From Squalus acanthias (taxonomy: Eukaryota): a DNA stretch of 64,000 nt. Where the stretch lies: the NCBI GenBank assembly GCA_030390025.1, contig CM059430.1, positions 74,710,001 through 74,774,000 of the forward strand, written 5' to 3'. How positions within the stretch are numbered: the first letter of the stretch is position 1; each line of letters opens with the position of its first letter. Under the pieces are notes generated by a model, which had not been told where the DNA came from, made no database searches, and was given only the letters and a program-made list of their open reading frames with translations. Below, piece after piece: positions 1 to 64,000 of the stretch. The position numbers were made by a program, and so were the translations under genes.

Positions 1-320
1 TGGAGGTAATTGATTGAGAGACAGGCGATAAAGAGCAGCAACAAAGGGAATGTACTGTGATTGGTGGGATCCGACATATGGTGCTCCCCAGCAATCTGTG
101 TGGAAAATCAGCTTTTCACGTTATAAATCAATCACTTGAGTCATGGAATAGAGAGATGTATATCCAAGTCTGCAGGTCACACTAATGAAGGAGACACGGT
201 TAATTGTGTAGCTGACAGCAGTAAGTTAGAAAGACACATACACAGGTGAAGTAGGTGGACAACATTGTTGCAGATGATGTTCAATGTGGAAAAGTGTGAG
301 ATCATCTGCTTTGCAACTAA
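1..320 (+). mobile_element. Degraded CR1 LINE ORF2 (RT) fragment
   Basis: Decayed match to the CR1 RT segments seen in better copies in this window (GVPQGSV, SKFADDTK, WQMxFNVEKCEV), e.g. gcagatgatgttcaatgtggaaaagtgtgagatcat. Confidence 0.7.
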
Positions 321-1004
321 GAATGCCAAATCCGAATTTATGACACCTATCTCAAATTAACCCATTAAGCCCCAGTATCATTCTCGAAAACGTGCACTGT
401 ACCTCCTCCAAGGCCTATATACCTTTCCTGAGGAGCGTTGCCCAGAACTGGAGGCAAAATGTAACAAGGTGTCTGCCTATGTCCCTACCTTTGCACTTTC
501 CTTAAACATACACCGGTTTATTGCGGTTAACTGAAGCTGATTTGGTATTGCAGTCAATGGTGTCATGAAGATACCGCAGACGTATTGCACACAATAAGGT
601 CCTACACATATTAAATGTGATAATCTGACAGAATCGGTTAATCTACCAGATCTGTATGCGTACTGACTGGGACCGAGCGATAGTGCCAAGATATATGATA
701 ATTTCGCAGTGATTTCAAACCAGTAAGAATTCATTTCCGCAAATGGGAACTTAACAATAGTTGGGCAACAGAAAATGTTGCTGGGAAATTGTTATTGAGA
801 TAAGAGAGGTTATTGGCACTGACGTCAAAATTGGAATAATCCAGTCTGCTTGAACAAGTAATGATGAAAAGGCTTTTGAAAATTTACTAATAAAAGGGAT
901 AGAAATGCAGCTGCCATGGTTTGGAAATAGAAAATGCTGTTATATTTAGGTGCTCCAGGGCTGGTTTGATACTTCACCGAAGACTGGAAATTAGACGAAA
1001 CGAA

Positions 1005-1730
1005 ATGCCGGATTTTGCGAACCCTACGCGTGCGTAGGAGGTGTGTATGCGTCCGTAGGGGCCTGGCAAGTTCTGAGTTTAGGCATGCGAAGCGCATGCA
1101 CCAAAACCCGGCCCTTGAGATCTGTCAAGCATCTGCTTCACAGATCCTTCCGATCCCTTGGAGAAGGGCCTCTGCGGGTGGAGAGTTGCGCTATTTGCCC
1201 AACTGCCGGCCATTGAATGCCTGTGCAATTCTTCCGCCTGGTTAAAACAGACATGTGGCCAGTTTAAAAAAATAGAAAAATAATATTTTAACACCCATTT
1301 ATACATAAAAAACCCTATCCAATAAGGTAAGTTTATTTTTAGACCCGTTAAAAAATTTGTTTTTCCAAAAATTACATTTTCGTTTGAATATTTAATTAAA
1401 TGGCATTTCATTAATTTTAAATATGTTTTTTAATGTATTTCATGTGTTCGTGTATTTTTTAAGTGATCCACATTCATACTTTTGGGAGTTCCGTCCATCC
1501 GTATGAATGGGGATTCACTTCTATTATTGGATGGGCCTCCCCACGTGATCCCAGGGGCGCTTCCGAACCGCCTGCACACCTGGGTAACGTGGACCTCTGC
1601 CCGCGCGTACCCGGAGAGGCCTCGGATCGCAAGCCTCCAGAACTCCCGCGCCACCAGGTAAATGCGTAAATATTTTGCTGGTTGGGGGCATCCGGCCGCG
1701 GGAAGCCTCCGATCGCAAATTTTGGGCCAT
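1005..1730. mobile_element. Non-autonomous TIR element (MITE-like, possibly PIF/Harbinger-derived), hairpin-rich
   Basis: Imperfect TIRs atgccggattttgcga (1005-1020) / tcgcaaattttgggccat (1713-1730). GC-rich ends, AT-rich core, internal hairpins. Shares ccacgtgatcccagggg and aggtaagtttatttt with 7268-8044. Confidence 0.7.
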
Positions 1731-2389
1731 TCTTGGAGTCCTGTCCAGCACTTTCGGCTTAGCATCGACATTATACCTGCGATTTCTACCCTGGGGTTGA
1801 AGACCCGATCTGGCTCCGACAACAAGCCGGGTGGCTCTCTCCTTATCGCCTCCGTTGAACAGGTTTGGTCCTGACACCGGATTGCGGCTGCATTTAGAGT
1901 ATTATCTGTTTCCACGGATATCCTGCGCCAAGGCAGTATAGCGAAGAAACCAGTTAGAAAACAGCAGCAGTCGCCATCAGGGTGTCAGAAAATGTTACAT
2001 GGGTGCTGCTTAACTGTATTCGCCCAGATACTCTACAATCTGAGAGGGTCGAGTGAAAATACCAATCCCAGATTCTTCGGGATATCCTAGTAACTGGTTG
2101 TCCAACTGACAAAATCCCCAAAACATGAGCTGAGGGCAAGTAAACGAACTTCTATCACGTTGAAACCCGCCTATTACAGGTACAAATCATGCTTTCCCCA
2201 TTGTGTAAGTTCCAGATATCTCTGACTCCATAAATAGGCAGTTCCATGGCTGTATGCCTTTGCGATGGCTGAATAGGCGTTCCCTGGGTGTTGCACTTGG
2301 AAAATCGGCGAAACACTAATTTTTGGTCTCTGGTACTATCCTTTTGTTTTTATTCTCGGGATGCAGGTGATGTTGGCAAGGTAAATGCT

Positions 2390-2985
2390 TATTTGTAATT
2401 TTCCTGAGAATGTGGCGACGGGTCTTGCCTTCAAGTCCTTTCGTCCTCGTGAGGTTGCTCCCACGATCATGTTAGTTAGGTAATTGCATATTTTGGGCGC
2501 TTGTGATGCTTGGAGTACTGAATTGGCTACCAATCAATAGGACCGGTTTGTCCTTGATGGTGTAGAACCTGTTGAGATTTACTGTAGCTGTACGCATCCA
2601 GGCTAGTGGGGAATATTCCATCACTCTCCCGCCTTGTGCATTGTAGGTGGTGGAGAAGGTATCGGGAGTCAGGAGGTGAGGCCCTCGCCATATCATACCC
2701 ACCATCTGACCTGCTCTGGTAGCCACGGCATTTATGTGTCTTGTCCAGTTGAGTTACTGATCATTGGTAACACCTAATATGTTGATGGTGGGCTATTTGG
2801 CGTTGGTAATGCCATTGAATGACAAACGGAGTTGGTAATACTCTCTCTTGATGTAGACGGTCGTTGCCTGGCACTTGAGTTGTACGAATATTACTTGCCA
2901 CTTATCAGCCCTAACCTGCATGCTGCCCAGGTCTTGCTGCATTTTGGCATGGATTGCTTCGTTATCTGAGAAGTTGTGAATGCAA
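2390..2985 (-). mobile_element. Old CR1/L2-clade LINE, 3' part (continues at 5848-7060)
   Basis: Minus-strand translation QQDLGSMQVRADKWQVIF resembles the RT thumb region. Sequence is collinear with 5848 onward across the inserted plus-strand CR1. Confidence 0.65.
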
Positions 2986-2989
2986 TTAA

Positions 2990-5845
2990 ACACAAAAATG
3001 TATGTATGTAAACGCACAACATGTGGTGAATAAGATTGGTAAGCTACAAGCACAATTAGCCGTTTGGCAATATGATGTTGTGGCAATAACGGAAACGTGG
3101 CTTAAAAGTGGTGACGACTGGCAATAAATATTCAAGTTCAGAAAACATAGGAAACGAACAAAGGATTGTGGGGTGGCAGTGCGGATGAATGAAGAAATTG
3201 TAGCGTTGTAAAGGGTGTATGTTCTTGACGGGACAAGGATAGAATCCATTTAGTTAGAGTTGAGGAACAAATAGAGTATGATCACGCTATTGGGGGTTTC
3301 TATAGGGATCCAAATTATGAGAGGGAGCTCGAGGAGCAAATCTGCAGGGAAATCGCAGAGATATGCAAGAGCGATAGAGTGGTGATATTGGGGGACTTTA
3401 ATTACCAAAATATCGATTGGGATAATGCTGGGATAATGGGAAATGAGTGGAAGCAATTTCTGAAGCGTGTTCAGGAAAATTTCCTTGACCAGTATGTTCT
3501 TGGCCCAACTAGGAAGGAGGCATTGCTAGATCTCGTGCATGGTTACTGAGATGAGCCAGGTCGACCAAGTGTCTGTGGGAGAACACTTGGCCACGAGTGA
3601 TCATTGTATCATAATATTTAGATTAGAAATGGAGAGGAGCAAGGAACAATCTAGAGTGGAACTTTTTAGATTGCTACAGGGCTAACTTCAAGGGGATGCG
3701 AAAGGATCTAGCCAAGGTAAAATGGAACCAAAGACTGACAGGAAAAACTGTAACAAAGCAAAGGGTGACCTTTAAGGAGGAGATGTCCCAAGTACAGGCT
3801 AGGTTCATTCCAACAAGAGTGAAGGGTAAGGGTACCAAAGGGCTCTTTTGATGACGAGGGAGATAGAGAAGAAGATGAAACAAAATAAGAGGGTGTTAGA
3901 TGCATGTCAGGTGAATACTTCAAAGGAGAACCAGACGAAATACAATAAGTTGAGAGTGGAAGTGAAGATTAAAATAAGATTGCCAAAGAGAGAATATGAG
4001 AATAGAATGGCGGTTAACAAAAAAGGGAACCCAAAAATGTTGTACCAGCATGTAAATAATAAACGGGTAGTAAGATGCGGGTTGGGCCCTATTAGGGACA
4101 AAGAAGGTGATATATGCTTGGAGGCGCAAGGCAAGGCGAGAATATTCAATGAGTACTTGGTATCGCTGTTTACTTAGGAGCTGGATGCTGACAAAATATC
4201 AGTAGAAGTGGAAAAGGTAGAAGCAATGGAAGGGTTGAAAATTGATAGACAGGATGTACTGGACAGGCTGGGTTTGCTTAGAATGGATAAGTCGCCTGGT
4301 CCAGATGGCCTGCATACCAGGTTGCAAAGGGAATTGGGGGAGGAGATAGTGGAAGCGCTTGCCATAATTTTGCAATGTTCCATAGATGCGGGGGAGGTGC
4401 TGAGGATTGGAAAGTGGCAAAAGTGACACGATTGTTCAAGGAAGTGTGTAAGGAAAATCCTAGTAAGTACAGGCCGGTCCGTTTAACATCAGTGGTGAGT
4501 AAAGTTTTTGAAACAATAATTAAGTAAAAAATTAACGGGCCCTTGGGGAGATTTAAGCTAAATAAGGACAGCCAACGCGGATTTGTAAAATGCAGATCGT
4601 GTTTGACTAATCAAATTGAACTTTTTAACGAAGTAACAGGGAGGATTGATGAAGTGAATGCAATGAATTTTAGGAAGGCGCAGCACAAAGTACCACATAG
4701 AAGTTTGGTTAACAAAATTGAGGCTCATGGTATAGGTGGGTCAGTGGCAGCTTGGATAAGGAATTGGCTGAAGGATAAAAAACAGCAAGTTGTGGCAAAT
4801 GGCTGTTTTTCTGAATGGAGGATGGTAGACAGTGGTGTTCCCCAATGATCAGTGCTGGGGCCAATTCTTTTTGTGATATATATGAATGACCTGGATATTG
4901 GAATACAGAGTAGAATTTCTAAATTTGCTGATGATACCAAACTTGGGGTTGTCCAAACCGTGAGGATGATACCGATCGACTGCAAAAGGACATAGAAAGG
5001 CTAGCAGAATGGGCAGACAAGTGGCAGATGAAATTTAACACAGAGAAGCGTGAGGAGATGCATTTTGGCAGAAGGAACAATGACAGGCAGTATACACGTA
5101 ACGACACAGTTTTAAAGAGTGTGCAGGGACAGAGGGACCTGGGAGTTAATGTGCATATTCCCTGAACGTGGCAGGACTTATTGAGAGAGTGGTTAGCAAA
5201 GCATATTGGATCTTGGGCTTCATAAATAGAGGTAATGAGTACAAAATTTGAGACGTTATGCCGAACCTTTATAAAGCGCTGTTTAGGCCACAACTGGAGA
5301 ATTGCGTTCAGTTCCTGTCACCACACTTTAGGACGTATGTGAAGGCCCTTGAGAGGGTGCAGAGGAGATTTACCAAAATGGTTCCGGGGATGGGGGATCA
5401 TAGCGAGAAGGACAGGTTGGAGAAGCTGGATTTGTTTTCATCAGAGCAAAGGAGTTTGAGCGGTGAATTGATAGAGGTGTACAAGTTTATGACGGGTTTG
5501 GATAGTCTAGATAAGGAAAGCCTGTTCCCAATAATTCATGGTACAAGGACTCGCGGGCATATATTTAAGATATTGGGCAAGAGATAAAGGGGGGATGTGA
5601 GGAAAAACCTTTTTACGCAGCGAGTGGTGAGGACCTGGAGCTCGCTGCCGACGGAAGTGGTGGAAACGGAGTCACTCAATGTCTTCAAGGGGAGACTGGA
5701 TCGGCACTTGATGGAAGTAAACTTGCTCGGCTGCGGGGATAGAGCGGGGGAATGGGATTGACTGGATTGCTCCACCGAGAGCCGGCAATGACTCGATGTG
5801 CCGAATGGCCTCCTTCTGTGCCGTAATGACTCTATGACTCTATGT
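2990..5845 (+). mobile_element. CR1 LINE ORF2 (EN+RT), disrupted, with 3' tail
   Basis: ORF fragments KSPGPDGLH, SCLTN, SGVPQ, LENCVQF, RTRGH; endonuclease AITETWL and GDFN motifs; (ATGACTCT)n tail at about 5826-5845. Confidence 0.95.
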
Positions 5846-5847
5846 TT

Positions 5848-7060
5848 CATCAGCGAACAGTCTCTCTTCTGACCAAAGGCCATTGAGTAAGCAACTGAAG
5901 CTAGTTCGCCCTAGGGGACACTGCCTTAAGGAGCTGCTGCAGCGATAAGCTGAGGCTCAGATGATTGGCTTCCAGCTGCAAAACCACATTTGTGCTAGGT
6001 AGGTAACCAGCAATTGGAGTGTTTTTCCCCTGATCGCCATTGTTTTCAGTTGTACTGGGCCTCCTTGGTGTCACACTCTTTCGAATGCTGTCTTGAAGTC
6101 CAGGGCAGTCACTCTTACCTCATCTCTGGAATTCAACTTTTTTGTCCATGTTTGGTTTGAAGCTCTAATGAGGTCAGATTAAAGTGCCCCTGATGGAACA
6201 CAAACTAAAGATTGGTGAGCAGGCTATTGGTGAGTAAGTGCAGCTAGATAGCACTATGTACGACTCCTTCAATAATTGTGCTGAGGATTGAGTGCAGGTT
6301 CATTGTATGGTGTTCGTCCGGTTTCATTTGTCTTGCTTTTTGGAACACGAAACACCTGGGAAGGTGCCAGTGTTGCAGCTGTGCTGGAACAGCTTGTCTA
6401 GTTGCAGGGCTCGTTTTGGAGCACTGTCTTCAGCTGCACAGAAGGGATATTTTCGGGACAAATAGACTTAGCTGTGTCTCGTGCGCTCAACATCAATTGA
6501 TATCATATGAATTGAAAATTATTGGCTTCAGAGTGATATCTGTGACGGTTCGTATCTGAAGAAGAAGCCGAGAAGGATCATGCACGCAGAACATTTGGCT
6601 GTAAATGGTTTCAAGGCTTCAGCCTTTATTTTTCATTCAGTTTGCGGACCCCTCCATCATTAAGAATGAGAATGTTGATGGGGTCTCCTCTTACCATTTA
6701 TTCGCTTAATTATCCAACACAACTCGGGATTGGATGTGGAAGGACTTCAGAGCCTTGATCTGATCCGTAGTTTGTGGGACAGCTTAGCTTTGTATATGTA
6801 ATTCTGTTTCAATAATTAGCATACATGTAGTCCTGTGTTACAGCTTCACCAGTTTGGCACCTCATTGACAGGTACACCTAGTGCTGCTCTACCGGGGTTG
6901 GACGTTTGGTTTTATGGTGATGGAGGTATGAGGGATGTTCTGGACCATGAAGTTACATATTGTGGGGGAATGCAATTCTGCTGCTGGTTGGCAAGATCTG
7001 TTCTTACTCTGTCCCACTTAGGACGATGGTGATGCCATGCAGGACGATGGAACGTGTCCT
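5848..7060 (-). mobile_element. Old CR1/L2-clade LINE, RT region (5' continuation of 2390-2985)
   Basis: Minus translation near 6070-6160 gives TWTKKLNSRDEVRVTALDFKTAFERV, a decayed LDxxxAFDxV RT motif. Confidence 0.7.
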
Positions 7061-7267
7061 TGTTGCTCAAACTCCTTTCTCCTGTGGTTCACAACAACAC
7101 GTTTCGAGTAAGCATGAGACATCGTAGTGGAGTACACAGAACAGACTTTATTGATAAGCAGTAAAGATGATCAGTCTTAACTGTATACAGAGATTGGATA
7201 TTCGGTTTCTGCATCTTTCGAGTACACTCTGACAAACTGTTGGAAAAAATGATGCTTTATACACCGC

Positions 7268-8044
7268 GGGCCAAAAATTCGGCATTCCCGGGTGAGTACA
7301 CAGTCCGTACTCACCCGTAATGCGTCCCGAAGTGTCGGTTTCCTGCATGCAGTGCGCAGGCGCCGGAAACCTGACCTTCCCATATGGTGAAGAGGGCGTT
7401 TCCTAGGTGAACCGCGTGTGCGGTAGAGGCTTTGCGCCTGCAGGAAACTTAGATTTTTTTCAGGTTTTTACGTGAGAGTAAGTATTGAAGAAACTATGCA
7501 ATTAAAAGGAGGCATAGGTTCCGTTTTCAACAAGGTAAGTGGTGAATTAAGTATAATTTAAAAACATTTTCAAAAGGTTTATCATTTTTAGATACTTTAA
7601 AGACAGGTAAGTTTATTTTTATCACTTTTAAAAAGAATTTTAATTTTTTCAAAAATTTTAAATTTTTTCAAAAATTTTAATTTTTCTTTAAATTTGTTAA
7701 TTTATTTAATTATAGTTATTTTATAAATGTGCTGTTTTTTTAACTTATTTTAAATTTAGCTGTTCTTTTGGGGCAGATTTCAATTCACAGATTTTACAGG
7801 TCTCCTGTCAAATCTATGAATGAAAGATGATCTGCTGCAATTGGCTCTCCGTGGCCCACGTGATCCCAGGGGACGCATCACACTAACTAAGCCCCTGGGA
7901 CACGCAAGCACTGCGCGCCGGCACTTGGAGCAGGACCAGGAGCTGAAGTTCCCGTGGGCCCAAAACACAACGGCAGGTGCGGTAGGTAAGAGCGCGCGCG
8001 ATCCTTACCCCCGCGGCAAGCCGGAGAGGCGGATTTCTGGGCCC
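7268..8044. mobile_element. Non-autonomous TIR element (same family as 1005-1730)
   Basis: TIRs GGGCCAAAAATTCGGC / GCGGATTTCTGGGCCC; perfect hairpin cgggtgagtac-N7-gtactcacccg (7289-7317); near-perfect 18-bp hairpin at 7783-7821. Confidence 0.75.
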
Positions 8045-9654
8045 ATATTTTGACTGCAACAAAGGAAAATGTCAAAATAACATATCTATTTCCCAAGTCC
8101 CCTGGAAACAGATTATATCTGTGTAAGCAGTCAACTGTTGACGTCAGTACCATTTCCCCAACACGAGACTTCCTGATGTAACATCTTGTAGCATATTTGA
8201 TCAATTGTTATCTGTAACTAATGGATACCTACTTCACACGTTTATTCCCTAAAATTAAACATTCATAGGTGATGTCATCACGAACACTTACTTCCCTACT
8301 CAAGCATTTTACATTTCAGAAAACTAGCAATGCCTTCTCCTCAGACACTTTAATGTCATCCTGTTTATATCTTGGAAAGCGGACAATGCATTCCTTTTAC
8401 GATACCTGCGGGAAAACCTGTTGCTTTAAGATACAAAGTAGTTCGGCTGTTAAACTTTCAACTTTCACGATGTCCAACATATCCATCACTTTTTATTTCT
8501 TCTTCCTATTCCACAACGACTGTCTCGGGGTTACGCCTGCCAAATTTTCAAATATTTCGAACAGATTAAAGGTTTTATGATGCCCACTTGATTACTATCT
8601 TATCGAAAGGACACAAACATTTCTCACCCTGTTTCAGCACTACCGTCAGTATTAACTGGTCTTGCACCTACAACAATGTTGCAACAGGATGCCTACGTGT
8701 GAATATAAGAATGTATAAGGAGACTATAGTTGTTTATTAATGGATTCATGAGATGCTCCTGTTTGGAGAATTCTGTGAGCTCGGGCATGAGAGAGCTGCG
8801 AAGGAGACTGTTTGCTCTAATCTGTTTTCTGACATCAGGGTTCAGTGGATTGCATGGCTACAGCATTCGGACCTCATGAAATTATGTTAAATTTACATCG
8901 AAGGATTGATATTGATACTACACTTTATCTCAGCGGAGTGCAGAGTCTAGGAGTTCTATGACCTGAAAGATTCCCCTATATATTTTCCCTCCCAGCTACG
9001 CAAAGATCGAGATGGTTGAGCCCAAAGCCTGTATGCCCCTTGTATGGACATGTATGAGAAATGCAATTATTGGTGTCACAGACTGCTGCAGCATAGGAGT
9101 GAGCTGCAGTGGCCATCGTAGTGACTACACGCTTCGTCATCTACTGCACAGTGTCGAGGTCATGCTTGAAAAGCCCACAGAAGTTGATGGTGTAATCCAC
9201 CATAAGGTCTGATCTGTTTCCCTCAGTCCTATATGTAAGAATATATATAATAGGTAGCATAGCGATCTGGACAAACGTGGTGTTAGAAGGGGCTAATAGA
9301 GTTATAATACTCTCTGCAATACAAAAGAACAGTCAACCTGACACTGAAGTGTGGGAAGATACAGGGAAGAACATTTTTACTATGGCTCGGTTCCACAACA
9401 TCTGGGTTTAGGTTGTGAGTATTTGAGTATAATAGACTCTCTCTGTAATAAATATCTAGAACAGACAAGGAATTGAAGGCCGTGAATGTAAGGTGCAGTC
9501 AGCCATGGTTGCAGTTTGTCAGGGAACAAAAACAGACTCCATATTCGTCACACAAGTGCATGTGGTGGAGTTGAGATAACATGTAAATAATATGATGACT
9601 TCATAGCTGAAATATGTGCATGTGCTTACGGCAGTTAACGAGGAAACACTTACA

Positions 9655-11744
9655 TAACAACAGAATAACTTATGAAATAGGAGCAGGAGTAGGGAATATG
9701 GCCACTCGAGCCTGTTCCGCCATTAAGTAACATCATGTCTGATCTGATCTTGGCCTCAACGCCACGTATCTGCCGGTTCCCCATAATCCTTGACTACCCT
9801 GTAGTTCAAAAAGCTATCCATCTCAACCTTGAATATACTCAAAGAGTGAGCATCCACAACCCGCTCGGGCAGAGAATTACAAAGATTCAAATCCCTCTGA
9901 GTGAAGAAATTCCTCCTCATCTCGGTTTTAATTGGCCTACCGCTTATCCTGAGACTAGGCCATGTAGTTCCAGACACTCCATCAAGGGGAAACAACCACT
10001 CAGCATCTATTCTGTCAATCCGCTTCTGAATCTTGTATGTTTCAATAAGATCACCTCTCATTCTTCTATAGTCCAGAGAATATAAACGCATTCTACACAA
10101 TCTATCATCATAGGACAGACCTCTCATCCCAGGGATCAATCTAGTGAGCCTTCATTGCACCGCCTCCAAGGCAAGTATATCCTTCCTCAGATAAGGGGAC
10201 CAAAACTGTGCACAGAACTCCAGGTGTGGTCTCACCAAGGCCCTGTACAATTGTAGCTAGATTTCCTTACACTATACTCCAACCCCTTGCAATAAAGGCC
10301 AACATGCCATTTGCCTTCCTTATTGCTCGCTTTACCTGCATGCTTACTTTCTGTGTTTCTTTCAGGAGGACGCCCAAATCTCTCTGAAGACCAGCATTTA
10401 AAAGTTTCTCACAATTTAAAAAAATGTTCTGTTTTTCTATTCTTCCGACCAAAGCGAATAACCTCACATTTCTCTCCATTTCACTCCATCTGCCATATCC
10501 ACTCACTTAGTCTATCTATATCCCTTTGTCGACTATGTTCTCCTCACAGCTTACTGTCCTACCTAGCGCTGTACCATCAGCAAACTTGGATAAATTACTC
10601 TCGGTCCCTTCATCTAGGTCATTAAAATATTTTGTAAGTAGCTCAGTCCCCAGCACTGACCTTGCGGCACGCCAGTAGTTACAGCCTGCCAAACTGAAAA
10701 AGACCCGTTTATCCCGACTCTCTTTTTTCTATCCTTTTACCAATCCGCTATCCATGCTATTATATTACCCCCAATCTATGAGCCCTTTGCTCGTGTAATA
10801 AACTTTATATGGCGCCTTATCGAAATCCAAATATGCTACCTGCACTGGTTCCCCTTTAAATACCCTGCCAGTTACATCCTCCAAAAAAACTAATAAATTT
10901 GGCAAACACGATTTCCCTTCTTGAAACCATGTTGACACTGCCAAATCATGTTATGACTTTCTAACTGTCCTGATACCATTTCCTTAACAATGGATTCCAG
11001 CATTTTCCCGACGACTGATGTCAGCCTAACTTTCCTGTAGTACCCTACTTTATTTAGCCCTCCTTTCTTGAATAGCAGTGTTACATTTGCTACCTTCCAA
11101 TCCGCTGGGATCGTTCTCGAATCTAGGGAATTTTGGGAGATCAAAAGCAATGCATCCACTATTTCTTCAAGCACTTCTCTTAGAAACCTAGGGTATAATC
11201 CGTCAGGGGATTTGTCGGCTTTTCATCCCATTAGTTATGCTAGTACATTTTCTCTATTTATATCAATTATGTTAAGTTTCTCACCTTCATTAGTCCCTTG
11301 AATCCCCATCATTTTTGGCTTGGTTTTTGTGTCTTCTACTGTGACGACAGATACAAAGAATTTGTTTCACGATTCTGCCATTTCCTTATTCCACATAATA
11401 ATTTCTACTGTCTCAGCCTCTACGGGACCAAGGTTTACTTTTGCTACTCGTTTCGTTTTTACATACTTGTAGCAGCTCTTCCAATATTTTTTTATATTTC
11501 TTGACAGTTTTCTCTCATATTCTATGTTCCCCATTTTATCAAATTTTTTGTCATCCTTTGCTGGGTTTTGAAACTGTCTCAATCCTCAGGTTTACTAATA
11601 ATCATCGCAAAATTATAAGCTTCTTCTTTCAATATAATGCTATCGTTAACTTCGTCAGTTAGCCATGGATGGATCACTATTCCCGTGGAGTTTTTGTTTC
11701 TAAATGGAATGTATTTTTGTTGAGAATTATGAAATATTTCTTTA
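9655..11744 (-). mobile_element. CR1 LINE copy C, 3' part of ORF2 (resumes 21729-21925)
   Basis: ORFs 9756-10139, 10890-11174 and 11367-11582 encode CR1 RT/thumb segments; 3' UTR at about 9655-9755. Confidence 0.93.
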
Positions 11745-14700
11745 GAATATAAAAATAGAAGAAATGGGAGAAGGAGTACGCCATGCGGCCCCTCGAGCCT
11801 ACTCCGCTATTCAATAACATCATGGGTCATCTGATCTTGTCCTCAAGTCCACTTTTCTGCCTGTTCCCCATAACCCTTGACACCCCTGTAGTTCAAAATT
11901 ATGTGTGTCTCAGCCTTGAATATGTTCTATAACTCAGCCTCTGCAGCACTCTGGGGTAGAGAATTCCAAATTTGCACGATCCTCTGAGAAAGGTAATTCC
12001 TCCAATTCGTCCAATTCATCTCCGTCTTAACTGGGCGACCCCTTATTCTGAAACTATGCCCCCTACTTCAAGATTCCCCCTCGAGGGGAAACAGCCTCTC
12101 AGCATCTACCCTGTCAAGCCCCCTCAGTATCTTATATATTACAATAAAATCTTCTCTAATTCTTCTAAACTCAATGAGTATAGGCCCAACCTGCTCAGCC
12201 TTTCCTCATAATACAACTCCTTCATCCTAGGAATCAACCTAGTGTACCTTCGCTGAACTGCCTCCAATACAAGGGTATCCCTCCTTAAATAAGGAGAAGA
12301 AGACATGACGCAGTAGCCTGGATGTGGTCTCACCAACGCCCTGTACACTTTTAATAAGACTTCCCTACTCTTATACTCCATCACACTTGCAATAAAGTTC
12401 AACGTTCCATTTATCTTACTAATTACTTGCACTAAAAGCATGCTAACTTTTTGTACTTCATATATGAGGACACGTAGATCCCTCTCTAACGCAGCATTCT
12501 GTAGTCTTTCTCCATCGAAATAATATTTTGCTTTTCTATTTCTCCTACCAAAGTGGATAACCTCACATTTTCCCACGTTATACTCCATCTGCCAAATTTT
12601 TGCCACTCACTTAAACTACCTGTATCCCTATGTAGAATATTTGTGTCCTCCTCACAATTTGTTTTTCCACTTGTGTTTGTATAGTCAGAAAATTTTGCTA
12701 CAGTGCTCTCGGTCCCTTCATCCAAGGCATTAATGTAGATTGTAAATGGTTGAGGCACCAGCACTGATACCTGTGGCACTCCACTAGTTACAGTTTGCCA
12801 ACCTAAAAATGACCCATTTATTCTGACAACTGATTTAGTTAGCTAGCCAAACCTCTATCCATGATAATATATTACCCCAAACACCATGAGCTCCTATTTT
12901 ATGAAGTAACCTTTTATATGGCAACTTATCAAACGGCTTTTGGAAATCCAAATATGCTACATCTACTGGGTCCCCTTTTTCCACCCTGCTCGTTACATCC
13001 TCAAATAACTCGAATATTTTTTTCAAACACTATTTCCCTTTCATAAAACCATGTTGACTCTGCTTGATTTTATTATGATTTTCTAAATGTCTTGCTACTA
13101 TTTCCTTAATATTGGATTCCATATTTTCCCAATGCCAGATTTTACGCTAACTGGCTTGTAGTATCCTGCTTTCTGTCTCCATCCTTTCTTGAATATGGAG
13201 GTTACATTTGCGGCTTTACATTCCACTTCGACCTTTCTAGAGTTTAGGTAATTTTGGAAGATTACAACCAATGCATCTACTATCTCTGCAGCCACTGCTT
13301 TTAAGACCCTAGGGTGCAGACCATCAGATTATGGGGACTTGCTCGCCTTTAGTCCCATTAGTTTGCCGAGTACTCTTTTCTCCAGTGATTGTTTTAAGTT
13401 ACTTCCACCCTTTTGCCCCTTGATTTTCCACTATTATTGGGATGCTTTAGTGTCTTCTACCGTGAAGGCAGATACAAGATATTTGTTCAAAGTCTCTGTC
13501 ATTTCATAGTTTCCCATTATTAATTACCCAGCCTCATCCTCTATTGGACCAACGTTTAGTTTAGCTACACTCTTCCTTTTTACATACTTGTAGAAGTTCT
13601 TACTCTCTGTTTTAATATCTCTTGTTAGTTTACTCTCATAATCTATTTTCTCCCTCTTTATTATTTCTTTAGTCATCCTTTGCAAATTTGTAAAAAATTC
13701 CCAATCTTCTGGCCTACCACTAATCTTCACTATATGGTATGCCTTTTCTTTCAATTTGATACCCTCCTTAAGTTCCTTAGTAAGCCACGAATTGTTCATC
13801 CTTCTCGTTATGTCTTTCTTTCTCGCTGGAATATATTTTTGTTGAGAGTTATGAATCAACTGCTTAAAAGTCTGCCACTGCTTATCTACTGTCTTACATT
13901 TTAATGTATTTTCCACTCCACTTTAGCCAACTCTGTCTCCATACCCTTGTAATTGCCATTATTTAAGTTTGAGGCACTGGTTTCAGACACAATTTTCTCA
14001 CCCTCAAACTGAATGTGAAATTCTTCATGTTATGATCACTCTTCCCTCAAGGATCCTTTACTATGAGCCAATTAATTAATCCTGTCTCATTAAACATTAC
14101 CAGATCAAAAATAGCCTGTTCCCTGGTTGGTTCCACAAAGTATTGTTCTAAGAAACTGTCCTGAATGCACTCTATGAAATTATCGTCAAGGCGCCCTTTG
14201 CCATTTTGATTTGTTCAATCTATATGAAGATTAAAATCGCCCACGATTAATGCAGTACCTTTGTTACAAGCCCCTCTTATTTCTTCATTTAGATTCTGTC
14301 CCACAGTGTAGCTATTGTTAGGTTGCCTATAGTTTAATCTCACCAGTGACTTATTTCCCTTATTATTTCTTATCTCCACACAAACTGAACTGAGCAAAGG
14401 TAATTTCTCACTACTGTACTGAGCTCATCCTTTATTAACAGAGCTACTCCACGTTCTTTGCCTTTCTGCCTATCCTTCAGAAATGTCAAATATGCCTGAA
14501 TATTCATTTCTCATTCTTGATTATCTTGCAGCCACGTCTCTGTAATGGCTATCAGATCATACACACTTATTTCTATTTGTGCCGTCAATTCCTGTATCTT
14601 GATACAAATGCTGCATGCAATCAGATAAAGAAGTTTAATTTTGTCTTTTTAACATTTTTCCCTACTCTGACCCTATTTGCTGGTGCACTCTTATGCGTGT

Positions 14701-15694
14701 ACGCTCTGTCCATTCCTGTCAAACTCTGTTTAACATGAACACTATCGCTACCCTGCACTATTGCCTTGTCATTTCTCTTCAAATTTCTAATTTTACCCTC
14801 ACCTGAACACTCCCAAACACAATCTATTTTAAAGCCCTATCTATAGCCCTAGTTATTCGATTCCCCGGGACACTGGTCCCAGCACGGTTCAAGTACAACC
14901 CGTCCCAACGGAACAGCTCCCTCTTTCCCCAATACTGGTGCTAGTGCCCCATGAATCGAAACCCATTTCTCCCACACCAATTCTTAAGCAATGCATTCAA
15001 CTCTCTGCTCTTATTGATCCTATGCCAATATGCTCGTGGTTCAGGTATTAATCCAGAGATTATGACGTTTGTGGTTTTGCTTTTTAATTAAACCCTTAGC
15101 TGCTCATATTCCCTCAGCAGAACATCTTTCTTAATCCTAACTATGTCGTTGGTAGCTACCTGGACCACGACAACTGTATCCTTCCCTTTCCACTCCAAGG
15201 TCATCACCAGCCTTGAGGAGATTATCTTAAACCTGGCATCAGGCAGGCAGCACAGCCTCCTGGACTCACGCTCTCGGCTGCAGAGAACAGTACCTATCAC
15301 GCTTACTATACTGTACCCTACCACAACTATATTCCTTTTTACTCCCCCAAATTGAAGGACCCCCTGTACCACGGTGCTGTGGTCAGTTTTCTCATCCTCC
15401 CTGCCGTCCCTGCTTTCGTCCACACAGGCTGCAAGAATCTCGTACCTGTTCGACAAGTGCAAGGGCTGAGGCTCCTCCAGTGCCAACTTCTGTATTCCCA
15501 TACCTGACTCATTCGTAGTAACACCGTCCTCTTCCTTGAGCATGGACCAAGTATGAAGTATTTAAACTAAGTGTTGGGACTGCCACCTGGAACAAAGTGT
15601 CCAGGTAATTTCCTCCATCCCTGATGTAACGCAGTGTCCGAAACTCGATCTCCAGCTCATCAACTCTCAGCCGAAGTTCCTCGAGCTGCAGACA
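11745..15694 (-). mobile_element. CR1 LINE copy D, ORF2 plus most of ORF1 (resumes 20926-21728)
   Basis: RT fragments (LDFQKPFDK, KFSDYT), EN fragment (VGDFNLHID), ORF1 esterase fragment 15088-15543 (VVGYS, VATND). Confidence 0.93.
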
Positions 15695-18600
15695 AACAAA
15701 AACATAGAAACATAGGGAAATAGGAGCAGGAGTAAGCCACTCTACCCTTCGAGCCTGCTCCGACATTTAATATGATCATGTCTGATCCTTTATCTCAATT
15801 CCATATTCCCGCTCCCTCACCATACCCCTTGATGTATTTTGTGTCTAGATAACTATCTATCTCCTCCTTAAATATATTCAGTGACTTAGCCTCCACAGCC
15901 TTCTGTGGTAGAGAATTCCACAAGTTCAACATCCTCTGATTGAAGAAATGTCTCCTCATCTCAGTCCAAAATGCCATACCCCGTATCCTGAGACTGTGAC
16001 CCCTAGTTCTGGATCCCACAGCCAGTGGACACATCCTCCATGCATCCAGTGTGTCTAGCCCGTTCAGAATTGTATCCGTTTCACTGAGATGACCTCTCAT
16101 TCTTCTAAACTCGAGTGAATACAGGCCTAGTCGACCCACTCTCTCCTCATACGACACTCCTGACACTCTGGTCAACGTTCTCTGCACTCCCTCTAAGGCA
16201 AGTATATCCTTTCTTAGGTAAGGAGACCAAAACAGCACACAGTACTCCAGGTGTGATCTTAGCACGGCCCTGTATTAATGCAGTACGACATCGTTGCTCC
16301 TGTACTCAAATCAACTTGCAATGAAGGCTAACATACCATTTCCCTTACTAACTGGTTGCTGCACCTGCATGTTTGCTTTCAGTGACTGGTGTACAAGGAC
16401 ACCAGGTCCCTCTGTACATCAACATTTCCCAATCTATGACAATTTATATAATACTTTTCCTTTATGTTTTTCCTACCGAAGTGGATAACTTCACATTTAT
16501 CCACATTATACTGCATCTCCCATGTTTTTGGCCACTCACACAATTTGTCTAAATCGCCTGAAAGCTTCTTTGCATCCTCCTGACAACTCACAATCCCACC
16601 TGGTTTCGTGTCGTCAGCAAACTTGGAAATATGACATTTGGTTCCCTCATGCAAATCATTGATATATATTGTGAATAGCTGGGGCCCAAGCACTGATCCC
16701 TTTGGTAGTCACCGCCTGCCACCCAGGAAAAGACCCATTTATTCCTACTCTCTGTTTCCTGCATGTTAACCAGTTTTGAATCCATGCCAGTATATTACCC
16801 CCAATCAAATGGGATTTAATTGTGCAAACTAAACTCTTATGTGGGACTTCATCAAATGCGTTCTGAAAATCCAAATACACCACATTCACGAGGTCTGCCT
16901 TATCTATTTTACCAGTTACATCCTCAAAAATCTCCAGTAGCTTTGTCAAACACGATTTACATCTCATATATCCATGTTGATTTTGTCTAATCTCATTGAG
17001 ATTTTAGAATTGTTCTTTTATCACATCCTTTATAATAGACTCTAGCATTTTCCCTACTACTGATGTTAGGCTAACCGGTCTGTGGTTCGCTGTTTCTCTC
17101 TCCCTCCTTTTTTAAATAGTGGGGTTACATTTGCCAACCTCCAATCTGCAAGAACTGTTCCATAATCTATAGAATTTCGAAGGTGACAACCAATGCTTCC
17201 ACTATTTCCATGGCTAGCTCTTTTAGTACTCTGGGGATTTATCGGCTTTCTGTTCCATTAATTTCTCCAGCATTATTTTTTTTATGAATTCTAATTTCCT
17301 TTAATTCCACCTTCTCACTGGACCCTTGGGTCCCTCGCATTTCTCGGAAGTTATTTGTGTCCTCTTCCATGAAGACAGATCCAAAGGCTGATACCTGGGA
17401 TGGCAGAAATGACATATGAGGAGAGATTGTGTCGATTGGGCTTATACTCGCTGGAGTATAGAAGAATGAGAGGGGATCTCATCGAAACATATAAAATTCT
17501 GACAGGTCTGGACAAACTAGATGCAGGAAGAATGTCCCCGATGTTCGGTGAGTCCATAACCAGGGGTCATAATCTAAGAATAAGGGGTAAGCCGTTTGAG
17601 ACAGAAATGAGGAAGACTTTCTTCACCCAGAGCGTGGTGTACCTGTGGAATTCTCTACCACAGAAGGTAGTTGAAGTCAAGTAATTAAATATATTCAAGA
17701 ATGAGTTAGATGTATTTTTTAAAGCTAAAGTTATCAAGGGATATGGGGAGAAGGCAGGTACAGGGTACTGAGTTTGGATGATCAGCCATGATCTCATCGA
17801 ATGGCGGAGCAGGCTCGACGGGCCGAATGGTCTGCTCATGCTCCTATCTTCTATGTTTCTATGTTTTCATTGTGGGGACTTTCCTTGTTCCCCATTACAA
17901 ATTCTCCAATTTCTGACTGTAAGGGACCTACATTTGTCTTCACTAATCCTTTTCTTTTTACACATTTGTAGAAGCTTTTACAATCCGCTTTTATGTTCAT
18001 TGCAAATTTACTCTAATACTCTATTGTTTCCCTCTTAATCAATCTCTTGGTCCTTTTTTGATTAACACTAAACGTTTCCCAATCCTCAGGTCTGCTACTT
18101 TTTCTGGCAACTTTATATGACTCCTCTTTGGTTCTAATACTATCCTTAATTTCTATTATTAGCCATGGTTGGACCGATTTTCCTTTTTTGTTTTTTCGGC
18201 AGAAAGGAATGTATAACTGTTGCAATTTGTACATTCGTTCCTTAAATGATAGCCATTGCATATCCACCTTCATGCCTTTTAATGAAGCTCCCCAACATAT
18301 CAGAGCCAACTCACTCCTCATACCTTCGTAGTTTCCTTTGTTTAGATGTAAGACCTTAGTTTCGGATTGGACTTCTTCACTTTCGATCTTATTGAAGAAT
18401 TCTATCATGTTATGGTCATTCTTCCTTAATGGACCACACACAACAAGATTGTTAATTAATCCCTTCTCTTTGCACAATACCCAAATTAGGACAGCCTGTT
18501 CCATAGTTGGCACCTCAATGTACGAGTCAAAAAAACCATCTGGTACACACTCCAGGATTTCATCCTCTACAGTATTATTGTTAATTTGGTTTGGCCAGTC

Positions 18601-20925
18601 TATCTGTAGATTAAAGTCACCCATGATTACAGTACTACCCTTGTTACATGCATCTCTAATTTCCTGTTGGATGCCATCCCCTACATTACCACTACTGCTT
18701 GGAGGCCTATGGAAACTCCCACCAATAATTCCTGCTCCTTGGTGTTTCTTATCTCCACCCAGACTTAAACTATATCTTGATTATCTGAGCCAATATCCTT
18801 TCTCACTTTTGCTCTAACTTCATCCTTTACTAACACCTCCACCCCACTTACTTTTCCTTTTTGCCTGTCCTTCCTAAATATCGAATATTTTTGGATATTC
18901 TGCTCCCAGCATTGGTCACCCCGCAGCCATGTCTCCGTCATCGCAATTATATGCTTTTTATTTCCACCTATTTGCGCTGTTAATTCCTCTACCTTATTTC
19001 AAATGCTTCGTGCATTCAGATGCATGCCTTTAGATATGGCTTTTTAACATTTTTAGAAATCTTAACTTTTTGTGTACTATGGCCCTATTTGTCTTACTAT
19101 TTTTTTCTTTCACAGACCCGATTTGTTAGTGCACTCCTTTGTTTGTACGCTCTGTACCTACCTGGCACGATCTGGCTTTCCTTACCCCAATCCCTTTCTG
19201 CATTGCTTCCTCGTCTTTTCTCTTTAGCTTTCCAGATTTTTCTCCACCGGGACCCTCCCCCACCCCACCTTATTTATTTAAATCCCTATTTACCTCCCTA
19301 GTTATTCGATTCACTAGAACTCTGGTCCATGCATGGTTCAGGTGTAGTCCGTCCCAACGGAACAGCTCTCTCTTTCCCCAGTACTGGTGACACTGCCCCA
19401 CGAAAATAAAGCCCACTTCTCCCACACCCATCTTTGAGCCACGCATTCATCTCCCTGATCCTATTGACACTATGCCAATTTGCTCGTGGCTCCGGTAATA
19501 ATCCAGAGATTATGACCTTTCTGGTTCTGCGTTCTAATTTAGTCCCTAGCTGCAAAAGCTCTCTCAGCAGTCCCTCTTTCTTCATCCTACCTGTGTCGTT
19601 GGTACATACGTGGACCACGACAACTGGATCCTCACCTTCCTAATCCAAGTTATTCTCCAGCACAGAGGAGATTTTCCTTTACCCTGGCTCTAGGTAGGGA
19701 AGTTAGCCTTCGTGACTGCAGAGAACAGTGTCTTTCCCCCTAACTATACTTTCGCCCACTACAACCACCTTCCTTTTTACTCCCCCCACTTCAACAGGTT
19801 CCTATACCACGGTGCCGTTGTCAGTGTGCACGCCGTCCCCGCACTTGTCCACAATGTTTGCAAGAACCTCGAATCTATTGGACAAGAACAGAGACTGAGC
19901 TTCCTGTAATACTACCTCTTGGATCCCGGTACCTGCCTCACTCACAGTAACACCCTCTTGCCACTGACCACGTGTCACTTCTAAAGTTTTTAATCTAAGG
20001 GGTGTGGCTGCCTCCTGGAGCAAAATGTCCAAGTAACTTTCTCCTTCCCTGACGTCTCACAATGTCTGCAGCTCGGTCTCCAGCTCCTCAACACAGAGCC
20101 AAAGTTTCTCGAGCCGCAGACACTTACTGCAAATGTAGTCGCCCTGGACAAAGTGTCCACAAGCTCCCACATATTGCAGCAGCCACACATCTCCTGTTCT
20201 TCCATTATTTTGTTTATTCATTAATTAATTAGTGTTAATCAAATTATTTACCTCGTTTAGTTTATTAAATTAACTGAATTAAGTTCAGTTTTTTAAATTT
20301 GATTATGTGAAATGTAAACATAAAACTTAGCCCACAGTCACTACCAATCACTTACCTGACTTAGCTGTGACGTCACATTGCCGTTTACTCTTGTTGATGC
20401 AGGTCTGCTGCTGCTTTTATCCCCTCTCTCAGTCCTCGGTTTGCTCCCGCTCAGGTGCACCGCCGCTGTGCGGGAGAAGCTAGGAAAAGCAAGCACCTCC
20501 TTACCACACTTCACCGAACTCCCTTACTTACTAAATTCCCAGTTGTTCATTCTGTGCTCACTGTACTCAGTGCTGGCTGCACTCACAGGCACCTGTGTTG
20601 CTACTCTTGGTGACTCAGATGAGTGAGCACTGCACTGCCACTGTTTCAGGAAGCAGTTTAATCTCGTTAGCTAATTACCTAACTACAGCAGCACTCCAGC
20701 AGGAGACCTTGCTTGTTTGACTCTGCTTAAGCCTGAAGAAACTTAAAAATATAAAGATGAAATGTTAACTTAAACAGTTGATTTTACTTAACAGCTACTA
20801 GCAATTAACACTAGATTTTAAAGGACATTAATCCTTAAAAGACCCACACTTACTAAACTCCCTGTTGTTCACTCTCTGCTCACTGCACTCACCGCTGGCT
20901 GCACTCACAGGCCCCTGTGTTTATT
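15695..20925 (-). mobile_element. Full-length decayed CR1 LINE copy E, inserted in ORF1 of copy D
   Basis: Tail aacatagaaacatag at about 15700; RT (LDFQNAFD, KFADDTK), EN (MGDFN), ORF1 fragments 19298-20205 (CGCCNMWE, CTND); repeated 5' UTR to 20925. Confidence 0.93.
17387..17866 (+). mobile_element. 5'-truncated CR1 3' fragment inserted into copy E
   Basis: ORF 17400-17684 (YEERLCRLGLYSLEYRRMRGDLIETYK) in the opposite orientation to its host, ending in a (TTCTATGT)n tail. Confidence 0.92.
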
Positions 20926-21728
20926 ACACTTACTGCAGATGTGGTTGCTGTGGATCACACTGTTGTCCACCAGCTCCCACATACTACAGCTGCAACACAT
21001 CACCTGCCCTGCAATCTCTTTCATTTTGCTTAACTAATTAGGTATTCAAGTTTTGAAATACGCCATTGTCTATTAATATTTTTTAATCTAGGTAATAACC
21101 TTGTTTAATTTAATAAATTTAGTTATATGCTTTAGGCCTTTAATGTAAGTTAGACCACAGTCCTAATTCAAACCTAGTTGTTTATATTTGTTATGTATCA
21201 AGCAGCACCTCTTACCCCTACCTAATCGAATTCCCGCACACACCAAATTCCCGAGTTTAGAACTCTCTAGGAGCAGTATTCCGCAGAAGTGGACTCTGTG
21301 CTACTTGCCTCAGTGCGTTGGCAAAAGCCTTTTCTTTTATACCAACAGAAATGCCAAACCCCTAACTCAGCCCCTGCTGACAGTAGTTACCACGTAGCCA
21401 GTTCTAACTAGCCACCTAATTAACTGTGCCACTGCTACTAGCAGGCAGTTTGTTTACCACTGTGAAAAGAACTGCAAGGTAAGTTAAAGTTAAGTTAAAT
21501 GAAAAATATTAAACACAAAACTTTACTAAATTTTAGTAAGAGATCAATCCTTAAAATTCCCTCGCTCATCAAATTCCCTAGTTTAGTACTCTGTAGAAGC
21601 AGTACTCCATAGAACTGGACTCCGTGCTACTTATCTCCGTGCATTTGCAAAAGCCTCTTGTTTTTATACGAGCAGAAATTCCAAAGCTGTGAATCAGCCC
21701 CTGCTGACAGTAATTACTGGGTAGCCAG
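20926..21728 (-). mobile_element. CR1 copy D: ORF1 N-terminus and tandemly repeated 5' UTR
   Basis: cacttactgcagatgtgg...cagctcccacatactacagctgcaacacatcac continues the ORF1 zinc-finger region broken at 15694; about 326-bp repeat period (21242 vs 21568). Confidence 0.85.
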
Positions 21729-21925
21729 TTCTTTAAAAGCTAGCCACTGCTTATCGACCGCTATACCTTTTAATCTACTTTTCCAATCTATCTTAGCCAA
21801 CTCGCCTCTCATACCTATGTAATTGGTTTCATTTAAGTTTCGGAATCTTGTTTCGGATTTAGCCCACTCAATCTCAAACTTTATGGAAAATTCTATCATA
21901 TTATGATCACTCTGCCCCAGAGGTT
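21729..21925 (-). mobile_element. CR1 copy C, resumed ORF2 segment
   Basis: ORF 21714-21899 (MIEFSIKFE...DKQWLAFKEL) is the ORF2 segment directly upstream of the point where copy C breaks at 11744. Confidence 0.8.
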
Positions 21926-23364
21926 TAGCTCTTCCCTTGGCCGTTTTTTCACATCCACCTTGTCCTGCTCGCTTGTGCTCACTGCACCCCCATTCTAATC
22001 CTCTCTAACACACTCGATAAGTCAGTTAGGATGCCGATATCTGTGCTGGTTCGTGGCAGTGTAAGAAAGAGTGGAATTGAATTGTCATTAGGTTTTTCAT
22101 CGTTGGTCTATCTGGTACTGCGGATGAAGGCTTCTGATTGACCAAGAATAACAGGAGAGGACCAAGGGTTATAGTTGTGAGGGTAAGCACCATCAGCTCC
22201 GTGGCAGTGCAATGGAAAGCCATGTTGTATTTGGATTGCCTGATTGTGTGAGCATGTGACAACAAGATTTAAGTAGAAAGAGAAGAGAGACTGAAAAAGC
22301 CAATCGGCAATGTAATGTTTGGCTTCCATCCTCTCTTTCTCCACTGCTGGGTGCTGTGACTTGTGTACAGCGCAAAGTTTTATAAGATAGTAAGACGTTA
22401 GGTATCTAACATTAACCAGGTAAAGACCAGCTATTGGTAAAAGTTTATAAAAAATGATCCCAACAACAGAAGATACAGAAAAATAAAAGAATTTTCAGTT
22501 TGCTTTCCATTTGTATAGATAATGCTGCTCTGATTTTAAACTGTGTGATAGGTACATTTGTTTCAGTAGTTATTAAGCAGATAATCTAACGATAGTACTG
22601 TTTTAATTTTATGCAATATCTAATTTCTTCTGTTTGGTTGTCTTCTCCTCTGGGGCTAGGAAGCGATCTTTGGATGTGTCTTTGGCCGAAGTACCAGAGA
22701 TTGGTCGTTCTATCTTTGGATGGTTAGCTCGATATTTTTCATTTGTACTGCCAAATTCCACAGTCTTATCTGTTTTTGCTTAGACCAGACGTGTAGGACC
22801 AAATTACAACAGTTTCAACAATGTCATTCAGGTAAATTCAGTCATTCGCAAGACATCCATAATTGTTTCTTTTAATTTATCTCCTTTATCTCAATTTATT
22901 TCCTTTAATTGAATTCGTGGATTTGGCAGTATTACTTATTTTTTTTTCTGTGCCTGCTGTTCACAACTCGCTTGAAGTAATAAAATAATTTTAAGCAATT
23001 ACAAAATTCAAAGATGATACAATACATAAGTATATTGTGTGATTAAAAAACTCTGATACAAAATACAAAATACAATAATACATCAAAGCAATCTCATCCT
23101 ATGATGATAACAGTAAGCTATTCTGCAGGGATGAGTTTTTGCATTGTATCAAGACACGCCTGTGTAGCACTTAACAGCCCTCAGCAACACATGATTTCCC
23201 ACTTTCTAATGGGCGAACTGACGACAGAGAGCACGTTTCGAGCTGGCAATCCAGCTCAACCTGCACATTTCGGGAAAAGGACAATCTGGGAATGGGTTCC
23301 CGTCACCATTTTTTCGTTGGCGGTTTTTCTCAACCCGTTCACCTACCCGCCATTGCCTAGAAGT

Positions 23365-23765
23365 ACAACTTGCAATTATACAGCGCCTTTAACGTAACAA
23401 AAAGTCCGATTGCGCTCACAGGAGCGTACTCAGACAAAGAAATCGACTAGCGAACCAAAGAATGAAATATTAGGAGAGGTGACTAAAAGCTTGATCAAAG
23501 AGATAGATTTACGGAGCATGTTAAAGGACAAGAGAGTGGTATAGAAGTTTCGGGAGAATATTCGAGAGTTTATGGTTTATACAGCTGAAGGCTCGGCAGA
23601 CCATAGTAGGGCGATGGTAGTCGGCGATCCAAAAGAGGCCGGAATTTGAAGAATGCAGGTTTCTGTGAGAATTGTAGGGCCGGAAATAGTTCCAGAGATT
23701 AACAGGGGCGTAGCCATGGAGCGATTTGAAATAAAGGTAATAATTTTAAATTGTCGAACCAGGAG
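23365..23765 (-). mobile_element. L2-like LINE 3' end fragment
   Basis: Terminus reads aggcgctgtataattgcaagttg on the minus strand, resembling L2/L2-dependent SINE 3' tails, followed by purine-rich decayed ORF sequence. Confidence 0.5.
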
Positions 23766-25229
23766 AGCAACACTGACCTCATTGTTTCACTGGAGACAGC
23801 AATGTGAGTCGATGATCAACAGCGCCTGGGTATTAAACATCCGCCTGTGTGGGGCGCAGAAACCAAAGTCGTGTGGGATGTTCGTTTGCCCGAGCAAAAC
23901 CAGCGGGAATTTCCTTCCATTAATTTTAATGAAAGGAAAATATCCCATCCTTCCATCTATATCCTTTCTCCACTACACCTTGGCGACACTTGACGCCCAG
24001 GTGGTAAAGATTAAAATCTACTTGATGTAACATAACAGTACAGATAAAAAAGCCATTCATGTTTCTGCAAATGTTTAGCTTCACTAATTGCACTTATACT
24101 ATCTTAGTCTTCATCATACAATGTGAAATTAATTATTTTATTATTTAATCAATTGAATTTGTACTAAGGTTATTGCAATATATTAAAGACTTGCTACATT
24201 TTATGCTCAGCAAATTTGTGGTGCATTAGTTTAAACAAAACCCCAGCACTATATATTGCTGCTTGCTGCTCCCTTTTGGTCATTATCTGGAACTGGTAAT
24301 ATTTTACATTCCATAAACTAAAGCCACAAGATCTCAATTTAATTTTTCAAAAATCGACAGAATTCCAAATAAATTGAAATAAGAACACATTTTTAAATAA
24401 ACAATAAGGAGTTTATACCGCCATAAGTAGTAAAACATTGTTGAGGCTATGCACTTAAGGCAATCTTTTGGTGAGTAACACACCCGTACTTGTCCTTATA
24501 TCTGTAATAGTATATAACCTTAGTTAAATTTTCCTAATGTTTCCCTGTTTTCAGCTTCATGTGCACAGAAACCGTAATTTCCCTTCGCTATTTTTGCAAA
24601 GCCAGTGGTCAATATCAGTAGCTTTGTTGCTTAATGAATCTACAAAAGAAAATAAATAATGCCGTATGGGGGAAGAATTCTGCTTCCAACATTATTTGTC
24701 TATTTTCACGGAGTCTTATTTTTCACCCAAATATGTTGATACTTTCATTCAACAAGCTTGCAATGGCAATCGCTTCCACTAGTTTCAATGTTTCATTCTA
24801 CTCGTCAATTGGATACATTACAATATCCCTAAATGAAATGTTCAGTTGCACAAGCGTTACGATATTTCCACAATTCTTCACACTTAAATAATTATGCTTT
24901 TAAGTGGAAGTTGTCTTACTGCTCTTGTAGTATAATTTTATTAGAAGCACAATATCAATTTTTCATACTTTTAGAAGGCCTCTTCACAGGATACACATAT
25001 TACTGCATCCAGCATCATTGTTGATTTCTTTCATGCTTCAAAATATAGTGAAAATATTTACAATGTTATTTTTTATTGTATGCGGTCTCTCAGTCTTCCA
25101 CTCCCTCCAATAACTGTCCAGTTCACCTTTTTTCCAAACAATTTGCCTCAACTGCCTCCTCTCGAAGTCTGTTCACCACAGTGATTACTGTAGTTAAATC
25201 TAAACTGTCCATGCTCCTTCTCAAAGGAT

Positions 25230-26749
25230 CATATAATCATGGAATGATGCAGCGCCGTGCCTGTGCCGGCTCTTTTAACATGCTATACAAATAGTTTCAC
25301 TCGGCACCTCTTTCCCCATAGCCGTGCAAAATGATCCCCTTCAATTATTCATCCAATTCCCTTTTGAAAATTACTATTGCACGTGCTTCCACCAGCGTTT
25401 TCCGGCAGTGCATTCCAGATCATAACAAATCACGGATAAAAAAAAATCCTCTTGTGGCTTCAGTTTCTTTTGCCAATTTCCATAAACCTGATTTAAGGTA
25501 ACTGTGTTCAAGATTTCGAACACATTTATCCACTTTCCCCTTAACCTGCGCTGCTCTAAGGAGAACATTCGCAGCTTCTCTATTCTCTCCACATAACTGA
25601 CCTCCCGCATCCCTGGTACCATTCTAGTAAATCTACGTGTCCCCTCCAAGACCTTGACATGCTTCCTAAAGTTTGGTGCCCATTATTGGCCATAATACAC
25701 TGGCTGGGGTCTAATCAGTGATTTACGTAGGATTATCATAACGTCCTTGCTTTTGTACTCTATGCCGCTATTTATAATGCAAAGGATCCCATAAGCCTTA
25801 TTACAGACTTCCCAACTTGCCTTGCCACCTTCAAAGATATGTGCATGTGCACCCATAGGTCTCTCTGTTACTGCAACTTCTTTAAAGTGCTCCATTTCTT
25901 TATATTCTCCCATCTTATTTTTCATACCAAAACGAATCCATTAACACTGCTCTGCGTTAAATTTCATGTGCTATGTCTGCCTTTTTCACCTGTCTGTCTA
26001 CGTCCTCCTCAAATCCTTTACTATCCTCGTAACTTTTTACTACATTTCCGAGTTTCGTGCTATTTGCAAACTTTGATGTTATGCTTTGTATACACAAGTC
26101 CATGTCATTAATATATATGAAAAGGAGCAGTGGACCTTATAACAAGACTTGCGGGATACCACTGTTGACTTCCCTCCAATATCTGAAATCAAACGTTCCT
26201 CTCTAATCTCTGCTTTCTGTCCCTTAGGAAATGTGGTATCCATGCTGCCACAGCCCCTTTATTCCCATGGATTTCAAGGTTGCTCACAAATATATTGATT
26301 GTACCTCATCAAACGCTTTTGATTGTCCTTACACTCAACATCAATCATACTACCATCGTCCATCCTCTCCGTTACTTCATCAATGAAATAAATTAAGTAA
26401 GTCAAACATGACTTGCCTTTAAAAAATCCAGTCTGGTTTTCAATTACTAACTATATTTCTCCAAAAGCCAATTAATTTTGTCCCGGATTATTGTCTCTAA
26501 ATTTTTGCACCTCCGAGGTTATGCTGACTAGAGTGCAGCCCCAATCCCTTTCTTGAACAGAATGTAACATTTGCAATTCTCTGGTTCGCTTGAAATCTTC
26601 CCATATCTGTGGAGGATTGGAAGATTCTCTCCTGAGCCTCCGCAATTTCCACCCTTACTTCCCTCAGCAACCTAGGAAAAATCCCATTCGGAACAGGTGA
26701 CGTTCTACTGAGTGCGTAGCCAACCTTTAAAGTACATCCTGTTTATTTT
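25230..26749 (-). mobile_element. Old CR1 copy H, 3' part (continues 31281-32890 and 36290-36950)
   Basis: ORFs 25374-25649 and 25683-25925 are decayed CR1 thumb/3' ORF2 segments. Confidence 0.88.
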
Positions 26750-26968
26750 TAAGAACATAAGAACATAAGAAATAGGAGCAGGAGCCTGCTCCGCCATTCA
26801 ATAAGATCATGGCTGATCTGATCCTAACCGCCAATCTACTATCTACTATCACAGAACCATCTCCTGCATCTAACAGAATTGCACACACGAAATAGGAGCA
26901 GAATCAGGCTACACGGTCCCTGGGCCCGCTCCACTACCCACAGGGCCATGACCGATCCGAACCTGGAC

Positions 26969-29921
26969 TCATGTCCAAATTCCTGCCCGCTCCCCGCAAC
27001 CCTTAATGCCCTTTACTTCTAGGAAACTGTCTATTTCTGTTTTAAATTTATTTAATGATGTAGCTTCTACAGCTTTTTGTGGCAGCATATTCCATGGACC
27101 TACCACCCTCTGAGTGAAGTAGTTCCTCCTCATCTCAGTTTTGAAAGAGCAGCCCCTTATTCTAAGACTATGTCCCCTAGTTCTAGTCTCACCCGTCATC
27201 GGGAACATCCTCCCCGCATCCACCCGATCCAACCCCTTCACAACCTTATATGTTTCAATAAGATCGCCTCTCATTCTTCTGAACTCCAATGAGTAGAGTC
27301 CCAATCTACACAACCTCTCCTCATATGACCACCCCCTCATCCCCGGGATTAACCGAGTGAACTTTTTTTGCACTGCCTCTAGAGCTAGGATGGCTTTCCT
27401 TAAGTAAGGACACCAAAACTGTATGCAGTATTCCAGGTGCGGTCTCACCAATACCTTGTACAACTGAAGCAACACCTCCCTATTTTTATATTCTATCCCC
27501 CTAGCAATGAAAGCCAACATTCCATTTGCCTTCTTAATCACTTGCTGCACCTGCATACTAACCTTTTGAGTTTCGTGCACCAGGACCCCCAGATCCCTTT
27601 GCACTTCAGTACTCTCCAGTTTCTTGCCATTAAGATAATAAATTGCTCTAGGATTTTTCCTGCCAAAGTGCATCACCTCACACTTTCCAGTGTTGTATTC
27701 CATCTGCCAAATCTCTGCCCACTTACTTAGCCTGTCTATGTCCCCTTGCAGTTTTTTTATGTCCTCCTCACTCACTACTTTCCCTCCCATCTTAGTATCA
27801 TCTGCAAATTTTGATATGTTACACTTGGTCCCTTCCTCCAAATCGTTAATATAGATTGTAAAGAGTTGGGGACCCAGCACTGACCCCTGTGGAACACCAC
27901 TAGTTACTGATTGCCAGTCTGAGAATGAACCATTTATCCCAACTCTTTGCTTTTTGTTAGATAGCCAATCCTCTATCCATGCCAGAATATTACCCCCAAT
28001 CCCGTGATTTTTTACCTTAAGCAATAATCTTTTGTGTGGCACCTTGTCAAATGCCTTTTGGAAGTCTAAATACACTACGTCTACTGGTTCCCCTTTATCC
28101 ACTCTATATGTTACTTCCTCAAAGAACTCCAGCAAATTTGTCAAACATGACTTCCCCTTCGTAAAACCATGCTGACTTTGTCCTATTAAATTATGATTAT
28201 CCAAATGTCCAGTTACTGTTTCCTTAATAATGGACTCCAAATTTTTACCTACCACAGATGTTAGGCTAACCGGTCTATAGTTACCAGCCTTCTGTCTACT
28301 GCCCTTTTTAAATAAGGGTGTTACATTAGCAGTTTTCCAGTCTGCCGGGACCTTAGTGGAATCCAGGGAGTTTTGAAAAATTATTACCAATGCATCTACA
28401 ATCCCTACCGCCACTTCCTTCAAGACTCTAGGATGTAAGCCATCAGGTCCAGGTGATTTATCCGCCTTGAGTCCCATTATTTTACCGAGTACCACTTCCT
28501 TAGTGATTTTGATCGTGTTTAGCTCCTCTCCCCCTATAGCCCCCTGTTTGTCCAGTGTTGGGATATTCCTAGTGTCCTCTACTGTAAAGACTGATACAAA
28601 ATATTCATTCAGTGTTTTTGCCATCTCCATATTTCCCACCATTAATTTCCCGGTCTCATCCTCTAAGGGACCAACATTTACTTTAGCCACCCTTTTTCTT
28701 TTTATATAACTATAAAAACTCTTACTATATGTTTTTATATTTTTTGCTAATTTACATTCATAATCTATCTTCCCTTTCTTAATCAATCTTTTTGTTATTT
28801 TTTGCTGCCTTTTAAAGTTTTCCCAATCCTCTGTCCTCCCACTAGATTTCGCTACCTTATATGCCCTTGTTTTTAGTCGAATACTATCCTTAATTTCTTT
28901 ACTTAGCCACGGATGACTGTCCTTTCTTTTACACCCTTTTCTTTTCAGTGGAATATATATTTTTTGGAAGTTGTAAAATAACTCCTTGAATGTACACCAC
29001 TGATCATGTGTCGTCTTACCCTTTAATCTATTTTCCCAATCCACTCTACTCAATTCCGCTCGCATACCTTCATAGTCTCCTTTATTCAAGCTTAGCACGC
29101 TTGTTTGAGATCCAACCTTCTCACCCTCTAATTGAATATGGAATTCAACCATGTTATGATCACTCATTCCAAGGGGATCCTTTACTAGGACATTTTTAAT
29201 TAATCCTGTCTCGTTACATAGGACCAGATCTAAGGTTGCTTGCCCCCTGGTCGGTTCAGTTACATACTGCTCAAGAAACCCATCCCTAATACACTCAATG
29301 AACTCATCCTCAAGGCAGCCCTGCCCCATTTGATTTGTCCAATTAATATGATAGTTAAAATCCCCCATAATTATAGATGTTCCCTTATTACATGCCTCAA
29401 CTATTTCCTGATTGATACTCCGTCCAACAGAGTTGCAACTGTTCGGAGGCCTATAGACTACGCCCACTAATGTTTTTTTTCCCCTTATTATTCCTTATCT
29501 CCACCCAAACTGTTTCATTATCATGATTTTTTGACCCAATATCATTACTCTGTATTACAGTGATTCCTACCTTTATTAACATAGCCACCCCACCTCCCCT
29601 TCCTTCCTGCCTGTCCTTCCTGATCGTTAAATAACCTGGTATGTTTAATTCCCAGGCATTGTCACCCTGCAGCCATGTTTCTGTAATGGCCACAATAGCA
29701 TAACCATATGTAATTATTTGTGCCATTAACTCGTCTATTTTGTTACGAATGCTACGTGCATTCAGATAGAGAACTTTCAAATATGCTTTGTGGCACTTAG
29801 TTCCTGCTTTTTCACTTTTTACCACTTTACCTTTTACTCCACACACTCTGTCCCTTCCTGCCACTCTCTGATTTGTGATTTCCCTACTGCTACCTATGTC
29901 TATGACCCTCTCTGTTGTCAT
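26969..29921 (-). CDS. CR1 ORF2: APE endonuclease + reverse transcriptase (one +1 frameshift in A8 at 29473-29480)
   Basis: 156-aa ORF (YLNARSIRNK, AITETWL, GGGVA) joins an 832-aa ORF (YRPP, GDFN, SDH, LDFQKAFD, GVPQGSVLGP, FADD, HLEYC) if one A is removed, restoring KGKKTLVGVVYRPP. Confidence 0.95.
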
Positions 29922-29959
29922 TTTTATTTTTTGCTCTCTTGAAACCTCCCCCCCACTAA

Positions 29960-30916
29960 TTAGTTTAAAGCCCTCTCCACAGCCCTAGTTATTCGATTCG
30001 CCAGGACATTAGTCCCAGCACTGGCCAAGTGAAGTCCGTCCCAACGGAACAGCTCTCTCCTGCCCCAGTACTGGTGCCAGTGTCCCAAGAAGCAAAACCC
30101 ATTTTTCCCACACCAGTCTTTGAGCCACGCATTCAACTCCCTGATTTTATTTACCCTAGCCAAATTTGCTCGTGGCTCAGGTAGTAATCCAGAGATTATT
30201 ACCCTCGAGGTTCTGCTTTTTAATTTGGCCCCTAGCTGCTCAAACTCCCTCAGCAGAACCTCTTTCCTTGTTCTATCTATGTCATTGGTACCAACATGGA
30301 CCACGACAACTGGATCCTCCCCCTCCCACTCCAAGTTTCTCTCCAGCCCAGAGGAGATGTCCTTAACCCTGGCACCGGGCAGGCAACACAGCCTTCGGGA
30401 CTCTCGCTCTTGGCTGCAAAGAATCCTATCTATCCCCCTAATGATACTATCCCCTACCACTACAACATTTCTTTTTACTCCCCCCACTTGAATGGCCCCC
30501 TTTACCACGGTGCTGTGGCCAGGTTGCTCATCCTCCCTGCAGTCCCCGCTCCTATCCACACAGGGAGTAAGAGCCTCGAACCTGTTGGACAAGAGCAAGG
30601 GCTGCGGCTCCTCCAACACTACCTCCTGGATCCCTGTACCTGCCTCACTCGTAGTCACACCTTCCTGTCCCTGACCACGGGCTACTTCTGAAGTAGTTAC
30701 TCTAATTGGTGTGACTACCTCCTGAAACACGGAGTCCAGGTAACTCTCCCCCTCCCTGATGTGTCGCAGTGTTTGAAGCTCGGACTCCAGCTCATCAACA
30801 CGGAGCCGGAGTTCCTCGAGCAGCCAACACTTACTGCAAATGTGTTCACCGTGAACATCAATGGTGTCCACCAGCTCCCACATATTGCAGCAGTAACACA
30901 TCACCTGCTCTCCCAT
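29960..30916 (-). CDS. CR1 ORF1 protein: zinc finger/leucine zipper + SGNH esterase domain
   Basis: 318 aa open frame with CxxC...HxCxxC, coiled coil LEELRLRVDELESEL, and SGNH blocks GDS, PGA, GTND, DGLH. Confidence 0.95.
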   Translation of the reverse strand: MGEQVMCYCCNMWELVDTIDVHGEHICSKCWLLEELRLRVDELESELQTLRHIREGESYLDSVFQEVVTPIRVTTSEVARGQGQEGVTTSEAGTGIQEVVLEEPQPLLLSNRFEALTPCVDRSGDCREDEQPGHSTVVKGAIQVGGVKRNVVVVGDSIIRGIDRILCSQERESRRLCCLPGARVKDISSGLERNLEWEGEDPVVVVHVGTNDIDRTRKEVLLREFEQLGAKLKSRTSRVIISGLLPEPRANLARVNKIRELNAWLKDWCGKNGFCFLGHWHQYWGRRELFRWDGLHLASAGTNVLANRITRAVERALN

Positions 30917-31132
30917 TCTATGTAATTAATTAAAAATTTACTATTTTCCCTTCAGTTAATTTATGCCAGCAGTCTCCGCTACACCACAGATACCCGAGAA
31001 ACTATATACTATGGAATTGAAGTTTTGTATAAAAAAAAGAGAAATACTCACCAACCAATCACTTACCTGCTTTCTGGTGACGTCACACTTCGATTATTTT
31101 TTACCTCTCTCCTGCTCTCGGCTTGGTGAAAG

Positions 31133-31280
31133 CCTACCTGGTCGCTGCCGCCTTTTACCGCCGCCGCCTCGCCGCTGTTGCTCCACCCAGGTCCGCCGCC
31201 TCTGTGGGCCTACCTGGTCGCTGCCGCCTTTTACCGCCGCCGCCTCGCCGCTGTTGCTCCACCCAGGTCCGCCGCCTCTG
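31133..31280 (-). repeat. Two identical 76-bp GC-rich monomers at the CR1 5' end
   Basis: cctacctggtcgctgccgcc...gccgcctctg occurs at 31133 and again at 31209 (second copy 4 nt short) with no mismatches. Confidence 0.95.
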
Positions 31281-32890
31281 ATCCAACTGCTGTACCACCT
31301 CCTCTTTTACTGAGACACTGGCAGCATCCTCTTCTTCAGTGAAGACAGATGCAAAGTACTCATTTATTCGCTCAGCCATCCCCTCTCCCTGCACAAGAAC
31401 ATCTCCGATTACGTACCAATTTGTCCGCACCCTTCCTTTTGTTACCCTTTTTTATGATTTATATGTTGCCATCTGATATATTTTCATGAAACCTCTTTAT
31501 CCCTCTTATTTAGTTTTTCAGTTCTCCTCTGCAGTTTCCGTACACAGCTTGGTTATCTATTGTATTATGTACCTGATATCTATCATAACCTTTCTTTTTC
31601 TCTTCCATTTTAATCTCTATATCTTTAGTCATCCTAGGACCTCTAGATTTGATACCCTGCCTTTACCGAGGTGGGCTCGTGCCTCTTCTGTACCCGAACG
31701 TTCTCCTCTTTGAAGGTTTCTCATTGCTCACTTACTGTTTTAACCGTCAATCTTTGATTCCAATCCAGCTGGGCCAGGTCTCCTTTTAACTGAATAAAAT
31801 GAGCCTTTCCAGTTTTGCATTGTATCATTTGATTTTTCCTCAACTTTATCACAAAGCTTCTAAGCCTAATGATATTGTTTCTGTTCAATGTTTTCGAAAT
31901 GATTCCCCACTGAAACATGCTCCACTTTTCGTACTTAATTCCACAGAACTAGATCCCGCACTGCTTTCTTCCTCGTTGGACCAGAAGCATACTGATCAAG
32001 AATGCTCTCTTGTACACATGTCAGGAATTCAGCACCCTCTTTATCCTTTACACTCTTACTATCCCAGTCTAAGGTACAATAATTGACGTCCCTCATTATA
32101 ATTTTCTAAATATCTTGCATCTTTCTGAATTTGCCTGAAAATGTGCTCATCTATATCCCTCTGATCATTTGGTGGCCTACAGTATAAACCCAGTAGCGTA
32201 ATAGCTCCTCTATTGTTCCTTAATTCTAAACAAATAGATGCTGTCTTTGAACCATTAAGTGGATCATCGATTTCCACACCTGTAATAGTAAGTTTCATTA
32301 AAACAGACTCCCCTCCCTCATTTGCTGATCTTTCGGGAATAGGTTGTAGCCAGGAAAATTAAGTTTCCAATCCTCTATTGTTTCAGCCAGGTCTTCCAAA
32401 TTGCAACTATATCATAACCGCTTGTGTCTGCTTGTGCCTGCAGCTCACCAAGCTTATTTATCACGCTTAGTTAATTTCTGCACATGCAATTCAAACCCAA
32501 CTTAAACTCTTTTGCAGTTCTCTCCTGTCTTATCTCTCCTATTCCTGAACTTTTCTTTATTGTGATGCTGTTTCTCCCTCCCAGTGCTCTGCGAACTTTG
32601 CTTTTCCTCTCTAATGTTTTATCCTGATGCGTCTCCATGCGTCAAATTAGTTTAAACCCTCCCCCACAGCATTAGTTAAATTCCCCGCGAGGACATTGGT
32701 CCCAGGCCCGTTGATGTACATCACTTCCACCTTGTACAGGTCACTCCTGTCTCAGAACTAATCCCAGTGACCTGAAATTAGGAGCCCTCCCACCTGCAGC
32801 ATCTCACCAGCGACCCGTTAACCTGTTTTATCTTACTCTTGTTCTGTTCACTAGCCCTTGGCACTGGGAGTAATCAAGATATTGCCAAAT
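31281..32890 (-). mobile_element. Old CR1 copy H, middle part (EN region and ORF1 C-terminus)
   Basis: NEYFASVFTEEED and LGLYCRPPN fragments; collinear with 26749 across the young insertion. Confidence 0.85.
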
Positions 32891-32899
32891 TTTAGGCAT

Positions 32900-34443
32900 C
32901 CACAAGTATGTAAAAAGAGAGAAGCAAAATCAAGCGTTCGTCCCTAACAAGCTGAGACAGGAGCAATTATATTGGAGAGCCAGAACATGGAAGAGACTTT
33001 AAAGAACTATTTTGTATCTGTCTTCACGTTAAAAGACAAAAAAAAGCGTACCAAAATAGTGAGGAACAAAGGGGCTAATGAGATCGAGAAACTTAAATAA
33101 TTAACATCAAAAGAGAAAAAGTACTCGAGAAACTGATGGGACTAAAAGCCGACAAACCCCTGGACCAGATGGCCTACAACCGAGGATTCTAAAAGAAGTG
33201 TCTGCAGAGATAGTGCATGCATTGATTGTGATTTTCCAAAAATCCCTAATTTCAGGTATCGTACCAGCAGATTGGAAGGCAGCAAATGTATCCCGCTATT
33301 CAAGAAAGGAGGCAGAGAGAAAACAGGAAAATACAGGCCAGATAGCCTGATATCAGCCGTCGGGAAAATGCTGGAATGTCTTATTAAGGAAGTGGTAACA
33401 GGGTAAATAGATAATCACAATATGAGTAAGTAGAGTCAACATGGATTTATGAAAGTTAAATCGTGTTTCACAAATTTGTTAGACGTTGTTCAGGATGTAA
33501 CTAGCAGGGTAGATAAAGGGGAACCAGCGGATGTAATATATTTGGCTTTCCAAAATGTGCTCAATTACGTGCCACATGAAAGATTGTTGAGCAAGATAAG
33601 GGCAATGGTGTTGAGGGTAATGCATTAGCATGGATAAAGAATTGTTTAACAGACAAAGAACAGAAAGTAGGGATGAGCAGGTCATTTTCAGATTGGCAGG
33701 CTGCAACTATTGGGGTGCCGCAAGGATCAGTGCTTGGGCCTCAGCTATTACAATCTATATTAATGCCTCAGATGAAGGCACCGAGTGCAATGATGCATGT
33801 TTGCTGACGATAAAAAGCTAGGTGGAATATGTAAGATCTGAGGAGGACGCAAAATGCCTGAAAATGGATATAGGTAGGTTAAGTAAGGTGGCAGATGGAG
33901 TAAAATGTAAGGAAATTCACTTTGGTAGGACGAATAGAAAAATATATTTTTTTTAAATGGTGAGAAACTATTAAATGTTGGTGTTCAGAGAGATTTAGGT
34001 ATCCTGGTACAAGGAAAACAAAGAGTTCGCATGCAGTTACAGCAAGAAATTACGAAGGCAAATGGCATGTTGGCATTCATTGCTAGAGGGTTGGAGTACA
34101 AGTGTAAGGAAGTCTTGCTACACTCGTACGGGGCTCTGGTGAGACCTCACCTGGAGTACTGTGCACAGTTTTGGTCTCCTTATTTAAGGAAGGATATACT
34201 TGCCTCAGAGGCGGTGCAACAAACGTTTTAGATTGATTCCCAAGATGAGAGGTATGTCCTATGAGGAGAGATGAAGTAGATTGGGCCTATAGTCTCAGGA
34301 GTTCAGAAGAATGAGAGGCGATCTCATTGAACCATGTGAGATTCTGATGGGGATTGAAAGGATGAATGCTGAGAGGTTGTTTTCCCTGGCTGGAGAGTCT
34401 AGAAATACAGCGCATTGCCTCAGGATAAGGGGCCGTCCTTTTA
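32900..34443 (+). mobile_element. CR1 copy I, ORF2 (3' end resumes 36018-36290)
   Basis: KANGMLAFIARGLEYK and [18 protein letters not shown]; breaks at gtcctttta and resumes at ttttaataatgagatgaggagg. Confidence 0.9.
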
Positions 34444-36017
34444 TACGATAGCAAAATACTGCAAATGCTGGAAATCCGAAATAACAACTGAAAACGCTGG
34501 GAAAACGCAGCAGGCGAGGCAGCATCCTTGGAGAGAGAAACAGAGTTAACGTTTCAGGTCGATGACCTTTCGTCAGAACTGGAAAGAGCTGAAATCAAAT
34601 AGATTTAAGGCAAGGATGAGGCTGGGAAAAGGGGGAGGGGATGAAAGAACAAAAGGGGAGATTAAGAGACATTAAGAGACATTAAGAGATATGCAGGGCA
34701 AGAGGTGGTGTTAATGTTACAGGTTAAGCCTGAAAGAAGTGTGAAATCCACTGGCAGAATGAGGGACAGCTGCCAGCTTCTAGGAAGGAAAAAAAAAAGT
34801 GTGGGGGGCAAATAAAAGGGTGGATGAAAAAATAAAATATAAATGTGATAGGGGCTGAGATTATGTTCTAAAATTGTTGAACTCGATATTGACTCCAGAG
34901 GGCTGTAGCGTGCCTAAACGAAAGATGAGGTGCTGTTCCTCGAGCTTACACTTTGCTTCCGTGGAACAGTGTAATAGGCCGAGGACGGTGAGGTCAGAGT
35001 GGGAGTGAAGAGATGAATTGAAGTGACAGGCAACCGGGAGCTTGGGGTCCCCCTTACGGATTGAACGGAGGTGTTCCGCAAAGCGGTCACCCAATCTGCG
35101 TTTGGTCTCCCCAATGTAGAGGAGACCACATCGTGAGCAGCGAATACAGTATACTAAATTGCAGGAAGTACAAGTAAATCGCTGTTTCACCTGGAAGGGG
35201 TGTTTGGGGCCTTGGTCAGTGGGAAGAGGTGAGGTATAAGGGCATCAGTTGCATCTCCTGTGCTTGCACGGGAAGGTGTCGGGCGAAGGGGATGAGTTGC
35301 TGGGGGTGGTAGAGGAGTGGACTAGGGTGTCACGGAGGGAGCGGTCCCTGCGGAATGCTGAAAGGGGAGGTGAGGGGAAGATACGTTTGGTGGTGGGATC
35401 ACGCTGGAGGTGGCGGAAATGGCGGAGGATGATCGGTTGAATGTGGAGGCTGGTGGGGTGAAAGGTGAGGACAAGGGGAACTCTACCGTGGTTCCGGGAG
35501 GGAGGGGCAGGGGTGAGGGCAGTAGTGCGGGAGATAGAACGGACACGGTCGAGGGCCGTGTCGGAAACGGTAGAAGGGAATCCTCGGTTGAGGAAAAAGG
35601 AAGACATGTCGGAAGCAGTGGTATGGAAGGTGGCATGATCAGAGCAGATGCGGCGGAGATGGAGAAACTGGGAAAATGGAATAGAGTCCTTACAGGAGGC
35701 GGGTGGGAGGAAGTGTAGTCCAGGCTGCTGTGGGAATCAGTGGGCTTGTAGTGAATGTTAGTCAATAACCTATCCACAGAGATGGAGACGGAGAAGTCGA
35801 GGAAGGGAAGGGAAGAGTCGGAGATGGACCATGTGAAGGTGAGGGAAGGGTGGAAACTGGAAGCATAGTGAATGAAATGTTCTAGTTCAGGGCGAGAGCA
35901 GGAGACGGCACCGATACAGTCATCATTGTACCGGAAAAAGAGGTGATGCAGGGGACCCGAGTAGGACTGGAACAAATAGTGTTCCACATAACCCACGAAA
36001 AGGCAGGCATAGCTAGG
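34444..36017 (-). mobile_element. Penelope-like element (probably Neptune-type), 5'-truncated
   Basis: RT remnants PSYACLFVG and FFRYNDD, thumb, Cys-rich linker, GIY-YIG endonuclease LVYCIRCSRCGLLYIGETKRRLGDRFAEH; 3' pseudo-LTR at about 34450-34620. Confidence 0.93.
34544..34580 (-). ncRNA. Minimal type-I hammerhead ribozyme motif
   Basis: Minus strand: agtt CTGACGA a aggtc atc gacct GAAA cgtt aact. Core boxes, 5-bp stem II, palindromic ACGT in place of stem III, and stem I agtt/aact. Confidence 0.8.
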
Positions 36018-36290
36018 TTTTAATAATGAGATGAGGAGGAATTTCTTCACTCAGATGGTTGTGAATCTTGGGAATTCACTGCCCCAAAATTCCTACGGAT
36101 GCACATTCGTTGTGTATATTCAGAGCTGTAATAGATAGATGTTTGGACTCCAGCGGATTCAAGGGATATGGTGTTAGGGCAGGAAAGTGGAGTTGAGCTC
36201 GATGATCATCTCTGCTCTTATTGAATGGCGGAGCAGGCTTGAGGGTCCGTATGGCCTACTCCTGCTTCTAATTCGTATGTTCTTATATTC
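36018..36290 (+). mobile_element. CR1 copy I, 3' end
   Basis: EMRRNFFTQ segment, 3' UTR and ttcgtatgttcttatattctta tail. Confidence 0.88.
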
Positions 36291-36950
36291 TTAACTTGCT
36301 CCCTAGTTCCTTCAGAACTGTCTGTAGGACTTTGACACTTACCTTCCTATGTAATTGGTTCTCACATGGAATTCGAATTTTGGTATCTCCATTTCCCCCC
36401 GAAAAAGGTTCTGCATCTGTACAGTGATGTAATTTCCTCTAGCATCAGGAAGGCAACACATCAGGCCTGACACTTCGCATGTCCAGCCCTCTGCCTATCG
36501 AGCCCGCTAGGGTCACTGCATGCCTACACATCGCTGTGCACCCTTTGCAGTCATTTGTACCACGTTGCCATGGATGTGCACCAGATTGTAATTCCCCACG
36601 ATGTCTTCAACCTTACCGGCCTTCAGTAAAAAAAAAACGGATTGAGCGTGCCACACTCCAGGCGGATTCGTGCACATCCAGCATCTTCCTACCCAGCCGG
36701 ATGGCCACCCATTTATTATTCACCTGATCTCTATGTGGCTGCGGGGTGACCACCTCCTGGAAAGTGAGATCCAGGAAATTCTCAACCTCCCGTATGCCCA
36801 GCAGTGACTCCAGTCTCACCTCTATTTCAGAAAACCTGAGTTGGTGCTCGAGCAACCGGAGGCACTACCTGCACACATGCCATCCCGAAGTTTCCACTTG
36901 GCACAGCAATTGCAGAAAACGGGGCTTCTCTGTCCCATCATTTTAATTAA
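36290..36950 (-). mobile_element. CR1 ORF1 remnant (probable 5' part of copy H)
   Basis: ORF 36613-36855 LESLLGIREVENFLDLTFQEVVTPQ matches LQTLRHIREGESYLDSVFQEVVTP of the intact ORF1. Confidence 0.75.
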
Positions 36951-37063
36951 AGTCTATCTGCAAAAGGTACATAACGTTACACATATGTTTTAGTTTAGCA
37001 CCCCGTTAAATATCAATTATTTCGTTAATATTGATATGTAATTAAACTATATTTACATAAATG

Positions 37064-38692
37064 AGAAGTCGCACAACACCAGGTTATTGTCCAACAGTTT
37101 TATTTGAAATCACAAGCTTTCGGAGCTTACGTGGCCCCTTCCTCAGGTGAAGTGAACAAATACAGAATCGACAAAGCATATATAGATAGAGAACAATGCA
37201 TGTGTAACTTTCAATGGCAGACGACTACATTTAATTATCCTGACTGTTTATCTGCCGAGGTGTCACAAAAGGCAATCAGGTCAGCCAGGAAGGTACCACA
37301 TCAAAGACATAGCAAGATACAACTGAGACAATGAGGTGGAGTTACAGGGGGTCTAATGTGTCAAAAACTGCAGTCGGTATGTAAAACGATAAACTTTAAC
37401 ATTTTTACTTTTTTACTGGGAATCACATCTGTGAGTAAGCCAACGACGACTCGAGTCTGGAGCATGTCATGTATCGTGACATAAACCCAAGATCCCGGTT
37501 GAGGCCGTCCTCATGAGTGCGGAACTTGGCTATCAGTTTCTGCTCGATGATCTTGCGTTTGTCGTGTGTTTCTAAGGCCGCCTTGGAGAACGCTTTCCCG
37601 CTGATCCGAGGCTGAATGTCCTTGACTGCTGAAGTGTTCCCCGACTGGGAGGGAACACTCCTGCCTGGTGATTGTTGTGCGGTGTCCGTTCATACGTTGT
37701 CTCAGTGTCTGCATGGTCTCGCCGATGTACCATGCCGTGATGCATTCTTTCCTGCAACGTATGAGGTAGACAACGTTGGCCGAGTCACATGAGTATGTAC
37801 CATGTACCTGGCGGGTAGTGTCCTCACGTGTGATGATGGTATCTGTGTTGATGATCTGGCATGTCTTGCAGAGGTTGCCGTGGCAGGGTTGTGTGGTGTC
37901 GTGGTCGCTGTTATCCTGGAAGCTGGGTAATTTGCTGCGAACGATGGTACTTCTGAGGTAAGGCGGCTGTTTGAAGGCAAGTAGTGGAGGCGTGGGGATG
38001 GACTTAGCGAGGTGTTCGTCGTCATCGATGACATGTTGAAGGCTGCGAAGAACATGGCATAGTTTCTCCGCTCCGGGGAAGTACTGGACGACGTAGTGTA
38101 CCCTGTTGGTTGTGTCCCGTGTTTGTCTTCTGAGGAGGTCTATACGATTTTTTGCTGTGGCCCATCGGAACTGTCGATCGATGAGTCGAGCGTCATATCC
38201 CGTTCTTACGAGGGCGTTTTTCAGCGTCCGTAGGTGTCCATCGCCTTCCTCCTCGTCTGAGCGGATCCTGTGTATTCGCAGGGCTTGTCCATAGGGGATG
38301 GCTTCTTTAACGTGGTTAGGGTGGAAGCTGGAGAACTGGAGCATCGTGAGGTTGTCCGTGGGCTTGCGGTAGAGTGAAGTGCTGAGGAGTCCGTCTTTGA
38401 TGGAGATTCGTTTGTCCAGGAATTAAACCGATTCTGAGGAGTAGTCCATGGTGAGTTTGATGGTGGGATGGAACTTGTTTATGTTATCATGTAGTCTTTT
38501 CAGTGATCCTTCGCCATGGGTCCAAAGGAAGAAAATGTCATCGATGTATCTGATGTACAGTTGGTTGCAGGTCCTGTGCAGCGAAGAAGTCTTGCTCGAA
38601 CTTGTGCATGAAGATGTTGGCGTATTGGGGTGCGAATTTGGTCCCCATGGCTGTTCCGTGTGTTTGGGTAAAAAAATGGTTGTAGAAGGTGA
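37064..38692 (-). mobile_element. Penelope-like element (second family), 5'-truncated
   Basis: RT motifs GTAMGTKFAPQYANIFM and YIRYIDDIF; 277-aa ORF with thumb, CxxxxCxxC linker and GIY-YIG NVVYLIRC...WYIGETMQTLRQRMNGH. Confidence 0.95.
37110..37150 (-). ncRNA. Minimal type-I hammerhead ribozyme motif
   Basis: Minus strand: tcac CTGAGGA a ggggc cacgtaa gctcc GAAA gctt gtga. Stem I tcac/gtga, stem II with one G-U pair, palindromic AGCT. Confidence 0.8.
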
Positions 38693-38739
38693 TATATTTA
38701 CTTTGAAAGCGCTGCTCTCCCCTATTACTCTTTTGCACC

Positions 38740-39910
38740 GGTGTTTATCAAGCAAGAGGACATTGCGAAAGCTACGGTAAACGAAGCCTTGTTCAGAATA
38801 CTGCATGAGATAAAAATAGATAACGCGGTGGGACTAGAAAGGCTGCCAGAACTTAAAGTAAAAAAGTCACCAGGTCCCGATGGGATACATCCTCGGTTGC
38901 TGAGGGAAGTAAATGTAGAAATTGCGGAGCTGCTGACCACAAGCTTCCAATCCTTCATAGATACGGGGTGGTGCCAGACGACTGGAGAATTGTGAATATT
39001 ATACACTTGTTCAAAAAAGAGCTGAAAATATACCTTGCAATTACAGGCCTGTCAGTTTAACAGCAGTGGTGGGGAAGAACTTAGAATCAATAATCCGAGA
39101 GAAAGTTACCAGCCACGTGGACAAGTCTGCGGTCTCTCAACAGTCAACTTCCTCCAATAACTGTCCAATTAACCCGAATAAAGCAGCGCTAGCACGAATT
39201 TGTTAAGGGAAAATCGCCTTTGAATAACATGATTGAGTTTATTGAAAAGGTAACAGAGAGGGTGGATGAGGGCTGTGTAGTTGATTTTGTGTATATGGTC
39301 TTGGCAAAGGCCTCTGATAAAGTACGACATAATAATCTTGTCAGCAAAATTGAAGGTTATGGGATAAAAGGGGCAGTAGCAGCATGAATACAAAATCGAC
39401 TAAGAGATTGAAGACGAATTGTTTTAGTGAATGACTGTTATTTCGGACTGGGGGGAGGTATATAGTGCTGTTCCCGAGGTTTTAGTACCAGCACCACTGC
39501 TGTTTGTGAAGTACATTAATGTCTTGGATTTGGGTTACAATGCACTCTTCCGAAATTTTCAGATGTCACAAAGTTGGGAAGAGTATTAAACAGTGACGTA
39601 GTTCGTAATAGACTTCAAGAGGATATAGGCAGTTTGGTGGAATGGGCGAACATATGGCAGATGTAATTCAACGCAGAAAAGTGTTAGCTGACATATTTTG
39701 GTAGGAAGAATGAGGAGAGACAATACATGCAAAATGTACTATTTTGAAGTGTGCAAGAACAGAGAGACCTGGGGGTGCTTGTGCACAATTTTTTTAGGTG
39801 GCAAGACAGGTTAACAAAGCAGTTAAAAACAATGTCAAATACTGGGTTTATAAATGGATGCATAGAGTACAAAAGCCAGGACGTTATGCTAAGCATATAT
39901 AAAAAACGAA
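38740..39910 (+). mobile_element. Decayed CR1 ORF2 fragment
   Basis: KKSPGPDGIHPRLLREV, QRDLGVLVH, IEYKSQDVML. Confidence 0.88.
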
Positions 39911-40179
39911 GTCGGCCTTATTATCACTTGCTTTCTCACTCACAAACCTCCGCTAATGGGTTACATATTTCCACTATTTACACCATATCCCTCTCCCCTG
40001 TGCTTGCTGTAACCTATTGTAGTATATTCATATTATGTTGCATTTTTATCCCCACAGTAAATACAATTTCTTACTCATCTGCTCATCTTCCCAAGCTACC
40101 CAGCTACATTTATATTTGGCATTTATTTCCGTTCTTTCCTTTCGAGTTAAATTTGCTCTCAACTGCAAAGTTCTACAGC

Positions 40180-40185
40180 TTTATT
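40180..40185 (-). terminator. Candidate polyadenylation signal AATAAA
   Basis: First minus-strand AATAAA I found below the TM-exon stop (about 370 nt); a second lies at about 40122-40127. Motif evidence only. Confidence 0.3.
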
Positions 40186-40550
40186 TATGTGCCGATTTTC
40201 AAACGATGTATTCAGCCTGCAAACGTTAATGCAGCTGTCACTGATTACTTTGGAAATCCGCTAATATTGATAGATGAATCAAACTCTTGTTTTCCGTCTC
40301 TGGTTTATGCAATTAACAAATCTAGTGTTTTGATTGATTAAGGAATTTATATTTTTAGAGAAATGAAGACCGATCTAACGGCCATCAGCGGATCCACCAA
40401 CGCAAGAGCAAAACAATCGTTTACACTCTGCAAGCTGCGGTGAATTAATTCACCCAGTAGCAGTCGGCATATCGCTACATAATATTTCACCAACGTAGAA
40501 TGAATACTTGGAAATTGAAATCGTGATCGTTTGAAACAATAAATAATGCC

Positions 40551-40669
40551 TTACCTGCAAAGGAGGCTAGCCTTAAAATGTTCGGCAACAAGGAAAGATA
40601 GCAACAGAATTATTAAGAAACAAAATATCAACCTGGAAATCAAAGCAGCGCGAAGTCTGTAATCGGAAC
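40551..40669 (-). CDS. Transmembrane exon with intramembrane Arg and short tail: GSDYRLRAALISRLIFCFLIILLLSFLVAEHFKASLLCR*
   Basis: Acceptor ttttgcatattacag| at 40669/40670 (phase 1), hydrophobic run of about 22 aa. The end CAG|GTAAGG is both a phase-2 donor (exon end 40555) and an in-frame AGG TAA stop. Confidence 0.85.
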
Positions 40670-41599
40670 CTGTAATATGCAAAATTATGGACTTTGAGTT
40701 ATAAGGAGTGTTCTTCCGAAACATTACTCAATAAATGACGCAAATAAGGATGTGGCACAACTTAATACTTCCTTCCTACTTTGGGTATTTAATGAGATGT
40801 GAACAACTTTGTACTATGGGGAAATAAACATTTTAGTTGCAGGCTTGGAGCCATTTTAAAACGCATTATGCTTTCCTTTAAATGCTCAAATACTGAGGCA
40901 GGAAACACACGAACTTTATTCTACCTTGCCTGTTGGTTGTTTATAAATAGTTGATCGAGTGGAAAACTAGTCACAGGAATTAATCTGAAATTGGTTAAAG
41001 AGTTCGTAATATGCCATCGATCGATATACTACGTGCAGTAACAGGTTTGTTTAGTTCCAAAAGCGATTTCTTCTTTAAAGTTACGGCGTCTTAGCGCCCT
41101 ACTCAATATCTGCGAATGCGCTTTCTCTTGCAAAAACCGTACCATAGGCATTTCTTTTCTTTTCTCCGTGTTTCAATAAAAACAAAGAGGAATGTTGTTG
41201 CCTAACTATTTAGCTGTGGTGCTAAACTGTAACATTCCGATTTGACCTTTCCAGCATCGCACGCATCTCGAAAACAAATAAAACGATCTTAGTTTATCGC
41301 TAAAAATAAATCTTCTAATATCAAAAAACAATTAATTTTGTGCGAAAATATCGTCCAGTAATGAATTAGATTTCATCAAATAGTATGTAATATTAAAAAA
41401 AATATCATTTCAGAAATGTTTCAAAATTTGTTCGAGATCATAAGAATAAACAATAACGTTTCAGACAATAACTTTAAATGTGTTCTTATAACACGACGTG
41501 ACTCTGGGGAAAGTGTGGCATTTATCCCGAGGGATGTGTTTTTTTCCGGCAATTTGGTGCAACACAACGCACTCGCCCACTACCTGTATTCTACCAGTT

Positions 41600-44500
41600 T
41601 TGGAAATGTCCGTGCATGTTTTGCTCTTTTACCAGTGCTTCCCTTTTCTTTTTGTAGCATGGAGACCATAACTGTGAAACGTAGGTTAAGCGTGGCCTGC
41701 TCAGGGTCCTATACATGTTTAAATAACTTCATTACTTTTGAATTCTATACTCTAAGAAACAAATCTGTGCTTTGTTAGCATTTTAATTGTTTTTTCTGAC
41801 ATGCCATGCTGCTTCTAATGATTTGTTCTCCTGTATCCCTAGATCCTTTCGCTCTTCTACCCCATTCAATTAATGATTTTCCAACGTGTAGGTTAGGTTC
41901 CTGTTTTTCCAACCAAAGTGCATCATCTCACAATTATCTTACATTTTTTATGGTCAAGTTCATTCGCCACTTAACTGCAAGTTTTCTAATACCTTCTTGT
42001 ATTAGGTTGCATTCTTCCTGTGTTAGCTATACCTCCAAGTTTGGTATAATCTGGCAATTTTGATATTCAGTTAGTTATTCCTCAATCACAATCATTAGCG
42101 TAAATTATCAATATCATTAGCCCAAGGACTGATCCTTATAGAACACGGCTTTCTACCTTTCTCTAATCTGAATTACTACCCTTTACCCCATCTCTCGGCG
42201 TTCTATTTTTCAGTCAATTTGCTATCCATTCAGCTATTTTTCCTCTGGCTCCACATTCCCTAACGTTTGTCATGAATCTGCTGTGTGGTACGTTATCAAA
42301 CTTGTTTTTGAAAATCCAATATGTGACGTCTACTGCATTAACATTGTCTGCTCGTTTTATTCCTTCTTCAAAGAATGCTATCAGGTTAATTACCTTGCCT
42401 TAGACTTTTGGAATCCATGGTGTCTATTTTGTAGTTTATTATCTGTCTCTAAATGCGCTCTAGGATTGATTTTGTATAGATTCCAGTTCTTTTCCTATCA
42501 CTGACGTTAAGCTCACTGGTTTTGCACAACGATCGGTGCTGTGACGACTGTTGCTCACCATTTCTAAAAACGATTTGGACTCGGGAAGCAGAATTTCCAT
42601 TTCAAAATTTGCACATGACCTCAAATTGGGTGTGTACTTAATACGCAAGAGGACTGCGACAAAATACAGGAAGACATTAATTAACTTGCATAATGAGCGT
42701 GTAATTGGCAAATGAACTTCAACATAGATAAGTGCGAGGTAATAGACTTTTGCAGGAAGAATAAATGGGCCACATACTTCTTTGCAAATAAGTGTCTAAA
42801 TAGGGTGAAGCAGCAGAGGGATCTGGGGGTACAGATAGACAGATGACTAAAAGTAGCGAAGCAGGTTAATAAAGCCATATAAAAAGCAATCAATGCACTG
42901 GGGGTCATTTATAGAGGGATAGAATTGAAAAGCAGGTCAGTTATTTTAAATGTGTACAGAACCACACTTGGAGCACTGTGAACAATTCAGCTCTCCATAT
43001 TATAAAGAGCATATTGAGGCACTGGAGAAGGCACAAAGATATTTACGGGAATGATATCGCAACTGAGAGGTTATACCTATCAGGAAAGATTGAACAGGCT
43101 TGGGCCCCTTTCTCTGGAAAAGAGAAGACTGAGGGCTGACCTGATGGAGGTCATCAAGATTATGACAGAGTTTTATAGGGTATACGTAGAGGCGCTATTT
43201 CTTCTTTCAGGCGAGACCAGAACTAGTTGCCATAAATATAAGATAGCCACTGATCAATTGCAAAAGCAATTCAGGAGAAAGTTCTTAACCCAGAGAGTGG
43301 TGAGAATGTGGTACTCGCTACCAGAGAGAATTGTTGAGACGAATACAATAGAAGCATTCAATTAATGCTCGGTAAGCATTTGAGGGAGATAGGATAAGAA
43401 GGATATGTTGATGGTGTTAGATGAAGAGGTGTGGGGGGAGGCTTTTCTGGAGCATAAATACTCGCCAGAACCTGTTAGGCCGAATGGCTTGTTTCTGCGC
43501 TGTAAATAATTTGCAATTTTTTTAAAGTAGTGCGTCTGCTATCTCCTCTCTAAATTCCTTGAGGATGCGTGGTTGCATAGCCTCCGTATCTGCGGTTTTA
43601 TCATCTTTCAGTTTTCCTAGTTATTCAATTATTTTCTCCCTTTCTGTCCCAACTTTATTAATATTCTTGTTAACTCATCCTCTAGTGAATTGTCTATTTC
43701 GTTATCTTCTTCAGTAACAACTGAGGCGAAGTAATTATTCAATAGTTCTGCCATTTCTCTGTCATTACCCGTGTGTTAATCTTGCTCAATCTTTAGTGGC
43801 CCTATCCCAACTTGAAATTTAAATTTGTTGTTTGTATGTCTGTAGAACATTTTGTTATTACTGTTTATATTCCTTTATAATTTGATTTGGTAATTTATCT
43901 TGGTGTTCTTGCTGTTGTATTAACTTCTCTCCTCCTTATAGGGTTTTGACCTCCCCACCCCTATTAAGTACCCAATACTTCTTATCTGTCGTTTTCTTTA
44001 AGATTCACTGTTCGGGGCCTTACGGCAAATTATTGCCTCCAGTTCATCCAACATGTTTCAAGTACTACATACATTGCTATGCTAACAGTGTAACTTATTA
44101 TTTATCTCTCCTTGTTTTGATTATTTATTTTCTGTTTAAAGTTGATGACTTCATCCGATCTCTGGCCATTCGTGTTATCTTTATTCCTTCCTTTAGTTTG
44201 TCCTTTAATATATTTCCCTTATTCTTTTATTGTTAGTTTTCTGTAATTTCAAGCAGTTCCTTCCTCCCTTGTTATGTGTGTAAAGTATTATTTACAGCCC
44301 ATTTATCCTTTCCGATCCGACGTTGACCTGCTCGGTTGAGCTGCAAACCAGTCCAACGGTACAACTCCTTCCTGTCCCAGTACTGGTGCCAGTAACCCAC
44401 TTGCAAACACAAATCTTTTAGCCACGTGTTGACTTTCCTAATCTATTCTTCCCCGTGCCAATTTGCACGTGGTTCGGCAATAATCCAGATATTATCACCC

Positions 44501-45600
44501 TTGATGTCTTGCTTTTCAATCTTTCCTATATCATTGGTTCCGACATAGATTACAACAACTGGATCCCACCCCTCACTTTCCAAATTTTTTCCAGCCGTTT
44601 TCAGATGTCCCTTATCCTTGATCCTAACTGCGAAGTATACTATCTACCACTAATTATTAAAACCCTGCAACTATAACCATTCTACTCTACTTCTCCTCAA
44701 CTTGGACAGCCTTCAGCTCCACATTGTGTTGGTCGACATTTTAGTTGTCCTTCCCACAGTCTCACTTACTATCCTCACATGTATCGTGTAAGTTATACCT
44801 GTTGGGCAGCAGCACTGTCTGCTGGGTCTCCTACATCACCTCGCCAACGTTCCCATTACCCGGCAGACAGACAGTCACACTCTCCCCTTACTGCACCTGT
44901 GCTAGTCGTTGTTGTGTGAATTTGCTCTGAAGTAAATTATCCAATTATTCATCCTCGACCTCCTCCTTATTTGTCTCGAGGCAGCGACCTTTCTTGGAGA
45001 TGTCGCAGTCTGGGACAGTGTCGATGTCCGCAAACACCCTCATACTACAATCCCGGTACACAGCCTGCACTGCCATATCATTATTAATTAATTCATTGAT
45101 TTATTTGTTGGTTATACGTAGTTTATTTCTTTAAGTTTTTGGTCAATTGAAGTCTAGATTTATTAAATAGGTGGAGTTCGCTTATGTTAAATAAAACAAT
45201 ATTTTTAACGTGATTAATTACGTAGTTATTCATCAGTTATTAGCGTCTTTAAGTGCAGTTAGAATGTAATCACTGAACCCCTTTGATTTCAACTTTCTTT
45301 CAATAATATTACATTCTTACTAAGTCAAGTTTAACACAAACCAGGAAAGATAATAAACACACAAAGTGATATCTAGATACTTTCCGATATACTTATTTTA
45401 ATTTCTTCGAGTTCTGCTGCTTTCTTTGTGTGTTGATTATGACATCGCGTTTTCTATTTCCAATGTTGCGATTATTTACTTATTTACTGTTGCCCCTTGG
45501 TTTAAAGCACTTCGCACCTCTTTCCCCCTCTGAAACGAATTCACCCTCTCGACAAATTCCCGTTGCTGCTCTGTTTAGCAAGCCACTCTCTTCAGCATAT
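41600..45600 (-). mobile_element. Heavily decayed CR1 in the C1-TM intron, interrupted by a plus-strand CR1
   Basis: RT remnants 41600-42510, ORF2/ORF1 remnants 43520-45080 (cccagtactggtgccag as in ORF1 of other copies), AT-rich 5' region beyond. Confidence 0.75.
42560..43505 (+). mobile_element. 5'-truncated CR1 3' fragment
   Basis: ORF 43051-43365 YQERLNRLG...LEKRRLRADL...FLTQRVVRMW and a 3' UTR. Confidence 0.88.
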
Positions 45601-45808
45601 ACCCCCAGCACTGTTCGTATATATTAGTTAAGTACAACAACTTCCCATCGGCAGCCAAACTGGACTATACGAGACCAGGGCATCTCGGACAGCAAATTAC
45701 TGAATTCCACGTTTAACTTCGCATGTACGGTCCCCGGAATTTGGTGGCCGATTTCCACGTAAATAACGGTGAGCGCTCTTAATAAAGACTTACTCCTTGG
45801 CATCTTAC

Positions 45809-46118
45809 CTGGGTTACAATTGGAGAACAAATAAACAGCTAATTTCGGTGTCTGATGGGTGGGGTGAGATACCAAACAATTGTGATGGGTCCCTTTCTGG
45901 TCTGGCTGTGTCTGTTGCTGAATACTTGACGCTTCATATAGTCTTGCTGAGTTCAGCTGCCTTGTGGTTGTTATCCCGGTTGCAACGTTGCTTTTATTTT
46001 TGTACCAGCTGATGGCGATCGTCTCCGGATAAAAGTCAACCGTTTCACAAACGAGGAGGATAATTGTTTAAATTTCCGCCAGGCGTTATGGAGACAATCG
46101 TCGGGTTTGCTGGCGGAG
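45809..46118 (-). pseudogene. Ig C1-set domain exon with +1 frameshift
   Basis: Acceptor tcccctctgtag|, donor CCAG|gtaaga. Length 310 nt = 3n+1. Reads APPANPTIVSITPGGNL / TIILLVCETVDFYPETIAISWYKN...LYEASS...CLVSHPT...SNCNP with CxxxxFYP, W and CxVxH C1 hallmarks. The uncorrected frame stops at TGA 46047-46045. Confidence 0.92.
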
Positions 46119-46269
46119 CTACAGAGGGGATCAGGGAAAATCATATATACGTTCAGCATTTTACATTTATAACATTTTTATATCCCAATTCCAAATAAAG
46201 TGAGATAATTCATAAGTTGCATTTAACTGAATTGAAAAAAAAATGTACTTGACGGCCACCCTATACTTT

Positions 46270-46670
46270 CCCAAATGCTCAAGAAACAGCGGCAATAATG
46301 GAGCGGTTCTTCACAGCTATCACAAAAGTCTCACATACAGTGAATAATTTTCAAATGCAATCATCTCTGCGATGTGGGTAAATGATGCTTCAACCAGCAA
46401 ATTCAAACAATGACAGTGAGATTAATGACCAGTTCATTGTTTAAAGTGATATTGATTAGCGGAGGAATGGTGGGCAGAACACTTGGGGAACTGCTTGTTT
46501 TCGTTCCAGCAATGCTGTGGGTATTTTAACTTCATAAAGAACAGCAGGCAGGACATGGTTGGATTGTGACCTGAAATACAGCAGGTCCAACAGAGCAGTA
46601 ATCCCTCTCTACTGAAGTAAACAGCCCAGATTAATTGTTTAAATCCTACATAATAGCTTGACTCCAGAGT
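46270..46670 (-). mobile_element. Old tRNA-derived SINE (Deu-domain / SacSINE1-like)
   Basis: Recognised by resemblance to shark DeuSINE core sequence (aatgaccag...gggcagaacacttggggaact...gctgtgggtattttaac); similar decayed copy at about 55110-55315. Not verified by alignment. Confidence 0.5.
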
Positions 46671-46679
46671 CTTTTACGA

Positions 46680-47000
46680 ACGTACGAATATGCGAGACAT
46701 GACGGATAGATAAAGACCTTCTGGCTCACACACCGCACCAGACGGCAGCCTGTTCCAGAGTTCCACTATTCTCTGGAAAAAAAAGAGCCACCTCCTTGCA
46801 TCTAACCCAGATCAAGCGTGATACAACTTAGATTTGTTAGCCCTGGTCCAACCTAACCTATTTAATTAAAACAAACTGTCAACTGGAACAAAATGTGTTC
46901 CCTTCAATATCTTAAAATCCTCAAGCAGATCACCTGTATGTTTACGCTTCTCTAAAGTTTAGCGTCCAAACTCTTTTAACCTTTCTTCATCACCTTCATA
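46680..47000 (-). mobile_element. Decayed CR1 3' fragment
   Basis: gttccagagttccactattctctggaaaaaaa and cagatcacc resemble the FFxxRVVxLWN and RGDL 3' segments. Confidence 0.55.
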
Positions 47001-48335
47001 GCTTTAGGGGAAGACCGGCGTAAACTCCAGAGAAACGGGTAAAAACGACTGTTTTTGCCGTTTCATCAGGGTATCCGCAGATATTTAGTGCTGAAGGTAT
47101 GACGGAGAACACTGCATAATTTCTCCCCACAATTATTCAGAGAAAAACAGCTCGGATCTCCGCCAAGATAACATCATTAGCTGGATATGTGATTCACGCA
47201 GAAATGTATTCACTGTATAATCTGAGGAATTAAATACCCTCTCAGAGGATACTCCAGCAACTTTTTTTCTGCAAATTATCTCCTTCCAACTCACTGTTCG
47301 TTACCAACAGCGGTATGTGCCAATAACAAATTCAATTTACAGCTCATGCCATGGCCACTGCTTTTCATTAAAAAATGTTAAAGAAAAGTAGTCGCTTTAA
47401 TCTATAATCTATAATTAATTTAGCTGATTTAATTAATAATCTGTAATATTCATTAAAATAATTAGGAATATGAACAGCTATCGGAATTTTGGAGCGGCTT
47501 CAGTGGGGATAGAAACTTCAAACATCAGTGAATACACATCAATCCTAATGATTTCTTGTGAAGCTCTCAGCGACATATTGAGGATCCACAAGGTGCAGTT
47601 CAATCGATCTTATAATAATAAAGTCTTTATGCAGCAATTGCTGAAAATCGTAGTTTGTATCAGGTCCGGGATATGTTTAAACGTATTTCTCATTAATCTT
47701 TGAGAGATTGCGAGTTGCGTTGCTTTATTCACGGGACTGAGATGTGCCGTTTACTAAGAATCCTTAAATTACACGCGTCGTTTGGGGAATTTTCTATTAA
47801 CTACTTACACTGGAGAACGGCTGGAACTCATTTAACGATAACAGAATTTTTTGGGACCTGTTTGACATTACTGCTTCCTATCAGTATTAGAATTGTATTA
47901 GATCTCTATACTCGATTATTAAACGATCAAACTTTCAGCCATTAGGATCGCCAAAATGTACCGAATATGACATTTCTAAGAAACACATCATTACAAACGT
48001 ATTGCCAATCAGAGCGGATTCAGATAATTTGAGTCGAAACGTTATTAACCCATTTTCAAATTATTTCTGAATCTGCCTAACTTCGTCAGAGCTTCAATAA
48101 CAGAATACATTTTTAAAAAATATAAATATTGCTCTTCCAATTTATGATTACATCGTGTACGTTGAAAGCATTTCATTTAGAATTGTATCGTATATATTGA
48201 GGATTAATATACAGGTGACGAAACGCAAACGATCCACGAGAACAGGCATATAAGGCACCAATCATTCTGCATTACTTATTATTTTTTTCAGTTAAATGAA
48301 TTATCTGTGAGAGAAATCCCTGCAATGCCACCTAC

Positions 48336-48653
48336 CGTGGACAACAATCGTTGATCCAGTTCCGTTTCTGATTGTGTTTCTCTGTTGTTTGACTCCGCAG
48401 TAATACACCCCAGCGTCCTGGAAAAGGACATCAACGATCTGCAAGAAGCCCCGTCCTTTCCTCAAGAAATGTTGTTTCCTCGAGTCTGAGCTGGGTTGCA
48501 GAAATATACTTTCGCCGAGATTCCACCAGATAACATTCACTTCTGAAGTATCTGGAAAAGGAGGGAACGAACAAGCGAAGGTAATGTTTGCACCGATCGT
48601 CACAATCTTGTGTTGGGGGCTTTGGGACACTTTGAACACGGCATCGCCAAAAA
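48336..48653 (-). CDS. Germline-joined VJ-type Ig V-set domain exon (106 codons)
   Basis: Acceptor tttttcttccacag|, donor CACG|gtaggt, phase 1-1, open frame. VSQSP, B-strand Cys (ITFAC), C-strand Trp, DAGVYYC, and J-like GTGSTIVV in the same exon. Confidence 0.95.
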
Positions 48654-48774
48654 CTGTGGAAGAAAAATAAAAACATACAGACATCAATTAAACATATCAA
48701 TCCTGCCGGGAAATTGGTGATAGGCAGAGATATATAGAAGGATAGGAATGGACACAAAGAAGGATAAAAAATAC

Positions 48775-48829
48775 TTGTGTAGATAATCCCCAGGATCGCG
48801 GTGCACTGATGCACAGCGCGCACAGACAT
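48775..48829 (-). CDS. Leader (signal peptide) exon MSVRAVHQCTAILGIIYT
   Basis: ATG at 48829, 55 nt (18 codons + 1), donor A|gtattt, 121-nt intron to the V exon, in frame giving ...ILGIIYTIFGDA-VFKVSQSP. Confidence 0.85.
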
Positions 48830-48859
48830 ATTGAACAAAGGAAATAACTATTTTCCGCC

Positions 48860-48980
48860 ATAAACAGGAAACTCTGATGCTTTTATATAGATATGTTTGC
48901 AACTAAACTGCTATAAACGATGAAGCAATGACGAGTGAAACCACACGTTGAAATCAGCCGTACAATCAAGGAAATGAAGA
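48860..48980 (-). promoter_or_regulatory. Putative promoter: TATA box with RUNX, ETS and half-CRE motifs
   Basis: TATATAAAAG at 48889-48880 (minus strand), 51 nt above the ATG; TGTGGTT at 48945-48939; AGGAA cores at about 48866 and 48969; TGACG at 48929-48933. Confidence 0.6.
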
Positions 48981-50419
48981 GATGCAACGTGTCGTTGTAA
49001 CTGTGACCTTTGTATGGTTTGAAACATCACAAGCGGCAGAATTTGGACGAAATAAAACAACGGCCACACTGGTCAAACCTATTTCCGGTATATCGGTTAA
49101 ATACGGTTTCTATATCAAACAGTTGATCAAAATAATTGTTTTGGAAATTTAAATGTGTTGGTTATGGACTGGAAACTCCAGCAGGCCTCCCACTGCATCT
49201 CAAAGACAGGAATAACATTATTCAGCGAACTGGACAATTTGTTACCGCAAAGTTGGCGATTGTGACCATAGAGAGGATTGAGAAAGCAGAGGAGTTGAAA
49301 TGGGAAAGTGGTTTCTGGATATAATCGCCTGTTCAATCTATATGTAGCAGGACAAGACAGAGAAAGCTTCGGGCGAGTCTGGACGTCCTGCTTTCCAACG
49401 CGTTCTGTTTCTATTTGATTTGCTATGTTGTTTAAGATTGCAAAGCAAATATACAAACACCCTTTTAATGCGATCTCATTGCTTTTAATATAAATTGTGC
49501 ATGGAGATTTGTGCATCCTGAAACAAAAAAAAACAGGTAATCGAGCAGCAAGTGACCAACAAAGTGAAACCAGCCAGGGTAATGCGGCGTAAGCTTCAGT
49601 GTGGCCAATGTTGCTTTTCCACTCATTTATTTCACCAAATTTTGTCATTCTTTTTATTTGCTTTTTCTGTTCAACTCTGGGAACTACTGGAAAATTGTTT
49701 TTACTCTGGGCTGGCTTGAGCTGGTAATAGATTAATGAAATGACTCAGTATGTTGTGTGATCTGCTGTGATCTAATTTTCTTAATGTTCCTGTGGCATCT
49801 TGGACCGTTGCCAAAATGAAGAGATAAAACTTTCAGCTTGGTTGATAATCTTCAGCGTAGCAGCGAGAGAATAGTATAGACCAGGGTCAAAACAATACAC
49901 TGCGTAGAGCGAGTGGTGAACCAGTCTCCGGCGGAGTTCAGATTTGGGTTCAGTTGGTTCAAAATTATATCTTAAAGTGATAAACCATGAGTTTATGTTT
50001 CATATTATTGATGTTTTGACAAACTGCTCAGTTTATTATGCGCGACCGCTGAAACTTGTCATGTCTGATCTCTGTGCAGTGGGGAGGGCTTGTATATTTC
50101 ATGCTTCCCAGATGATCACATATGCAGCATGGATCCACAACAGCTTGCATTCGAGTTGAACATATCTGACCTTGAGGAAAAGCTTGGACCTGCAATTGCA
50201 TGTTGTAAGGTATGGTTTTCTGTAGCGCACATACCAGGATGCTGTCACTCCAAAGACACAGCGAGTCAGTGAAAGGGAAATAGTGGCCTTTCCTTTCAAT
50301 TAGAAAGAGAAGAGACGAGGCAGTATCGGCAGTGCCGGAGACTATTTAATTGACAGACAGGCATTAACAGGCTAGAGTCAGCTGTTGCCCAGTCGGGACC
50401 AGATGAAGTGCAGATTCGC

Positions 50420-53400
50420 AGTTAGCTTATGGGATTCCCCATTGTTCGGTTATAGCCTTGTCCCAAATGTTGTCTTGTCTCTCCCTGGTCATTGTAAATG
50501 ATATTATGGAGCTGCAGCAAAATATTCTGGAGAAGGAAGGCCAGAAGCTAGAAGTCAGAATATCATGAATTCGGTGCCGATTAAAAAGCGGGGCCTCAAA
50601 TACAGTAATTTACTAATGACTCCTGGTGACATGCACGATGTCGCAATAATAAAATCTGAGACCTATGTGCAGATTGATGCAGAAGGTATAAATTCAGATT
50701 TATGCAATTATTAGAAGCAGTACTTGTACTGAAGTGGGCTGTACAGGCCAAATGGACTTCACCAGAACAAGGCTGTGGTGAACATCTTCGCTGGCAGAGC
50801 AAGTCGCGTTGTGATTAGATTTGCACTAATGTGTGGGGAGGGGAAAACCAGACATTGAAGCAGAAATTAGCGTAACGTTTTGATAGGGTGTAGGAAGCAT
50901 AAATAAGAACATAGAAAAATACAAGTACATCAAAACAAGCAGACATTACCTATAAGTTTGCAAAACACACGGCTTCAGCGGAAAGTTGTTAATACATAAA
51001 ATTTAAATAAAATTGGTTAAACCAGTCACAAATTTCTTAAGGGTGTGTGATAAATTAACATTTCCAGACAAGTTGTCATCACTATCGCAAGGCTCAGAGT
51101 TAAATATTCTTGGCAGTTTAATCAAGTATTCCACTACAGCACGAGAGTTTAAGATCGATGTCGAAATGCTGTAACAATTAAAGTAAGGGATATTTAGTGA
51201 TTAGAAAAAATATAGCAAAAACAGGGACGTGCTAATTGGTGACTTTTCCATTTAAATTACTTTCACTGGTACCTGTGTTTACATAATGAAAGAAAGATGG
51301 GATTTTCCACAATGTGCCCTAGACTATTTTCCACTTCATTCTGCTTTACTCCAACAATGAAAGCGTTCAATGGAAGCGTTAAATCCAGATCTGGAAGAAA
51401 ATACATTAAGTGAGGCAAGTATGCAATCCAAGGGGAAGGGAGCAGCGACTATAACAAAATTGGACTTGACGTTATAACTGAAAACCATCTAACATAATTG
51501 CAATATATTTTTTCAGAACATCGCAAATTTCAAGAAGATACAGCCAGTAACTAGACCAGTTAATTAGAAAGCGCTGTATAAAATGTGTGACGCATAGGAA
51601 TCATCATTACGACTAATGCTCAATTCGGTTTATATATATATGTACTCTGGACTAGAGTCTCAGGTAAAACAATAATTGAGCAATGAGAGACCTTCAAGGA
51701 GGACATACAATACATAGGGTATAGACTAAAGACATTCCCATCAGGAGGAAGGAACGGAATCCAAAGTTAAAGCTCTCTGGATCTCCAAAAGAACTGCAAT
51801 TAAAATGAAACAGAAAAAAAAAGGCGGCAGATTAATAGCACGTTCAAAATACAATAATCAAGCATAATATAGACAGTGCAGAGCATCACTGGAAAAGAAA
51901 ATAGAGGAACATCGAGATTACATAGAGATTAGCGGGTAACATGAAGTGTTTTATAAATGTATGAAGAGGAAAAGGATGTTCAAAAGAAAGGTAGTGATGA
52001 TTTAGGACCAAAAAGGAAATCTTCTTGTGGAGTCAGAGGGCATGGCTGAGGTGCTGAATGAGTACTGTTCATTTGTCTTTACTGGAGAAGAGGATGCTGC
52101 TAATGTAGCAATAAACGCCGTAAAGCGTTGGATGGGACAGAAATGCATGACGAATAGATACTTAAAAAGTTTGGCAGTGCTTTACGTAGAAAATTCACCC
52201 GGTCCAGATGAGATGAATCCTAGGTTGATGAGGGAAGTAATGCTGGATATAGCTGAGGCTGTGACAAAACTCTTACTATACATTTTTATATGGGAGTGCT
52301 AGCAGAGGACTAGAGGGTAAAAATATTACACACCTGAGGGAAGAGAGATAAACCAGGTAACTACAGGCCGGTCAGAGTAACGTATGTGGTGGGGAAACTG
52401 GTAGGCAATATAATCCGGGAGAAAATTAATTTTCACTATGAAAAACATAGGTTAATTAATAACAGCCAAGACGGATTGTTAAAGGCAAGCTGATTGAGCT
52501 TTTCCGATTAAATATGGAGGGGTTTAATGAAGGTAATGAAGTTGACGCTCTGATATGGAAATCCAAAAGACGTTTGGCAAAGTGCCACATAATAGAATTG
52601 TTAGCCAAATTGAAGACCGTGGGATTAAACGGGCAGTGGCAGCATGGATTTGAAATTGGCCAAGAGGCAGAATGCAGAGTGTAAGGGTGAATTGAAGTTT
52701 TTCAGACTGAATAGACGTATACAGTGGCGCCCGCAGGCGTCAATATTCAGGCCACTACTTTGTTGATGCATTTTAATTACCTGGATTTAGTTCCGGGGGC
52801 AAAATTTCAATTTTTGAAATGGCACAATAATTGGAAATGTAGCAAAATAATATGTAGGATAGCAGCAGACTGCAGGAAACATAGACAGATTTGGAAATGG
52901 GCAGACATGTGCCAGATTAAATTTAATACAGGGAATTATTCTGCGATGCATTTTGTGAGGAAGAATGAACGGAGCTAATACAAACAAAATTGTACAATTT
53001 TAAAGGGGTGGAAGAAAAGTGAAACCTGGTGGCTTTCATACACAAGTCTTTGCAGTTGAAAGGCCATGTTGCTGAGATGTTAAAACGCATTTGGGCGTCT
53101 TGGAATTACAAATAGAGGGATAGAGTACAAAAGCAAGGTAGTTATGCTGAACCATTCTGAATCACTGGTTAGCCTTCAGCTGGAGTATTGTGTCCATTTC
53201 TGGGCACCACACCTTAGGAACGATTTCAAGGCCTTGGACAGGTTGCAAAGGTGATATACCAGAATTGGACCTGGTATGAGGAGAAATTCAATAGAGATGA
53301 TCAAAAATTATGAGTGGTTTTACTTTAGTAATTAAGTTGAAGCTGTTTCTACTCGCTGGAGTGTTAGTAACAAGACAACATTGATTTACGATAATTTGCA

Positions 53401-53660
53401 AATGAACCAGAGGGGAGATGAGGAGGACGTTTCTTGTATGGCGAATTGTTATTGTCTGCAATGCACTGCCTGAAGGGATAGTGCAAGTAGATTCAATAGT
53501 AACTTTCAAATGGGAATTGGATTTTTGAATGAGCAGGAAAAAATTGCAAGTCTGTGAGGAAAGTGTACAAGAGTGGAACTAATTGGATAGTTCCTTTAAA
53601 GAGCTAGGAAAGGCATTTAGAGCTGAATGACCTACTTGGGTGCTGTAGATTATTCCATGA
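50420..53660 (+). mobile_element. Heavily decayed near-full-length CR1
   Basis: ORF1-like remnants at about 50420-50840, then ORF2 remnants (MAEVLNEY, SPGPDEMNPRL, LEYCVHFWAP) and 3' UTR. Confidence 0.8.
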
Positions 53661-53878
53661 TAACCACAATTAGTAAAGGCTATGACATGAATATATGTCA
53701 TTCACGCCCCTGGATTAAAATATTGGATTGAATTAATAATGTCTTCACCATAAACGCCACGTAATTTAATGAAAAGTCTCGCCATCATTTTCCCTGAGGT
53801 ATTTGTAATAAATTCAGCCCTGTCAGAATATCCCAATCCAGGGAACAACGTTTTAAAAGTGCATTAATCGAGAAGATG

Positions 53879-54669
53879 ATGGCCCGGATTTTGCAATAGG
53901 AATAACGATGAGGATAACAGTACTCTCCTTTATCATGGAATAGATCAATAAGCACATTCCAGAGTGCAGACTTGCGCAGTTTAAACACGGATATCTGGAA
54001 ATTGCTGCCCAATTTAAACTGCTTCTCCACAGGTTGCGCTATACTTGTGTCACTCCGATAGACTCAGCATTTGTATCCACGTACAGGGCGTGAATTTTCC
54101 TTATTACCCAGGAGTTACCCATTAAACATACCAGACAAATTTAGGCCTGGTACATTCTGGTTTAAGAGAACATTTAATGGCGTAAAAAGTCATAATTACT
54201 GCAGAGCAACATTTCTGTCATTGAAAATTTAATTTTACAAGCAAGGCATCTCATTCATTAATAATTTGATTAGTATTGGAGATTTTCTAAAAAGGGACTT
54301 TTTTTTCTTTTTCTTTCTGGTTCTTTTATATATCTCTCTTAACCCCATCTTTCTGGCCGTCTCTTTATTTTGCTTTCTGTGCATGATTTTACAAACAATT
54401 AAGTCTAATTTATACTTCCTTGTTGATGCTTCCTTGTTTGGACTCTGTGTGGCTCAGTGAGGATTCTTCAAACTGATTGGTTGAACAGCATCACGGTTTC
54501 TTGCACTGCTCACAGACGCTGCAGATATCTGTGCAGGGCGACACGCTGGAGCAGACTCCTGAAGACAGCAAGTTGCTGCTCAAAAGCCCGCGAAAATTCT
54601 GAGGGAAGCTTTCAGCGTGATGAATGGAAAATGCCGTTCCTTGGCCGCTGACCAAAATATCCGGGCCAT
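53879..54669. mobile_element. Non-autonomous TIR element (MITE-like)
   Basis: TIRs atggcccggattttg (53879-53893) / caaaatatccgggccat (54653-54669); about 790 bp, no ORF. Confidence 0.75.
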
Positions 54670-55109
54670 TTTACGATGAAACAAATGATGAAACTGGCGC
54701 ATACTTATAATAAGTTTGAAAGTAATTATGCGACAAGAGTGGTCACTGTAAAATAAACATTTTTTTCACAAGATGAATGAGAACGTCGAAGAAAACCAAA
54801 CTTAGTTTTTCTTTATTCCAGTCATCCTCTCGCCCCCAAGCATTAGTGAGTATCCTGCGTTCATTTGCTTGCTGGATCTGACTTTTGCAATGTGAACGCC
54901 TAAATCGGCATTTTGCAGTTTCTGGTCATTCAAATAAAGACATTTACTTTAAATTACATGTCGCCTTGTCAAGTTTCAAAATTTCAAATTCTTGACACAA
55001 TTAATTCGTTATGCACCGCAGTGACTACTGGTTTTACGAGAGACAGAATCCTCCCAAATACAGCAATACCGAGCATTACTGGTTAATCTGCTACTTAATT
55101 GGTAATTTT

Positions 55110-55315
55110 GTTAGAGCAATGATGAATAGAACAGCCAAAAGTGCTCTGGGATCTTTAACGACCTTTGAACAGACAGAAGGAGTCGCCTGAATATTTCATG
55201 TTAAGAGCTCCGCCTCATACATTCTGAGTACCGCATCGGAAAATGTGCTAAGATACTGAATGTGGGGCTCAAACCAACATCTTCAGATCGGCAGACGAGC
55301 GCAATACCAATACTG
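55110..55315 (-). mobile_element. Decayed tRNA-derived SINE fragment
   Basis: gtgctctgggatctttaac core plus B-box-like ggtttgagcccc on the minus strand. Confidence 0.45.
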
Positions 55316-55484
55316 ATATCGCACACGGCCAGATTCAATTTGGTGCACCAACCTACACATAATTCCACTCAGGATAAAAGTGTTCCGATATTCTGAATAA
55401 TTTTATTTTGGCATGCCTAGTTGGGCATTAACTCATCGTGCTCGCTCAACGGCGTTAAATGCCTAATTTCAGATATTGATGTTC

Positions 55485-55930
55485 ATAGAAACATAGACTT
55501 ATACAGCACAGAAATATGCGCTTCGCCCGATGGTACCTCTGCCGGCTCTTTCAAAGACTTATCCAATTCGTGACACTCCCCTGGACTTTCCACAAATCCC
55601 TGCAATTTTTTTCCTTTTCATGTATTTATCCAATTCACTTGTGAAATTTACGATTGAATCTACTTCCATCAACTTTTCAGGTAGTGCATTGCAGATCACA
55701 CCAACCCGCTACATAAATGTTTTTCCTCATCTCACCCCTGGTTCTTCAGCCGACCCTCCTGCCAGTGGAAACAGTTTCTCCCTATGCGCTCCATCAAAAA
55801 CCTTCAACATTTTGAACACCGTTACTGAATCTATTGAATCTCCCATTAACCTTCTCTGCTCTAAAGAGAACATTTCCAGCTTCTCTATTCTCGCCACATA
55901 ACTGAATGCCATCATTCCTGGTACCATTCA
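55485..55930 (-). mobile_element. CR1 3' fragment
   Basis: MVPGM...EKLEMFSLEQRRLMGD and catagaaacatag tail. Confidence 0.88.
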
Positions 55931-57429
55931 ATATATATAGAATGGAAGATATAGAATAAATATTCTGGAAGTCTCGATCACATAGTTTATTTTTCTCAAC
56001 TCAAACATAATTTGGAAGGAAAACGGGAATGTTAAACATGATTATTAGAGGACTCGGTGCAAATTATGGCCCAGAAAATACTAAAATCCTACTCCATGAT
56101 TAAAGGAATTAAGGCGAACGATCTTATGATTTTCACTCGCGCAGTAGTATGTTGGTTTATAAAGAGTAAAAACGAGCTCACCTGTTTTTCATTCCTAATA
56201 ATGCACGTTTATTTTTTCTTTGCAGCAATGAAGCATGAAGTAATTCAATGTGATAAGCTTCACCTTATTTCCATTTTTCTGATACTTTGACTAGTTGTTT
56301 AGAATATATCTGAGAAAACCATATAACAATTTATATCTTGTTCAACATGAATTCCAATGGCAATTATTTCCATTCTAAGAAATGCAAATTCTATTAGAGA
56401 ACAAATTGTACTCAGCTGGTGCCCTGTTGTTACCTTGCATAACACATCTTCGGTTAACCAGTACAAAAACGTAGCTCAATTGCTGCACAAAACGACGAAC
56501 TAAGGAGGCGATAAGAAAGCGATGAAAACACGAAGGATGTTGTGGTATAATGGCATTTCGAGCGTTAAAAACGTGTGGGGTATTTGAAGAATGGTGGGCG
56601 CAAGAGAGTTCGGATCTGAATCAAGTGCATAGCGCGTACTTTACAGGCGGTGAGTCATGGAAAAAATTACAAAGCAATTAGGTCGCTATTAAAGTGCGGG
56701 TATATCTGTGCTGCCACATGATGAGCAATAGCCAAACAATATTTTTCCATTATGTTGCAACGAACGGGTCTAAATTTATACTTCAACTGCTAGTGCAGTG
56801 GGGTGAGGTAATAAACCATTTCCTTTTTCTTATCACAAAGCGCGCGTTGTTTAATCAATATTTGGTAAGATTTACAAACGTAGCGGAACAAACAACACAC
56901 TGGAAAGGTCATTTACTTCCTGTTGGTATATTACTGCAGAATAGGCCAAGAGCCTTACGGCCACACATGAAGTTTCGCACTGCTGAATATGATTTGGTCA
57001 CATTGTGCTAATCAGTTAATTGTTTGCAGGGTTATTCGGCCAATATTCACAGTGATGCGTTTCTATTCGGCGCTAAAATGCAATGCAATTATTAATTTCA
57101 AATCTGGCAGATAAGGCTTGCTCAACAGCTTTCTCTTGTCGCGTTTGTGTCACATTGTGAACACTTGGCCGATGTGATTTATTCATGAAGTAAACACTGC
57201 TGAGGGAATTAGCATGTTTTCATTTTTCTCTCTTCAACGTTTATAATGCCCCACTTCCATTTCCTCTAGCATTCCATGTTAATAAGGAAAGCATAACGAT
57301 GACAGAAACAATTGCTAATGGCTTGGGAAACATTTTAATTGTCGATATTAGCTAGTTGAGCCATTAATTTTGCATGGAAATAGTTGATGCTTTATTTAAA
57401 TCAGAAATATTTTTTTAAAAAGCAAGTAT

Positions 57430-57570
57430 TAGGCAGCATCGATGGAGAGAGGAAGGCTCGGTTAACTTTTCAGGTCCATGACCTTCCCATCTCCACAGAT
57501 GCTGCCTCACCTGCGGAGCGTTTCCAGAATTTACTGTTTTATTTTCAGGTTTGAAACTACTGTAGCCTTT
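57430..57570. mobile_element. Short Penelope pseudo-LTR derivative with inverted duplication
   Basis: First half matches 34517-34570 directly and second half matches 34455-34533 inverted (aggcagcatc...gatgctgcct). Confidence 0.7.
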
Positions 57571-58104
57571 TGATCATTGGAAAGGAGTGTATTATCGTTC
57601 AATCGAGCCCGGTGGTAAGAATTAATCTGGTCGTTCTGTAAAGCGGGATTATACACGCATTCATCAATATATCTACTGTTCATATCTATTGAATTATACA
57701 TGCGCTCTGCAGAATATATCTATACTTTTGCTAGAAATTCATAGCAGGCAAAGGCATCAGTAAAATATTTTTGTATGTAGCTAGGGGAAGCCAGTAAATC
57801 ATTCTGTTTTGGTCTGGTCACAACTTCTGAATACTGAAAGGAGATAATATTTTTGTTAGATATTTTTATAATAATAAAGAAAAAAATGCGTTCTAAACCA
57901 CTACCAGTTTAGTTTAAAATATCATTCAGATGCAATGGAATATCAACCTTATAGCCTCAGGACAGAATTCTATGTGATTCCCACTATCCGATCCTAAACG
58001 GATGTCCGTTAACATCCTGTTACCTGCTTGACCCGACCAATATTTTTTTTAATTGGACCACTATGAGGGGAATGATCTTCCGGCTTGAGAATAATAAGGC
58101 TTAG

Positions 58105-58243
58105 AAGATAATTAGATAGAAAGAGAAATGATAGATAGATGTATAGATAGATAGATGGATAGTTAGATAAATTGATAAATAGATTGATAGATAATAGATA
58201 GATTAATGGATATCGAGAAAAAAATACATAAATAGACAGATGG
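58105..58243. repeat. Degenerate (GATA)n microsatellite running into an assembly gap
   Basis: gatagatagat-type repeats directly before the N run. Confidence 0.85.
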
Positions 58244-58530
58244 NNNNNNNNNNNNNNNNNNNNNNNNNNNNNNNNNNNNNNNNNNNNNNNNNNNNNNNNN
58301 NNNNNNNNNNNNNNNNNNNNNNNNNNNNNNNNNNNNNNNNNNNNNNNNNNNNNNNNNNNNNNNNNNNNNNNNNNNNNNNNNNNNNNNNNNNNNNNNNNNN
58401 NNNNNNNNNNNNNNNNNNNNNNNNNNNNNNNNNNNNNNNNNNNNNNNNNNNNNNNNNNNNNNNNNNNNNNNNNNNNNNNNNNNNNNNNNNNNNNNNNNNN
58501 NNNNNNNNNNNNNNNNNNNNNNNNNNNNNN
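58244..58530. other. Assembly gap (287 N)
   Basis: Run of N. Confidence 1.
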
Positions 58531-59761
58531 GAACTCTGATTGTTTTATGATTCGCATGCAGGTGTTATAGGACGAGGCATAAAACGTTTTCGCACTCAGC
58601 TCTAAAATGCCTATTTAGATAATAAATTTCCTTCAACTTTGTCGCAACGTGCGATGAGCACTCAATATCGAATAAGTTTTTAGGGAGTGTTACAATCTTT
58701 CCGAGCCATATGAACCTAATTAATCACTCTGCGAGAAATTCTGATAATAGTGAAACCTTGTACTTTTTACTATTAACCGCTTGTCATCTTTCCATCGTAT
58801 GTTTCCCCAACGCCTTGCTATTTCAGGCCTATTTTTATATTTTTCCCCTTTTTCTTTTTAATGAGTAGTAACACTTTTAGGAGCAGTGTATTACCGACTT
58901 TCAGAGGAACTGTAACAGCATATATAATTCTGGCTCTTGTAAGATTAAATACACAAGTCAGTATAGCCATATAAGCATTAATGCTCCCCATAATAAATCT
59001 GTAGTAGTTGCATGGGTTCAACCGGACAACGTCACAAAATTGTTAATATTTGTTTAATTGTGAAACGCATAGATACTTAAAAATAAATAAAAGGTAATTT
59101 AAACTGTTTTCAGTTCGGCAAAGTTTTTTTAAGTTTACTTGTAAGCTGTGTGATTCTGCAGCTAGTCAAGCTGATCCGCTCTCGTTTGGAATATAGGCTA
59201 CAGAAAAGTTAACAGACAGCGAGACTTGTTTTCCCTCTCTGTGCAATTACCCCATTCGTATATCTGAAGAAGAATCATAATGGGCTCACAGTTAACAGTT
59301 GACCATGATTTCCGGGGCCGCACCAATGTTGATGGCGCAGGAATACCTTAAGGAGTTATTTTACATGAAGGTGGCTTCACAACATTACGAAGCAGCCTTC
59401 GCTGCAAAGGTGTTGTTGCAAAGAGGAAATCGAGTGGTGTTAAAAAATTAATATGAAATCTGCAGTCCTCAGATGATCCTCATCATAGGTTACTAAATGG
59501 TGGCACACTGTTTTAAGACTTTGCCTCTCAAATCATCTGCGTTAACCCATTCAGTGTCATTTCTCATCTTCAGAGACAGAATGCTTGAGCTGGGAGAAAT
59601 GGAAGTTACCTCGAATATTAATTGCAAGCACCCCCGTCTCTACTATAAAGCCGCCAAATCTGGGTATTATTTTTCTGAAATTGAAATTGATAAGTTATAT
59701 TGATATGAGTTGCTGTTCAAGCATTCGACAATGATTAATTTACCTAAAGGATTAACAAAGG

Positions 59762-59763
<2 letters not shown>

Positions 59764-59832
<69 letters not shown>

Positions 59833-59854
59833 ATATATTTTATGTATATATATA
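59764..59854. repeat. (TA)n microsatellite
   Basis: About 90 bp of near-perfect TA repeats. Confidence 0.98.
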
Positions 59855-60549
59855 CAAATAAACATTAAAAGTCCGGTATTGTGGATCCTGCCCAATGCTG
59901 TGTAACTCTATTTGTTTGGAAATAAAATTGAACATTGACAATTAATGTCGGTCCAACAATATGAGTCAAGTCCGAAACTGTCCCTTGTATCGCGCGATGA
60001 AGATTTGTGTTAAAGTTAACAATCATCTCTCATCTTGCAGACTGGACTGCTCTTTGGAATTGAAATACTTTGAAAAGATAAAATTTTCCCATGCACAATA
60101 GTGCGCCATATTTAAAAGAAAGTTCCAAGAAGAGTTTCAATCAGTTAAACAAAAATGTAATTTTTACATTGGGACAAACTGGGAACTTTTAACTTATGTT
60201 TCTGTCAAAATTATTTTTAGTTTATTGGACAGTATGGTTCCGCCGGGACTCATGAATGAGAATTATATAAGTCTGTTAAAATTGGACGAGAGGACGTGGC
60301 TGACGGTATAAGATAGAAACAGAACGATTACACCACAAATGGGTTCTATGGTCAGGCGATTATGGAACCCGAACTCAATAGGTTGGGGAATGATGTGCGG
60401 GTGCACCCACTACTAATATAAATAACCTGGGCACAATTCACCAAAGATATCAATCTAGTATCAATGTACAATCTAGTGAAAGTCAGGAAATTGAAGTTAA
60501 GTACACGTCATTGATAGCTTTCGCTTGGAGTTGCCTGCATCCTTGCCTA

Positions 60550-61100
60550 TACTGAAGAATGAAGCAAAATTATATTTGGAAGGTTGCCCCCTACCCAAGA
60601 CATCGGAATTATGCTGGGGGAAATAAACGAAGTCCTCCAGATACCACCAATCTTTTGATAAGATAGCTTGAAGGCTGAGTGGCCAGTAGTTTGCTGCTTT
60701 ATCCCAATTCCCTTTCTTGAATAGTGGTATAATATTTGCAATCATCCACTGATGATTGAAAGATTGTGTCTAATACCTCTGCTACTTCTAACTTTGCTTC
60801 CTTCAGAAAACTAGGATGAATTCCATCTGGACCAGGTGACTTGGCAACTTTCAGTAATCTTTATCCTCTTGCTATATCTTCTCTATCTATGTCTAAGCTG
60901 TCCAACCTTCCCTCTCCTCCTTCAGTATAACTTTCACAACACCCCTTTGAAAAGACAGATGCAAATTCATCATTTATTACTTTAGCTATGCCCTCTGCCT
61001 CTACATGAAGATTTCCCTTTGGTTGCTCAATTTATTTGTTGTCAGTAACTTTTTACACTTTATTTGCCCTAGTTCCATTCAAATGCCCAAAAAACAGCCT
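60550..61100 (-). mobile_element. Decayed CR1 ORF2 fragment
   Basis: ANIIPLFKKGNWDKAANYWPLSL and KSPGPDGIHP remnants. Confidence 0.8.
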
Positions 61101-61174
61101 TTTATTTGCCAATTTATTAAACTGGTCTTTGTCTTACTTATCTCCTGCTCCATCTTTATCTTAATACTGAAATA

Positions 61175-61937
61175 AACCGCAATTTGTGGACAGCGGCGAA
61201 GCAAAGGCTTTTGCCACTGGACCCAAGTAATCTTCGCTCAAAGATCTTGCGCTCTCTGTGGCGAGGAGTTCGGCTTTTCCGACGTGTAATTGAAATCAAC
61301 ACAATTCAATGAGGATTTCCAGTAAAGAGCTGCTGACACCAACAAGATGTCCAACAAGTCAACCTAAACGCAGAATTCTCACAGACAGCGAACCAGGAAA
61401 TGGGTAAGCTCCTTTTATTCTAACTTTTAATTTTTTTTAGAGAGAGCTAAACGAAGATTGACGCACTCACATGGGGAAAAGTCAAACCTGAAATAAAGAA
61501 CAAACCTTAAAAACTATAAAGTTACTTCAAAATTTAAATTTTTAATAAAATGGATAAATTTGAAACACCTCAAAATTAAAATTAGTTTTCAGGGCCATAA
61601 TCTTTGTTTAGTAGTCAATACGCTGTTAAAACGCCAGTTACAGCTAATCCAAACGGGTCTAACTTTTAATCGGTCATTTAAGAGCGTAATTACCGCAGAA
61701 GAACTGGAGTTTTCATCAGTATCCGTGATTTAACAGTTTCCACTGATTGCCGGCTCTGGTTCGGTGGAGGGTGCCGGGCGGGGCCGGGGGGTGGGGGGTG
61801 GGGAGGGGCAGAGCGCAACCTGTGGAGCAGCAGGGAATGACAGACCGCCACTTCAGGTTTTACTCCTTAGGCTGCGCTTGCGCTAAATCCTGAGGTTGCG
61901 GTCAGTTTCAAAGGACAAATGATGGCAAATTCAGTGC
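61175..61937. mobile_element. MITE-like element related to 53879-54669 in opposite orientation
   Basis: Start ggacagcggcgaagcaaaggcttttgccact resembles the reverse complement of the 54625-54660 end. Hairpin gaccgccacttcagg...cctgaggttgcggtc (61843-61903). Termini decayed. Confidence 0.55.
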
Positions 61938-63102
61938 TAATATGCCTAGATGTACCCTGACGCTTACTTTTCTCATCGGTTTGGTTCATTTCCCATTACT
62001 GGATCCAGCAGCGCTTCCTCTCTTGTTTGGCTTTTTGCATACTTGTTAAGAAACGAGTCCTACACACAGTGGGCCTGAATTTGTGATCGGCAGCGAACCT
62101 AAGGAGCACCTCACCGACATCGCGAGTAAATCCACAGCTACCTTGTGCAATTCCGTCCTTTGAGAACTTCCTTTAAAACAGTGCAGAGTTTCACGCAGCA
62201 TACTACCCCATGGAGCCTAGTAGTGCGCCGTTTTACGTATTCGGACCTGGGATCATGGTGCATTGGTTCTTTTACTTCCTGATTCTTAGCCTATAAGCTA
62301 TTCATTCGTGCCTCTTCAGCTTTAATCCCGCCTGTGGCTGGTGTATCTGTGCTTTGATTCAGCTAGTTGCTAACTTTGATTGCAGATATAAACAAGCAAC
62401 ACGTCTTCATTTGATCTACACCGCTTGACAAAACGGCTGGAATAATCATTGCTAGCGCCTGTCTCCGAACTGTGGTTAGCTGACATAGGATCATAGCATC
62501 ATAGACGGTTTACAGCACAGAGGGAGACCATTCGCCCCGTCGAACCGGTGCCGACCCTCTGCAAAAACACTTAAGCTAGTCCCTCTCACCCTCCCTTTCC
62601 CTGTAGCCCTGCCATTGTTTTTCCTTCAGGTACTTATCCAAATTCCTTTTGAAAGCCACTATTGAGTCTGCCTCCACCACCCTTTCAGGCCGTTCATTCC
62701 AGGTCCTAACCACTGGCTGCGTAAAAAAGTTTTTCTTCATGTCGCCTTTTGTTCTTTTTCCAATCACTTTAATTCTGTATCCTCTGGTTTTCGAAGCTTC
62801 TGCCAATGGGAAGTGTTTCTCTCTATATACTCTGTCTAGACCCCTCTCGATTTTGAACACCTCTATCAAATCTCCTCTCAATCTTCTCAGCTCGAAGGAG
62901 AACATCCCCAGCTTTTCTAGTCTGTCAACATAACTGAAGTCCCTCACCCCTGGAATAATTCTGTTTAATGTTTTCTGCATCCTTTCTAAGGCCTTCAGAT
63001 CCTTTCTAAAGTGTGGTGTCCAGAATTGGACACAATACTGCAGTTGAGGCTGAAAAAGTGTTTTATAAAGGTTCATCATGACTTCCCTGCTTTTGTACTC
63101 TA

Positions 63103-63497
63103 AAAACACAGCAACTACAGGGCAGTCAATTTAACCTCGGTAGTAAATGTAAAACGTTTTTTGTTTTCCATACAGACTCCAGCATCTACCACATTTGACC
63201 CCTTGTGACCCCACCTCATTGTCTTTGTTGTATTTTGCAACCATCATTGATTCAATGGCTTCCTGACTGACCTGGTTGGACACCATCCACACCTTTGATT
63301 GCCGTGATTGTCTCTCTGCCGAGGTGTGATAAAGGGCAGTTAGAAAGATTAACTGTAGTCGTCTGGCAGTGTTCTCTGACTATATATTCTGCGCCCATAT
63401 GTATTTCTTCACTTCACCTGACGAAGGAGCAGCGCTCCGAAAGCTTGTGATTTCAAATAAAGCTGTTGGACTATAACCTGGTGTTGTGCGACTTCTC
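63103..63497 (+). mobile_element. Solo Penelope 3' pseudo-LTR (family of 37064-38692)
   Basis: 63439-63497 is nearly the exact reverse complement of 37064-37121; upstream blocks also match 37150-37400. Confidence 0.88.
63414..63450 (+). ncRNA. Minimal type-I hammerhead ribozyme motif
   Basis: tcac CTGACGA a ggagc agc gctcc GAAA gctt gtga, with perfect stems I and II and palindromic AGCT. Confidence 0.82.
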
Positions 63498-64000
63498 TCT
63501 ATTTATGAAGCCCAGGATCCAGTATGCTTACTTAACTGCCTTCTCAATCTGCGCTGCCAACTTCAACGATTTGCGTACATATAGCCCCAGGACTCTCTGT
63601 TCAAGCACTGACTTTAGGATTGTACCCTTTAGTTTATATTGCCTCTCCTCGTTCTTCCTACCAAAATGTATCACTTCACACTTTTCTGCGTTAGATTATA
63701 TCTGCCACATGTCCATACATTTCACCAGTCTGTCTATCTCCTGTTGAAGTCTATCACTAGCCTCCTCACTGTTCATTCTACTTCAAAGTTTTGTGTCATC
63801 TGCAATGTTTTTAATTGTGCCGTTTACCCCCAAGTATATAGCATTGATATGTATCAAGAAAAGCAGTGGTCCTAGTACAGACCCCTGGGAACATCACTGT
63901 GTACATTCTTCCAGTCCAATAAACAAGCGTTCACCACTACTCTCTGTTTCCTGTCACTTAACCAATTTCTTATCCATGCTGCCACTCTCCTTTTTATACC

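What the first reader, a model, noticed from the sequence alone, without database searches (positions are those of the whole stretch)
40551..48890. Germline-joined, RSS-less leader-VJ-C1-TM gene built like a T-cell receptor chain
Seen: four phase-1 exons encoding a signal peptide, a V domain with its J-like G strand (GTGSTIVV) already fused, a true C1-set domain (CETVDFYP...W...CLVSH), a spare Cys just before the membrane (SNCNP), a TM with Arg and a roughly 10-aa tail. No heptamer-nonamer splits the V exon. Only the V exon is obvious in the ORF track. Established: C1-set domains are largely confined to Ig, TCR, MHC, tapasin, B7 and SIRP-type proteins, and non-rearranging VJ-C1 genes are the architecture proposed for the pre-RAG ancestor of antigen receptors (compare NKp30/NCR3, SIRP and PRARP-type genes). 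Inference: this belongs to a poorly characterised cartilaginous-fish family of innate, TCR-like activating receptors, possibly disulfide-linked dimers.
Basis: partly seen in the sequence, partly recalled or inferred. Interest (0 to 1): 0.9.

Follow-up and report, generated by a model that had tools for sequence, protein, structure and literature searches.

The report
Shark VJ-C1 activating receptor, frameshifted
This is a non-rearranging immune-receptor gene of a shark, built like one chain of a T-cell receptor and belonging to a large, unnamed family of paired activating and inhibitory receptors, but the copy in this window has a two-base deletion that breaks its constant-domain exon.

Summary
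The four minus-strand exons are real. They are the leader (48829-48775), a VJ-type V exon (48653-48336), a C1-set exon (46118-45809) and a TM/tail exon (40669-40551). All have AG/GT borders in phase 1, and each is supported by homology.

The finding left out one fact: the C1 exon is 310 nt and frameshifted. Contigs from two DNA samples carry exactly this broken exon. One contig in each sample also carries a version two bases longer, which reads open. I cannot tell whether that version is an allele or a paralogue more than 90% identical.

The gene belongs to a family found throughout cartilaginous fishes: leader-VJ-C1-TM. Most members have ITIM tails, and a minority have an Arg-bearing TM and a short tail. 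Public annotation gives the family at least seven conflicting automatic names.

The window's V and C1 exons sit inside a conserved ITIM-bearing orthologue clade. Its TM exon is the activating type. That is a classic paired-receptor chimera.

The membrane-proximal Cys is not conserved, so the dimer idea is unsupported. RNA evidence is one 240-nt V-exon contig.

I found no paper describing the family, but the key shark NCR3 papers were not readable. First-stage notes of this scan report similar VJ-C1 genes nearby on the same piece.

The parts
48775..48829 (-). Leader exon. It has an ATG plus 18 codons and one further base, with a phase-1 donor CAA|GTATTT.
   Evidence: Read. The first six residues equal those of the Heptranchias relative P0156 (11 of 18 identical). 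tblastn with P0073 hits 48829-48773.
48336..48653 (-). V exon, 318 nt, phase 1 to phase 1. It holds the last leader residues, a V-set domain and a fused J-like G strand (NGTGSTIVV). There is no RSS.
   Evidence: Pfam V-set 32.6 bits. 73% identical to the Pristiophorus protein P0203. Sits in a 10-row clade with 99/97 support. RSS scan negative. W42, C27, D79, G81, Y83, C85, G97, G99 and V104 are the family's conserved columns.
45809..46118 (-). C1-set exon, 310 nt. It is frameshifted by a two-base deficit located near 46055/46056.
   Evidence: Pfam C1-set 39.9 bits on the 86 codons after the shift. Length and frames. The identical 342-nt contig is present in X1 and X5, and a +2 variant is present in one contig of each. 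Sits in a 10-row clade with 100/99 support.
40551..40669 (-). TM/tail exon with acceptor ATTACAG|. It encodes 39 codons (GSDYRLRAALISRLIFCFLIILLLSFLVAEHFKASLLCR) and then TAA. The stop overlaps a consensus donor, CAG|GTAAGG.
   Evidence: Read. 41-48% identical to the TM/tail of five activating-type shark proteins, which end 2-18 residues after the [DE]H motif. It is one of only two phase-1 hydrophobic candidates in the 15.8 kb downstream of C1.
46119..48335 (-). Intron between the V and C1 exons (2217 nt). It holds a very high-copy repeat at about 46710-47042.
   Evidence: Summed contig depth is 24,246 in X1 at 46710-46820, against about 17-45 in most of the other bins.
40670..45808 (-). Intron between the C1 and TM exons (5139 nt). 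It is filled with retroelement fragments.
   Evidence: Reverse-transcriptase-tail ORFs on the + strand at 42978-43365. tblastn finds no inhibitory TM or ITIM exon here.

Best explanation
The locus is an activating-type member of a multigene family of germline-joined (non-rearranging) leader-VJ-C1-TM receptors found throughout cartilaginous fishes.

The family is a paired-receptor system. Most members end in ITIM-bearing tails. A minority carry a TM helix with an Arg near its outer end, an acidic residue plus His at its inner end, and a tail of a few residues.

The gene in the window combines two origins. Its ectodomain (V and C1) comes from a conserved ITIM-bearing orthologue lineage, and its TM exon is the activating type.

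By analogy with NKp30, SIRP-beta, activating KIR and TCR chains (inference, not tested), an intact product would do two things. It would bind the same or a similar ligand as its inhibitory counterpart through the V domain. It would signal through an ITAM adaptor held by the TM Arg.

The copy in the window cannot make that protein, because a two-base deletion shifts the frame in the C1 exon. It is either a null allele that segregates with an in-frame allele, or a young pseudogene lying beside an in-frame paralogue. Skipping the C1 exon would still give an in-frame V-TM product.
For: Exon anatomy and phases.

Domain calls.

Family:
- 219 representatives match the V exon at E<=1e-3.
- 58 of 71 scanned sequences also carry C1-set; one of the 71 is the window's own V exon.
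- All 16 V-C1 representatives whose names I looked up come from sharks, rays or chimaeras.
- The best 32 of 41 profile hits are all chondrichthyan, at 181 bits or more. The next hit scores 69 bits.

Paired design:
- Crude census: 42 of 97 have a TM plus an ITIM-like motif, and 12 of 97 have a basic TM plus a short tail.
- The window's TM exon is 41-48% identical to the TM of P0171, P0163, P0170, P0173 and P0006.

Chimeric origin:
- The V and C1 trees both place the window's exons in the same 10-row clade as nine proteins of 311-337 aa with ITIM-like motifs, P0199 excepted. Support is 99/97 and 100/99.
- An AU test rejects grouping the C1 exon with the main activating clade (p = 2e-69).

Frameshift is real:
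- The 342-nt contigs X1 record 1 and X5 record 26 match 45797-46138 with 0 differences.
- A two-base insertion behind 46055 is seen in one contig of each sample. It makes a 312-nt open exon.

C1 skipping: two annotated isoform pairs differ by exactly the 94-residue C1 exon.
Against: - No transcript joins the exons. The only RNA-type evidence is one 240-nt contig lying wholly inside the V exon, in a run that is only guessed to be RNA (X12 record 24, depth 3.11). No RNA contig lies on the C1 exon. The TM exon was outside the stretch I laid.
- The window's copy is broken. Its C1 F strand has His where most of the family has the Tyr of the YxC motif, although the main activating clade also lacks that Tyr.
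- Adaptor pairing and ligand sharing are pure analogy.
- The ITIM and activating census is a crude motif and hydrophobicity count. It misfiles four R...DH-type proteins under ITIM: P0061, P0073, P0194 and P0196.
- Because I laid contigs at 90% likeness, the in-frame version may come from a neighbouring paralogue and not from this locus.
Confidence: 0.72

Rival explanations
1. The locus is simply a dead pseudogene. It would be a decaying duplicate of the neighbouring inhibitory VJ-C1 gene that sits upstream of an unrelated relic TM exon, and no product is made.
For: - The C1 exon is frameshifted and the same broken form is present in two samples.
- Four of the six V-exon differences from the other runs are amino-acid changes, and all four move the window away from the family consensus: N44, F69, V73 and L76.
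- Tyr is replaced by His in the C1 F strand.
- A 5.1-kb repeat-filled intron precedes the TM exon.
- No junction-spanning RNA was found.
Against: - All four exons are otherwise open, with intact splice sites and the family's conserved residues.
- The end branches are not unusually long: V 0.16 against a median of 0.22, and C1 0.29 against a median of 0.27.
- The 267-codon length of the in-frame model matches activating homologues of 265-271 aa.
- A V-exon contig is present in a run guessed to be RNA, and it carries the window-type residues at four of the six variable sites.
Confidence: 0.3
2. The gene is a member of the shark NCR3 (NKp30) family that has already been described in nurse shark. 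The V-C1 form would then be a known primordial feature.
For: - It has a J-like strand of the GxG type and an Arg at the outer end of the TM. That these are NKp30 traits is recalled knowledge.
- Nurse shark has eight NCR3 genes, MT914154-914161 (passage seen in PMC12227049).
- First-stage notes list many NKp30-like genes in this genome.
- Two annotated family genes have V-only isoforms.
Against: - No NKp30 chain is among the best 60 PDB sequences for the V exon, which are mostly PD-L1 and PD-1, with contactins, CEA/CEACAM1, CD276, LRIG1, ROBO1 and pIgR.
- No Ginglymostoma NCR3 protein appeared among the 41 hits of the family profile. That search scores only the candidates that share the most words.
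- The scan's notes place single-V NKp30-like genes in the MHC class III region on another piece of the genome (unchecked).
Confidence: 0.15
3. The family is the cartilaginous-fish orthologue of SIRP (VJ-C1-C1, ITIM tails, paired with a basic-TM form), with one C1 domain lost.
For: - NCBI's pipeline most often names the members as tyrosine-protein phosphatase non-receptor type substrate 1-like.
- The design is the same: a VJ domain, a C1 domain, several tyrosine motifs, and an activating partner.
- A SIRP-alpha-named cluster is among the structural neighbours in the Atlas, with TM 0.75.
Against: - The window has only one C1 exon, and the family proteins I read have a single C1 domain.
- No SIRP chain is among the best 60 PDB sequences for either the V or the C1 exon.
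- Six other automatic names are given to equally close members, so the name is not evidence.
Confidence: 0.1
4. It is a germline-joined immunoglobulin light-chain or TCR gene, or a relic of one.
For: - The best PDB matches of the C1 piece are a lambda constant domain (E = 5.8e-12) and UrIg2 (E = 5e-9).
- Foldseek's best 50 matches of the family model are antibody light chains.
- NCBI names several members Ig lambda-1 light chain-like.
Against: - There is no RSS.
- It has its own TM exon and belongs to a family with ITIM tails.
- Ig light-chain-like proteins score 69 bits or less against the family profile, while members score 181 bits or more.
- Identity to light chains is 22-27%.
Confidence: 0.03

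Closest known systems
SIRP family (SIRP-alpha and SIRP-beta) of tetrapods
   Same: A non-rearranging V domain with a J-like strand is followed by a C1-set domain. Inhibitory members have several tyrosine motifs. Activating members have a basic TM residue and a short tail. The family shows paired-receptor evolution. It is also the most frequent automatic name for these proteins.
   Different: This family has one C1 domain and not two. The basic TM residue is Arg at the outer end, plus [DE]H at the inner end. No SIRP chain is among the best 60 PDB sequence matches. Orthology was not tested.
NKp30 / NCR3, including the nurse-shark NCR3 family (Kinlein et al. 2021; only the citation was seen)
   Same: A germline VJ-type V domain, an Arg at the outer end of the TM and a short tail. 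The family has V-only isoforms that would look like NKp30.
   Different: A C1-set exon is present. NKp30 is not among the best 60 PDB matches of the V exon. Linkage to the MHC is not shown for this piece of the genome.
TCR chains
   Same: The order leader-V(J)-C1-short connecting piece-TM with a basic residue-very short tail is the same. A Cys sits just before the membrane in this one gene.
   Different: There is no RSS or rearrangement. The Cys is not conserved in the family. Most family members are ITIM receptors.
UrIg and UrIg2 of elasmobranchs (PMC12227049: abstract, section 7 and passages read)
   Same: A non-rearranging VJ exon with a split leader is followed by C1-type domains. The C1 piece matches UrIg2 chain 9dmx_A at E = 5e-9, the third-best PDB sequence.
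   Different: UrIg2 has nine to eleven C domains, and UrIg is described as an antibody-like gene. This family has one C1 domain, TM exons of two signalling types and many paralogues.
B7 family (PD-L1, B7-H3/CD276, B7-H6)
   Same: A V-C ectodomain. PD-L1 gives the best single-domain sequence matches to the V exon (E about 1e-6 to 1e-5). B7-H6 is a top rigid-body structural match (Z 15.9, 190 residues aligned).
   Different: The family has a conserved GxG J-like strand (G97 and G99 in at least 90% of 71 rows) and ITIM or Arg-TM signalling ends. The structural rows all lie within about one Z unit of each other, so the ranking does not discriminate.

Membership tests
Chondrichthyan VJ-C1-TM paired-receptor family (unnamed; NCBI models carry at least seven automatic names) | V-set domain with a fused J-like strand (NGTGS-x-L/I-x-V) | tested here: met
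   Pfam V-set 32.6 bits. G97, G99 and V104 are conserved in at least 90% of 71 rows and are present in the window. 73% identity to P0203.
Chondrichthyan VJ-C1-TM paired-receptor family (unnamed; NCBI models carry at least seven automatic names) | One C1-set domain after the V domain (C-x-T-x-x-FYP, W, LYE-x-SS, C-x-VSH) | tested here: met
   C1-set 39.9 bits. 64-66% identity to P0202, P0203 and P0200. The exon is, however, frameshifted in the window.
Chondrichthyan VJ-C1-TM paired-receptor family (unnamed; NCBI models carry at least seven automatic names) | Placement inside the family in trees of both domains | tested here: met
   A 10-row clade with support 99/97 (V) and 100/99 (C1). The trees hold family members only: three light-chain-like outgroups were dropped because blastp at E<=1e-3 did not find them.
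Chondrichthyan VJ-C1-TM paired-receptor family (unnamed; NCBI models carry at least seven automatic names) | TM/tail of one of the two signalling types | tested here: met
   The activating type: Arg, then 16-18 residues, then [DE]H, then a short tail. 41-48% identity to five shark proteins.
SIRP | Two membrane-proximal C1-set domains | tested here: not met
   Only one C1 exon is found in the window by tblastn. Family proteins have a single C1 domain.
SIRP | Sequence grouping with SIRP V and C1 domains | tested here: inconclusive
   No SIRP chain is among the best 60 PDB sequences. No curated SIRP set was available for a tree.
SIRP | Binding of CD47; association of the activating form with DAP12 | not testable with these tools
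   These need experiments.
NKp30 / NCR3 | A single VJ-type Ig domain with no C domain | tested here: not met
   A C1-set exon lies between the V and TM exons. V-only isoforms do exist in two annotated family genes.
NKp30 / NCR3 | Arg in the TM and a short tail | tested here: met
   Translation of the TM exon. That this is a trait of NKp30 is recalled knowledge.
NKp30 / NCR3 | MHC linkage and orthology to nurse-shark NCR3 (MT914154-914161) | not testable with these tools
   Only the window is readable.
Rearranging Ig/TCR | RSS (heptamer-spacer-nonamer) at the 3' end of V, and separate J segments | tested here: not met
   No RSS in 48200-48800. V and the J-like strand lie in one open exon that ends in a splice donor.
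UrIg / UrIg2 | A VJ exon followed by several C1-type domains | tested here: not met
   There is one C1 exon only. The C1 piece does match UrIg2 at E = 5e-9. The V relationship was not tested.

The most novel reading that the evidence does not exclude
This family would be a surviving, non-rearranging descendant of the pre-RAG antigen-receptor ancestor. Its form is VJ-C1-TM, and its activating members have a basic TM residue and a very short tail and pair with ITAM adaptors as TCR chains do. It has been kept across sharks, rays and chimaeras as a germline-encoded paired-receptor system. The activating TM exon has been joined to different inhibitory ectodomain lineages several times: this window, P0005, P0073, and the P0006 clade.
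Probability: 0.12. Interest if true: 0.85.

Novelty: new member of a known kind. Interest (0 to 1): 0.5.

Why it matters
[quoted passage not shown] Two such shark genes, UrIg and UrIg2, were recent, prominent findings (PMC12227049, PMC10751288).

This is a whole multigene family with the membrane-bound, TCR-chain-like form. It is present in all three chondrichthyan lineages and is hidden under conflicting automatic names.

The family gives the field testable material on three questions:
- Do these receptors pair with CD3-zeta, FcR-gamma or DAP12 homologues?
- What do they bind?
- Where do their V and C1 domains fall relative to Ig, TCR, SIRP, NCR3 and UrIg?

The locus itself shows paired-receptor dynamics at work. 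An inhibitory-lineage ectodomain is joined to an activating TM exon, and a broken and an open version of the C1 exon coexist in two individuals. This is the pattern known from activating KIR and Ly49 genes in mammals.

Tried and rejected
- A word-indexed search with the V-exon ORF found nothing. The ORF is 128 aa, so full-length relatives of about 265-340 aa fall outside the tool's length window. This says nothing about novelty.
- A profile of V-only fragments against the PDB was swamped by multi-Ig proteins such as titin, Robo and contactins. It could not rank NKp30 or SIRP.
- Fold searches with the AlphaFold model of P0006 (pLDDT 86.9) did not discriminate. Foldseek gave only antibody light chains. 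VIA-align gave Rst, B7-H6, Neph1, butyrophilins, PD-L2, MHC II and Fabs, all within about one Z unit.
- The Atlas look-ups gave generic V-C1 neighbours.
- I considered whether the sequence just after the C1 donor is a relic of the inhibitory TM. Only P0202 showed a weak 25-residue match, and P0200 did not, so I rejected the idea.
- I looked for inhibitory TM or ITIM exons in the window with five ITIM-lineage proteins (four of them with a TM and ITIM tail) and found none.
- No paralogue lies in the window.
- I could not settle allele against paralogue for the in-frame version.
- Seven literature searches found no description of this V-C1 family.
- The papers most likely to bear on it were not held: Flajnik 2012, Ohta and Flajnik 2015, Kinlein 2021 and Flajnik 2023.
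- Supplements are closed. Supplementary Note XI of the elephant-shark genome paper and table S1 and fig. S1 of the UrIg2 paper may list such genes.
Every search used single exons or stored proteins. The spliced model is given only as coordinates and lengths.

Full report
**What is in the sequence**

On the minus strand I find four exons with canonical AG/GT borders. Each is split after the first base of a codon.

| Exon | Coordinates | Length | Notes |
|---|---|---|---|
| Leader | 48829-48775 | 55 nt | starts at ATG |
| V | 48653-48336 | 318 nt | fused J-like strand |
| C1 | 46118-45809 | 310 nt | frameshifted |
| TM/tail | 40669-40551 | 119 nt | stop at 40553-40551 |

- The three split codons read Ile, Ala and Gly.
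- The V exon scores 32.6 bits on Pfam V-set (cut-off 26).
- The part of the C1 exon after the shift scores 39.9 bits on Pfam C1-set (cut-off 21).
- The V exon runs without interruption from the end of the leader through the J-like strand NGTGSTIVV to the splice donor.
- The 48200-48800 stretch has no exact heptamer on either strand. It also has no heptamer (one mismatch or fewer) with a 12/23 spacer and a nonamer (three mismatches or fewer).
- Only the V exon is visible as a long ORF.

**What the finding left out**

The C1 exon is 310 nt, so it cannot be an open phase-1 exon.
- Its first 16 codons (PPANPTIVSITPGGNL) are in one frame.
- The other 86 codons (TIILLVCETVDFYP ... SNCNP) are in another frame.
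- Stops lie in both frames near 46070-46046.

A first-stage note on the same window had already flagged this (s1-888666). I confirm it.

**Is the frameshift real?**

I laid Logan contigs of two DNA runs and two runs guessed to be RNA on 45600-48900, at 90% likeness. The DNA runs are X1 (sample S1, study P1) and X5 (sample S2, study P2). The RNA-guess runs are X12 and X10.

- A 342-nt contig in X1 (record 1) and one in X5 (record 26) match 45797-46138 with 0 differences and 0 gaps. The broken exon is therefore in the reads of two samples and is not an assembly slip.
- One further contig in each sample has two letters put in behind 46055. Depth is 11.9 of 28.4 in X1 and 24.9 of 61.1 in X5.
- With those two letters the exon is 312 nt and reads as one open frame of 103 codons.
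- By eye, the 31 residues around the site then agree with the Pristiophorus relative P0203 at 25 positions. The window's form is therefore the derived one, a two-base deletion.
- A second version, 5-8% divergent, is also seen along the introns (X1 records 3 and 5; X5 records 27, 28, 30 and 31).

I cannot tell whether that version is the other haplotype of this locus or a paralogue more than 90% identical.
- The depths of the two versions are similar: about 12 against 15-16 in X1.
- Contigs seen in a single version have 16-21.
- These figures fit either reading.
- First-stage notes, which I have not checked, report further VJ-C1 genes on the same piece. They lie about 30 kb before the window, 20 kb beyond its end, 270 kb before and 879 kb beyond.

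**V-exon variation and RNA**

In X1 and X5 the V-exon contigs differ from the window at six and four sites. Of the six sites, four change the protein (N44K, F69S, V73L, L76R) and two are silent. All four changes move towards the family consensus.

X12 holds one 240-nt contig (record 24, depth 3.11) lying wholly inside the V exon.
- It has the window's letters at four of the six sites and the other letters at two.
- It reaches no junction.
- No RNA-type contig lies on the C1 exon.
- X10 shows only the repeat at about 46731-46982.

Expression is therefore hinted at, not shown. The TM exon lay outside the stretch I could lay, given the limit of 6,000 letters and one call.

**The family**

An exhaustive HMMER search with the V exon found 219 representatives at E<=1e-3, 73 at E<=1e-10 and 2 at E<=1e-30.

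- Of 71 sequences I aligned (the window's V exon plus 70 hits of up to 493 aa), 70 match V-set and 58 match C1-set.
- The proteins read leader-V with NGTGS-x-L-x-V, then C1 with FYP ... WYKNG ... LYE-x-SS ... YTC-x-VSH, then a TM and tail.
- I looked up names for 20 representatives. The 16 that are V-C1 proteins all come from cartilaginous fishes: Mustelus, two Scyliorhinus species, Heterodontus, Carcharodon, Heptranchias, Chiloscyllium, two Mobula species, Hemitrygon and Callorhinchus.
- The other four are multi-V proteins, three from reptiles and one from Heterodontus.
- A profile search gave 41 proteins at E<=1e-5 among 8,000 scored candidates. The best 32 (181-405 bits) are all chondrichthyan, and the next scores 69 bits.
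- The automatic names conflict: Ig lambda-1 light chain-like, CD276 homolog, tapasin-related-like, NCR3 ligand 1-like, SIRP-alpha (PTPNS1)-like, two MHC class II beta-like labels, and uncharacterized.

**Two signalling types**

I made a crude count over the 97 stored proteins that have V followed by C1.

| Class | Count of 97 |
|---|---|
| TM plus at least one ITIM-like motif | 42 |
| Basic residue at the TM plus a short tail | 12 |
| TM fitting neither class | 21 |
| No TM (many partial models or isoforms) | 22 |

Four proteins of the R...DH type (P0061, P0073, P0194, P0196) are misfiled under ITIM by this count.

The window's TM exon encodes GSDYRLRAALISRLIFCFLIILLLSFLVAEHFKASLLCR followed by a stop.
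- It is 41-48% identical to the TM and tail of P0171 (Mustelus), P0163 (Cetorhinus), P0170 and P0173 (Scyliorhinus) and P0006 (Carcharodon).
- It shares with them the Arg near the outer end and [DE]H at the inner end. Those proteins end 2-18 residues after that motif.
- In the 15.8 kb downstream of the C1 exon, only two AG-preceded phase-1 ORFs have a TM-like hydrophobic run. The other one, at 39447, has no homologue.
- With the in-frame C1 version the coding exons sum to 801 nt, or 267 codons. Activating homologues have 265-271 aa.
- The stop overlaps a consensus donor, so a further exon cannot be excluded.

**A chimeric, paired-receptor origin**

- The closest relatives of the V exon are P0203 (Pristiophorus, 73%), P0200 (Heterodontus, 71%) and P0202 (Heptranchias, 67%). 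For the C1 piece they are 64-66% identical.
- Maximum-likelihood trees of 36 rows place both exons in the same 10-row clade. Support is 99/97 for V and 100/99 for C1.
- Apart from the window's exon, all members of that clade are proteins of 311-337 aa carrying ITIM-like motifs, P0199 excepted. The branching roughly follows shark orders.
- The window's V exon is sister to Pristiophorus with weak support (86/60). This suggests a squalomorph shark (inference).
- An AU test rejects putting the window's C1 with the main activating clade (p = 2e-69).
- The three light-chain-like outgroups I intended to include were dropped, because blastp at E<=1e-3 did not find them. The trees are therefore midpoint-rooted and hold family members only.

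The window's gene thus has the ectodomain of an inhibitory lineage and the TM exon of the activating type. The same pattern appears elsewhere in the V tree: P0005, which has an activating TM, sits with the ITIM proteins P0156 and P0008, and P0073 sits with P0076.

tblastn with five proteins of the ITIM-bearing lineage, four of them with a TM and ITIM tail, found no inhibitory TM or ITIM exon in the window.

**How it most likely works**

Shown here: the architecture, the family and the two tail types.

Inferred from what is established for NKp30, SIRP-beta, activating KIR and TCR chains:
- An intact product would sit in the membrane with its Arg paired to an acidic residue of an ITAM adaptor.
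- It would bind, through the V domain, a ligand shared with or close to that of the inhibitory counterpart.

The window's copy cannot make V-C1-TM. If the C1 exon were skipped, V (phase 1) to TM (phase 1) would stay in frame. Annotated isoform pairs in two species differ by exactly the 94-residue C1 exon. P0164 and P0117 are identical at 288 of 288 aligned residues, and P0081 and P0079 at 246 of 248. That route is possible but untested for this gene.

**The dimer idea**

The Cys in SNCNP replaces a Ser or another residue in the orthologues (for example the stretch before the TM in P0200, P0202 and P0203). It is also absent from the activating clade. Disulfide-linked dimers are therefore not a family feature.

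**Comparison with what is known**

- By sequence, the C1 piece is nearest to a lambda constant domain (E = 5.8e-12), UrIg2 (9dmx, E = 5e-9), MHC class II beta and IgNAR C1.
- The V exon is nearest to contactin-1 (summed over several Ig domains), PD-L1 and PD-1.
- No NKp30 or SIRP chain is among the best 60 in either list.
- The AlphaFold model of P0006 (pLDDT 86.9, pTM 0.70) matches antibody light chains in Foldseek at 22-27% identity.
- In VIA-align it matches a tie of Rst, B7-H6, Neph1, butyrophilins and PD-L2 (Z 15-16). These results do not discriminate.
- By design the family is closest to SIRP, but it has one C1 domain. Its V-only isoforms resemble NKp30. Its activating form has the layout of a TCR chain.

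**Literature**

Seven full-text searches found no paper describing this V-C1 family.

What I read:
- The abstract, section 7 and passages of the UrIg2 paper (PMC12227049).
- Passages of the cartilaginous-fish MHC paper (PMC10751288).
- Passages of the elephant-shark genome paper (PMC3964593).
- Passages of the CD28-family paper (PMC11599192).

These papers treat NCR3, UrIg and UrIg2 as the shark non-rearranging VJ genes.

The shark NCR3 paper (Kinlein et al. 2021), Flajnik et al. 2012, Ohta and Flajnik 2015 and Flajnik et al. 2023 were not held. Supplements are closed. My statement that the family is undescribed is limited by that.

**Verdict**

The gene is a member of a real family found across cartilaginous fishes and poorly named in annotation. 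That family is a paired, mostly inhibitory receptor family, and this copy is a broken activating-type member.
- I rate it a new member of a known kind (paired IgSF receptors with VJ and C1 domains) and of moderate interest.
- The family as a whole is worth more attention than this single locus.

Noticed in passing
window 26969-30916 (-): An apparently intact non-LTR retrotransposon. It has an 832-aa ORF with endonuclease and reverse-transcriptase features (26969-29467), preceded by ORFs of 156 aa and 318 aa. Many truncated copies of its tail (the motif ...LYSLEFRRMRGDLIE...) lie across the window, including inside the C1-TM intron.
   Followed up: no
window 46710-47042: A very high-copy short repeat in the V-C1 intron. 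Summed contig depth is 24,246 in X1 and 13,195 in X5, against about 17-45 in most other X1 bins. It is also the only part of the stretch, apart from the V exon, that is present in the runs guessed to be RNA.
   Followed up: partly
window 35245-38806 (-): ORFs of 242, 277 and 127 aa that look like fragments of another retroelement. The 277-aa ORF ends in a Cys/His-rich stretch followed by a GIY-YIG-like stretch, which recalls Penelope-like elements (recalled; not tested).
   Followed up: no
window 58244-58530: An N run of 287 bases.
   Followed up: no
window 48520 and 48601; also 47985: At these places all runs that cover them differ from the window (X1, X5 and X12 at the first two; X1 and X5 at 47985). 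The first change is N44K, which moves to the family's consensus WWK. They are either private variants of the assembled individual or assembly errors.
   Followed up: partly
relatives P0005, P0073, P0061, P0006 clade (stored proteins): The activating R...[DE]H TM exon is attached to at least four different ectodomain lineages in different sharks. In Chiloscyllium P0168 the Arg is Gln. This looks like repeated exon shuffling or gene conversion inside the family.
   Followed up: partly
P0203 N-terminus; P0005 residues 51-187: Two public gene models of the family begin with retrotransposon-derived sequence. It matches the LINE copies of this window in tblastn, so these are likely annotation artefacts in those genomes.
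   Followed up: no

Follow-up and report, generated by a model that had tools for sequence, protein, structure and literature searches.

The gene and its frameshifted C1 exon

The window, that is, the whole stretch of 64,000 nt that was analysed (G000:C6:74.71-74.77 Mb), carries on its minus strand, on which all exonic features given below lie, a putative V-C1 receptor gene that is referred to here as the hybrid gene. It comprises a leader exon (48775-48829; 55 nt, phase 1) with a weak donor that is common to its paralogue P1, a single-exon V domain with a J-like end (48336-48653; 318 nt), a C1-set exon (45809-46118; 310 nt) and an Arg-bearing transmembrane (TM) exon (40550-40669), which runs for 116 nt (40554-40669) to a GTAAG donor-like site and has an in-frame TAA at 40550-40552. 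Pfam V-set and C1-set matches are both above cut-off. The initial annotation had described the leader, V and TM exons as open, and none of them has a stop or a frameshift; in an alignment that includes it, the V domain retains the family-invariant C27, W42-W43, C85, G97 and G99.

The length of the C1 exon and its canonical splice sites (AG/GT ends at 45809-46118) had been read correctly, while the one extra base placed at about 46066-46074 is in fact a 2-nt deletion. P1 (C6:74.67 Mb) and P2 (72.75 Mb), the nearest paralogues of the hybrid gene, each have a C1 exon of 312 nt, and a +1 insertion at 46066-46074 was rejected, as TT is absent between 46055 and 46056 relative to both, in the exon comparison as in the contigs described below; the indel sits approximately 10-20 nt from the position first given, and the exon length that would point to an assembly error is 312 nt, not 309 nt. 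The deletion is disabling, as it leads to a premature TGA (46045-46047) that ends at nt 447, which leaves 236 nt between it and the C1/TM junction at nt 683. On paper, the V-to-C1 transcript encodes a truncated product of 148 aa without a TM segment, as had been foreseen, and is a predicted target of nonsense-mediated decay (NMD), by which transcripts with a stop well upstream of an exon junction are degraded. P1, in which the exon is intact, has exactly the same C1 acceptor (45 nt) and donor (12 nt), hence the exon would be retained in the transcript of the hybrid gene, which would then be truncated by the premature stop. A cryptic acceptor that restores the frame was rejected, with none of four AG sites (-60 to +120) giving an exon length divisible by 3. 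The exon was also said to carry atypical residues, and this is confirmed by comparison with 28 other C1 domains of the family, in which the tyrosine of Y79H and the leucine of L88H are each kept in 27, the glycine of G59R in all 28, and L, F or M at the position of L67Q likewise in 28/28. Skipping of C1 would yield, again on paper and as proposed earlier, an in-frame L-V-TM(Arg) form of 163 aa, since V and TM are phase-compatible; this length assumes that the TM exon is read through to the TAA, because no conserved exon 3' of TM was seen in the comparison with P2. A single V domain followed by a TM segment with Arg is the layout of NKp30.

A DNA contig of 342 nt covers 45797-46138 with neither a difference nor a gap relative to the window and was found in runs X1 and X3, which represent sample S1 and possibly the source of the assembly, as well as in X5, which represents sample S2 of another study. 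As the identical contig occurs in two samples of two studies, the deletion is not an assembly error, one of the options left by the initial annotation. A second contig in X1 and X5 carries two extra bases (listed in the read tables as AA put in behind 46055) and is most simply taken as P1, because a paralogue of 93% identity must map there.

Chimeric structure and tandem duplication

The alignments show the gene to be a chimera, which the initial annotation had missed. Window positions 41578-50385 align to P1 at 92.6-93.7%, whereupon the alignment ends, and the whole of 41578-64000 is a copy of the 5' part of the P1 gene and its upstream DNA (91-94% to G000:C6:74669357 onward) that extends past the window. 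On the other side, 34039-41582 is an insertion-broken copy of the TM exon and downstream DNA of the upstream neighbour A at C6:74.794 Mb (92-93% to G000:C6:74791335-74795197), with the TM region of the hybrid matching A at 92-94% and positions 40263-41582 at 92-93%. At the amino-acid level, the V exon is 94% identical to that of P1 and the TM exon 89% identical to that of A. Beyond the aligned part, P1 has a TM exon whose hydrophobic stretch is free of charged residues, and its tail bears the motifs LTYAAL and TEYAAI, resembling the tails of proteins from Heterodontus and Heptranchias (discussed below). The terms "inhibitory" for P1 and "activating" for the TM of A are used here as labels predicted from such motifs.

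Self-comparison of 193 kb revealed a tandem duplication of 74669357-74751582 versus 74751578-74795197, in copies of 82 kb and 44 kb that are insertion-broken and 91-94% alike. The gene order is A, hybrid, P1, so that the hybrid lies between its two parents, as a tandem duplication of this kind yields. P1-like sequence ends and A-like sequence begins in the C1-TM intron at 41578-41582, where only 2-3 bases are shared, and the junction therefore looks non-homologous; the extended homology expected of homologous unequal crossover is absent at this site, although a later deletion could have erased it. In X1 and X3, both from sample S1, the junction is spanned by a contig (41420-41730) that agrees with the window at every base. 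Gene conversion of V from P1 was rejected, as the synonymous divergence of V (5/71 sites) is at the level of the introns.

The donor of the TM exon, neighbour A (G000:C6:74794001-74797620), has an open V, a TAA in C1 and a leader whose phase (0) does not fit that of V (1), and is likely dead. In the leader of P2 (G000:C6:72747260-72747315), GC stands at the usual donor position, and a GT donor in phase 1 lies 9 nt beyond it. Roughly 30 kb of the window (4515-34039), present in one duplication copy only, are rich in retroelement fragments. Open LINE frames of 841 aa and 321 aa at 26969-30925, presumably CR1-like, are 88% alike to an insertion in the V-C1 intron of P1. Reverse-transcriptase and GIY-YIG-like frames at 34443-36050 and 37511-38833 belong to an element that we take to be Penelope-like, a relative of which lies at C6:74691923 with a 712-nt duplicate at 99.9%.

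Sequence change, transcription and the surrounding cluster

Changes on the two branches were polarised with P2 as the outgroup, and a neutral rate of 3.4% per branch was taken from flanking DNA. On the hybrid branch, nonsynonymous changes number 5 in V and 13 in C1 and synonymous ones 3 and 4; on the P1 branch the corresponding figures are 1 and 3, and 2 and 2. The 18 amino-acid changes of the hybrid in V and C1 together are close to the neutral expectation of 16.2, while P1 has 4 (p 0.0003). The lineage-specific excess of C1 over V (13 vs 5) has a p of 0.059. Contigs of organism B (X6) do not have derived C1 sites common to the hybrid and P1, which makes organism B a closer outgroup than P2, and at V codon 73 it has the letter of the hybrid, lowering the count for V to 4 (13 vs 4, p 0.028). 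V codon 44 is ancestral in run X11 and differs between samples; if it is dropped as well, 3 changes are left (13 vs 3, p 0.011). The decay of C1 that the initial annotation had suggested is borne out, with more amino-acid change than in V (13 vs 4-5; p 0.03-0.06). However, the 4-5 changes in V are not below the 5.4-8.3 expected under neutrality (P 0.08-0.55), and the 13 in C1 exceed the 5.2-8.0 expected; a surplus in C1 contributes to the asymmetry no less than a shortfall in V. No difference in N/S ratio between the V and C1 exons is seen (Fisher p 0.63). Among 28 other family members, 3 of the 5 V changes and 10 of the 12 scorable C1 changes are absent. The TM exon differs from that of gene A at 6/116 nt, mostly nonsynonymously, in a comparison that cannot be apportioned to a branch and in which gene A is itself broken. 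C1 has 17 changes on the hybrid branch, above the neutral expectation; with reference to the coding strand many of them are to A, and codons 78-80 hold three.

In X11, which is an RNA run by guess and has a depth of 3, one contig of 240 nt lies inside V and has 2 differences from the hybrid gene, which over this length differs from P1 at 8 places. The hybrid gene may hence be transcribed, while the contig is silent on splicing; X11 covers neither C1, TM nor the introns unique to the gene, and none of the RNA contigs spans an exon junction, V-to-TM included, the cover being too thin for this (X11 at depth 3, inside V alone). A protein database search with V alone for near-length matches found no V-TM protein, and a TM segment is present in 0/5 short database homologues, all of which are V-only fragments.

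With 150 candidates scored per exon, V gave 120 matches and C1 gave 129, almost all of them at C6:57-77 Mb, where at least 118 V-C1 gene pairs, comprising ITIM-tail as well as Arg-TM forms, make up a cluster of approximately 20 Mb. Members of the two forms adjoin, with 38 tail-exon matches at E<=1 and at least 13 Arg-TM exons among the matches listed. A census that took in 1.42 Mb of C6 surrounding the V and C1 matches scored core reading frames alone, not leaders, splice sites or TM exons; it set aside three second C1 exons, one C1 without V, extra V fragments, matches on other contigs, one stopped V without C1 in 20 kb and one stopped V whose C1 lay outside the set. Both cores are open in 77 of the 118 pairs and V or C1 is broken in 41, namely C1 alone in 12, V alone in 20 and both in 9. 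An open V with a broken C1 is what random decay gives (12 vs 20, p 0.22); when nine domains were checked by hand, two V proved over-called as broken and two under-called, with which the comparison becomes 12 vs 18-22 (p 0.12-0.36). Recurrent loss of C1 in the family was rejected, as the pattern is not enriched (12 vs 20 of 118). Four V exons were at first without a C1 partner, three of which turned out to have a frameshifted C1, while the fourth V has a stop. Three of the genes surveyed have a second C1 exon (G000:C6:61.81, 68.15 and 75.47 Mb), which is open at 61.81 Mb and broken in the other two. SIRP alpha and beta are paired receptors with a V-C1-C1 outer part, in contrast to the single C1 of the hybrid. 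Open V exons without the second canonical cysteine occur at G000:C6:74351949 and 74490068, and repeated inverted C1 fragments lie 3' of several genes at G000:C6:72.79-72.96 Mb. No paper on this cluster was found in the literature searched, which is weak evidence, as relevant work likely lies outside the search.

Interpretation and comparison with known receptors

These observations are best explained by a dead inhibitory-to-activating hybrid that is now probably a pseudogene. The tandem duplication would have joined the leader, V and C1 of an ITIM-tail receptor gene (P1) to the Arg-bearing TM exon of neighbour A. Charged-TM paired receptors signal through an ITAM adaptor, and at birth the product may thus have been an activating counterpart of P1, identical to it in domain make-up outside the membrane and signalling by way of an adaptor. 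The hybrid would then have lost constraint, and its C1-including transcript, with the premature stop, would probably be degraded by NMD. Against this reading stand the excess of changes in C1 over V (p 0.011-0.059), the leader, V and TM exons without stop or frameshift, and the V contig in X11, according to which the gene may be transcribed. The hybrid is likely dead like many other members of this cluster, and would be an ordinary product of birth and death among paired receptors. It nevertheless documents at single-base resolution one way in which sharks can derive an activating twin from an inhibitory receptor, by a route known from FCGR2C, while the larger item is the family itself.

The initial annotation had proposed a possible domain loss in progress towards the layout of NKp30. 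Combined with the chimeric origin, this would mean that the hybrid, having become an activating twin by the swap of its TM exon, shed C1 by frameshift and exon skipping and survives as a living one-domain L-V-TM(Arg) receptor. The phase-compatible V and TM exons with their 163-aa product, the fewer changes in V than in C1, the invariant residues kept in V and the presence of the V exon in the RNA-labelled run X11 all speak for such a receptor, and if true, C1 skipping would lead directly from VJ-C1 to the NKp30-like layout and make the receptor a recent case of antigen-receptor-like VJ-C1 genes becoming single-V NK receptors. This is unlikely, however, with V changing at the neutral level, an asymmetry that owes as much to C1, three V changes unseen in 28 family V domains and C1 splice sites that equal those of an intact paralogue. 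Nor is the pattern in excess among the 118 genes, the V exons that first seemed to be without C1 had a frameshifted C1 in three cases and a stopped V in the fourth, neighbour A with the same combination of open V and broken C1 also has an out-of-phase leader, and none of the five short database homologues has a TM segment.

A null allele of a polymorphic gene, with an open allele in other individuals as in FCGR2C-ORF, has a precedent in FCGR2C (PMC6786274), and only two DNA samples are at hand, with V codon 44 differing in X11. We regard it as very improbable, as the unbroken 342-nt contig matches the window exactly in S1 and in S2, the contig carrying two additional bases is most plausibly P1, and the 13 amino-acid changes in C1, several at conserved core sites, indicate long decay. 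Even less probable is the use of the 148-aa product as a secreted V domain that acts as a decoy for the ligand of P1; leader and V are open and the product is without a TM segment, yet the stop lies far enough upstream of the next junction for NMD and V is not measurably constrained. For an assembly error or a false haplotype duplication no support was found, and we consider either almost certainly wrong, since the deletion is present in contigs of two samples, the junction is spanned in S1 and the duplicated copies are separated by 6-9% divergence as well as numerous insertions.

The closest parallel is FCGR2C of the human FCGR2/3 locus, in which the 5' exons of an inhibitory gene are placed on the 3' exons of an activating gene as a result of segmental duplication with 82-kb repeats, and which is non-functional in most carriers (PMC6786274). 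The shark gene likewise combines an inhibitory-type 5' part with an activating-type 3' part and lies between its parents by way of a segmental duplication. It differs in that the swap in the C1-TM intron brings a charged TM rather than a cytoplasmic signalling tail, in a junction without extended homology between copies that are 92-93% alike (>98% in FCGR2C), in the absence of an open allele from the two DNA samples and in its unrelated Ig domains. The best reading of this comparison is that the hybrid behaves as a failed FCGR2C-type hybrid inside a paired-receptor family.

In the paired opposing receptors KLRC, PIR and KLRI, alike outer domains are ascribed to recombination or conversion (PMC3210942); the shark family similarly has ITIM-tail members beside charged-TM members, but V gene conversion did not occur here (synonymous 5/71 sites vs P1). 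Non-rearranging VJ-C1 genes are known in sharks, and NKp30/NCR3 has a non-rearranging VJ exon (PMC10751288, PMC12227049). The VJ exon of the hybrid is non-rearranging as well, and the hypothetical skipped form would share the V-TM(Arg) layout. Membership in the NKp30 lineage is not supported, as almost every member of the shark family has a C1 exon and the V profile does not find NKp30 within the best 60 of its 1240 PDB matches; the PDB searches gave generic Ig matches that name no family.

All four longer database homologues are shark V-C1 proteins with an intact C1, unlike the hybrid; by these homologues, the DNA most likely comes from a shark. Those of Heterodontus (XP_067906095), Heptranchias (XP_067853502) and Pristiophorus have the same V and C1 domains, with V 67-73% identical, and a two-tyrosine tail like that of P1, while that of Scyliorhinus (XP_072373771) is 50% identical and has an Arg TM and no tail. 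The annotation names of the four, such as "tapasin-related protein-like" (Heterodontus), "CD276 antigen homolog" (Heptranchias) and "NCR3 ligand 1-like" (Pristiophorus), are source labels and mutually inconsistent.
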